From the NCBI GenBank assembly GCA_964016885.1, contig OZ024762.1:1984001-2048000 (forward strand): a DNA stretch of 64,000 bases. Direction: 5' to 3'. Shown one piece after another: positions 1-64,000 of this stretch. Under the pieces are notes generated by a model, which saw nothing but the letters and a program-made list of their open reading frames with translations, was not told where the DNA came from and made no database searches. Made by a program: the position numbers and the translations under genes. The stretch is from Eledone cirrhosa. Its lineage: Eukaryota. Every line of letters starts with the position of its first letter. The stretch's first letter is position 1.

Positions 1-318
1 AGCATGGGTTAGACGGGAATTGTCCCACTTGAGGCAAGATTAGTCGTGTGACCGTGTCTCGCTCGTATAGGACTGTCTGGTAGGTTTTCTACAGCTGGAT
101 GCCCTCCCTAACACCAACCACATTTACAGTGTGTGCTGGGTGATTTTTACCGTGTTACCTACACGACCCCTTTACAGTGTGGACTGGATGTTCTGTGGTA
201 CCAACATAACTTTATGTGTAGATATATGTATGTGTGTATGTAGATATATGTATGTGTATGTAGATAAATGTATGTGTGTATGTAGATTATATATACGTAC
301 ATATGTACCCTTCCTTAC

Positions 319-1685
319 CTTATTTAATAACACCCCTGATCCACCATACACCTCCTCCCCCTCCACATCATCATCATACAGTTTTCGCTTTATCCCCCTC
401 ATCTTTACACTACCATCATCATCATCATCATCATCATTAGTTTTATTTATAGTTTTCTTTCTACAATTTTTTTTCAGACTTTGAGTGGGTGTGGTGGTGG
501 TGGTAGTAGTAGTAACAGTGGTGTTACAGGTACTAGTAGTAGTAATAGTAGTAGTAGTAGTAGCAGTACTAAGGGATGTAGGGAAAATTGCAACAGCTTG
601 CAATGACCTGGTGGTAAAATGCACCGGTGAATGCACATAGCCTAATGTGTCGTTTAGATTTAAAGGCTGCGGGCTGTCCCCTTTAGAAGAGAGTTTGTGA
701 GCAGTTTTCTCAGGTGTCTTTATACTGAGGATGTCTAATGTTTGGTCATGATGATGATAATGTTGTTGTTGTTGTTGTTGTGAGGGAGTTATCGCAGAAT
801 GTGACGGTGGCTGTGACGATGTCGTCGCTGCAGACTCTTCGTAACATCTAGTCCGGTTGTAGCGCAGAGTCGATAGGATGTCGATTGCCACTTGTTCATC
901 GTCTTCGCTAAACTGGGCCCCTTTTGAGGCGTCGCTGCCGACATTTTCAACGGTGTCTCCTCCCGTTTCATCGGCAGCAGGTTGCGGTGCAGCTGAATTG
1001 TCTTTCGATAGAGTCTCGGGCCGGTTACCCTGCAGCGGAGAGAAATCACACAATGCCTTCTTTGCAGGTGGTGCTCCAAAATGGGGTGCCACAAATGTCG
1101 CACTAGAAATTTGTCCAATTCTGGACCCAAGGATACACGACGTCATTTTAGTGTTTGCAGTTACAGGCACAGAACTGGCGCCGTTTCCTCCACACCCAGC
1201 TTCTTTCTTATCGTCTCTTAATCTGGTTAAATTCCAAGGAACACTACCATCAAGACCATTCTCCAAGACCTCTTTATTTCCATCATTCTGATGGACAGAA
1301 TCATAACCTTGCTCTCTGCTGGAAGAAATATCAGAATTTCTCAATTTCGAAAATTCCTGACTTGAAGAATTCCTGTCTGAAAGTGAATCTGGAGTTTTCT
1401 CCGTTGATGTTTTTGAAGAGGGCTCCTTGTCCGAGTTATTAACCGGAACAGATTCTAACTTGGACATGCAATTTAGAACATGTTCCGTGAGAATCTGTGT
1501 ACCAATAAAACTACTCAGTTGGTCACGAACATTTTTGGCATTCATCAAGTAACTTGATATTTTGTTGGTACGCTGGTTTGTCATCTTCAAGAGAATATTA
1601 CTGGTATTAGGCTTCATTTCAATCAAAAGAGAATTATCGGAGGCTTCCACTAGAACAATACTCTTGTCTTCCTTCAGGTGCGAAG
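319..1685 (-). CDS. NPAT: NPAT coding exon 11; the gene continues beyond the left window edge
   Basis: Within ORF 172-1758; TTTCTTTAACAG acceptor, AAG|GTAAGG donor after LLNK; no terminal exon seen in the window. Confidence 0.78.
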
Positions 1686-1949
1686 CTGTTAAAGAAAAAT
1701 CAAAGATCAATATTAACCTACAAGTAAACACATACAAAAGTTTGTAGAGGCTGGCCAAGATACTCTCATGGAATGACCAAAGAAACAGTGTAGTTATTAA
1801 TAAGAAGAGTTGAAATTAATGTATGCAAGATTTCACAGCTCTAGCATCACTCCTTCATAGTCAGCCTACCCATGTACATACATATGAGAGTAGACTGATA
1901 ATTTCATAGGTCAAAAACGTTCATAGGCTGACCAAGATACACTGGACAG

Positions 1950-2540
1950 ATTTGTAGCTCAGATATTAGAGAGTCACTCCAGGTAGAGCCGTTACTTCTC
2001 TGAACTGAGAGATCACAGTTCTGATACTATGGACATGTGGTTAGAATGTCTCAGGAGAGAATCTCTGGATTGAGAGATCATAGCTCCGATATTATGGACA
2101 TGTGGTTAGAATGTCTCAGGAGAGAATCTCTGGATTGAGAGATCATAGCTCCGATATTATGGACATGTGGTTAGAATGTCTCAGGAGAGAATCTCTGGAT
2201 TGAGAGATCATAGCTCCGATATTATGGGCATGTGGTTAGAATGTCTCAGGAGAGAATCTCTGGATTGAGAGATCATAGCTCCGATATTATGGACATGTGG
2301 TTAGAATGTCTCAGGAGAGAATCTCTGGACAGATTTTATGAGGAGCAAAACCAACTGGCAGGAAACTCAGGGGTAGACCCTGAGCAAGATGGTTGGATAA
2401 CATCCATGAGCTTGGCTGGTCTCACTTGGGGATCTAGCCAGATCAGTTGGAGACTCTTGCTTCTGACAGGACCCTGTGGAAGGAGTGTTTGGGGACTCTG
2501 CCCCCACGACCCTCTCAGGAATAAGTGGGTAAAGAAGAAT
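1950..2540 (+). mobile_element. RTE-like LINE 3' fragment with an internal 65-bp tandem amplification (about 5 copies, 2005-2330)
   Basis: Encodes a degenerate LRYYGHVVRM RT C-terminus; the same family recurs at 7215-7470, 16750-17040, 24290-24520, 40620-41060 (-) and 49110-49430. Confidence 0.75.
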
Positions 2541-2552
2541 TCTAGAACTTAC

Positions 2553-3992
2553 CAATGGTTTCGTCACATATGCTTCGTACCTTTAACGTAACAACTTTGG
2601 ATGGTACAGAATTTGGTTGTGGTTTCATCATAGCGATAGGCTGTAACTTGCTGTCTCTCACACGAGGAGGATTTCTGGGTCGGCGACCAGGTCGCCTTTT
2701 AACAGGCATTGGTTTAGGATTTCTCTGAGTTTTAGTTTGTTCAGGTTCCAACATGCAATTAGCAACAGGAATTAATGAAGCTATTGATTGGGTTGATATC
2801 AAGTTAGTAAGACAAGGTTGGGATATAGCAGGGTTAAAGACGCCAGTTGCTACTTGAGAGGGAATGATAGTTGGTGTGTCGGCACAAGGGTTAGTAATGT
2901 TTACAGTGGGGTAGGCTGGATCTATGGATGGTAAAGGACCAACCCTGCTTACCGTGGAAGACATGTTCTTTAAAGGAAACACATTCAATGATGAAGGTTG
3001 GAGATTATTTGGCTGTAATGTAACGATCTGTATGTTAGAGGGGTAAGTATTGGGGACTGGAACTACAGATGAGATTTTACCAATATTTTCATTGGAAATT
3101 TTCTGAACTGACTGTACACAATTGAGAGCAGAAGATGACGATAGTAGTTTAGTGGGGGTTAGCATAATAAAAGAGGGGTTAGTTGAAGGTACAATAGAGG
3201 GTGTTAAACAGGGGACAGGCTGATCTGGGAATGAAGATGTGAAAGGGACGTTATTTTCTGTTGTGGCTTTTGATTGAGTTGGAACATTTAAATGACATGT
3301 TGGTTGTTGGCCAGGAAGAGACTGACCAGCAGCAGAGGAAAGTTTTAAAGAATTATTTTCAGAGACAACATATGTTGATTGTTGTGTGACATTGGTTGAA
3401 GCTGATGAATATAAAAGACATGGAACTACTGTTGTTCTCACAGAACATTGTTTTACAGACAAAGAATTTGGTCTAGTGTTTTGTTGTTTTGTACAAGACG
3501 ATGGCAGAGAGACTGAAGTATTAACTAAGGGTTTGTCACAGGAATCTCTCACACCTTTAATGCTTTGTATAACTGTATTAGTAGCGAGAGGAGAATTTGT
3601 ACTAGTAGAATACACATCCATAGATATAGAAGTCTGAGCTGATGCCCTTTGGTTCGATAAAACTGGACATTCAACAACTACATTCTTTGTTTTTATGTTC
3701 TGGCAAGGCTCAGAATCTTTGCTTGTATTCTGAACAGCTGAAGAACTCTCAGAATTAGTTACAGTGGATAATACACATGCTTTGCTGGCAATCTCGGAAT
3801 GTTCTAGCTCGTGTAAATTACTTGTTGCAATGGAAATATTGCAGGATGGAAGTTCATCTTGTTGCCAGTGTTGTTTTTCTACAATAAAATTCTGGTCAGA
3901 AGAGATATTGGCCTGAGAATGTGAACTGGAGTCATCTGGACAGAGTTTATCAACAATTTGTAAAAATGAGCTTGGTGGTTTCTGCATATTTC
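2553..3992 (-). CDS. NPAT: NPAT coding exon 10 (Ser/Thr/Pro-rich, basic KRRPGRRPR)
   Basis: Within ORF 2542-3987; AAG acceptor after a pyrimidine tract, G|GTAAGT donor, phase 1-1. Confidence 0.8.
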
Positions 3993-4009
3993 CTTCAATA
4001 AAGAGAAAC

Positions 4010-4560
4010 AGAGATTAGATATGGTGGAATAAAGTCTTTAAGTTATATATAACACTAAATATTGCAGTCTTAATTTACACGATATAATATAAGATAGTGT
4101 AGGATAGTCTTAACTAATACATGCCATAATATTACATATTGTAAGGTAGTCTTAACTAATGACATATTAGATATGGTGGAATGATGTCTTTTAAGTTATA
4201 TATAACAATAAATATTGCAAGGTACAGTCTTAACTTTTACATGATATAAGATTTTGTAGGATAGTCTTAACTAGTGTGACATAATAACATATTGTAGGAT
4301 AGTCTTAAATAACATGTCATAATATTACATACTATAGAGTAGTCTTAAGTAATACATGTCATATTGGATATTATAAGACAGTCTTAACTTATGACATATT
4401 AGATATTGTAGGATAATCATAACTAATACATGTCATATTGGATATTGTAGAGTAGCCTTAACTAATACACGTCATAACATTAGATAGTTTAGGATAGTCT
4501 TAACTAATACACGTCATAACATTAGATAGTTTAGGATAGTCTTAACTAATACATAATATC
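4010..4560. repeat. Degenerate ~42-bp tandem repeat (GGATAGTCTTAACTAATACA core)
   Basis: Core motif recurs more than 10 times. Confidence 0.7.
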
Positions 4561-4611
4561 AGATCTTTTGGAAGACTATTGGAATAAGAATCTACTTCTT
4601 CAAGTTCTTAC

Positions 4612-4650
4612 CTTGGTAAGAATTTTCATCATAGACGGCTTCATCGGCAA
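4612..4650 (-). CDS. NPAT: NPAT coding exon 9 (39-nt small exon)
   Basis: TTTTTTTACAG acceptor, AAG|GTAAGA donor, phase 1-1, open. Confidence 0.65.
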
Positions 4651-4688
4651 CTGTAAAAAAACAAGAGAAAATATCTTTATATATTTAT

Positions 4689-4930
4689 ATGGAAAGGAAC
4701 GAAGCATGCATGCTCCGTTGGATGTGTAATAGTAATATACGTGAACGGAAAAGCATAAATGAACTAAGTGAGAAATTAAGAATAAGAGGGATCAGATGCT
4801 GTTTACTCGAGAGAAGACTACGTTGGTATGGTCATGTGATGCGCATGAAAGACGACAGATGTATAAAAAAGTGCAGGGCGATCAAAATTGATGGTAGTTA
4901 CGGAGTAGGTAGACCCAGAAAAACCTGGGA
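4689..4930 (+). mobile_element. RTE-type LINE 3' fragment
   Basis: MLRWMC...RRLRWYGHVMRM...GRPRKTW. Confidence 0.8.
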
Positions 4931-5157
4931 CATTTACAGTGAGTGCTGGGTGCTTTTTTGCCGTGGCACCTCCACGACCACTTTGCAGTGGAATGATAGG
5001 GACCCCAGTCCCTATCATCTCATTTCTACAGCTGAGTAAACTGGAGCAATGTGAAATAAAGTGTCTTGCTCAAGGAAACAACACATCACCCGGTCTGAGA
5101 ATTGAACTCACAACCATTCGATTGCAAGGCCAATGCTCTAACCAGTAAGCCATGTGC
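4930..5157 (-). mobile_element. tRNA-derived SINE
   Basis: A/B-box-like head plus CTTGAGCAAGACACTTTATTTCAC body; related copies at 12455-12620, 14740-14815, 22655-22945, 28345-28470, 36485-36710 and 59000-59230. Confidence 0.7.
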
Positions 5158-5277
5158 CTACATATATATATATAGAGAGAGAGAGATAGATGGAGGCATG
5201 GATCTGAGGTTTGGAATTTTGTTTTATAAGCACAGTGTAAAAATGAAAGGCAAATAAATGGAAGATGTTCTGATTAC

Positions 5278-5377
5278 CAGATGCAAACAGTTTGAGAAGA
5301 TCATCGAGAACTGGTATTCCATCATTACTGGTCTTGTCAATAACCTCTTCAATATCATCTTTGGTCATATGGAAATC
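5278..5377 (-). CDS. NPAT: NPAT coding exon 8 (MTKDDIEEVIDKT...LDDLLKLF)
   Basis: CAG acceptor, G|GTAATC donor, phase 0-1; resembles the NPAT M.E.AIQDILEQT..DPAFQALFDLF region. Confidence 0.8.
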
Positions 5378-5782
5378 CTGGCAAGATTAACACAAGAGAA
5401 ATACATCATGATTAAAGGTATAACATTTACATTACTCTATATATACTATTGTATCTTTGTGGTAAAGGTTTTACTTTACATAATATCTCACATAATATCG
5501 AATAGACGAGATTTTGATGTTATTTATTTTGAGAATAATACCTTAATATCAGAACTAGATGCCAGTTACAGCTGGTTTGAACAGAAAAGGGTGAGAGAAT
5601 TGTAGCCGGATAGGGCCGATTTAAATGCTAAAGGGTTAAAGGTATAGTGTCCTTAAATCTTGGTGGAGTTATAGTGAGGAGAGTGTAGAAACATACAGCA
5701 AATCTCTCTCTCTCTCTATATATATATATATCATTTAGTGTCCATTTTCCATGCTAATATCTATCTATCTATGTAATAACTA

Positions 5783-5990
5783 AGAGAAGGTACCAGTAAT
5801 ACATTTGGTCAACAATATGTCTTAACTAAGACAAGGTACCAGTAATACACTTGGTCAACAATATGTCTTAACTAAGAGAAGGTACCAGTAATACACTTGG
5901 TCAACAATATGTCTTAACTAAGAGAAGGTACCAGTAATACACTTGGTCAACAATATGTCTTGGTTAAGACAAGGTACCAGTAATACTTAC
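5783..5990. repeat. 46-bp minisatellite (about 4.5 copies) derived from the NPAT exon 7 donor junction
   Basis: Unit AAGGTACCAGTAATACACTTGGTCAACAATATGTCTTAACTAAGAG. Confidence 0.85.
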
Positions 5991-6170
5991 GGTCAACAGT
6001 ATGTCTGTCATTAGTTTATCACATTCAGCAGGTTGTTTTTCTTCCACCTTTTTCTGGTCACTGATCTTCTCGACTAAGTCTATCTTGGAATCACCGTAGA
6101 GTTTCTTGTTAATGTTTGCTGCCAGAGCTTTAGCCAGGCTGGTCTCAGAAATTACTTTTTCAACAAATGT
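5991..6170 (-). CDS. NPAT: NPAT coding exon 7 (LAKALAANINKKLY)
   Basis: TTTTACAG acceptor, GTAAGT donor, 180 nt; LAANINKKL resembles the conserved NPAT LAENINKFL motif. Confidence 0.85.
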
Positions 6171-6429
6171 CTGTAAAACCAAACAGAGAGACATATTTAT
6201 TTAAAATTTTAAAAACACATAGTATGCTGGTGACATGACAAAAAGGACTCAGTCCATTGTGTAAGATAGTAGTGCTGGTGAAACAACAAAAAGTACCTTG
6301 TTCACTCTGTAAGGTTGTCATGCAGGTGATATGATAAAAAAACACCAGTACGTGTCTTCGATAAAAGACCAGCTTTATTCAACAACAGAATAGAAATAGG
6401 GATAGAATTTTAAAGAGATAAAACCTTAC

Positions 6430-6538
6430 AGGGATAGAATCTTTGTTATAAGAGCCATCTTGACTGTTATTGGGATCAGTTCGCAGTTGGGATGGTCCAG
6501 CTACGCAAATGTCCAGAGGTCTTTTCTCGGGTGGACAG
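6430..6538 (-). CDS. NPAT: NPAT coding exon 6 (RCPPEKRPLDIC...DSIP)
   Basis: CTTGTAG acceptor, GTAAGG donor, phase 2-0; bridges the phases of exons 5 and 7 exactly. Confidence 0.75.
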
Positions 6539-6554
6539 CTACAAGAGACAGGAA

Positions 6555-6995
6555 TTAATTAATTAATTTAGGAATATATAATTAATTTAGGAATATATAA
6601 TTAATTTAGGAACACATAATTAATTTAGGATCACATATAATTAATTTAGGAATATATAATTAATTTAGGAACACATAATTAATTTAGGAACACACAATTA
6701 ATTTAGGATCACATATAATTAATTTAGGAATATATAATTAATTTAGGAATATATAATTAATTTAGGAACACATAATTAATTTATGATCACATATAATTAA
6801 TTTAGGAATATATAATTAATTTAGAAACACACAATTAATTTATGATCACATATAATTAATTTAGGAATATATAATTAATTTAGGAACACATAATTAATTT
6901 ATGATCACATAATTAATTTAGGAATACATAATTAATTTAGGAACATATAATTAATTTAGAAACATGTAATTAATTTAGGAACATATAATTAATTC
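6555..6995. repeat. ~19-21-bp AT-rich minisatellite (TAATTAATTTAGGAATATA)
   Basis: More than 20 direct copies. Confidence 0.9.
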
Positions 6996-7864
6996 AGCAA
7001 TACATATAATTTGAAGCAAGAATATACTTCTTGAAAGTACTCCCACGATTTCTCAAAGACCTGCCACAGTGTGAATATTCGGTCAGCTGTGCTGCGTCTA
7101 GGGTGAAAACCACACTGTTCATCAGCTAGCTTGGACATGACAATCTCCCTACAGCGCTTTGCCAGACACTTAGCATAGACTTTACCAAGGAAGCTTAACG
7201 AGGAGATCACAGGCTCTGATATTACAGGCATGTGGTTAGAATGTCTCAGGAAAGAACTGCTGGACAGATTTTACAAGCAAAATCAACTGGCAGGAGACCC
7301 AGGGGTAGACCCCAAACAAGATGGTTGGATAACATCCATGAGCTTGGCTGGTAATGCTAGGGGGATCCAGCCGAATCAGTTGGAGACGGTTGCATCTGAC
7401 AGGACCCACTGGAAGGAGTGTTTGAGGATTCTTCTCCCCATGACCCTCTCAGGAATAAGTGGGAGAAGTAAGCATATAATTAATTTAATCTAATCTAATC
7501 TGGCTGAGTTTACACTCGCAAATAAAAAGAACCAGGGCCGCCTCTGGGAACATTGGATTTGTTGTACTTTACATTTGTTTCGGTTGTTGAATACAATCAG
7601 AGGTCACTGCTTCTCCTGAAGGTCAATAGTTCTCTTCTAATTCGAGCGGGAGCACCTTTCCATCGTCAATTTGCATTGTTCATCTGCAAAGCCACATTGT
7701 TCTCAGAACCACTACACCAGTCTTTAGATGTGGGCAGCTGGAACTACTGCCACCCATTGATTTGGCGGAAAATTAATTTAACAACACAGTTAATTTAATG
7801 GGCTGATAATTAGCTGATAACTGCCTCAAAATGTCCCGTCCAGCCCATGCCAACAACAATGATA

Positions 7865-8055
7865 ATTCTTTCTACCTTTGGCACAAGGCCAGCAATTATC
7901 CAGTGCATTACTGGTACTTTATTTTATCGACCCCGTAAAGATTGAAAGGCAAAGTTAACCTCGGCGGGATTTGAACTCAGAATGGCAAGGGTCGTAACTC
8001 TATGCATCAAGCAAAGCATGGCGTCTGACTCTCTACCGATACTGCCAATCCACAA
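7865..8055 (-). mobile_element. SINE (ACTGGTACTTTATTTTATCGACCCC...GGGATTTGAACTC family)
   Basis: B-box-like GAGTTCAAATCCC on the minus strand; copies at 33285-33475, 42915-43780 (cluster), 50200-50290, 58345-58555, 58840-58935 and 59960-60100. Confidence 0.7.
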
Positions 8056-8085
8056 TGATGATGATGATGATGATGATATACGTAC

Positions 8086-9436
8086 CGTTTCCGCTTTGAT
8101 TTTCCATAATCTGATTCTGACTGCTTCAAAGGAGTGAATGAGTCAAAGAAAGCGCCATCTTTGTCTCTGACCGGGGTGTTCAAGGTGTCGTGTAGATGCG
8201 CAACTTTCTGGGTAGAAGATTTCACTGGAGTTCGATAAATACTAGACGGGGTCTTCGTCGGAGTCAACGCCAGCCCGGCTATACTGTAGAAATTGGGTTG
8301 TGTCATCGAAGACAACAGAGTGGGTGACGTAGTGAATGAGGGGGCGAGTAAAGATAGATTGTTTGTAGGTAGAACTGTTGGTGACGTTGCTGATGGTGAT
8401 GATGTGGTGGTGGTGGTGGTGGTGTGGTGTAGTGGTGGTGTGGTGGTGGTGGTGGTGGCGGTGGTGGTGGTGGTGGTGGTGGCGGTGTTGTCAGTGATTG
8501 TGGTGGATGGGGAGATGGGAGTTGAAGGAGATGGTGGGGTATTAACGCTAGAAACTGGGACCAGGGAATTAAGGGACACAGACAAAGACACAGAATCTGT
8601 AGATGGCTGTTTGGTGGTCTCGGCTGAAGACCGAGGATTTGAAGGTAACAAAGATGGACGCTCGGAATATTTTTCAGTGAGGTAAATGGTTGAAGCTGTG
8701 GTATTATTAACCAATTCTGTTGACATGACTGATTCTGTTAATGGTACTACTGTATTACTAGTAATATCAGTAGTAGTAGTTGCTGTAGTAATAGTAGTAG
8801 TAGTAGTAGTAGTAGTACTAATTGTTGTAGTTAATGTTGCAGGTGGTGATGGTGATGACGGTGGCAGTGGTTGTAATGAAGGTGATGGTGATGATGGTGA
8901 CAATGGTGGTGGTGGTAGTAGTACTGGTGATACTAATGATGGTGGTGGTGGTGGTAGTAGTAGTGGTGGTGGTGGTGGTGGTAGTAGTGGTGGTGGTGGT
9001 GGTGGTAGTAGTGGTGGTGGTGGTGGTGGTAGTAGTGGTGGTGGTGGTGGTGGTAGTAGTAGTAGTGGTGGTGGTGGTGGTGGTGGTGGTGGTAGTAATG
9101 GTGAAGGTGCTGATGATGATAATGGTGGTGGTAGGGGTGGTGGTAATGATAATGATGGTGGTAGGGGTAGTAGTTGTGGTGGTGGTAGTAGTGGCAGTAA
9201 CGGTGAAGGTGCTGCTGATGATGATAATGGTGGTGGTAGGGGTGAAGGAGATGATGAATTAGCAAGGGAGCCCTCTTCTAATGTTCTTTGATCAGGAGAA
9301 AACCCGGCAGGCGCCGGTCTGACACTGACGGACTCCTGTTTATCACATGATGGTTTCTTCACACCGCCCTCCGCTGGACTAGAGACCAGCATCCCTGAGA
9401 CTGTCATGGCATTTTGTAGGATGTCAGACTCTTTAG
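8086..9436 (-). CDS. NPAT: NPAT coding exon 5 (poly-Pro/poly-Thr low-complexity region, CDK-type TPxK/R sites)
   Basis: TTCTTCTCAG acceptor, CG|GTACGT donor, phase 1-2; lies within ORF 8007-9407. Confidence 0.75.
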
Positions 9437-9493
9437 CTGAGAAGAAAATAGAAAGAAGTTATATAAAAATGTTTAAAATATATATAAAAATGT

Positions 9494-9794
9494 AATCATC
9501 ATCATCATCATCATTTTACGTACGCTTTTCCTTAAAGGGATGATGATGATGATAGTGAGGATAATGATGGTGATGGTGGTGGTGGTGATGATGGTGATGG
9601 TGGTGGTGATGGTGATGATGGTGGTGATGGTGGTGATGATGGTGGTGATGGTGATGGTGATGATGGTGGTGATGGTGATGGTGATGATGGTTTCAGTGAA
9701 AGTGAGATGGTGATAGTGATAATAAGAGTGATGGTGGTGATGATGATAGTGGCGGTGATGGTGATTGTGATGGTGGTGATGGTGATAATGATGG

Positions 9795-9825
<31 letters not shown>

Positions 9826-9830
9826 AGTGA
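9494..9830. repeat. (GAT/GGT)n trinucleotide low-complexity tract
   Basis: Directly visible. Confidence 0.9.
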
Positions 9831-10165
9831 TGGAAAATTTTAAAAAACAACTAAACTTTAAACAACAATGGCTTAACACAGCTTAATGACTTTTGTTTGT
9901 TTGTCGGCTTCTTTCTTTCTTTTGAAAACCATTTTCCAAGAAATGCCAGTAGAAGGAAGACGCAGTAGAGGAAGACCACGAAAAACATAGGCGGAGGTGG
10001 TGACAGCTGACCTCAGATCTCTGAAGCTGACAGAGGAGATGACGAAGGACTGTGACAAGTGGAGAGATGATGTGCTGAATAGGACCCGTCCAACCCTTGC
10101 AAGCAGGGAAAAGCGGACGTAAAATGATGATGATGATGATGAAACTTCTAGAAAGAGATATTTAC

Positions 10166-10403
10166 CAGTTGAAGTATGCAAGGTGTTGTTGTTAGCTTGG
10201 TTATTACTGTTGTTGTTGCCATATTGTGGAAACTTTCTTTCTTCGTGTCTCTCTTCTGTCTCCACCACCACCTCTTCAGTTGCCCCACTCAGGTCTGTGT
10301 TAGGGGACAATTGACATGAGGAACTCAAGGAATTTATATCACAGTCTAAGTTGTCTGCTCTTTCACTTTGTTGGGTTTTCGTTGAAAGATATTGATTGTT
10401 CGG
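10166..10403 (-). CDS. NPAT: NPAT coding exon 4
   Basis: TTTTACAG acceptor, G|GTAAAT donor, phase 0-1, open frame. Confidence 0.72.
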
Positions 10404-10790
10404 CTGTAAAATGGAATTGATTGGAAAATATTCAATGGAAGATATCGTCATATATTATCTGGATTAAATTTATTATGTTCAATTGTAGTTCAATACACAA
10501 AGAACAGAAATGTCAAACGTGAGTTGTGTGGCTTAGTACAGGGGTTCCCAACCACCAGGGCGCGGACCAGTACCAATACGTGGATCATTTGCTACTAGGC
10601 CGCAAAGAAATAATTAACTTGTTTATCATCATCGTCGTTTAACGTCTAAAATTATATAATAGATAAATTGAATATTGGACTCTAATTTAAAAAGATTTCT
10701 TTAAATATTCAATATTCATCTACTCAATACACTTTTTCTTCCCTTTAATAAATTACTCTTTTTATTATTGCTCTCTTTATCGAAATGCAC

Positions 10791-12335
10791 TTAAACCCTT
10801 TAGCATTACTCTATATATACTATTGTATTTTCACAGTAAAGTCTTTACCTCACATAATATCTCACATAACATTTACATTACTCTATATATACTATTGTAT
10901 TTTCACAGTAAAGTCTTTACCTCACATAATATCTCACATAACATTTACATTACTCTATATATACTATTGTATTTTCACAGTAAAGTCTTTACCTCACATA
11001 ATATCTCACATAACATTTACATTACTCTATATATACTATTGTATTTTCACAGTAAAGTCTTTACCTCACATAATATCTCACATAACATTTACATTACTCT
11101 ATATATACTATTGTATTTTCACAGTAAAGTCTTTACCTCACATAATATCTCACATAACATTTACATTACTCTATATATACTATTGTATTTTCACAGTAAA
11201 GTCTTTACCTCACATAATATCTCACATAACATTTACATTACTCTATATATACTATTGTATTTTCACAGTAAAGTCTTTACCTCACATAATATCTCACATA
11301 ACATTTACATTACTCTATATATACTATTGTATTTTCACAGTAAAGTCTTTACCTCACATAATATCTCACATAACATTTACATTACTCTATATATACTATT
11401 GTATTTTCACAGTAAAGTCTTTACCTCACATAATATCTCACATAACATTTACATTACTCTATATATACTATTGTATTTTCACAGTAAAGTCTTTACCTCA
11501 CATAATATCTCACATAACATTTACATTACTCTATATATACTATTGTATTTTCACAGTAAAGTCTTTACCTCACATAATATCTCACATAACATTTACATTA
11601 CTCTATATATACTATTGTATTTTCACAGTAAAGTCTTTACCTCACATAATATCTCACATAACATTTACATTACTCTATATATACTATTGTATTTTCACAG
11701 TAAAGTCTTTACCTCACATAATATCTCACATAACATTTACATTACTCTATATATACTATTGTATTTTCACAGTAAAGTCTTTACCTCACATAATATCTCA
11801 CATAACATTTACATTACTGTATATATACTATTGTATTTTCACAGTAAAGTCTTTACCTCACATAATATCTCACATAACATTTACATTACTCTATATATAC
11901 TATTGTATTTTCACAGTAAAGTCTTTACCTCACATAATATCTCACATAACATTTACATTACTCTATATATACTATTGTATTTTCACAGTAAAGTCTTTAC
12001 CTCACATAACATTTACATTACTCTATATATACTATTGTATTTTCACAGTAAAAGGCTTTACCTCACATAATATCTCACATAACATTTACATTACTCTATA
12101 TATATTATTGTATTTTCACAGTAACGGCTTTACCTCACATAACATTTACATTACTCTATATATACTATTGTATTTTCACAGTAAAGGCTTTACCCCACAT
12201 AATATCGAATCTATGAGATTTTGATATTGTTTATTTTGAGAACAATAACTCAACATCAGTATGAGTGGCCAGTTACAGCTGGTTTCAACAGATAGAGGTA
12301 AGAGAATTCTGGCCAGATATGGCTGGTTTCTATGT
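10791..12335. repeat. 72-bp minisatellite (about 19 copies, 10805-12200) amplified inside a piggyBac-like MITE
   Basis: Near-identical 72-bp units; begins at TTAAACCCTTTAGCATT; unit and downstream body match single-copy MITEs at 5420-5640, 28490-28715 and 56978-57193. Confidence 0.9.
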
Positions 12336-12719
12336 GTTTAGATAGCATAACAATTGTTATCTATATAAACACATAGAAACATGTGAACCATTATTAATAT
12401 AGAGACTAATGAAATCACTTCTTTCATTTAACGACTGTCACTAATAAAGTGGGAAGGTGTGTGGTTAAGTGGGTAGGCTGTTTGACTCATGATTGCAAGG
12501 TCATGTGTTCAATTCCTGGACCGTGTGGTATGTTGTCTCCTTGAGCAAGACACTTTATTTCACATTGCTACAGTCCAGTCAACTGACAAAAATGAGTTGG
12601 ACTTGTAATTCAAGGGGCCAGCCTTGTAACCCTATTTCAAAGCGTTCCTATTTAAATTAAAAGCCTTCCTCATAATTTTAAGTAAAAGAAAGAAATTTAC
12701 AATCCATCTTTTGCATATT

Positions 12720-12960
12720 AAAAAATTGGATTATCTAAAATTATTTTTTCACAGCAAAATAGAATTATCCAGAAAGGAGAGAATTATATTTCCAAAGAAA
12801 AATAGGATTATCTAGGAAAGAGAGAATTATTTTTTCAAAGGAAATTAAGATTATCTAGAAGAAAACTATATTTTCAAAGCAAAATAGAATTATCTAAAAG
12901 AGAGAGAATTATTTTTTTCACAGTAAAATAGGATTATCAAGAAAGGAGAGAATTATAATT
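12720..12960. repeat. Degenerate ~33-bp tandem repeat adjoining the NPAT exon 3 donor
   Basis: AAAATAGRATTATCTAGAAAGGAGAGAATTAT recurs about 6 times. Confidence 0.65.
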
Positions 12961-12971
12961 TCAGTAGTTAC

Positions 12972-13240
12972 CTTCTGGATAGTAATACTGTTTTTCTTTA
13001 ACCTTTGAATCAACTCTCGTGGAGTGTGCGTCGAAGATAACAATTCATCACCAATTTTATCAGGAATAATCGTAATTGTGCCTCTGTTGTGAACCTTTCG
13101 TTGAGTTCGAAATTTGGAAATGCTTGTTACTGTATTGTTGGAATGGTTCTCAAAAGTTCGGTATTTCAGTTTGTCCAAGAGTCTTTCAATATCTCTCCAT
13201 AGTGAATCAATAGACGTACAGGAATTATAGCGTTCAAGAG
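12972..13240 (-). CDS. NPAT: NPAT coding exon 3 (ALERYNS...SLWRDIERLLDKLK...ITIQK)
   Basis: TAG acceptor, AAG|GTAACT donor, phase 1-0; SLW..(I/L)...L..(L/I) resembles NPAT SLWKKLDHTLSQIR. Confidence 0.8.
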
Positions 13241-13829
13241 CTAAAACAAACAAACAGAATATTAACATATTAGCAGCCAGTTGTTGTTGTTACAGCTCAC
13301 ACCTATGTGTGTGTGTATGTGACAGCTCACACCTATGTGTATGTGTGTGTGACAGCTCACACCTATGCAGGTTTAGCTGGCCTCCTCCAAGGTAAATCTC
13401 GTTGGAGGTGTCTTGGGTGATTTAATGATAAGGACCCCACATATTAACATATTAATAGTCAATAATACAGTGTAAATGTGGTTTGTGTTAGGAAGGGCAT
13501 CCAGCTGTAGAAACCAAGCCAGAAACAGTTCTGTGTGAGCAAGACTTGGTCATCTGATCTGACTTGTCTCACAACAGGACAACCCATCTAACCTATGTTA
13601 GCGTTGAAAAATGGACGTTAATGATGATAATGATCATCATCATCAATAACTTCAGTTGATGGTTAGTTCTGTGTGATAGACAAACTAGGTAATCCCCTCA
13701 AGTACTACAATCTAGGGGTACTCAACAATTACCTAGAATACAGGGGTGTAAGGTGATCTCCTAGAATGCTAAAATCTTATAAAATAACCATTTTATGTAA
13801 TAACCGTCTTGTATAATAACCATATGCTT

Positions 13830-14170
13830 TGTTGGAGGTGCAATGTAAGTGTGAGAGAAAGGCAGAGCTTGGACGAGCTGAGGGAGAAGCTAGGCTAAAG
13901 AGGAATCTGAGGTGGTGTGCTGGAGAGAAAACTGTGTTGTACATGGACAATGACCGATGGGTGAAGAAATGCCAGGAAATCCCAGTGGAAGGAAGCTGCA
14001 GTAGAGGATGACCAAGAAAGATCTGGGCAAAGGTTGTAAGAGCTGACTTCAAATCGCTAAGACTGACAGAGGAGATTATGAAGGAACGCGATATGTGGGG
14101 AGATGCTGTGCTGAAAAGGACACGTCCAACCCATGCAAGCATGGAAAAGTGGGCATAAAAACGATGAAGA
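13830..14170 (+). mobile_element. RTE-type LINE 3' fragment
   Basis: WVKKCQEIPVEG...GRPRK relic; similar fragments at 9940-10142, 19330-19850, 34056-34428, 37565-38270 (-) and 47950-48430 (-), usually with (GAT)n tails. Confidence 0.8.
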
Positions 14171-14386
14171 TATAATAACCATCATCACCACCATTTTACG
14201 TCCATTCTTCCGTGCTAGCTTGCTTTAGATGTAATAACCATCTTAGGTGCAATAACAATCTTATGTAACAACTATCTTATGTAATAACCATCATCATCAC
14301 CGTTTTATGGCCATTATTCCACACTAGCATGGGTTAGATGTAATAACCATTGTAGATGTGATAACAGGAAAACAAGAAGCACTTAC

Positions 14387-14557
14387 CTTGAGTTTTCATG
14401 AAACCAAAGTTGTCCAACATTTCTATTAAACTGAGGCCCAGGATATTTGTTGGGTATTCAAAGCCTTTCTTCTTTAATTCATTATATTCACTAAGATATT
14501 TACACTCTTTGAGGAAAATCTTGGTTGTCTGTACAAAACCATGTTCGGTTAAGTAGC
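14387..14557 (-). CDS. NPAT: NPAT coding exon 2 (GYLTEHGFVQTTKIFLKECKYLSEY...FMKTQ, LisH domain)
   Basis: CAG acceptor, GTAAGT donor, 171 nt, phase 1-1; resembles NPAT GYL...F..ES..L.EY...L..IL.EY..MK. Confidence 0.88.
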
Positions 14558-15052
14558 CTGTAGATAGAATACATCTCATTATACACCTCCATTCAACCTT
14601 CAACAAATACATGTTGATAGTTATTGAAATTTCAATGAGTTAACGTGTTGCTGGGAATTGAACTTATAACCTTAAGATTGCGAGTCGAATACCCTAACCA
14701 CAAAACCATGCTTAGTGGTTAACACCCTAACTACAAAGTATGGTTTGTGGTTAGGGTGTTCAGCTGACAAACGTAAGGTTGTGAGTTCGATTCCTGGTAG
14801 TATGTTGTGTCATTGAAATTCTAAAACGCGAGTGACCCAAATGCAGAAAATAACTACAATAAATCAATCATTATAGATAATAGTGTAATGACATGTGGCT
14901 TTTCTGTGGTGTCACCAGCACGATCACCTTACAGGGTGAACTGGGTGCATTTTGTATGTCACCAGCACAACCACATTACAGGGTGAACTGGGTACTTTTT
15001 GTAGTATCACCAGCATGACCACCAATTAAAAGAATACAGATAAAGGGCTTAC

Positions 15053-15104
15053 CTAAAACTAGTCTTGCTACTTCTGAGGGTAAGAAATACGGTGGGTTGT
15101 TCAT
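15053..15104 (-). CDS. NPAT: NPAT orthologue, first coding exon (MNNPPYFLPSEVARLVLG, start of LisH region)
   Basis: Translation matches the NPAT N-terminus (human MLLPSDVARLVLGYL); donor G|GTAAG, phase 1; the exon's acceptor is at 15170. Joined coding exons 15104 to 319 total 5316 nt (1772 codons) with continuous phase. Confidence 0.88.
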
Positions 15105-15214
15105 GTTTCCCTTACAGACATCCTGACCGACAGATCATGGCTGTCGAATAATTTCTCCACACATTTACAGCTGATTCGATAGAAAGAGAAAAAAATAGAA
15201 ATAATTATTAATAA

Positions 15215-16260
15215 TTATAATGAAAATTATTGTGTACAGTGCTCAGGTGCACTACAACTCGTCAAAGGTGCATGTATAGTACATAGAATAATGTACAAGT
15301 GTCAGGAAAGTGAACAGTGTATGAGTCATGATATACACACAGATACATGCGTGTGTATGGAGGGGGGGATATCAGGTGTAGTGTTGACGAATCTCGGGTA
15401 AGGATGGAGGTTTTAAAAGATGCAGTGTCTCGACAGCTAACGACTGATGCAGGTAGTTTGTTCCATGGAGGTTTTAAAGGATGCAGTGTCTTGACAGCTA
15501 ACAACTGATGCAGGTAGTTTGTTCCATCAAGGTTTTAAAGGATGCAGTGTCTCGACAGCTAACAACTGATGCAGGTAGTTTGTTCCATCGAGGTTTTAAA
15601 GGATGCAGTGTCTCGACAGCTAACAACTGATGCAGGTAGTTTGTTCCATCGAGGTTTTAAAGGATGCAGTGTCTCGACAGCTAACAACTGATGCAGGTAG
15701 TTTGTTCCATCGAGGTTTTAAAGGATGCAGTGTCTCGACAGCTAACAACTGATGCAGGTAGTTTGTTCCATCGAGGTTTTAAAGGATGCAGTGTCTCGAC
15801 AGCTAACAACTGATGCAGGTAGTTTGTTCCATCGAGGTTTTAAAGGATGCAGTGTCTCGACAGCTAACAACTGATGCAGGTAGTTTGTTCCATCGAGGTT
15901 TTAAAGGATGCAGTGTCTCGACAGCTAACAACTGATGCAGGTAGTTTGTTCCATCGAGGTTTTAAAGGATGCAGTGTCTCGACAGCTAATAACTGATGCA
16001 GGTAGTTTGTTCCATCGAGGTTTTAAAGGATGCAGTGTCTCGACAGCTAACAACTGATGCAGGTAGTTTGTTCCATGCTTCAGAAACTCTGATCATGAAA
16101 AAATGTTTCCGAGTCATGAGAGTTGTACTGTTTTCTGATTTTGTTGGCATGTCTACTGGTGTTAGACATATGGAATTTAAAAAGGTGCTCAGGGTTGTTG
16201 TTGGAAAGATGGTTAATAATCTTGTGGGTGTCTACCAAGTCAGTTGCCAGACATCGGAGC
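15215..16260 (-). mobile_element. CR1/L2-like LINE 3' end with an internal 61-bp tandem array (about 11 copies, 15407-16078)
   Basis: Minus-strand relic DLVDTHKII...HANKIRKQ...FF...WNKLPASVVSCRDTASFK; identical 61-bp units. Confidence 0.75.
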
Positions 16261-17231
16261 TTCAATGTATCCATAGGAGCTTTAATGTCCTGTACCACAA
16301 GAAACCACATTATCAAGACATTCTTGAAATATATAAAACAGTAATATGACTGCATCACATTAAATATTAAAGTCTTTAATCAAATACTGCAAATGTTTAC
16401 ATCATCCTGTACCACATGAAACCCATTATCAAAATATTCTTGAAAAGTATAAAACAGGTACAAGCTGAAGCATATAGACAATATGCCCCCATCCCCTCCC
16501 ACTGTAAAGTGGTTATGGAGGTGCCATGGCAAAAAAGCACCCAACACTCACTGTAAATGAGGTTGGTGTTAGGAAGGGCATCCAGCAGTAGAAATCAAGC
16601 CAAAATCAATTCCTGTATGAGCAAGGCATGGTCAGCCGACCGGACACTGCCCACAACAGGACAACCTGTCTAACCCATGCTAGCATGGAAGAACGTACGT
16701 AAAACGGTGATGATGATGATGATGATGATGAATACTGTCTAAAACAGTAATGTCTCAGGAAAGAATCTCTAAATTGAGAGATCACAGCTCTGATACTATG
16801 GACATGTGGTTAGAATGTCTCAGGGAAGAATCTCTGGACAGATTTTACGGGGAGCAAAACCAACTGGCAGGATACTTTGGTGTAGACCCTGAGTAAAGAT
16901 GGTTGGGTAGTATCAATGAACTTGGCTGGTCTTGCTTTGGGGATCGTTGGAGACCGTTGCTTCTGACAGGACCCACTGTAAAGAGTGTTTAAGGACTCTG
17001 ACCCCACGACGACCCTCTTGGGAGTAAGTGGGCGAAGAAGATGGTGGATTTCCGATGTACATCAAAGAGGTGACTACAGTTTCAAAAGTTACATAATACG
17101 TTAATAGGGTATAGGTGTATTTATTTTATGATAGAAATGACTTCTACAAGACTAGAACTGTTTCAATCGTAAGGGATGACAAGAAAAAGAATGAAAAATG
17201 TAATATTAAACATAAAAAAAAAGGGACTTAC

Positions 17232-17400
17232 GTTTTATCTGGTCAACTCAGGGGGTATTCGTCAGTTTTTTACAATGTTTACAAAATATTGTTTATAACC
17301 CAAGGGTGACTACTATATACCGGTGGCATTATTTAAACAAATATAACGCAATATATCACAGACCACATTTTCTCAGTCATCTCCGACTTTATAATAAATA
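17232..17400 (-). other. Probable non-coding first exon of NPAT
   Basis: GTAAGT donor on the minus strand at 17231 in non-repetitive sequence upstream of the exon holding the ATG; 5' end is approximate. Confidence 0.45.
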
Positions 17401-17625
17401 GATAGAAGGAAAATAAAGACGAGATTCCGACTGAGTGTGGATATTTGGGGAAGATATATTTTTAGGGGTGTTGGTGGGAATGTTGTACTTTCTGACATTA
17501 GAAATTGCAACGATTTTTTGGCGGAAGAAATATTATTTGATTAGGATAATAAAAAATTAATTAATCAATGGGATAGATTAATTAATAAATAAACATGTTA
17601 ATGACAGTTTATATATATACATATA

Positions 17626-17657
<32 letters not shown>

Positions 17658-18230
17658 AATGAACTAATGTTTAACATTTCTTAACAGCCATCGAAGAGTG
17701 CGCCAAATATTCAAGGGGAGATAACTCCCTATGCCTGGCTTTTCATTTACTTATATTTTAATTCATTTATTTATAGTTTATTGTTTCTTCTCAAAATGTG
17801 AGTTAATGTTTAGCTTTTGATTTTCATTTTTCATATTTCAGAAATCACCAATAATTTTTAAGCCAACTCTGGGAATAAAATAAAATGTTTGCCTTTTTTG
17901 GTCACAAATAACAGATTTATGTTTAATAAATAGCATTCCAGCCATGACCATCTAGGAATACATTATGCAATGTGTTCTTCAAATTTTTAAGACGTTTGAT
18001 ATGATAGAAATGATATGTGAAAACTTCTGATGTAATTCTATTCGTATTTAAAAAACATTTTTTATAAGAATCTAAAGATCGAAGCCGGCCGAATCTTATT
18101 TGAGGATACTAAAAAAAGTGAAAGTAAATATTTCATGATAGAAATAAAAAAACTGAAACGTAAACAAGCAGCGAGATCTTTTTTTTTTTTTTTTTAATGG
18201 TCATCTGATATTTCAGCCAACAATTACGAG
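17400..18230. promoter_or_regulatory. Putative bidirectional promoter region, NPAT (-) / ZNF-A (+)
   Basis: Repeat-free gap between divergent first exons (candidate + donors at 18231 GTAAAT and 18259 GTGAGT); AAGGGGAGATAACT motif at ~17713. Confidence 0.4.
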
Positions 18231-18491
18231 GTAAATATTCACTGCGGTTTACAGTTCGGTGAGTTTCCGGTTAGAAAATTTGGTTTTCCAGTTCTCTGTG
18301 AAAGTTCTGAAACGAAGAATTTTAGCACACACACACACATATATTATATATATATATAATATATATGTATATAGTAGTGTAAGTTTTAATATGTATATAT
18401 AACAGAATGGTATGTATATATATATGTCTTTCGTATGAATTTGTATGTCTCTGCAACATCTACATTATAATTGTTACAGTGCACTATATAT

Positions 18492-18700
18492 ATAGGAAAA
18501 TGTATGACCCCGACGGCAGAGCTCAAGCCGTTTCGACGGCTATTTCTGGACTGAATTTAGTCCAGAAATAGCCGTCGAAACGGCTTGAGCTCTGCCGTCG
18601 GGGGTCATACATTTTCCTATTACCCACTCTACTACTCTAAGTATTGAGTACTCTGGTGTGTTATGGTCCATCTGGTTCCTTACCACACCTCCTTCGTTAT
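18492..18700. mobile_element. Palindromic (~60-bp stem) non-autonomous element with a one-sided tail, in (TA)n; Penelope-end-like
   Basis: Near-perfect inverted arms 18492-18620; family copies at 41911-42126, 53670-53848, 63286-63346 (half), 26750-26890 and 31000-31180. Confidence 0.65.
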
Positions 18701-19068
18701 ATATATAATAGGTGGTTTATTGCAATTTCTATATATTGAAAACAAAGCGAGGTTTCACAGATGGGCGGCTCAGGATCTATATAAATGCTATAGACCCGAC
18801 TACAGTCAGATCTGCTTTTTAATCAAGCAAAGACGAAATCCCAATAAACCATGAATCTACTGAACAACCTATTATATATATATCAATGATATTAATAAAT
18901 GGAAACTATCTTTATAAAACCATATTTATAAAGATAGTTTCCATTTCTTAATATTATTGATATTATACTCCAGAAGAAATTTGTAGAGTGCTTCTAATCT
19001 GTTATAAACTAAATTTGTTGAATAACCAACAAATTAAATAACTCATTGCGTATATATATATATATAAA

Positions 19069-19270
19069 TGTCCCTAAAAGTCTGGACACACAGGAAATAT
19101 CACTATTTATATCTATAATATTTTTGCCCCATACATTATATATGAGTTTGTCGAAAGAAGAAAGAATTGAGTTGATATTTTTCAGTAGATGTGAAAGATG
19201 GTCATATCGAAAGAAAGATGTTTTTAATGCATGTCATCCAAAAAGGGTCCAGATTTTAGGGACACCCTGT
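19069..19270 (+). mobile_element. Internally deleted Tc1/mariner element
   Basis: Inverted termini TGTCCCTAAAAGTCTGGAC / GTCCAGATTTTAGGGACACCCTG-TA; internal MSLSKEERIELI...SYR resembles a transposase N-terminus. Confidence 0.55.
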
Positions 19271-20199
19271 ATATAGATAGAACATATATATATATTGGTA
19301 GGTTCTATAGAAGTGGTTCATAGCTTCCGGGACCTAGGGAGGGGGTGTTCCGGGGCCATAGTATCTAGAATAAGGACGAGTTGGAAGTAGTTGATGGAGC
19401 TGCTTCCTCTGTTGACAAAGAAGGGTTTCTCCCTGCGTACGAAATGCATGGTAGTGAGACATGGGCAGCAACTGCAGAGGATATGTGACGGTTGGAGAGA
19501 AATGAAGCAAGCATGCTCTATTGGATGTGCAATGTCAATGTACGTGGGCGACCAAGCATAGAGGAGTTGAGAGAGAAACTGTGTATAAGGGGGATAAGTT
19601 GTGGTGTGCAGGAGAGAAGACTGAGATGGTATGGACATGTCATGTGCATGTAGGACAACCGCTGGGTAAAGAAGTGCCAAGAAATCCCAGTGGAAGGAAG
19701 ACCACGAAAAACATGGGTGGAGGTGGTGAGAACAGACCTCAGATCGCTGAAGCTCACGATGACGAAGGACCGTGACGAGTGGAGAGATGCTGTGCTGAAT
19801 AGGACCCGTCCCACCGTTGCAAGCAGAGAAAAGCAGACGTAAAATGATGATTGGGGCCGGAAATACCACAAATCAATGAAGTACTCGATACGTGGTAAGA
19901 TGCCGAGTGGGTATATTAGTGAAAAATGGATGTTAAATGGTGATGATGATCCCCAGTTTATCAATATAGAAATATATGTTTTTCACTGTTAAATCTCTCT
20001 GTTTTAAGTATTCTCTATTATCTCATACTGCTTCTTTATTATTTCAGAATATCAGATGACATTTGATGGAAATAGAGCAAAATGGACATTTGTTTGGGAT
20101 AAACTATAAGAACTAAAATAAGATAAAATATCCATATATTTTGGTGGAAAAAACTGAATTATTTGAAAAATTTAAGAGATTTATTTTATTCTAGAAGAA

Positions 20200-21678
20200 A
20201 TGCTAAAAAATATAGAAAAATCATTTTACCAATGTGATATCTGTGGTAAATCGTTCTCTCAGAAAGGTAACTTAAATACTCACACACGGAGTCATACAGG
20301 TGAGAAACCTTATCGCTGTGATATTTGTGGTGAATCATTCTCTCAAACTGGACATTTACATAGACATAAACGCACTCATACAGGAGAAAAGCCATACCAC
20401 TGTGATGTCTGCAGTAAATCCTTCTTTCAAAATAGTGAATTAACTATTCACAAACATATCCATACAGGTGAGAAGCCATACCAATGTAATATTTGTGATA
20501 AATCATTCACTCGAAGTGATGGCTTAACTAGACACAAACAAATTCACACAGGAGAGAAGCCCTACCACTGTGAAATCTGTGGTGTTTCGTTCTCCGAGAC
20601 TGGTCACTTAACTACTCACAAACGTATTCATACAGGGGAGAAGCCATATAAATGTGATGTGTGTGGTAAATCATTCTCTGAAAGTAGTCACGTAACTACT
20701 CACAAGCGTATTCATACAGGACAGAAACCATATCACTGTGATGTCTGTAGTAAGTCATTCTATCAGAAAGGAAACTTAACAACTCACAAACATATACATA
20801 CAGGAGTGAAGCCTTATCACTGTGATGTGTGTGGTAAATCGTTCTCTAAAAGTAGTCACATAATTACTCACAAACGTATTCATACAGGAGAGAAACCATA
20901 TCATTGTGATATTTGTGGTAAATCATTCTCCGAAACAGGTCACTTAACTAGTCATAAACGTATTCATACAGGAGAGAAGCCATTTCACTGTGATACCTGT
21001 GGTAAATCATTCTCTGAAACGGGTCACTTACATAGACACATACGTACTCATACAGGAGAGAAGCCATACCACTGTGATATCTGTAGTAAATCATTCTCTC
21101 AAACTGGTACCTTAACTAAACACAAGTATACTCATATTAAAATTAAGTCATATCGCTGTAATATTTGTGGTATATCCTTCTTTCAAAGCAGTGACTTAAC
21201 AACTCACAAACGTATACATACAAAAGAGAAGTCACATCATTGTGATGTCTGTGGTAAATCATTCACTCGAAATAGTGACTTAACTAGACACAAATATATT
21301 CATACAGGAGAGAAGCGATATCACTGTGATATCTGTGATAAATCATTCTCTCAAAATAACGAATTAACCAAGCACGTATATATTCATACAGGAGAGAAGC
21401 CATATCTCTGTGATACCTGTGGTAAATCATTTTCTAGAAGTAACCACTTAACTACGCATAAACGCATTCATACAGGAGAGAAACCATATCACTGTGATAT
21501 CTGTGGTAAATCATTCTCTGAAGCAGGTACCTTAACTACACATAAACGTATTCATACAGGAGAAAAGCCATATCACTGTGATGTCTGTGGTAAATCATTC
21601 TCGAGAAGTAGTCACTTAACTATACACAAACGTATTCATACAAGAGAGAAACCATATCACTATGATATCCATGGTTAA
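20200..21678 (+). CDS. C2H2 zinc-finger protein A, 17 tandem fingers, no effector domain (492 aa)
   Basis: Intact ORF with CxxC...HxxxH fingers and TGEKPY linkers; acceptor TTTCAG at 20047. Confidence 0.95.
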
Positions 21679-22590
21679 TTGTATGTATATATGTATCATC
21701 ATCATCGTTTAACGTCCATTTTCCACGCTAGCATGGGTTAGATGGGTTGTCCCATTAGAGGCAAGTTGGATTAGATGGTTGTGTCTTGCTCAAATAGAAC
21801 TGTTTCTATGGCTGGACACCCTTCTTAACGCCAACGTATATATATTCTAAAGAGTTGGGACCCAACGGCTGAGCTCTTGCTGTTTCAACATATATCAGAA
21901 CCACAAACAGAACTAATACAAACTGTTACAGAGGACCCCACCATCCAGACAGAGAGGAAAACCTTTGCACTGTGTACACAAGAAACCCAACATTGCACCT
22001 GAAACTAAAAAAGTTACACCACAAACATGGAATGTCTGGTCCCATAACTCCAGATAGAGTTGTAAGGGTACCGTATTGACATACAGCGTGTCTTGGGCAT
22101 GTTAAGCCTCGCAGAGTCCAGACCTGAATACGGCAGATTTCTTCCAGAGAAAGAGATATAGAGCAAGAATCGACTCCAGTACTTGACTGGTCCTTTTTTT
22201 ATTGACCTCAAAAGGATGAAAGGCAAAGTTGACCTCGGTGGGATTTGAACTCCGAGAGCAGAGAAGAGAGCTGGAACAAATACCATAAACCATTCTAACC
22301 GACATTCTAACGACTCTGGCAATTCTCCCACAAACATAGAAAACATTAAAACGGGAACACTTACAAAACATGCTCCTGGTGTTGAGGGTTGTTCTATTGA
22401 TGGAGTGTAAAACAACCTCGCAGTAACATTCCTCCCTATTGGGGATCTTGATTGTTTATTTCATTTTATAATTGTTAAATTTGTTGACATGCTTACATGT
22501 AAAACCCCTGCCGTTCCATGTCTTGTGCACCCTTGTGGCAAATAAATCTATCTGTTTATCTACTCATATATCTTTCTATCTATCTGTTTA

Positions 22591-22631
<41 letters not shown>

Positions 22632-24642
22632 TTATTTACTCATCTATCCTTGATGTGTTGTTTCCTTGAGCAAGACATTTATTTCACATTGCTCCAGTTT
22701 ACTCAGCTGTAGAAATGAGATGATAGGGACTGGGTCCCTATCATTCCAGTGGTCGTGGAGGCGCTACGGCAAAAAAGCACCCAACACTCACTGTAAATGA
22801 GGTTGGTGTTAGGAAGGGCATCCAGCTGTAGAAATCAAGCCAGAATCAGTTCCCGTATGAGCAAGACAAGGTCAGTCGACCAGACACTGCCCACAACAGG
22901 ACAACCCGTCTTACCCATGCTAGCGTGGAAGAACGGACGTAAAACGGTGATGATGATGATGATCCTTCTCTCTTAAAGAATAAAAGATAAACTATTACAT
23001 TTCATACTTGTTTCAAATGAAATAAAGTTATTTCACTTATACTTGAACCTGTGTTTCTTTATTTAACCCTTTTCATACCAAACTACCCCTGGTTATTTGA
23101 TACAAAACTTTATTTTAAAGTGTTTATATTTATCTAAAAACATTGCATAATTTTATCGTGACACCAACATTGCCATTTTATATACTGAGCTGGGAGCATT
23201 TTACTGTGACACCAGCACTACCACTTTAGTGTGGACTGGGAGCATTTTATTGTGACACCAGCACTACCATGTCACAGCGTTTTTACTGTGACACCAGCAC
23301 TACCACTTTACAGCATGGGCTGGGTGCATGATAAAACACCCAGCCCATGCTGTAGTACTGGTGCCACAATAAAATACACCCAGCCCATGCTGTAGTACTG
23401 GTGTCATGAAAAAATGCTAAATTTTATTTGATTTAGATAGAAAACAACCGAAGAGAATATAAAAGTAAATCAGTTTTATTTAGACTTCAAGTGATAAGAA
23501 TATTCACAAAGAGTGAAGAGGAACCAGAACACAGAGTTCTGTGGTTGATAGTTAAGTTTGACATGTATAGCACAGCGGTCAGAGAGAAAATTTTGGTGGT
23601 TCGCAGAAAAATTTGGACATTATTTGCAATTTTTATGTTTTATTAATAATAAAACAAAAATAATATTCAGTTAAAATATATTTTATAACACCCCTAAAAA
23701 TGTTCCTCCTTAGTTAAGAACTAACATCCATGAAAGAATTTTATACACATGTATCATCTATCAACAATATGACACACGTACACTTCAGTATTGTTTAATA
23801 AAATGGAAGTTCTCTGACCACAAATGTATTTATCTTTTAAAAAATTCATGTTAGTGGTCTGTGGTTTACCACAGGAAGGGTTCTAATGATCTTTCTTCTG
23901 GTTCCAGATCACTTTATGTCATCTCACCTAACTCAAAACAACATCTTCATCCAGATGCTGTTGACTTTCCACGAATAAGGAAGTTTTTATTTTTCTACGG
24001 TTGTAGTTTTTTCCTCAAACTGCCATACTTTTCAACTCTCTTCCATCTCGTTTTCCTCCTTATGACCTGAACTCTTTCAAGTAAACTCATTCCTTTCATC
24101 TTAATTTCTCCATCTTCGTAGTCCCTTACACTAAGTGCTTCACGCCCAGTTTGGGACTTTCAAATAATCACAAAAATCTCAATCGATGTACATATGTGAC
24201 GCCCTGTAATTCCTGATGGAGTTGTAATGACTCAGTGTTTCGTGGGATATTTTTTAAAACCCCTAGTGAGGCCTGTCTCAGAGTTTTCTTAGAAAGAATC
24301 ACTGGATAGATTTTATGGGCAAAACCAACTGACAGGAGACCCATACTGATGAAGATGGTTGGATAACATCCATGAACTTGGCTCGTCTCACTTGGTGGAA
24401 TATCTTGCTTGGGATCCAGCCAGATCAGTTGGAGATGGTTACTTCTGACAGGACCAGTTGGAAGAAGTGTTTGAGGACTCTGCCCCAACGACCCCCTTAG
24501 AGATAAGTGGGCAAAGAAGAAAGGCTCATCTCTTCTCCAGGTCAGAACACAGTCGATTTCTTCCAGAGGAAGTGAGAAAGAGATGTAAATTGTTTTAAAA
24601 CATTTCACTGTTGTCGGATGTAATAAGTTTTCATATTGGAAG

Positions 24643-25677
24643 TTAGACTTCTGTATGAATAACAACATGTCTTGTTAAGTTACTTTTTTCGGAGAAAGAT
24701 TTACCACAGATGTCACAGTGATGTCGCTTCTCTCCTGTATGAATGCGTTTGTGAGTAGTTAAAGTACGTTTCTCAGAGAATGATTTACCACAGACATCAC
24801 ATTTATATGGCTTCTCACCTGTATGAACACATTTGTGATTAGTTAAGGTGGCAGCTTCAGAAAATGATTTACCACAGACATCACAATGATGCGACTTCTC
24901 TCGTGTATGAATGCGTTTATGAGTAGTTAATGTACTACTTAGGGAAAACGATCTATCACAGATATCACAATGATATGGCTTCTCTCCTGTGTGAATGCGT
25001 TTGTGTCGAGTTAAGCCATCACTTCGAGAGAATGATTTATCACAGATATCACAGCTGTATGGCTTCTCTCCTGTATGAATACGCTTGTGAATAATTAAGG
25101 AACTACTTCCAGAGAATGATTTATCACAGACATCACAACGATATGGTTTCTCTCCTGTATGAATACGCTTGTGAGAAGTTACATGACTACTTCCAGTGAA
25201 CGATTTACCACACACATCACATTTATATGGCTTTTCACCTGTATGGATTCGTTTGTGAGTTGTTAAATGACCAGTTTCAGAGAATGAAACACCACACACA
25301 TCACAGTGGTAGGGCTTCTCTCCTGTGTGAATCTGTTTGTGTCTAATCACATGACCGCTTACAGAGAATGATTTACCACAGACATCGCATTTAAATGGCT
25401 TCTCACCTGTATGAGTACGCTTGTGAGTAGTTAATTCACTATTTTGAAAGAAGGATTTACTGCAGACATCACAGTGGTATGGCTTTTCTCCTGTATGAAT
25501 ACGTTTATGTCTATGTAAATGTCCAGTTTGAGAGAATGATTCACCACATATATCACAGCGATAAGGTTTCTCTCCTGTATGACTTCGTATATGAGTAGTT
25601 AGGTTTCCTTTTTGTGGAAAAGATTTACCACAGATATCACAGTTGTATGGTGATTTCCCTAAATTTTTTGGTGGCAT
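24643..25677 (-). CDS. C2H2 zinc-finger protein B, 12 tandem fingers (344 aa from ATG 25677), paralogue of ZNF-A
   Basis: Intact ORF; ATG at the position equivalent to the ZNF-A start; acceptor at 26106; candidate non-coding exons 26986-27060 and 27171-~27290. Confidence 0.93.
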
Positions 25678-26364
25678 TTCTTCCAGAAATAAAATAATTC
25701 CTTTAAATTTCTCAAATAATTTTTTTTCCACCAAAATATATGGATATTCTATCTTATTTTAGTTCTTATAGTTTATCCCAAACAAATGTCCATTTTGGTC
25801 TATTTTCATCAAATGTGGTCTTTGTTGATGTCTGAAAATACTGCAAACTTTTGTGTAAATTTATCCAACATTAGTTAGAGCAGAAAATTCTGTTGTAAAC
25901 ATTCCAGACAGTAAAGAAGATAAATTGTTTTGAATTAATCTCAGTTCAGAGGAAATATTCCACAGTAATTCTACCAAAGATTTATATCAACAGGACTGTA
26001 TATGTTCTGTATAACATCTTCCTTCCTTTTGTCTTTAAATGATGAGAAATATCGGTGATACATCAGATGTAAATAATTTATTCTATGGCAATGTCATCTT
26101 ATATTCTGAAATAATAAAGAAGCAGTATGAGATAATAGAGAATACTTAAACCATAGAGGTTTAACAGTGAAAACCTTACATTTCTATATTGATTAACTGT
26201 AGATCATCATCATCACCACTGTTTAACATCCATTTTTCCATGCTGGCATGGGTTAGATGAGTTGTCCCATTGTGAGACATGCCAGGTCAGGTGACCATGT
26301 CTTGCTCATACAGAACTGATTTGGGTTTGGTTTCTACAGCTGGATTTCCTTGCTAACGCCAACC

Positions 26365-26632
26365 ACTTTTACAGTGTGGACTGGGTACTTTTTGCCATGA
26401 CACCTACACGACCACTTTACAGTGTGGACTGGGTACTTTTTGTCATGACACCTACACGACCACTTTACAGTGGACTGGGTGCTTTTTGTCATGACACCTA
26501 CACGACCACTTTACAGTGGACTGGGTGCTTTTTGTCATGACACCTACACGACCACTTTACAGTGGACTGGATGCTTTTTGTCATGACACCTACACGACCA
26601 CTTTACAGTGTGGACTGGGTGTTTTTTGTCAT
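26365..26632. repeat. ~50-bp tandem repeat (about 5 copies) inside a SINE body
   Basis: ACCACTTTACAGTGTGGACTGGGTRCTTTTTGTCATGACACCTACACG units. Confidence 0.8.
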
Positions 26633-27289
26633 AAACAGATCTTTACATTTCAAGTTGTTATTAAAATTAATTTATTAGTAAATAGTTTAAAACAAAATTA
26701 TATCCGATAGAAAATTAGTTATATATATGTGTGTGCGTGTGTGTATATATCAGGATGGATTCAGTTTAAAACTGGTTAGACCATTATTCACCAGAGTACT
26801 TGATACTTGTAGTAGTATAGTCTGATTATATGACTCAGTCAGGACCCCGACGGCTGAGCTCTTGCCGTTCCAACAGCTAGTTCTAGACTGTGTACACACA
26901 TATATATATATATATACATATGTATATATACATATATATACACACATATATATGGAATTAATAATTTAATGCTTATGATACTTACATATGAATATAGAGG
27001 GGGTGTGTGTGAAATATGGAAGATGACCTCTTGAGGTCAAAGTTGAAGGCCGCAAGGTCACTGAAAACGTCATCACAACTTTCCTACGACAATTATTCAT
27101 GTACAAATGACATTTATTTCCCTCTATAACACCTTAATATAACAGATAATTGATAAAATTATTACAATACCTTTGGAACATGTACGTAATAAGAAGCTTA
27201 ATGAAACAACGGAATGGGACTTTAGAATACAAAGAAAACGGAACGAAACCAGCAAATATGACTAACTAATATTTAATATATTGATTACT

Positions 27290-28020
27290 TCCAGAAAGAA
27301 AAGAACTGAAATTTGGGGGAAGGTGACATTCTACATCAGTATTTAACTGGTAATTTATTTTATTTACCCATGAAAGGATAAAAAATAAAATCGATTTCGG
27401 TAAGATTTGCTCACGGCTTTCAAATATATTTTTTCCCTAACGGATAATTAAGGAAACAATTCATACAAAAGGGGAAACAACTTCCTTTTATTATTACTAT
27501 TATTTTATTTTTACCTTAATTAATATATTTATTGTAATTATTATTTAATGTAATAAAAACATGTTGAATAAAGTATCATTGATTCTTTACTCGCTTAACT
27601 CTGATGGGAGTATTAAAACTAGAAAATATAACATCGGATATTTCCGTCGATCGGTGGGTCGGTTCCATATCACGTTTGACAACATGTATGTATATGTTTG
27701 TATATATATATATATAGTTATGTAATAAACAACATAAGGCAATTATTTCATTTATATATATATATATATATATATTAATATATGCACTGGCGTATTACTG
27801 AGGAGCCGTGTGGGTGCTGTTGCATACAGAAAAAAATTGTTGTCGTCTGCACCTGCTAAAATACGCTTATGTATTTATGTGTTTGTATATGTATGTATAA
27901 ATATAAATATATATATATGTGTAAATATAAATATATATATATGTATAAATATAAATATATGTACGCGTGTGTATGTATATGCATGTAAATACGTGTATAT
28001 ATGTGTGTGTGTATTTTAAC
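27290..28020. promoter_or_regulatory. Putative bidirectional promoter region, ZNF-B (-) / METTL25 (+)
   Basis: Lies between divergent 5' exons (+ donor GTAAGT at 28274); contains AAAGGGGAAACAACT (~27468) and TGTCGTCTGC (27841). Confidence 0.38.
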
Positions 28021-29522
28021 TGATAGTTCGACTGTGTAGGGTCGCCATAGTGACGCAACCTTTTCAAGTGATTCGAATAACAGTCAAAGGGAAATAATCC
28101 GTGCGGGTCTTCTGTAAATTCCAAGATTTACTTCCCCCTGTCTTCTTACCGACCACCATTTTTTTTTTTTTTTTGAGCATGTGCAGTAGAGTAGTTCTCC
28201 ACTTCCGTTCTAATACGATCTTGTTTTGTTTTTCAACAAAACACATAAAAATAAACATTTATTTAACATTTCTGTAAGTATTAAAAGACTGAAAGTATTA
28301 TCATGACAGAAATTCTTCATCATAAATATTTGTTTCTTTCATAAATGGTTAGAGTGTTGTACTTAGGATCATAGTGTTGTTGGTTCGATTCCTGGAGGGG
28401 TTGTCTGTTGTGTTCCCGAGCAAAATAGTTCGTCTTACCTTGCTTCATTACATTCAGCTGAAAATGAGTATTGGCAGTGGTTATGGGTTTACCCTTTAGT
28501 ATTTAAATTACTCTATATTTACTATTGTATTTTCATAGTAAAGACATAATATCAAATCTATTTTTCTCGAAATAAATAACATCAAAATCTACGAGATTTT
28601 GATGTTATTTATTTCGAGAACAATACCTTAACATCAGTATAAATGGCCGATTATGGGTGGTTTGAACAAAAAGGGGTGTGACAATTCTGGCCGGTTTAAA
28701 TGCTAAAGAGTTAACCCTGCGATTGACTGTGCAGACCTGTCAACTCTCCACGTCCGACGGGGAGATCTCCCACCCACTTTGGGGTGGATGAGAGATGTCT
28801 TCTCTTGTGAAAATGGCTATAGCTAGCATTATGTAAAATCTCCCTATTGTGCCTGATTTCTCCCCGTTTTGGGGCACTTTTGTTTTCGTGGTACTCCCCG
28901 TTTGTGTTTTTAGAGGTTGGCAGGTCTGCTGGTGTCCTGTCCAGGAGAAGTCTTCTACTCTCGGTCCCTTAACGCCGATGATAACCCCCCCCCCCCGGAT
29001 TAGCACTGGTCTGATGAGATTCCCAGTTGTGACAGACTTTGATGTACATCTGTACATCTGTACACTTGTTGTTGCTTGTCAGAGATAGATATTAATTCTA
29101 TTGTTGGCCTCACGTCTCGTCTGAATCAGACCTTTTAATATACTCCCTTGCTTTATATAAACATTAATTTTTTTAAATTCTCTTTTCTCTTCTTGCTCTT
29201 GCTCAACAAGGCCGGGGGGGGGGGGTCATCCTAAAAACTAGCGATCCCAAACGTAGAGCCGACCAGGTCCCACCACAAGCGCCCTCCATCGCTGGCGGCC
29301 CCGTGCCAACTCTTCTACATCCTCCAAGTTGATGTTGAGCCTCTGGAGATCTTCCCTGATGATATCCAGCCATTTGGTGTAAGGCCTGCCTTGTGGCCTC
29401 TTCCAATATGAACTGAACACCCTAACCACTAGGCCACACACTTTCACATCTGTTTTAACAATAGGTTTTTATTTGTTTTTGGTTTTTCTATTCATTCTTT
29501 TCTTCTTTCTTTTCACAGAAAC

Positions 29523-30630
29523 ATGGATGGGGTAAGAAATAGAATTGGTGATTTAGAAACCAAAATACAGACACAGCCGTGTACTAATGATACACAGTCA
29601 CAGATGTGTACTAACAATACACACACACTGCCGTGTACAGCCAATACACACACACTGCCGTGTACAGCCAATACACACACACAGCCGTGTACAGCCAATA
29701 CACACACACAGCCGTGTACAGCCAATACACACACACAGCCGTGTACAGCCAATACACACACACAGCCGTGTACAGCCAATACACACACACTACCGTGTAC
29801 AGCCAATACACACACACTGCCGTGTACAGCCAATACACACACACTGCCGTGTACAGCCAATACACACACACTGCCATGTACAGCCAATACACACACACTG
29901 CCGTGTACAGCCAATACACACACAGAGATGTGTAAATACAAACTCCGTGTAGGAAAATGTCTGCTCCAAGTTGCTGACTTCTTAAACCCTTACCTGTCTC
30001 TGGCTAACAGTCACACAACTGATTTTATTACAAAAGACCAATGGAACACTTTTATACCTGTTGTTATACAGACACAACTGTCACATCTATCTGATGAACA
30101 GCTTCAATTGTTACCTGTACCTTCAGCTAACGACTGTGTCACACCTCCATCTCAATCAAGAAATACCTGTGTACCTTCAGCTAACGACTGTGTCACACCT
30201 CCATCTCAATCAAGAAATACCTGTGTACCTTCAGCTAACGACTGTGTCACACCTCCATCTCAATCAAGAAATACCTGTGTACCTTCAGCTAACGACTGTG
30301 TCACACCTCCATCTCAATCAAGAAATACCTGTGTACCTTCAGCTAACGACTGTGTCACACCTCCATCTCAATCAAGAAATACCTGTGTACCTTCAGCTAA
30401 CGACTGTGTCACACCTCCATCTCAATCAAGAAATACCTGTGTACCTTCAGCTAACGACTGTGTCACACCTCCATCTCAATCAAGAAATACCTGTGTACCT
30501 TCAGCTAACGACTGTGTCACACCTCCATCTCAATCAAGAAATACCTGTGTACCTTCAGCTAACGACTGTGTCACACCTCCATCTCAATCAACTTCAGACA
30601 CAAGTCTTCAGCAAGATCACATGTCCACTG
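29523..30630 (+). CDS. METTL25: METTL25 orthologue, first coding exon with two in-frame tandem repeats
   Basis: Long pyrimidine tract plus CAG acceptor at 29518; [22 protein letters not shown] resembles METTL25 FL..ALSISNAHTVDFYT...W; G|GTTTGT donor, phase 1. Confidence 0.78.
29574..29925 (+). repeat. 27-bp coding minisatellite, (L/Q)PCTANTHT x11 plus 2 degenerate units
   Basis: In frame in the METTL25 first coding exon. Confidence 0.9.
30117..30590 (+). repeat. 54-bp coding minisatellite, [18 protein letters not shown] x9 (last partial)
   Basis: Identical units starting at 30117, 30171, ... 30549. Confidence 0.92.
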
Positions 30631-30881
30631 GTTTGTTGTCTCAGTTATTCCTTATCCTCCACCACCACCTCCACTTCATCATCATCATCATCGTCTATCA
30701 CTATGGATTTATATATTATACATACATACATACATATATACATACATACATATATGTATACCTACATACATATATATATATACATACATATATATATATA
30801 CATACATACATACATACATATATAGATACATACATACATACATATATAGATACATACATACATACATATATACATACATAC

Positions 30882-30954
<73 letters not shown>

Positions 30955-31529
30955 CATACATACATACATACATACATTTATATAAATATAAGAATGAGTC
31001 AGTGTTGCTGAGCTCTTGTTTCAACAGCTAGTTCCAGTCTGGAACCATCTCTTGAAACAACAAGAACTCAGCCATCGGGGTCCCAATTCTTTATAATATA
31101 ACCATACTCTACCATCTCAAGTATTGAGTACTCTGTTGAGTAATGGTCTAACTAGTTTCAAACTGAATCTCCCCTACTTTGTATAAATATATATATAATG
31201 TTATTAAACACTCTTTGATTGTTATTTCTAAAGTATTCCGGCTCTGTAATATATTTGTTATTTTACATTGAGCTATTCTCATACTTGTAATTGGATAGTA
31301 TTTGATATTTGATATTACCCACATTTTATATATATATATATATATACACAGAAATATCCACGGTTATGATATACATGTAGGTAAATATATTCCTTATCTG
31401 ATATTTTGTAACTAATCCTACATAGATTGATAACGAAATATGTGTACAATGTATTATCATCACCTAGAAACGATCGTAAAGCAGTGAAGTATATTTCTAA
31501 TGACTTGAATTTTTATTTCATTGTTTTAA

Positions 31530-31573
<44 letters not shown>

Positions 31574-31897
31574 GTATTTCCGTAGGAAAGGTAAAGGAAA
31601 AGAGAGTGCTCTATGTAGGCTACAGAGCTTTTTAGTTATGTAATAAACAACATAAGAATTATTCCATTTGGGAAAAAATCATCATTTGGACGGACTGATG
31701 ATTTCTCACTCATGAAACAGTTCTAGTCTAATAAATATTTATACTCTGCTTTGTATTGAGTACTTTACTTACTGTGGTTACCCCCGATTGAACCCGGGAT
31801 AAACTTATATATGTATATTTATATATATATATATATATATATATTACGTTCAGTCATTTCATAAACACTTTCATTTATTATATTTTATTTTATTCAG

Positions 31898-32172
31898 ACA
31901 CTAAATTGAAGAATTTAAAAGTTTCTGATTTAAAACAGAAGAATTTTAAATGGAAGCCCAATAGTCTTGAAGAATTTATCAAGTCTGCACATGAGAATTC
32001 CCTTCCTCAACTTGCTGTATTAACCTCTATCGATGAACTCAAAGAGAAATTTCACCTGGACGATGATAAAACACCTTTCGTTAATGACTTCATGTCAAAG
32101 CAGAAGTCACATGAAGTTGGCATTATGGCACTGCTGTGCCATCAACTATGTAAACAGTTTGATATATGTAAA
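31898..32172 (+). CDS. METTL25: METTL25 exon (FMSKQKSHEV)
   Basis: TTCAG acceptor, GTAAGT donor, phase 1-0; M..KKSHEV motif. Confidence 0.9.
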
Positions 32173-32564
32173 GTAAGTTGACATTTTCTCTGTGGGTGGG
32201 GTTAATCCTTTAGCATTTAAACCAGTCGTATCCGGCCAGAATTCTCTCACCTCTTTCTATTCAAACTGGCTGTAACCGGCTGCTCATACTGATGTTAAGT
32301 TATTTGTTCTCAAAATAAATAAGCCACGCACTTTCACAAAGGAGTGTCAGGTGCAAAAGAAAGAAGAACATATAATATATGGCAGGCTTCTGAACTGTCT
32401 CCCTCTACCAAATTCTACACACAAGGTATTTATTAATCAGTCTGTGGCCCTGGTTGAACCCAGAAACCCATAGTTTAGATGCTAAAGGGTTAAGAAATAT
32501 CTAATATCTCGCTAGAATTTGATGAAATCATTTATATTTCTTTCTTATCTTACTCATCCTACAG

Positions 32565-33195
32565 GTCGTTGACTTGGGCAGTGGTAAAGGTTATCTAGGG
32601 ACACAGCTGGCTTTCAACTACAATTTAAAAGTCTTCGGTATCGATGCTGCTGACCAGAACACATCTGGAGCTAACAAGAGAGCAAATATTTTGAAAAAAC
32701 AATGGCCTGGACTTATTAAAAAGTTCTCTGCTCTTAAAAATACTTATCAGAATATTCCACCAACTACAAAAGGAGGAAAAGCTCCAACTGCTGACCAAAA
32801 TATTTATGGGAAAGATCCATCAACTGGGAATGAAGGAAGAGCTCCAATAATGCAAGGTTGTGTTATCAGAGGTGGCAGCAGTAATCTTGAGAAATACGTG
32901 ACAAATGTCCCTGGCAAGGATGCTAGAGGTTTTTACTGTCCATTTACTACACACGTGAACAGTGATACGGATATTGTACAGTTGATTGCAGGCCGTGATA
33001 AATACGAAGTAGACGCTGATACATGCCAATACAGCAACAACAACAGTAAAGATAAGCTGCTTATAGCTGGACTCCATACTTGTGGCAATCTATGTCCAAC
33101 AACTCTTCGCTTCTTTTCTCAGAATTCGGCAGCTCATCTTCTCTGCAATGTCTCCTGCTGTTACCATCTTTTAACGGAACAATTTGATCCCAAAG
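32565..33195 (+). CDS. METTL25: METTL25 exon (SAM-binding VVDLGSGKGYL; GLHTCGNL; VSCCYHLL)
   Basis: Class I methyltransferase motif I plus METTL25-type LHTCG and CCYHLL motifs; phase 0-1. Confidence 0.93.
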
Positions 33196-33772
33196 GTGAA
33201 ATCACGCTATTTCAATTTTTATATGTTTGTCTTCTTCTAATAATAATAATAATGTTGTTGATGATGATGATACAATGATAATAATTGTTTCTACTTTTGG
33301 CACAAGGCCAGAAATTATCCCAGTGTATTACTGGTACTTTATTTTATCGACCCCGTAAGGATGAAAGGCAAAGTTAACCTCGGCGGGATTTGAACTCAGA
33401 CCATAAAGGGCCGTAACTCTATGCTGCAAAGCATGGCGTCTGACCCTCTACCGATACTGCCAATCCACCGCAATGATTTCTATATTATTTTCATCAATCC
33501 AAGCAGACATGTCCATATATATGTATGTATGTATTAATACATATATATATATATGTATTAATACATATATATATATATGTATTAATACATATATATGTAT
33601 GTATTAATACATATATATGTATGTATTAATACATATATATGTACGTATGTATATTTATATATATATCACCATCATCTTCGTTTAACATCCATCTTCCACG
33701 CTAGCATGGGTATATATCATCATCATCATCTTCGTCATCATTGCTTTTATATTCATTTTTCACATGTGTGTA

Positions 33773-33856
<84 letters not shown>

Positions 33857-33910
33857 TATAAAGTGTACCTGTATACAATAAATTCAGTCTATTTATTTGT
33901 TGTTTCTCAG

Positions 33911-34038
33911 GTGATCCAGGAAGTAACGTCTATGGCTTTCCACTTAGTTCCATTCTAAGAAAGAGGAAATTCTATTTAGGCCAAAATGCAAAAAATCTGG
34001 CTTGCCAGTCTGTGAACAGGATTGTAACATCTGGTAAG
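33911..34038 (+). CDS. METTL25: METTL25 exon (YGFPLS...GQNAKNLACQS)
   Basis: TTTCTCAG acceptor, AAG|GTATGT donor, phase 1-0. Confidence 0.88.
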
Positions 34039-34740
34039 GTATGTATATATATAAGCATGCTCCGTTGGATGTGCAGTGTCAATGTGCGTGAACGACCCAG
34101 CATGAATGTGTTGAGAGAGAAACTGTGACTGAGAGGGATAGAATGTAGTGTACGGGAGAGGAGACTGCGGTGGTATGGACATGTGATGCGCATGGAAGAT
34201 GACTGATGGGTAAAGAAGTGCCTGGAAATGCCAGTTGAAGGAAGACGTGGTAGAGGTAGACCACGAAAAACATGGGCGGAGGTGGTGAGAACAGACCTCA
34301 GATCACTGAAGCTCACAGTGGAGATGATGAAGGACCATGACGAGTGGAGAGATGCTGTGCTGAATAGGTCCCGTCCCACCCTTGCAAGCAGGGAAAGGCG
34401 GACGTAAAATGATGATGATGATGATGATATATATATATATATAAGCAAAAGGGATAAGTTTTATAAATATAGTTTCCATTTATTTAATATCATTGTATAT
34501 ATATATATATGAAATACTGTGTGTATGTTTATACAAACATATGTGTAGCTATATCTATATATTCATTTTATTAAGACTAAATAGTGAGTCTTGTTACTCT
34601 GGAGTGTGTGTGTATATATATATATATATATAGAGAGAGAGATATGTTTTTATAGATTTTACCATAAGTCTGTTATTCTCCAGTTCATCAGTTCTAATTC
34701 TCTCATGTGGGGGGTTTCTTTCTAAAAATTATTTTTCCAG

Positions 34741-34923
34741 TTATCCGGAGAATCCTTGTTCCAGCGAGCCCTTCTCCAGAAGATCTTTGTTGATATTTTA
34801 TCTGAACAGGAACAAAACTCTTTGAAGAATTCCATCAAATTAAGGAAATTGTCCAGCAAATCTCCTTCATTTTACGATTACGTGAAGATGGCTTTCCAGA
34901 AACTTGGCCATTCCTCGGAAAAG
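34741..34923 (+). CDS. METTL25: METTL25 exon (ESLFQRALLQ)
   Basis: TTTTTCCAG acceptor, AAG|GTTATA donor, 183 nt; resembles ESLFYRAVLQ. Confidence 0.88.
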
Positions 34924-35175
34924 GTTATAATTTTAGTTTTATTTGTATATCATTTGTTATTTTTATCACTCAACCCATGCTAGCGTGGAAATATGGACGT
35001 AAAAATATGGATTTTAAAATCATCATCATCGTTTAACGTCTATCTTCCACGCTATCATGGGTTAGACAGAAATTGTCCCAGTTGATGATGCTAATGCTAA
35101 AACTAAATTGCTTATTGTGAAAACCGATTGAGCATCCATCATATTAAATGTCTCCCTCTTATTCTTAATTTTCAG

Positions 35176-35322
35176 ATATCTGAAGAAATGGTTCAGGATT
35201 ATTTGTTAAAATACGAAGATGAAAGAAAAAGACTTGCTGCTTTTTTCCAGGTAAAATCTGCTCTGGCACCTTGTATTGAAGCCCTCATCACATTGGACAG
35301 AGTATATTACCTGTTAGAACAT
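35176..35322 (+). CDS. METTL25: METTL25 exon (LAPCIEALITLDRVYYLLE)
   Basis: TTTTCAG acceptor, GTAAGT donor; resembles LAPCIETLILLDRLCYL. Confidence 0.9.
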
Positions 35323-35721
35323 GTAAGTTTATATTTCTAGTTTATGTACGGAAGCTAAGAGAGTGATTGTAAAAAGAGAAAAATATGTGAGTGTGTTATT
35401 TATAGAAGTGGTCGCCAACCTTTTGGATCTCACGGTCCACTAAATTCATAATTTTAATTCCCATGGACCACTAATATGAAGTTTTTTTAAAAAGATAAAT
35501 ACATTTGTAAAATAATGATCAGAGAACTTCCATTTTATTAAACAATACTGAAGTGTATGTATGTCATATTGTCGATAGATGATATAAATATGTGTAAAAT
35601 TCTTTCATGGATATTAGTTCTTTACTGAGGAGAAACATTTTTTAGGGGTGTTATGAAATATATTTTAACCAAATATAATTTTAGTTTTATTATTAATAAA
35701 ACATAAAAATTGCAAATAATG

Positions 35722-36138
35722 TATACTATACTATACTATACTATACTGTACTATACTGTACTGTACTATACTATACTGTACTACATATAATGTACTATAC
35801 TGTACTATACTATACTGTACTATAATGTACTATACTATACTGTACTATACTATACTATACTGTACTATACTATACTGTACTATACTATACTGTACTATAC
35901 TATACTATAATGTACTATACTATACTATACTATACTATACTGTACTATAATGTACTATACTGTACTATACTATACTGTACTATAATGTACTATACTATAC
36001 TATACTATAATGTACTATACTATAATGTACTATACTATACTATACTGTACTATACTATACTATACTGTACTATATTGTACTATACTATACTATACTGTAC
36101 TATACTATATTATACTATACTATACTACTATAATGTAC
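35722..36138. repeat. (TATAC/TGTAC)n pentanucleotide microsatellite
   Basis: Directly visible. Confidence 0.95.
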
Positions 36139-36234
36139 TCTAAGCAAGATACAACGATGATGATGATTATTACAATATACTCTTTGATAGTTTTTATTGT
36201 TAAATCCAGGTGAACCTTAATTCTTCTTCTGCAG

Positions 36235-36318
36235 GAATCTCTCCAAGATGTCCGCCTCTTACAACTGTTTCATCCTCTCACCTCCCCTCGTTGTTATGGG
36301 ATTGTTGCTAGGAAAAAG
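36235..36318 (+). CDS. METTL25: METTL25 exon (LFHPLTSPRCYGIVARKK)
   Basis: TTCTGCAG acceptor; resembles the C-terminal LFDPVKSPRCYA motif; AAG|GTAGGG donor. Confidence 0.88.
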
Positions 36319-37034
36319 GTAGGGTCCTCGCATAACTTCCTTCTTTTCACACACACATACACCTACACACAGATATATATATATTAGCACAGACACACAT
36401 ATACGTGCACACACACACACATATATATATATACATATATATATAATATATATATATATATATAATATATATATATATAATATATCGACAGCCGATTGAC
36501 TTTCGTCAAATCGGACCAAGGAAACAATGTTTCCGTTGCTCTTTCCAGTTGCTAGTACTATCTATCGGTCACAACTCCAGGTAGAAGGAACAACGTGAAA
36601 TAAAGTTTCTTGCTCAAGGACATAACGCATCGCCTGGTCCAGGAATCGAACTCACAACCTCACGATTGCGAATCCAGTTCTCTAACCAGTCAGCCACACA
36701 CCTTCACTTATAATATATATATGCTCATATACATTTGCATGCCTACACACACAATAGCATACACCCACACATATATACGCTCATATACATGTGCTGATAA
36801 TCCAGCCCTGATGGAGGAGTGTGGTGTGGGGTAGGGTGGCTGATAAGTTCAACTCTGTCATATCCCTACCCCCACACCCACCCCCGATTTCATCAATTTT
36901 ATGGAACATACTAATGTCTTCTCCACTGCAATCTGTAATTTGAGAATTAATTAATGAACAATTATTAATTATTCAGTAAAAATCAAAGAAAGATGGTTGT
37001 GTGATGTTTTATGGAGTGTCATTGCTATTTTCAG

Positions 37035-37055
37035 GTGGATTTGGAAGACTCTTGA
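37035..37055 (+). CDS. METTL25: Probable METTL25 terminal coding exon (VDLEDS*)
   Basis: TTTTCAG acceptor at 37034, phase 0, TGA 37053-37055, AATAAA at ~37474; intron retention at 36319 is an alternative ending. Confidence 0.5.
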   Translation: MDLEDS

Positions 37056-37069
37056 TCAGCTGCTGTCAT

Positions 37070-37370
37070 AGAAACAGATGTCACAACAGAGGTATAAAAA
37101 GATGTCACAACAGAAACACCAACAGATGTATCAACAGACACACTAGCAGATGTCATAACAGCTGCCACAACAGATGTAACAACAGAGACACCAGCAGATG
37201 TATCAACAGAGACGCCAACAAGTGCCACAACAGATGTTATAACAGATGTATCAACAGAGACACCAACAGGTGCCATAACAGATGTTACAACAGATGTATC
37301 AACAGATATAACAACAGAGACACCAATAGGTGCCACAACAGATCTTACAACAGATGTATCCACAACTGTA
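37070..37370 (+). repeat. Degenerate 12-bp repeat encoding a Thr-rich (TDVT/TETP) mucin-like frame
   Basis: ACAGATGTNACA periodicity. Confidence 0.8.
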
Positions 37371-38674
37371 ATAACCAGTGCTAAACCTCAAGACCTTCCC
37401 ATAACAACAGAAGCACCAGACACAAGACTATTTGTAAAACTTGATAAACACCTGACAAAATAATTGTTTATAAAATAAATTTATAAACCTAAATAGTCGA
37501 GACAATATTTTTTGAAAATTTAAGAATTGTCTGACAATTTAAATTTTTTTTATATATGATATATTATCATCATCATCGTTTTTACGTCTGCTTGTCTACG
37601 GTTGCATGGGTTGGACAAGTCCTTCTTAGCACAGTATCTCTCCACATATCGTGCTCCTTCGTCATCTTCTCTGGGAGACTCAGAGATTTAAAGTCAGCTC
37701 TCACCATCTCTGCCCAGGTCTTCCTTGGTCTACCTCTACCATGACTTCCTTCCACTGGCATTTCCTGGCACATCTTCACCCATAAGTCATCATCCAAGCA
37801 CATCACATGTCCGTACCAACACAGTCTTCTCTCCTGCACACCACCTCAGATTCCTCTTAAACCCAGCTTCTCGTCCGAGTTCTGCCTCTCCCTCACACTT
37901 ACATTGCACATCCAACAGAGCATGGCTGCTTCATTTCACTCTAGTCAACACATGTCCTCTGCAGTCACAGCCCATGTTTCACTACCTTGTAGCACCACAT
38001 GTCCTCTACAGTCACAGCCCATCTTTCACTACCATGTAGCACCACATGTCCTCTGCAGTCACAGCCCATGTTTCACTACCATATAGCATTGCACTTTGCA
38101 CACTCACATCATACAACTGTCCTATTGCATATAGGAAGAAACCTTTAGTGGTCAGCAGTGGGGGTAGCTCTCTAAACCTTTTCCATCCTATCTTTATTCT
38201 AGCTACTATGCTCTCAGGCCACCCTCCTCCATTGTTAATTATGTTGCCTAGATAACAGAAGCTATCAAGCACTTCTGTGTGTCCTTCCTGTGACTAGAAT
38301 AGGCATAAATTACTGGTAATCTTCCCCTCAGTTACCTCTAACTAACCTTTTAACTATACAACACTCTACTTTCTCAAGTACCAAGTATTTACCTGGATAC
38401 GAGTCTAACTGGTAACTCCCAAACTACAAATATATATATATATATATCATAATACAGTATATAGAGAAGAAAACACAAAAGGGTATGTTTTCTATTACAA
38501 AATAGAAAAGGGTATTCTAAATTAACTTATATATGTACAAGTATATATAACAGAAGATCTCGTTAGGGGTGAAAGTAGCAATTCTTTGCTTAAACTTTAA
38601 TCTGTTATTTTAATATATATATATATATACAATTTGCACGAATAGAACATGCTTCCCAAGGTATATAAGGTAAG

Positions 38675-39090
38675 TGTAAGTAAACGAGCAAGCCAGGTTG
38701 ACCAGAGAGAAAAACTGGACATTGGAAGATAAATGCGTGTGTGCAGCTATTTGGTTCAAATATAGTCAAGGGGAGATAACCAAAATAAGTCGTATGTCAT
38801 CAACTGTCGTCTGTTGAGTTGTACTGAACTAGATTAAAACGACTAACAACATACATTAGAAATAATTATATTAATTAGAAAAGCTGGACTATTAATAGTA
38901 GATGGTGAGACACTCGATGGTTTTACCATTTAACCTTAGGTTAGAGGTACAAACCTCATACAACACACCACAGTCAGTGACTCTTCTCTTTTCCCCACCA
39001 AATCCGAGATTAGCAAAATAAACTAACGAAATAAAATGTTTTATAAAACTACCGCAGATTTATAATTATTTCTACCTATATAAAATTACT
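38675..39090 (+). repeat. Left arm of a ~400-bp inverted duplication (partner at 41335-41740)
   Basis: 38695-38840 is nearly identical to the reverse complement of 41575-41718; similarity decays inward. Confidence 0.88.
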
Positions 39091-39218
39091 TGGTGTTATC
39101 CACAGTGATAATAAAAAGTGGCAAAATTTACCCGTTTTATTACGAGTCACGCGTTTATACATTTTTACTAGTACCAGAGGTTGGCATTAGAATTACACAT
39201 GTACGTAATCCCTTTATA

Positions 39219-39268
<50 letters not shown>

Positions 39269-39563
39269 CTCTCTCTATATATATATATGTATAAACACAT
39301 ATATATGTACATATAAATGTATGTATGTATGTATATATATATATACACACACATATCGCTCTCTCTATATATATGTATATACACATATATATGTATATAT
39401 AAATATATGTATGTATATATATATACACACACACATATCTCTCTCTCTCTATATATATATGTATATACACAAATATATGTATATATAAATATATGTATAT
39501 ATATATATATATATAGTAATAATAATCAATGTGAAAACTAAAATCCGAAGAGGGCTCGCTGAT

Positions 39564-39606
<43 letters not shown>

Positions 39607-40117
39607 GAGTGTGTGTGTATATATATATATATACATAAGTATATATATATATATACACAGCTAGATCACATCCATCCATACAACAAGTGCTGCTCCTAGT
39701 TAAGGTACTACGTTATTCCCCGCCTTAGCCTCGCTATCACCTCTGCCACTATTCCGAGTGTCCAGGCTTTCCCTCAAAAATCATGGCAGGTTAGTTCCGA
39801 CCTTTCTATACATAATTCATTTTTTCTTCTATTTTCTTTGAACTAAATTTAATCTTAATCCAACTATATTAAAGAGAAGAGCCAGTTTGTTAAAAAGAAG
39901 TTAAAGCCATGTTGAGTAATTGTACGTTAGATATGAGAGACCCTTAGTAAAAGTGGGACCGAGTATTTGGAGGGAACTCTAGGGTTTTTCTAGTTTCATG
40001 TTGTTAATGTTTAAAGGTGGAGAGATGCAGGGATGTTTTAGTAACATAGACATATATTAAACGAAGCAAATATACAATTATTTTTAAAATGTGTCGGCGA
40101 TCATATCATGTTGACAA

Positions 40118-40174
<57 letters not shown>

Positions 40175-40205
40175 CATACATGTATATATATGTATATATA
40201 GATAT

Positions 40206-40255
<50 letters not shown>

Positions 40256-41334
40256 CACATAGACATTTCACTAAACAAGAGGAGGCTGAATGTGATATCA
40301 TGTTTACTGATCAGAGAGATCGAACAAATCGAAGGTAAGTGCCAGGAATTAACTTTTATATGTATTTAAAAACAATTGGGTGTTTATTTTTTCCTTTGGA
40401 AAATGTGGCTGCTATTTGTAGCTTGTTGAACGACCACATAAGGACGTTACCTGTTGACATGCGCTAGAAATAGCAGCTAAATATTCCTAAAAAAACCTTC
40501 TACTGTCTTTAAAAAACTGAAGGACACTCGGATCGATATGTTGATCAAGAGTTGGCTCTCTTTCGTTCGAGGTCTAGTTCCGCAGAGCTGACCCCTGGTT
40601 AAGCAACAGCTCCTATATATATATATTCTTCTCCCATCTATTCCTGAGAGGGTCGTGGAGGCAGATTCCTCAAACACTCCCTTCAGCAGGTCCTGTCAGA
40701 AGCAACCGTCTCCAACTGATCTGGTTTAATCTCCAAGAAAGACCAACCAAGCTCATGGATGTTATTCAACCATCTTGCTCAGGGTCTACCCCTAGGTCTC
40801 CTGCCGGTTGGTTTTGCCCATAAGATCCATCCAACAATTCTTTCCTGAGACATTCTAACCACATGTCCATAGTATCAGAGCTGTGGTCTCTCAATTCAGA
40901 GAAGTAGCGGCTCTACCTGGAGTGACTCTCTGATTTCCGAGCTACAAATATATCCAGTGATTGTTTCCCCGAGACATTCTAACCCCATGTCCATAGTCAT
41001 AGTATAGGAGCTGTGATATGACAATTAGGAGAAGTAACAGCTCTACTTGGAGTGACTCTGAACTTCCAACCACAAACTCTATCGAGTAACATTGCTCCAA
41101 AGACCATTTTTTATTTGTGTTTATATTTTCCTTCTAAAAGAATTGTGAACAATATATTTTATTCCCATTTGTGTAAAAACAATATCACAAATTGCTCACA
41201 ATTCTTTCAGAATAACATAACAAATATAGAGTCGTTGATAAACATAAATGTAACCATTTGTAATGTTATTTATAAAACTGTGAATAAAATATTTTATATA
41301 TTAATAAACAAAAAGAGAAAAAACGTTTTACAAA

Positions 41335-41740
41335 TAATTTTATAGAGATAAATATAATTATAATTCTGAGGTAGATTTATAAAACATTTTATTTCAGAAG
41401 TTTATTTTGTTAATCTGCGATTTTGGGGGGAAAAGACAAGAGTCACTGACAATGGTGTGTTGTAAGGTTAAACGGTAAAACCATGGAGTGTCTCACCATC
41501 TACTATTTATATTCCAGCTTTTCTAATTTATATAATTACTTCTAATGTATGTTGTTAGTAGTTTTAACGAGTTTTAATCTAGTTCAGTACAACTCAACAG
41601 ACGACAGTTGATGACATACGACTTATTTTGGTTATCTCCCCTTGACTATATTTGAACCAAATATCTGCACACACGCATTTATCTTCCAATGTCCAGTTTT
41701 TTTCTCTCTGGTCAACCTGACTTGGTCGTTCTTTTACACA
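41335..41740 (-). repeat. Right arm of the ~400-bp inverted duplication
   Basis: See the left arm. Confidence 0.88.
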
Positions 41741-41910
41741 AACGTGGTCAACCAGGCTTTCTGGTGAAGTGTAATAAATAATTAAGTATTGCATATAATT
41801 GAACAATATATATCATAGTCAGCATATGGCGACAATTTATAATAAACATGTCAAAGCAAAGAAATTCATAATCTCTTCACGCCGACGTTTAATTTAAAAC
41901 TATATATATA

Positions 41911-42598
41911 TAGGAAAATAGTCAGGACCCCGACGGCAGAGCTCAAGCCGTTTCGACGGCTATTTCTGGACGGAAATTTACTGTCCAGAAATAGCCGTCG
42001 AAACGGCTTGAGCTCTGTCGTCGGGGTCCTGACTCTTTTCCTTTTACCCACTCTACTACCCAAAGTATCGAGTACTCTCTGTGGTGCGTTATGGTCCACC
42101 TGGTTCCTTACCACGCCTCCGTCGTTATATATATATGTGTGTGTGTGTATTTCCGTGGAAAAGGTAAAGGAAATAAGAGTGCTCTATATATAATACAGAG
42201 CTATTTAATTATATAATAAACAACACAGTATAATTCCATTACCTAAGGTTTCATGAGACAAGACGATCTTAACAGAATCGTCTTGTCTCATGAAACCTGA
42301 GGTAATGGAATAATTACATAATTAAATAGCTCTGTACGATACATAGAGCACTCTTCTTTCTTTTACCTTTTCTACGGAAATACATTATATATATATATAT
42401 ATAATGTAGGAAGTAAGTTTTACTGTAGTACAATAAAGCAATGCAAATATCGGATAAGTAGCACTCCACAGTTTATAGGACTGGAGTATAAATAATATAA
42501 GATCAAAAGATGGTTAAAAGAGTTCCAAGTATTTTATTATGCGCATATTATTGAAATGCGCATAATAAAATACTTGGAACTCTTTTAACCATCTTTTG

Positions 42599-42605
<7 letters not shown>
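41911..42605. mobile_element. Train of three different palindromic elements separated by (TA)n
   Basis: Hairpins at 41911-42043, 42147-42383 and ~42496-42605. Confidence 0.75.
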
Positions 42606-42641
<36 letters not shown>

Positions 42642-44049
42642 TATACTGATTAATGTTCAGAGCCATCCTCAGCATTTTCGTGTAGCACCCATCCACCATC
42701 TGATGTTGATGCCCTAGGGACAGACACAAGTCTGTTGGAGACGCAGGACATGGCAGCGATAATGAGGGACAGAGACCGCTGGAGAGAACTCGTCCATGGA
42801 TCTCAGGAATTTTACCCGCCCTATATATATATAGATAGATAGATCGATATATATATATAGTTTTGAATTAACACTTTTCCCTTGCAGTTGTTTTATATCT
42901 TGATAAAAATAACAATTGTTTCTACTTTTGGCACAAGGCCAGCAATTATCTTAGTACATTACTGGTACTTTATTTTATCGACCCCCGTAGAGATGAAAGG
43001 CAAAGTTAACTTTGGCTGGATTTGAACTCAGACTGCAAAGGGCCGTAACTCTATGCTGCAAAGCATGCCGCCCTTAAAATAATAATAATAATAATAATAG
43101 TAATAATGGTTTCTTTATTGGTCTCAAAGAGCTGACATTAAGAAAACATTAAAGACGGTACATGACGATACAACGTGGGTCTGTTTATTTTGTTTTGTTC
43201 GTGTAAAAAGTTTGATAACAGAAATAATAATAATAATAGTCTCTAGATTTAGGCACAGGACCAGTAATTTGAAGGAGCAAAAGGTCAATTAAATCGACCC
43301 CAATGTGTGACTGGTACTTTATTTATCGACTCCCGTAAGGATGAAAGGCAAAATTAAACGTAAAGGGATGTAACTCTATGCCGCAAAGCATGTTGTCCGA
43401 CACTCTACCGATTCTGCCAATCCACCGCCTTATAATAATGGTAATAATAACAACAACAATTTTGGGGGAGGAGGGCAAAGTCGATTAAATCAACCTCAGT
43501 GTATTACTGGTACTTTATAAATAATAATTTCTACTATAGGCACAAGGGCAACAATATTTGAGAAAGTCGATCCCAGCGTATTACTGGTACTTTATTTATC
43601 GACCTCCGTAAAAGATGAAAACTAACAATAATAATTTCTACTATAGACACAAGGCTAACAATTTTGTGGGGAAGAAAGGGGGGGGGGGTCGATTAAATCG
43701 ACCCCATTGCATTACTGGTACTTTATTTTATCGACCCTCGTAAGGATGACAGGCAAAGCTAACCTCGGCGGGATTTAATAAATAATTCATTATATAAAAT
43801 ATAACTCAATTTTAAAAAATTAAAAAATAATTCTCTAATAATAATAATTCCAAAATATTAACAAAATTTAAATAAATTTACAACAAAAATACGACAAATG
43901 TTTTCCCTTCAACAAATAAAATATTTGAAAATCAATTTGACACAAAATCTTTTCTTATATTCTTTTGGGGTTTTTTTTTTCTATTTTTTCCTGATTTTTT
44001 TTTTTTATCTTCCATCTTCGTCTCTTGATAGTTTTTACATCTATAAGGT

Positions 44050-44054
<5 letters not shown>

Positions 44055-44088
<34 letters not shown>

Positions 44089-44475
44089 TATATATATATA
44101 TATAATATATTATATATTATATATATATATATATAATATATTATATATTATATATATATATTATATATGTATATATATATTATATATGTATATATATATT
44201 ATATAATAATATATATGTATATATATATAATAATATATATGTATATATATATGTATATGTATTTATATGTATATACATATATATATATATAATATATGTA
44301 TTTATATGTATATATATATAATATATGTATATATATAATGTATGTATATATATAATGTATATATATTATATATTATATATATATATAATGTATATATATT
44401 ATATATTATATATATAGTATATATATATATTATATATGTATATATATAATATATGTATATATATGTATATATTTA
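44055..44475. repeat. (TA)n-rich degenerate microsatellite
   Basis: Directly visible. Confidence 0.9.
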
Positions 44476-44948
44476 TATTTATTTTGTCTTTTGTTCAATT
44501 TAAAAGATGTACTTTATTCATTTAAAAGAGTTCCTTGGTTAATCAATAAAATATTTTCTTCAACAAACGTGTTTCATTCGATCTGAGAAACAGGAAGATC
44601 GAATGAAACAAAGGTAAACGTTTTTCAGTTGAAATTTCCGCCGTCCTCCCTCCACATCTTCTCTTTATAAAACTTAATTTCATACGTTATAGCTTTAAAT
44701 TATATTTCCTTGTCTTCAGGATACGAAATTCTGCTCCATTGCTCCGTGATAAACCATCTATCTCTACAATCTCTACAGTCATTCCTCTCAATCAGTCTTT
44801 CTCAAATGTTTTGGTTTGGTTTGGTTTACATTTTTCGTTTATAAATTTGGAGGAAAAAAAAAAAAGCAACACATTTTTTTATCTAGGAAAAAAAAAAAAA
44901 AAAAAAATAATGGAAGGAATTTTTACGAAATACCATCTACACCCGTTT

Positions 44949-46628
44949 TTAAATATCTACTTGAATACCTTGTGTTGGTTTTGTTCCGTGTGAAGTTAGG
45001 GGTTGAGGGTGAACTGACCCTTGAAATGAACGTGATATCGCGATAGCTTCTCCGTTCGGAATGGCTCCGTCTAAATAAAATACAACAGGCAGGTAGGCTA
45101 CTACTGGTTGGCGGGTTTGTAACTGGTTAGGGTCGGATACTGCTGATAGAAGCTGAGTCTGGACTTGAGCCATTTGTAAAGGGGACAGAGAAGGTATTTG
45201 ATGCGGGGCCACTTCGGTGTACGCTTGTGCTGGTGCTATTTGGAAAGGCTGTTCCAATGCGCTAGCTTCAATCGGTTGGGTTTCGTTGCGAACTTGGGGC
45301 AGGCTGTTTGGTATATCCATGGCGTTTGTCTGAGACATTTTACTGTGACATTTATTCAGAACCGGATACACAATAGAGACATGGTTGTGTCGCTGGACTG
45401 AGCTATCTTCTGCTGGGAGCGTCTCGTTCTCGATTGAACTTTGAGGAAGGAATTCTCCGACAGAATCCACCATTTTCTCTCCCATCATTTCGATACCGTC
45501 TTGGCTTGATTGATTTTCTATTGATTCGTTTTTCAACAGGTTTTTTGGCGGATCTAAAACTGATCGATGGACTGGGTCTTCCTTCACGGCCCCTACAACT
45601 GTCTGTACAGAAATATTCCCGTTATTGCAGTTGATCGCTTTCTCTTGATCCTCAGCAAACATTTCCATTGGGGCCTGAACGGCAGGTTGTTCAGGGACGG
45701 TCTCACTAGTATGAGTGAGAGCCATCTGGGGTTCGAACATCATTTGCTGTACAGGACTAACCTCTTGTAAATGTATCGGGTGGATTATATAAGGTACCAT
45801 TACTCCCTGTACCGGATTCTGAGTATCAGATGCTGCTGGTTCGGTTACCTTTGGAAGTAAATTTACCTGAGAGTCCCTGAACGAGTCGGTTTCTTGTGAA
45901 TCATCGTCCATTCGGTTAGTCAGTATTTCCTTTGAAATATCTTCCCCAGTATTAGGATTAACTATTTGAATGAGAGATTGCTGTCTTCTCTGTTCCACCT
46001 TGTAACTCTGTATCGCTGGTACCGACATAGATTTCTGCGGGGGAAGAGAGTCGCCACATGAATGAATGTAGCTCATGGCGTTCGGATTAGAGAGGGTATG
46101 CGGGTAGAATGTCGGACTGTTGATAGTTGGGGTGGCCATATGGTAATGCTGAACCTGTGGCGGTGGTGGTGGGGGCAAGGGCGATTGGTTTGGCAGTAAA
46201 GTGGCCGGTTGAATCCATTGACCTGGGGCTGAATAAGTTATCACTTGATTGGGATTCAACAGTATTTGGTCTCCGGCAGATGGCGCTGTGTGGCTTGTCG
46301 GTGGTGACATGGAGTTTGAAAACTCCATTACTGGTGACAGCATTCCGTCATTTGACGCCGGAGACGAAGAATATATTGGCATAGTCTGGATGTTATGGGC
46401 AGAGTTTGGGAAATATTCGTTCATTTGAATTTTCATACTATCTCTTCGTTTCTGATACTGATTCACATTCTGGTGAGCACCGCAAATATTTGCTGAAACT
46501 TCCCCATTTTTTTTAGTCTCTTTATTAAAGAAATATTGGTTAGAATTTCGTTTTGATGACCGTTTATTGCGAGAATTTCTTTTGTGACTTTCAAAGTCAG
46601 TTCCAGGATGAGGTGCACTGTTATTCAT
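44949..46628 (-). CDS. 559-aa Pro/Gln/Ser-rich protein resembling the eIF4G N-terminal region with a PABP-binding-like motif; no MIF4G/MA3/W2
   Basis: Uninterrupted non-repetitive ORF; QRRQQSLIQIVNPNTGEDISKEIL resembles eIF4G [30 protein letters not shown] on the minus strand at ~44512. Confidence 0.7.
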   Translation of the reverse strand: MNNSAPHPGTDFESHKRNSRNKRSSKRNSNQYFFNKETKKNGEVSANICGAHQNVNQYQKRRDSMKIQMNEYFPNSAHNIQTMPIYSSSPASNDGMLSPVMEFSNSMSPPTSHTAPSAGDQILLNPNQVITYSAPGQWIQPATLLPNQSPLPPPPPPQVQHYHMATPTINSPTFYPHTLSNPNAMSYIHSCGDSLPPQKSMSVPAIQSYKVEQRRQQSLIQIVNPNTGEDISKEILTNRMDDDSQETDSFRDSQVNLLPKVTEPAASDTQNPVQGVMVPYIIHPIHLQEVSPVQQMMFEPQMALTHTSETVPEQPAVQAPMEMFAEDQEKAINCNNGNISVQTVVGAVKEDPVHRSVLDPPKNLLKNESIENQSSQDGIEMMGEKMVDSVGEFLPQSSIENETLPAEDSSVQRHNHVSIVYPVLNKCHSKMSQTNAMDIPNSLPQVRNETQPIEASALEQPFQIAPAQAYTEVAPHQIPSLSPLQMAQVQTQLLSAVSDPNQLQTRQPVVAYLPVVFYLDGAIPNGEAIAISRSFQGSVHPQPLTSHGTKPTQGIQVDI

Positions 46629-46847
46629 TTTGTAGTCCTTTATATATATATATTGTTTTTATAGATATGGTGTATATATATATATATGTGTGTGTGTATA
46701 TATATATATGTGTGTGTGTGTTTATATATATATATATGTGTGTGTGTGTGTATATATATGTATGTGTGTGTGTTTTGTTATTCGAAGTTTTAGTTTCTTT
46801 TTTTTTTTAGTTTAAAATAAATGTTTACGTTAATATAACTGATGTCC

Positions 46848-47536
<689 letters not shown>

Positions 47537-50500
47537 GTATGTATGTATATATAAGTTTGTTACTCAACTTTGTGGCTTTGATAATCCGCAATTTTATCCA
47601 ACATTTGGTTCATTTTTCCTCTAATTTTTATCATCATCGTCATTTTTATAATTGTTATTATGGAGGGTTGTCTTGTTTTGGGGGTTTTTTGCAGTTTTCT
47701 GTTTACCATTTAATGTGTTTTTTTTTTTTGCAGTTTTTTTGTTTTTGGGGGGAGTTTTTTTAATTTTTTTGCCTTCGATATAGTATATTCCTTGCTTGTT
47801 GGTCAGTTAATAAATTCAAATCTATCAGTTTTGTTAGTCTAGCAAACAGCCTCACGTTGGAACGCCATCGTCCATGTACGCCGGATTTAAAATACAGAAT
47901 CCAAAAGAGAGAGGCGTCTGGAGAACGGTTTTACCATTGTTTCGTTTTCATTCATCATCATCATCATCATACGTCCACTTTTCCTTGCTTGCAACGGTGG
48001 GACGGGTCCTATTCAGCACAGCATCTCTCCATTTGTCACGGTCCTTCGTCATCTCCTCCGTGAGCTTCAGCGATCCGAGGTCAGCTCTCACCACCTCCGC
48101 CCATGTTTTTCGTGGTCTGCCTCTACTGGGATTTCTTGGCCCTTCTTTACCCAGCGGTCATCCTCCATGGGCATCACATTTCTATACCATCGCAGTCTTC
48201 TCTCCCACACACCACAACTTATCCCTCTTATACCCAGTTTCTCTCTCAACTCATCTATGCTGGGTCGTTCACGCACATTGACATTGCACATCCAACGGAG
48301 CATACTCGCCTCATTTCTCTCCAGCCGTCGCATCCTCCACAGTTGCTGCCCATGTCTCACTACCATGCAGCATCGCGCATCTCACACAGGCATCATGTAA
48401 CCGTCCTTTCGTACGCAGTTGAGAGAAAAACTTTTAAGGATGTAGAACCCCTCAAATCTGGGACGCCACATGTTGTGACACGTTCTCCGCCTTCAACTTA
48501 GTCGCTTCGGTCTTAAAAACCCCGGTATTGCGGTCCCCCGTACTTCAGAAGAAATGGAGACAAACGAATACCGGGGATTGTCCGGCCACCGTTGAGACCT
48601 CAGGCATCCTCGGAGCGTCAGCAGCCCGACTGAGGAAGGAGGCCCGTGAGGTGGGGTCACTGTTTGCAGCGGGTGTCGTTGGCCATTGTCCGCAGAGTAC
48701 AATCCCACCAACACTGCCCAGAGTTCATCCCCCTCTCCCCTAGGCCCAGAGCACATCACTCTTCTTTTCTTCTGTGACCCTAGATTCCTTGTTTTTGTTC
48801 TCGTTTATGGCTTTTATAGTCCTTTCCTCTTTTTCCCCACATACAGCCAGATCTGCCCTTCTTCACCCCTTCCCCATTTGTAAAGTTATTTATACAATTG
48901 TCAATAAAGTTTATATTCCTATAAATAGCAATAAAGAAACGAAGAAAACCAAAGATAAGAGAAGAAAAAAAAGGAAAAGAAATTAAGCAACGAAAGAAAG
49001 GGGGAAGTGTGGTGGGGGGCAGACTATATTCCAGTCAGCGATGGGATTGTACTAGTCCCTATGGACAAAATGGAGAAAGCCATCCAACCTCACGGGGCCC
49101 TTCCTTCAAGCGGGAGATCAGAGAGTCACTCCAGGTAGAGTCGCTACTTCTCCAAATTTGGAGATCACAGCTCCGATACTATGGCCATGTGGTTAGAATG
49201 TCTCAGGAAAGAATCGCTGGACAAATTTTACGGGCAAACCCAACCGACAGGAGACCCAGAGCAAGATGGTTGAATAACATCCATGAACTTGGCTGGTTTC
49301 ACTTGGAGATTAAACCAGATCAGTTGGAGCCGGTTGCTTCTGACAGGACCCACTGGAAGGAGTGTTTGAGGACTATGTCTGCCCTCACGGCCCTCTCAGG
49401 AATAAGTGGGTGAAGAGAAGAGAAGAAGACTTTAAAATTAACATTTTTTTATATTAGGGACCCACAACCATCAGCAATCCTACGCCATTCGTTATTCCTG
49501 ATATGAGCCTACACAGGCTTACGAAAACCTTCACTTTGAAACGCTAGGTTAGATTTCAGCACCTGTTGAGAAGGGTGGGGCCAAGACTAGCACTCCTACC
49601 TCCATTAATACAAGTTGCTACCGAGACAAGCAGGTACCTTTACAGGGACTAACAAGCAGCAAGCTATACTATTCGTTACCCCCATTGATACGAGTCTGGA
49701 CAATGTGTGAGAACGCTCTCTGGCGGGCAGAACCCCAAGTGCAGGCCATCTGATAGTCACAGCGGACATACTTCTAGTTTACATCTTAATAAACCTAATG
49801 TGCCTTTGCAAATAGAGTGAAGTAATTTGAAGTCCAGGCTCAACTGACAGAACCTGAAATCGACCTCTATGCAGGGTTACGGAACCCTTCCCTTTCGAAA
49901 TACTAGGTTAGTTTTCAGCCTGCGTTGAGAGGAGAGGTAGGGTGGAGCGTAATTAATCCAAATTGTTACAGAAAAGAGTAGCTACCGAGCTTGGAAGTAG
50001 ACCCGTGACCAGTGCTGGATTTAGGACAAATGAGGCTGTGTTGGTTAAGTTATGAGGCCCCTTACTCGTAAAAATTCTTGTTTACAGGAAGATGTTTTTC
50101 CCCACCCCTGGCCAACGGGGCCCTGTGTCTAAGCACAATGGTAAATCCGGAAATGTCCATGACAAGGTTTGCAGTTTGAAGAGAAAGGGACGAGTCGATG
50201 GAATTGACCCCAGTGCGTTACTGGTAGTTTATTTTATTGATCCCAGGAAAGACGAAAGGCAAAGTTAACCTGGGTGGGATCTGAACATGTATGTATGGTC
50301 CCCTAACTCCTGATAGACTGGTATGGGCGCCGTGTTGACATAAGGCGTTTCTGGCGGAGTCCATCTCTCTCCAGGCCTGAGTACAGCAGATTTCTTCCAG
50401 AGAGATATAGAGGAAGAATCGACCCCAGTACTAGACTGGTACTTTTTTAATCTTATGAAAGCAGAACCGGAACAAACACTGCTAAGCAATTGTCCGACGC

Positions 50501-51655
50501 TCTAACGATTTCCCAATTTGCCACCCCATTCTTACCCACCAAGATTCAAAGATAACGCAAGTACAAGGACGGCAATGCGTTAGGATAAGGTGTAGACGTG
50601 TTTAAAAAAAAAAAAAAAATTACATAAAGGGGAACTAACTCTTTGTTGACATACATTGTTTATCTCCCCTTTCCTATATCTATCTGACAATTCTTAGGAA
50701 TTATGTCCGTTGCTGATTTTAACAAGTTAGCTTTACAGACAGGCTAAACGACCATTGTACCTCTGTCTTTAAATTGTCCCCAAAAGGTTTGAACCAGCCC
50801 AGGCTGTAGTGTTTCCCAAAGTGGGTTCCGTTATAACGAAATTCATTTTCAATCCGAGGTAATAACAAACGCTCGATCACGTTATAACGGAATTTGACTG
50901 TATTTATAATATGCCCATATAACAGTTCTAGACTTTAGGGTTCCCTCTAAAGTCTATGAGTCCAAATAAAAAGGGTTCCACTTTTGAAAATGTTTGGGAT
51001 ACCCTGCCCTAAAGGGAGTATCGATCTTGAAATTGCTGTACGGGTCTGAGGATTGGACACTGACCAAGAAACTCACTCAGATGGTGGATGGGTGCTACAC
51101 GAGAATGCTGAGGATGGCTACTGAGGTTAGCTGGACATGTTCACCAACATCCAGAGTTGACACTGCACTCAGTGCTCATGTGGGAAGCCCCTGCATGGAC
51201 ACACTGGAAGAGGAAGACCGAAGTTAACATATGTTGATGCCCTAAGGACAGACACTGGTCTGTTGAAGATGCAGGACATGGCAGCGATAATCAGGGCCAG
51301 AGACTGCTGGAGAGAACTCGTCCATGGAACTCGGGAACTTTACCTGCCCTAGATAGATATATACACACACAAACACATATCTTCATCACTGTTTAACGTT
51401 TATTTTTCCACGCTTACATGGGTTAGACGGGTTGTCCATGTCATGAGACAAGTCTGGTCAGTTAGCCGTGTCGTACCCTGCTAAAACAATTGTATTTTGG
51501 CTAGAATTTTTACAGCTGGATGCCCATCCTAACACCAACCACGTTTATATAGAGAGAGACGTTTCTGTTAGAATCGTCTGACTTCGCGAAACCTTGGGTA
51601 ATGGAATAATTATAGAGCACTCTTTTGTCTTTTACCTTTTCTATGGAAATACTTA

Positions 51656-51690
<35 letters not shown>

Positions 51691-52714
51691 CATACACACA
51701 CATACATTATACATATAACTCATGCTAGTGTGGAAGATAGACGTTAAACGATGATGATGACACACACATACACATAACTAAATCTCCCTGGTTCCAACAT
51801 CACATCTCACCTAGGTATACTCAACCATAACTGACCATGATCTCTCCACAACAGTAAACACACAAAACTGTCCAATAAACACCAACAATCACCAAACGTT
51901 GCCATTATTTTTAATGTTTGTATCAAGCAAACCACAATATACAAAGGAGTCACAATTTCTACAAAAAAGTTTTCTATTAATAAAAAATATAGTCAAGATA
52001 AGTTTTAGAAATAAATATCTGCTCACTAATTTTTTTGGTTGATATTGTTGTAGTTGTTGTTTTGTAGTAGTCGTAATAAGACTGGTAGTTGTTTTTTTTT
52101 TCTTTTATTTAATGTTGTAGTAGTGGTGGTAGTATGACTGTTGTTGGTTGGTATTGTAGTGTGACTTGTAGGGATATTACAGTTGATGTTGTAGTTGTAG
52201 GTATATATGTTTATGGTTGATGTAGTAGTAGTATGACTGTTCTTGGTTCATGTTGTAGTGTGACTTGTAGATATAATGTAGTTGTTTATGGTAATAGTAG
52301 TAGTAGTAGTAGTAGTATGGCTATTGTTGGTTGATATTGTAGTGTGACCTGTAGGGATATTACAGTTGATGTTGTAGTAGTAGGATGACCGTTGTTGGTT
52401 GTAGTTGTAGGTTTATAACAGTTGTTTATGGTTGATGTTGTAGTAGTAGTAGTGGTGGTTGTAGTATGACTTGTTGGTTGATGTTGTAGTTGTAGTTGTT
52501 CTGCTTGATATTGTTATTATTACTACTTTTTTTTAAATATTTTTTATTGTTGTTGCTGCAGCTGTTGTTGTACGGTCAATATTGTTGTATGACTGCGTAA
52601 CCATGTGTGTGTGTGTGTAATTGACTGTGTTACATACTTATTATTCACACAAGTACAACCCATGCTAGCATGGAAAGCAAATGTAAAATGAATATATATA
52701 TATATATATAGATA

Positions 52715-53565
52715 CGAGGTGGTATCTAAAAGTTCCCGGACTAGCTTCGTAACGTGCCACCAGGTGGCAACACAGTGGTAATTAACTGTAACTGTCATAA
52801 GTCAGTGTACCTAGTGACATCGTTGTGTTTACATCGTAAGTTTAGTTAAATTGGTGTTTTTCTGATCATGTCCTTGTGCAAGTCTGCGATTACATTATGA
52901 ACATCAAGTTGGAACAAAGAGCCAACGTGAAATTTTGGGTTAAACTTGGAAAATCAGCCCCAGAGACAAAGCAGTAGCCAACACAATGGAAGAGGCCATC
53001 ATCTCCATGGCCAAAGAAGGCAAGACAGAGCCACAGTTCAATTAAGAGCATGCTCATAGTCTTTTCCGACATCCGTGGCATTATTCATTGAGAATTCATC
53101 CCCCCAGGGCCAGACCATCAAAAAAGAGGTTTACTCCGAACATCTGAGGCGTTTGAGAAAGAACATTCGGTGAAAGCGACGAAATCTGTGGTACACGAAG
53201 AACTGGATTCTCCACGACGACAATACAGCCTGTCACCAAGCACAGCATGCCATCATTTCCACATCTGCCATACTCGCCAGATTTAGCTCCTGCGGTGGTC
53301 TTCTTTTTCCCAAAGATGAAAACCAGGCTCAACGGTCACCGTTTTAAAACAATTGCCAAGATCCAGCGCAAATCGCAGAAGGTTCTCAATAAGTTTACAA
53401 AAGATGACTTCAGGGTTTCATTCCAGGAGTGGCAGAAACTTTGGAATCAGCGTGTTGCTGCACAAAGGGACTATTTCGAAGGAGACAGTGTTTAAACTTA
53501 TCTAAATAAAGTCCTTTTTTTTTTTTTTTGAATAGCTAGCCTGGAAACTTTTTGACTTACCCTCG
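52715..53565 (+). mobile_element. Degenerate, internally deleted mariner element
   Basis: TA-flanked imperfect TIRs CGAGGTGGTATCTAAAAGTTCCCGGACTAGC / GCTAGCCTGGAAACTTTTTGACTTACCCTCG; transposase relics LEQRANVKF and HLPYSPDLAP...FFFPKMK. Confidence 0.88.
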
Positions 53566-53846
53566 TATCACACACAAGCATTAGACTCATATATTTTATA
53601 TATCTTTAATTACAACTGTTTCATGCTCCCAGATACAGATCATACCATATATATATAAATATATATATATAGGAAAAGCGTCAAGACCCCGACGGCTGAG
53701 CTCTGGTTGTTTTGATCTATCTGTTGAAACGTCTGGAGCTCAGCCGCTGGGGTCCTGACTCTTTTCCTATTACACACTCTACAACACTAAGTATTGAGTA
53801 CTGTGGTGCATTATGGTCTACCTGGTTTCTTACCACATCTTCTTTG

Positions 53847-53886
<40 letters not shown>

Positions 53887-53973
53887 CATGTATATAGACA
53901 CTCACATACAGGTAGTAATACTGCTTGCAACAAGGATGTATAAATGAAACCAAGGTATATATATGTGTATATA

Positions 53974-54021
<48 letters not shown>

Positions 54022-54330
54022 TAGATAAAACCAGTGTATGAGTTTCCTTGAGTAAAAGTTATTTGTGGGTAGTCAAATGTATTATGTATGTGATAAATAT
54101 ATCTATCATACAAAGTATGTGTGCATGTATGTCTGTCTGTGTGTGTATGTGTAGATATATACACGTATGTATGTGTTAATATATGTGTAGTTATTCCAGT
54201 TATTATGCATGTATGTATATTCAGTTCCATGTATATATACACATAGATATGAGTATATACATATATAAATACATACATATACATAAATATATATATATAT
54301 TTATATAAAATATTATATATATATATATAA

Positions 54331-54373
<43 letters not shown>

Positions 54374-54547
54374 TATATATATATATATATATATAAAATA
54401 TTATATATATATATGTATATATTTTTACTAATCACTAACAACCAACGAAGGTATATAACACACCTTTATAATTTGGTTGTTGTATTTTCTCAGCTAACAT
54501 TTAGGGAAAAAAAAAAAAAAATTTGGTCACTTTGGTTTAAGGTAACT

Positions 54548-55681
54548 TCAGTGGCGTGTATTGTCCACACGTACCCCGTGTGTGTGTCCGTGTCCATGGG
54601 TGTGTCCGTGACCATGACTGTGTCCATGGCTGTGACTATGTCCGTGGCTGTGACTATGTAAATGGTTCCTCACGATCTGTGAGGGGCCTTTGTTGAAGTT
54701 CTTGACATTGACGCCAGCCTCGGCCGCCATACTGATCCCCACCCCTATCTCAGACGCCACCGACAGGGCGTCGCGAGTGTTCTCGCTCTGCTGCTGATCC
54801 ATTATCCGGTTCCTGGGGGGAGCAGCGCTGCACCCCCCACCGACAGCCGCGCAGCAACTGTCGCTGGCGCCGGCCCCGCAGCAAACACTGCCGGGGCAAA
54901 TACTTCCACAGCTGCCGTTTGAACACGTTGTTGTGTACATGGTCGGTTTACTCTCTGGAGGTGCAGTCATCTGGTTGGTAGGCATAGCAACGGGTTCTGG
55001 TTCACCGGCGTTAATATGTTTCCTTTTATGCTTCACTAGTGTTCCACACAGAGCAAACGCTGAGCCACAGTAATTACACACAAATGGTTTCTCACCTGTG
55101 TGAGTTCTCTGGTGTATTCTGAGATGTGATGAGTAGCTAAAGGTTTTGTTGCAGAACTGGCAAGTGAAGGGCTTCTCCCCTGTGTGGACTCTTCTGTGCA
55201 TGGCTAAATGCGAAGAATAGGAAAATGTCTTTTCACAATACTCGCAGGGAAATGGTTTTTCGCCGGTGTGTGTCCGTTTATGCATCTTTAAATGAGAAGA
55301 ATAACTAAAAGTCTTTGTGCAGAATTCACACGAGAATGGTTTCTCTCCGGTGTGCAGGCGTTCATGCATCTTCAAATGCGATGAATACGCGAAGGCCTTT
55401 CTACAGAAGTCGCAGGAGAAGGGTTTCTCGCCCGTGTGAATGCGTTTGTGCATGGCAAGGTGGGAGCTGTAGAGGAAGGACTTTCCGCAGTAGTTGCAGT
55501 TGAGGGATTTGCCCTTGTTGTTCACCATACGCATGGTCGTCGAAGGTTCCGGTACGGAAGGGCTCATGCCGCCGTAATTGGTTATGGTGCCGTCTTGCGG
55601 AGGTGGCGGCGGCGGGGGAGGCGGTGGGGGCGGGGGTGAGGAAGAGGAAGACTGGTGGCAATCTACATCAACACTCCACAT
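54548..55681 (-). CDS. C2H2 zinc-finger protein C: poly-Pro N-terminus, 6 fingers, Cys-rich segment, His-rich tail (377 aa)
   Basis: Intact ORF with TGEKPF linkers; acceptor TTGTAG at 56116; candidate upstream non-coding exon with donor CAG|GTATAT at 62936. Confidence 0.92.
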   Translation of the reverse strand: MWSVDVDCHQSSSSSPPPPPPPPPPPPPQDGTITNYGGMSPSVPEPSTTMRMVNNKGKSLNCNYCGKSFLYSSHLAMHKRIHTGEKPFSCDFCRKAFAYSSHLKMHERLHTGEKPFSCEFCTKTFSYSSHLKMHKRTHTGEKPFPCEYCEKTFSYSSHLAMHRRVHTGEKPFTCQFCNKTFSYSSHLRIHQRTHTGEKPFVCNYCGSAFALCGTLVKHKRKHINAGEPEPVAMPTNQMTAPPESKPTMYTTTCSNGSCGSICPGSVCCGAGASDSCCAAVGGGCSAAPPRNRIMDQQQSENTRDALSVASEIGVGISMAAEAGVNVKNFNKGPSQIVRNHLHSHSHGHSHSHGHSHGHGHTHGHGHTHGVRVDNTRH

Positions 55682-56977
55682 TGTTGCAGTGTGATGGTGG
55701 TATTATTAATAGTAGTAGTAGTAGTAGTGGTCGAAGGAACAGCAATGACAGACGCTGTCGGAAATAGACTACAGTGGAACCAAGATTCCGGTTAACACTG
55801 ATGGGGGAGAGGAGAAGAGGGTGGTGCAGTCTTGTCTTAAGTTTTACAAACAAAAGTGAGTATCATGTGTTGTTGATGCTGATGATGTATGTGTATTGTT
55901 ATTTAAAGTAGAACCTTCTAGAGAAATATCCACTGTAATGGCAGCCCCAGTTGGAAGAATTTCTGTATAAATTTCAGTTTGGTTTTTGGTTTAGTTTAAG
56001 AGATAAGATTCCTTCGGTGGGCAGATTAGGGATCGTGGAACCAAACGAAAGTCTCAGTTCCTAAAATCCATCTCCAGGTCTTCCGGGGGATCCTTCACAG
56101 ATCAGAAATGGAATCCTACAATGAAATACAATGAAATACATGAGTTTTTTTAAAAGAATCGTTAAAACAAAGAAGGAAAATCTTTAAAACCATATCTATC
56201 TCATGTGGCCTACATGATGAGCCATATCCCATGTGGCTCACATGGTTAGATATATCTCGTGTTGCCTACATGAGCTACACATTTCATGCGGTCCACACGA
56301 TGAGCTACATATCTCATGTGGCTTTGCCTTATGACAAGCTATATCATGTGGTCCAAATGATGGACTATATCACATGTGGTCTGCCTTATCATAAGTTATA
56401 TCTCATGTGGCCCACTGCTTGGTTTAGAATACTGAATACTCTTCCTTTCAGCGCCATATTTCCTATGAAAGACATTGCCTGTGGGTTTTTTTTTTTTTGA
56501 TTTCAAATAAATTTTACAGCCAAAATATTCACAATGGGCACTGCCATCTGTAGAAGATAGGAGAAGATAGCCCAAAACTGCAACATAACAGACAGGTTCT
56601 TTAGTGTGCTGGTCGCCATTGAGACCTCCAGTGTCCTTGGTCTCTGAATTGACTCTTTCCTCCTCAAAATTGGGAGGTGTAAGGACTACATCCCGCCTGA
56701 AGAAATAGCCTCCTCATGAGGTGTAATGACTAATGCAATGGGTATCACTGGCTGGTCTTTACAGCAATGCCTTTGCCATTTTGTCCACAAGGTCACAGCT
56801 GAGATTACACCCTCTAGACTGAGGGTAAGGGTGGGGTCTGCCATGCCCTAACCCCATCCACTTAACTTTCATTATAGAACTTTACTGAAATTTTTGCTTT
56901 ATTAATAAAAAAAAAACATAGAAAAAATTCAACAGATTTCACTTAATTTTTTTTTACATACAGTTTTAGAATAATCT

Positions 56978-57193
56978 TTAACCCTTTAGTGTTCAAGCCG
57001 GCCAAAACCGACCAGAATTCTCTACCTTTCTGTTGAAACTGGCCACTCATACTGATGTTAAGGTATTGTTCTCAAAATAAATACCTTAAAAATCTCATAG
57101 ATTCGATATTATGTGAGATAATTATGCGAGGTAAAGCATTTACCATGAAAATATAATAGTATATATAGAGTAATGTGAATGCTAAAGGGTTAA
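56978..57193. mobile_element. piggyBac-like MITE (TTAA target, CCCTTTAG termini)
   Basis: TTAA-CCCTTTAG...CTAAAGGG-TTAA; family also at 5420-5640, 28490-28715 and 32203-32493. Confidence 0.7.
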
Positions 57194-57429
57194 TGAGGAT
57201 GATTATATAATTATTGATAAATATATATATACGTGCGTGTCTGTGTATATATAATTATTTTGCAAGGTTTTTGATATAAAATCGTGTGTTGAAACAAATA
57301 TTGTTATATTTGGGGAGGGTCATATTGTTATAATATTGCCAGAAATAATAACAGAACACACTCACTGTTGGAATAGCATAAATAGGACTAAACATAAGAT
57401 AGGGAAAGCTACTAGCCACTTCATGGTAT

Positions 57430-58200
57430 GGCAACCAGAGATACCAGAGTGTCATGTTCATGGATGCAACCCCTGGAGGTGAATTAGCTAACCAATGTAG
57501 AAAGGCCTTACAAAAGACGCATTTAAAGATTAAAGTGGTAGAAAAGTCAGGAACTACCATAAAATCCCTGATCAGTAAAACATACGCCTTTAAGAAAACC
57601 CACTGTATGAATAAGAAATGTGTTATATGTAGAATAAATCCACAAATAAATTGTAAAACTAGAAATGTAGTCTATAGCATAAGACGTACATAGGGTACTT
57701 GCAGAAACATTACAAAGACATACATAGGTGAGGCAGCTCGAAGCGTAGGAGAAAGAATAGACCAACACTAGGGGGAACTAAAAGGACAAAAAGATGGTTC
57801 GGTACTATATGAACACGCCAAAGACATGACGGTAATATAGACAACATAGAAATTAAAATAATATCTAAACATAGAAATGACTCAACAGGTAGACAAATCA
57901 GAGAAGCAACTGAAATAGAACCAAAATAACCAAAGTTGAACAGAAAAAAATGAATGGAATAACAACAACAACCATACACAAACACACAATAGTGACCTAA
58001 GATAAATATAAATAAATATATACAGGTGCAATAACAACCACACCTAAACACACACTAGTGAACAAAGAATAAAAACATGCGCAAACTGAGACAAATAAAT
58101 AAATAAAAATAAAAATGGAATTGACATTACAACAGGAGGAAACATAATAGTACCACTGATGGTGTCACAGTTGTGTGATAAAAGAACTTTGATAAGACTA
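57430..58200 (+). mobile_element. Penelope-like element relic (RT thumb, Cys-rich linker, GIY-YIG endonuclease) with 3' region
   Basis: TPGGELA...KIKVVEKSG.TIKSL...C...C..C...NC...NVVY...YIGE.ARS..ERI.QH, with frameshifts and stops. Confidence 0.8.
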
Positions 58201-59615
58201 TATAAATATATTTATATCTATATTTTTAACCGTTGGTCAATCAATGATAAACATTGATTGACAGCTAAATTAACTATAGGGATATAAAATATACAGAAGC
58301 GAAAACCAATCCAAACCAAACAGTGAGTGTTTTATTTTTGGCAATTGGATAGGCAGTATCGGTAGAGGGTCAGACACCATGCTTTGCAGCATAGAGTTAC
58401 GGCCCTTTACGTTCTGAGATCAAATTCCGCCGAGGTTAACTGTGCCTTTCATCCTGACGGGGTCGATAACATAAAGTACCAGTCACGCACTGGGGTCGAT
58501 TTAATCGACTTTCCCCTCCCCCAAAATTGCTGGCCTTGTGCCTCTATAAGAAACCAATATTATAACAATATGACCCTCCTCTTAATTTTTTCGTCCGTGG
58601 AATTTCCAGGGGTCCCGCTAGTTGTAAATAAAATCGAAGTTTTTCAGATTTAAGTGTACGCAATGAACTTATTAAAAGACTTCTCAAAGAATTAATAAAA
58701 CGTTACCAAGGACGCCAAAGACCAAAGGTTGACAATATTTCAAAAATTAAAATATACCAAAGTAGAGCTTCTTTAGAATTTTTTAAAGTATCAATAAAAT
58801 ATCTAATCATACGTTTTATTATTATTATTTATTTTCCTGGAGTTAACTTTGCCTTTCATCCTTACGGGGTCGATAAAATAAAGTACCAGTAATACACTGG
58901 ATTAATTGCTGGCCTTGTACCAAAAGTAGAAACAATTATTTATTTTCCTATAACATTAAATCGATTTATGAAATATAATGGTATGCGTGCGTGTTTGTGT
59001 ATCGACCGCCGATAGAAAAGATCCCTCGTCAAATCGGACCGAGGAAGCAATGTTTCCGTTGGTCTTTCCAATTGCTAGTACTATCTGTCGGTCGCAACTC
59101 CAGGTAGAAGGAGCAACGTGAAATAAAGTGTCTTGCTCAAGGACATAACGCATCACTCGGTCGGGGAATCGAACTCACAACCTCACAATTGAGAATTCAA
59201 TTCTCTAACCACTCAGCCACGCGCCTTCACTTCGTCTGTGTTCGGCAATCTCTGTGATGTACGGGGTGTCAATGTTTACATCATCCAGTTAGACCTAAAA
59301 ACGAAGGAAGGAGAATCGCCTATATATATATATATATATATATAGGTTTCGAGACCCCGACGGCTGAGCTTCTGCCTTTTCAACAGCTAGTTTATATATA
59401 TATATATTAATATTAATTTAAAACATGGCGAAGCATTCAAAATATATTGATAAGTGATACGTTATCACAAAATATATCGATATTTCATCAGATCTTTGAA
59501 AAAAATATTGATTTCGTTAATGTATAGTCTGTTCGGCCCTTAAGAAGTTAAGGGCCGAAACACTGGCATGGGGTTGGAGGGGGCTCTGAAGACCTTCTTG
59601 CTGTCCAGCTCTCCT

Positions 59616-59651
<36 letters not shown>

Positions 59652-60742
59652 GTCAATAAAATCAAAGTTAACCCTTCATGAAATAATCGACCCCATTCCG
59701 GCCGTGACCTTCCTGAATGGAATTTTAACGACCCCTACGGTTACATTACTCAATGTCCTTCCTCCTCCACCCTTTTTTAAAAGACGATGGCGGAGTGATC
59801 GGATCGATATTTAGCTGCTATTTCTAGCGACCACTTAGACGTTCCTATTAATTACAACTGTTTTATAATCATGTACGATATAATAAATGGTTTTGTTCTG
59901 TCTTGTGTAATTAATTATTATATAACAAACACAATACCGCCGAGGTTATTCAATTAAATTTACCCCAGTTCATTACTGGTACTTTATTTTATCGACCCTG
60001 TATGGATGAAAGACAAAGCTAACCTCGACGGGATTTGAACTCAGAGCGTAAAGGGACGTAACTCAATGCCGCTACACGTTATCCGGCACTCTACCGATTC
60101 TACTCTCTTAGGAGGAGTGACAATATCAAGTCGGTAGGGATGGCCACAGGATTGTCTCGGGAAGTTACAACAAAGAAAATAATAAAGTATTATAGAAATG
60201 TTTGTTGTTGTTGGTGTGTGTGTGTGATGGTGGGTGGATGCTGGTGCTCCAGCATGGCCTATTATTGCCGATGGCTAAACTAAACCAAAGACCAAAGTAA
60301 AGAAGTTTAAAAGAATGTTTTCCAGGTAACCAGGAAAAATGTCAACATACATGTTTAGCTTAGAATGTCACATATATACACACACACAGAGAACATGTTA
60401 CATATACACCCTAACAGCATGTCACACCAAACACGCTAGGAGGTAATTAAACGGTCGATCAACCTGCTAGAAACAACAGCCAGATCCCCTTCTTATAACA
60501 CTACGCCCAATAACAACAAAAGGTTGGTAAAGACTCATTAGGATAATTAATTGCTAGATAACAGCGTGACTTTCACTCCTCCCTGCCTCTCCAATTAACT
60601 GGATGGTCACGGTTGGAAGTTAAGTGATCATATACATCTGTCTGCTCTACAAGACTCGAGTTGGAACTAAAACAGCGAGAATTAACAATGGATATTTTTG
60701 TTTGGCTGTGTGTGTATATATATACACACTCACACGCACACA

Positions 60743-60824
60743 CACGGTGTCCCTAAAAAATGTATACACACTTTGATTAGAATGCTGTTGAAGTGTGTAT
60801 ACATTTTTGGGGGACATCCTGTGT
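60743..60824. mobile_element. Tiny Tc1/mariner-type MITE
   Basis: TIRs CACGGTGTCCCTAAAAAATGTATACACACT / AGTGTGTATACATTTTTGGGGGACATCCTGTG. Confidence 0.6.
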
Positions 60825-61257
60825 ATATATATTACGATTCTTAATAGATATTGGCACAATGAAAGACTGACAGACATCGTAATAACAAGGCCGGGAGTGC
60901 CGCCGTAAACCCATAGACAAGACATACAGACAGACTGAAATACACGGCTTATATGTATGTGTGTGTAATATATATATATATATATATATATTATTTCCTT
61001 CGAATGAAACAGTTCTAGTCCTGTAGAAGCCATTTCTATATTAAATATTGTATACACTCTACTAATGTATTGAGTACCTTACTGTGGTTACCCCCGATTG
61101 AAACCGGGATACACACACACACACAATATATATATATATACATATATATAAAAGTGTTGTTTTGTTTCTTAATTGCATAGATGCTTCGCGTAGTCTGTCA
61201 TAGCTTAAGCTTATTAGCTCTACACGGACTTTTAAATTGAATAAATACGCACATATG

Positions 61258-61301
<44 letters not shown>

Positions 61302-61955
61302 ACATAGAGACTGGCGGAGTGTGACAGTGATATGGAAACAATGTGTTTAGGTGGGGACGTGACAAAAAAAAGCACTACCTTTATAAGAAAGAGTAATTAT
61401 GAGTTTTATAAGGCGGAGGGGGGGGGGGAGTGTGACAAGACTTGGGAACAAAAGAATATTGAAGGGGAATTATATTTTAACTCCGATGGAGGGGAAGGAA
61501 AAAACCCCAACTACAACAACAACATTGAACAAGCATCATTATGAACATTGGATAATCACAATTCATCATCATCATCGTCTAACATCCATTATATATACAA
61601 TTATATATGGTATATAAATATATATACACAATTATATATATATATAATTATATAATTATATTTATATAATTATATATATATAATTATATTTATATATATA
61701 TATACACAATTATATTTATATATATATATACACAATTATATTTATATATATATATACACAATTATATTTATATATATAAATATACACACAATTATATATA
61801 TACATACATAGATTTATATGTATATAAATATATATATACATACACAATTATATATATATACATACACACACACACAATGATTATGGTAATATAGAAGTGA
61901 CTAAATAATTTTTGAGTTCGTAATAGACCAAGGAATATACATACACACATTATAC

Positions 61956-61992
<37 letters not shown>

Positions 61993-62650
61993 CATATATA
62001 TAGTTACTGGTGTATTTGTGGAAATATTTTGATTTTGTTTGCATTAATCGTCGGTCCTTGTGGCTAATAAAGACATAATTATTAGGGAGTGCTTTTTAAG
62101 AAATCGTAAAAAAAAAAAAAATACACAAAGAAAAATAGGGAGATGTGATATTTAAGGAAGTCAGTTATTTTTTGGAGGTGGAGGTGAAATTTTTTTAGTG
62201 GGGCATTTTTTTCAAAGGGTCTTTTTTTTTTTTTTTTTTTTTTCAGATTGTAATTTGTCGATGTTGTAAAATAAAGGGTTAGAAGCTGCCCGATGTACTG
62301 ATAATCTAGTTTGAGGAACTAAGTTAAACCTAAAGGGGGAAAAAAAAAAGAGAGAAAAAGCAAAGCGAACAAATATTAAGAGTTAGAAGAAGCAGAGAAA
62401 ATATAGATATATATGTAATGTGCGTGCGTGTGTATATTGTAGGTGAACCACGATGGCAACTACTACTATAGCCACCATAAGAGAGATGACGATGATGACG
62501 ATAACAAACGATGTAAATACCATAGTAGTAGTAATAATGATTGAGATCGTGGAATAACATACACGCCATTCACTCACTCATATAAATAGATGTCTCCTTC
62601 TTCGTCTTTCTTCTCCTCTCCTGGCGAAACGATCGTGCGACACCAGACAG

Positions 62651-62687
<37 letters not shown>

Positions 62688-63019
62688 TGTGCAACTGGGT
62701 TTGTGTATACACAGATCTATATATCTCTATGCATATATATATGTAAGTATGAATATATATATATATATATTAGAGAGAGACAGAGTAAAAGTGAGAGAGA
62801 GAGAGAAAGAGTGATATAGAGTAGAGGCACTTACTGGCTAGTTGGCTGGTTGGTTAGCCTACTAAAAACAACAGCTTACTACTACTAACAGTGAAAAAAA
62901 AAAAGAAAAAGAAGTAAAACCGTATAAATAATATACCTGACACTGCTACCAACTATCTACCGCCATTGGTGTCTGCAGTTTCAAGGCGATGTTCAATGGG
63001 TGAGCACCTGTCTAACAAT

Positions 63020-63900
63020 TACATACACACCCTCCTCCTTCCTCTTAGTATTAATCTCCTCCTCCGCCTCCTCCTCCTCCTTCCTCTTGGTCAATTTGTT
63101 TTTTGTCTCCTTCTTTCTCTTTGTGTCTCTCACACAAACTCTCTTGTCCCCCCCTCTCTCTCCATTGCACTTTCTCTCACACACTTTTGTCTCTCTCTTT
63201 CTCACTCTCCCTCTCTTAATTATTTAACCGTCTCTTTCTTTTTTTACTCTCTCTCCATCTATCTATATCTATATATATATATATATAGGAAAATGTTCAG
63301 GACCCCGACGGCAGAGCTCAAGCCGTTTCGACGGCTATTTCTGGACTCTCTCTCTCTACATATATATATATTGCTCTCTTTCTTACACCCTCCCTTGTTT
63401 CGCTTACTCTATTTCTCACTCCCTCCAATATTTCTCTTACTCTGTCTCTCTCTTTTGCTCTTTCTCACTCCCTCCCTCATTACTCTTACCCTCTTTTCCT
63501 TTCTTTATTTCACTCAGTCCTGTTATTTTTACTCTCTCACCCTCTTCCTCCGGATTAGTTTTTTTTATAAACTCTTTCACTTTTCACCCTCTAATGCCTC
63601 ATACACTATCTTTCTCTTTAATTTCTTTTTCTCACTCTCTTTCCCTCCCACTACTCTTTGTTCTTATTCACTTAACCTCGTCCTCTCTTTCTCTCTATCT
63701 CTACATCTCATACTCTCTCTTTATTTTCACTCCTCTCATTTTCATTCGGTTTTTTCCGTTTCTTTCTCTTCCTTCCTTCCCCCTCCCTCACTTTTCTATA
63801 CTCCTACTTTCCCTCCCAACCTACCTACTTTTTCTTCCTCTTTTCACTAAAGATCACTTCATTTTCCGTCCTCCTACTCCCAGTTCTTATATTTTTATAA
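63020..63900. repeat. CT-rich low-complexity region near the putative ZNF-C 5' end
   Basis: Strong pyrimidine skew on the plus strand. Confidence 0.7.
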
Positions 63901-64000
63901 TATTAACCTCGAATCTTCCTCCAAACTTTCCATTTAAATGAAAGACTACTGGCATTCTTTCCTTTGCTCTAGTTTTTTGTCTTTGTTATAATTAAATTAA

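Follow-up and report, generated by a model that had tools for sequence, protein, structure and literature searches.

The window analysed here, a 64,000-nucleotide stretch (G000:C23:1,984,001-2,048,000), contains a conserved, intron-less octopod gene that derives from eIF4G and whose product looks disordered. We hold, with moderate confidence, that this product docks on PABP and serves as a selective adaptor at the poly(A) tail. The features on which the argument turns are as follows.

44949..46628 (-): single-exon ORF, 559 aa plus stop, of an apparently octopod-restricted eIF4G-derived gene (ORF reading and orthologues)
45894..46478 (-): aa 51-245, in collinear alignment with aa 58-209 of eIF4G1, spanning four parental exons without three introns (hhalign, BLASTP, exon map)
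46230..46250 (-): 21-nt stretch with an 18/21 match to the spliced parent across one exon-exon junction (blastn, E 0.11 alone)
45921..45992 (-): predicted eIF4G-type PABP-binding motif, aa 213-236, 14/25 identical to the motif exon of the genome's own eIF4G
45906..45980 (-): longest invariant block, 25 aa (217-241), which holds the motif core (four orthologues compared)
44952..45893 (-): the last 314 aa, in which no homology to eIF4G was detected (0/12 pairwise tests significant)
44883..44968 (-): possible 86-nt intron, with a weak donor at 44968 and a T20 plus CCTAG acceptor (putative, from sequence only)
44518-44513 and 44483-44478 (-): two AATAAA hexamers, candidate poly(A) signals in AT-rich DNA (again from the sequence alone)

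The ORF and its surroundings

The ORF runs on the minus strand from an ATG at 46628 to a TAA ending at 44949, with no internal stop. Its product is rich in serine (10.7%), proline (10.6%) and glutamine (9.5%); a single 18-nt two-copy direct repeat is found within it among the repeats listed, and none of the 25 longest of 145 inverted repeat pairs lies in it. These properties uphold the description in the first-pass annotation of an intact, non-repetitive, Pro/Gln/Ser-rich ORF of 559 codons, and its placing of the PABP-binding motif at about 45921-45993 was likewise correct, the peptide it quoted being aa 213-236 (45992-45921). The stop, U-rich sequence and AATAAA that it reported after the ORF are all present: the U-rich sequence corresponds to a T20 run at 44907-44888, followed by CCTAG and readable also as a splice acceptor, and the hexamers at 44518-44513 and 44483-44478 stand about 430 and 465 nt beyond the ORF stop. 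The flanks, searched for a poly(A) remnant and a target-site duplication, traces that an old copy would not be expected to retain, hold only simple TA/CA repeats. Contigs from sequencing runs cover 44490-46637 without differences or joints in two of three runs (one study, type unrecorded); they perhaps come from the assembly's own sample, and are thus silent on expression of the ORF.

No Pfam family is recognised in the protein at E<=1. Strict and relaxed patterns for the eIF4E motif YxxxxL-phi gave no match and PF21140 is also absent, in agreement with the earlier remark that the canonical form of this motif is lacking; Pfam and tBLASTn of the flanks found no MIF4G, MA3 or W2 domain in the same gene. 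The protein has no canonical PAM2, only one loose regex match at aa 170, and neither Pfam nor AlphaFold2 found an RRM or other RNA-binding domain. The AlphaFold2 model, made from a four-row alignment, has a mean pLDDT of 29.1 and no folded domain; the only residues with pLDDT >=50 fall within aa 227-232, inside the PABP motif.

Elsewhere in the window, methyltransferase exons at 31792-35340 (+; PF13679, E 1e-22) are consistent with the METTL25 named earlier; the last exon of this METTL25-like gene was not located, and the ORF may lie within one of its introns. C2H2 zinc-finger ORFs lie at 20176-21678, 24643-25758 and 54548-55702 (-), the last of these Pfam-confirmed, and further ones at C23:1.716-1.728 Mb. 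Long low-complexity exons of 547, 490 and 483 aa occupy 172-14639 (-), where the exon at about 14334-14639 (-) may encode a LisH-bearing, NPAT-like N-terminus.

Derivation from the eIF4G N-terminus

Homology to eIF4G reaches about 160 aa upstream of the motif. The profile search against eIF4G that the first-pass annotation had proposed was done by profile-profile comparison with hhalign, which gave a probability of 95.3% and E 2.4e-8 over 151 columns, and BLASTP aligns ORF aa 113-243 with residues 105-207 of O. sinensis eIF4G1 at E 4e-9. An HMM of parent N-termini gives each of the four orthologues a higher score than any of the controls, which comprised 300 shuffles, four reversed sequences and four low-complexity ORFs of the window. 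Over the whole length, 13 of 16 pairs align with a score higher than that of any of 200 global shuffles; once the motif is cut away, at most two of 300 shuffles reach the score in 12 of 16 pairs, and the four failing pairs, all with the Argonauta eIF4G (32-65 of 300 shuffles), count against derivation. In ESM features, weak evidence here, two clusters of eIF4G N-terminal type rank first (0.91 and 0.90; recognition 1246).

The parent eIF4G was traced to C28, where the matching stretch is divided among four exons; their ends, canonically GT-AG, are modelled from GT-AG sites and protein homology rather than cDNA. The test for intron loss that had been suggested shows that the ORF, on C23, aligns in order across three parental introns that are missing from it, and is therefore most likely a retrogene. 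The 21-nt junction match was obtained with the spliced parent model, in which one donor, out of two GT sites 6 nt apart, was picked for its protein homology. It is very probable that the gene goes back to an eIF4G mRNA that was retroposed before the lineages of Argonauta and Octopus separated. The earlier suggestion of a derived (retro)paralogue that keeps only the PABP contact is in line with the eIF4G N-terminal homology, the missing introns, and the absence of eIF4E, MIF4G, MA3 and W2 parts.

A disfavoured reading: the ORF as an exon of ordinary eIF4G

The donor-like site at 44968 and three others within the ORF raise the question of whether the ORF is an ordinary eIF4G exon spliced to distant MIF4G exons; the motif might otherwise be a chance occurrence in an orphan gene. 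Both versions are already disfavoured, and we give them hardly any credence. The genome has a complete multi-exon eIF4G at C28:78.33-78.42 Mb, which includes MIF4G and C-terminal exons as well as an eIF4E motif and a PABP motif of its own. In tBLASTn searches with two full eIF4Gs, no eIF4G exon but the ORF was found in C23:1.904-2.098 Mb and none in C23:1.704-1.904 Mb; the absence of MIF4G-like exons downstream, noted earlier, thus extends over the 325 kb of downstream span covered. A genome scan for MIF4G returned seven matches, two of them on C23 (4.72 and 16.64 Mb), upstream and on the minus strand, which we take to be UPF2-like and DAP5-like. Family scans of this kind can miss genes, as the MA3 scan did with the C28 eIF4G, and the distal 1.7 Mb of C23 is covered solely by them.

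Nor does the 44968 donor, whose joining to distant MIF4G exons would have made this an ordinary eIF4G, appear to lead there. Its one strong acceptor within 12 kb, T20-CCTAG at 44883, would remove 86 nt and replace the last 6 residues by 14 others, followed by a stop. In one orthologue the donor codon encodes Asp, which leaves no room for a GT, and the unspliced tail is kept nonetheless; the unspliced C-terminus is indeed common to the orthologues. As to a chance motif, homology that covers about 160 aa ahead of it argues otherwise.

Conservation of the gene

Two homologous clusters were found among 2993 scored candidates, from Argonauta hians (556 aa) and Octopus vulgaris (490 aa, beginning at the second Met); a 554-aa Logan record from a contig of 2405 bases, in the same cluster as the O. 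vulgaris protein, is a third orthologue. Identity to the ORF protein is 71%, 75% and 74%, respectively. The stop position and the last three residues are identical in 4/4 orthologues; these residues (44952-44960, minus strand) form a hydrophobic-x-hydrophobic C-terminus that fits the class II PDZ-ligand pattern. Lack of conservation, which the first-pass annotation had named as telling against its proposal, is not what is seen: the three orthologues keep frame and stop. The candidate clusters and the representative profile search yielded no orthologues outside Argonauta, Octopus vulgaris and the Logan record. The profile search, of 1.84 billion representatives, returned solely the ORF's own cluster, so that the family looks octopod-restricted at that sensitivity. 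For eIF4G, though not for the ORF gene, the searches retrieved RefSeq-type proteins from O. sinensis and O. bimaculoides.

By protein-level measures the gene appears to be under purifying selection. When neutral mutation was simulated to 75% identity, 0 of 1000 copies stayed stop-free, whereas the real orthologues keep the frame. The 25-aa invariant block around the motif core is followed in length by a run of 15 aa, and a run of 25 was reached in 4 of 5000 permutations. Between this genome and Argonauta the N-terminal part of the ORF is identical at 181 of 233 residues, against 94 of 161 for the N-terminal part of the parent eIF4G; the tail is identical at 205 of 314, against 204 of 363 in the next 400 residues of the parent. 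Judged by these identities, the copy is conserved more tightly than the parent eIF4G N-terminus.

In a weak test, no longer homologues running through the motif region were found. A 186-nt piece of the ORF's interior (aa 116-173) lies decayed at G000:C28:96,630,700-96,630,885; it differs at residues that are otherwise invariant and is directly followed by a stop. Own-genome searches with the ORF motif alone or the parent motif alone each matched only themselves, and more diverged copies could therefore be missed.

The C-terminal tail is 65-68% identical to the tails of the orthologues, the only homologues detected, and contains short, hydrophobic, invariant blocks at aa 282-290, 333-344, 418-438 and 497-519; its AlphaFold2 pLDDT is under 50. 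An eIF4G origin of the tail was considered and rejected, alignments being insignificant in 12/12 pairs; the ESM features of aa 246-559, at 0.87 to eIF4G clusters, are a lead only.

The predicted PABP-binding motif

A motif profile of six sequences, two from the ORF family and four from parent eIF4Gs, searched against 177,635 PDB sequences, ranked human eIF4G peptides first and second, with modest E-values (1lj2_C, E 0.0094; 4f02_C, E 0.13). The 56-aa motif region of the ORF alone gave nothing at E<=10, and single-sequence PDB searches with the whole ORF or the parent motif exon gave no eIF4G match. The ORF family and four octopod eIF4Gs have ten invariant positions of the motif core in common, and the hydrophobic pattern aligns with that of the human peptides in 1LJ2 and 4F02. 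The flank is where the two differ: the 8 residues before the motif include 2 K/R in all four orthologues as opposed to 4 in all four octopod eIF4Gs, and net charge around the motif is -1 in the orthologues as opposed to +3/+4 in octopod eIF4G.

According to excerpts of the published accounts, eIF4G PAM1 binds PABP RRM2 (PMC12709193) and an N-terminal piece of eIF4G binds PABP in cells (PMC2386104); the basic flank of the human motif is implicated in this binding (PMC13081929, preprint; PMC4174440), and a basic-flank mutant still binds PABP, to a lesser degree (PMC4174440). The identity of the motif, together with the residual binding of the flank mutant in that one study, makes PABP binding by the ORF protein likely. 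We consider it probable that the motif still binds, and because its basic flank is reduced it may do so more weakly or with a preference for another PABP paralogue.

It is conceivable instead that this eIF4G-derived gene no longer binds PABP and that the block has been kept for another partner or function. The net charge near the motif is reversed in 4/4 orthologues, the invariant block outreaches the parental motif, and the single-sequence PDB search was blank, as such a change of use would lead one to expect. The invariance of the ten core positions across the ORF family and four octopod eIF4Gs, and the match of the hydrophobic pattern to peptides 1LJ2 and 4F02, argue against it, and we think it rather unlikely.

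Possible modes of action

A PABP-docking adaptor would work as follows. Residues 51-245, which derive from the N-terminus of eIF4G and were most likely acquired by retroposition, would give the disordered-looking product a likely docking site on PABP RRM2, at the place used by eIF4G; a PABP molecule occupied in this way would be closed to eIF4G, and the conserved blocks of the tail would bring other partners to PABP. The outcome would be changed translation, stability or storage for a subset of mRNAs, not a shutdown of bulk synthesis. This chain, in which the bound protein excludes eIF4G, recruits partners by its tail and alters a subset of mRNAs, has in our judgement about an even chance of being correct. 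Counting against an adaptor, no RNA-binding domain or partner was identified that would account for mRNA selectivity. A germ-line setting for the gene is our guess from general knowledge of retrogenes.

The first-pass annotation had suggested a PABP decoy that breaks the closed loop; as a pure decoy, like Paip2, the protein would titrate eIF4G off PABP and broadly lower translation. The motif has been kept, invariant, while the eIF4E and MIF4G parts are gone, and competition with eIF4G for PABP is, in the excerpted text of PMC2386104, an established route to repression, taken by Paip2 and Musashi1. This proposal has lost ground nonetheless. In human cells, according to excerpts of a 2026 preprint (PMC13081929), bulk translation is not repressed by the PABP-only caspase-3 N-fragment of eIF4G1, while the 2A N-fragment of eIF4G needs both eIF4E and PABP for repression; the contact between eIF4G1 and PABP is described there as dispensable for bulk synthesis, and as mattering more for termination, NMD and mRNA stability. 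A global decoy is weakened by this lack of repression by PABP-only fragments and by the loss of basic charge at the motif, whose flank is reduced. A tail of 314 aa conserved at 65-68% is, moreover, beyond a decoy's needs; on account of this new, conserved tail we favour the adaptor, and a pure decoy seems to us unlikely.

Other eIF4G and PABP loci in the genome bear on a further reading, in which the ORF protein is the N-terminal piece of a split eIF4G, acting in trans with another gene and rebuilding a specialised eIF4F. At G000:C5:48,006,076-48,007,446 (+) an intron-less, eIF4G-derived ORF of 457 aa has an eIF4E-motif-like stretch and MIF4G; MA3/W2 and the PABP motif were not found, the latter in 40 kb of flank searched. 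At G000:C22:19.862-19.876 Mb (-) a second multi-exon eIF4G paralogue has an eIF4E motif, MIF4G and C-terminal exons; the match starts at the eIF4E motif, and no N-terminus with a PABP motif was detected in the 140 kb searched. About 60 kb upstream of it is an intron-less ORF that we take to be pinin-like. Two intact, intron-less PABP genes, 633 and 620 aa long and 51% identical, lie at C21:9.161-9.163 Mb and C7:42.140-42.142 Mb, the former canonical-looking and the latter divergent; C1 carries at least two C-terminal partial PABP copies (236.755 and 260.814 Mb), and MLLE matches number seven genome-wide.

The middle piece on C5, the start of the C22 match at the eIF4E motif, the absence of a PABP motif from the flanks searched of both, and the divergent intron-less PABP on C7 would all suit a split eIF4G. 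The pieces are nevertheless on separate contigs, and in the C5 motif, which the PF21140 scan does not list, Ile stands in place of the canonical Leu; we regard this reading as very unlikely. A more general notion, speculative and with a small chance of being right, is that in octopods the proteolytic dissection of eIF4G has become fixed as separate genes, a tissue-specific kit made up of the PABP-only N-piece, the C5 middle piece, the C22 paralogue and the C7 PABP retrocopy. If true, such a split-gene kit would uncouple cap-driven initiation from poly(A)-tail control.

Comparison with known systems

A search of the open-access literature found no description of the ORF gene. The role of the eIF4G-PABP contact in cells is disputed, one preprint (PMC13081929) finding it dispensable for bulk initiation. 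A natural gene centred on this contact would be a ready test case, and is a candidate octopod-specific mRNA regulator.

With metazoan eIF4G1 and eIF4G3 the ORF protein shares a collinear N-terminal region, about 190 aa long, with the PABP-binding (PAM1) motif at its end. The gene differs from theirs in having no CDS introns, in encoding 559 rather than about 1600-1700 aa with an unrelated tail of 314 aa, and in the fewer basic residues that precede its motif. The PABP motif is present, but the eIF4E motif and the MIF4G/MA3/W2 domains, two defining features of canonical eIF4G, are absent, and the gene is therefore not a canonical eIF4G member.

The closest likeness in layout is to the caspase-3 N-fragment of human eIF4G1 (casp3-cpN), which in the excerpted account (PMC13081929) also has the PABP site and no eIF4E or eIF4A/eIF3 sites; casp3-cpN is, however, a proteolytic product, whereas the ORF is a separate gene with its own selection and a new tail. 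The C5 gene, in its turn, resembles in architecture the caspase-3 middle fragment of eIF4G. Paip2 and Musashi1, as excerpted from PMC2386104, are alike in the proposed mode, in which a protein devoid of initiation-factor modules takes the place of eIF4G on PABP; no sequence link to them was found, and the ORF protein would compete by means of eIF4G's own motif. DAP5/eIF4G2 (p97) is similarly a truncated eIF4G paralogue with its own gene, but it is the mirror image, having, according to excerpts of PMC12709193, kept MIF4G/MA3/W2 and lost the PABP and eIF4E sites. Truncated eIF4G paralogues known so far, such as DAP5, lose the PABP site; the octopod gene retains that site alone.
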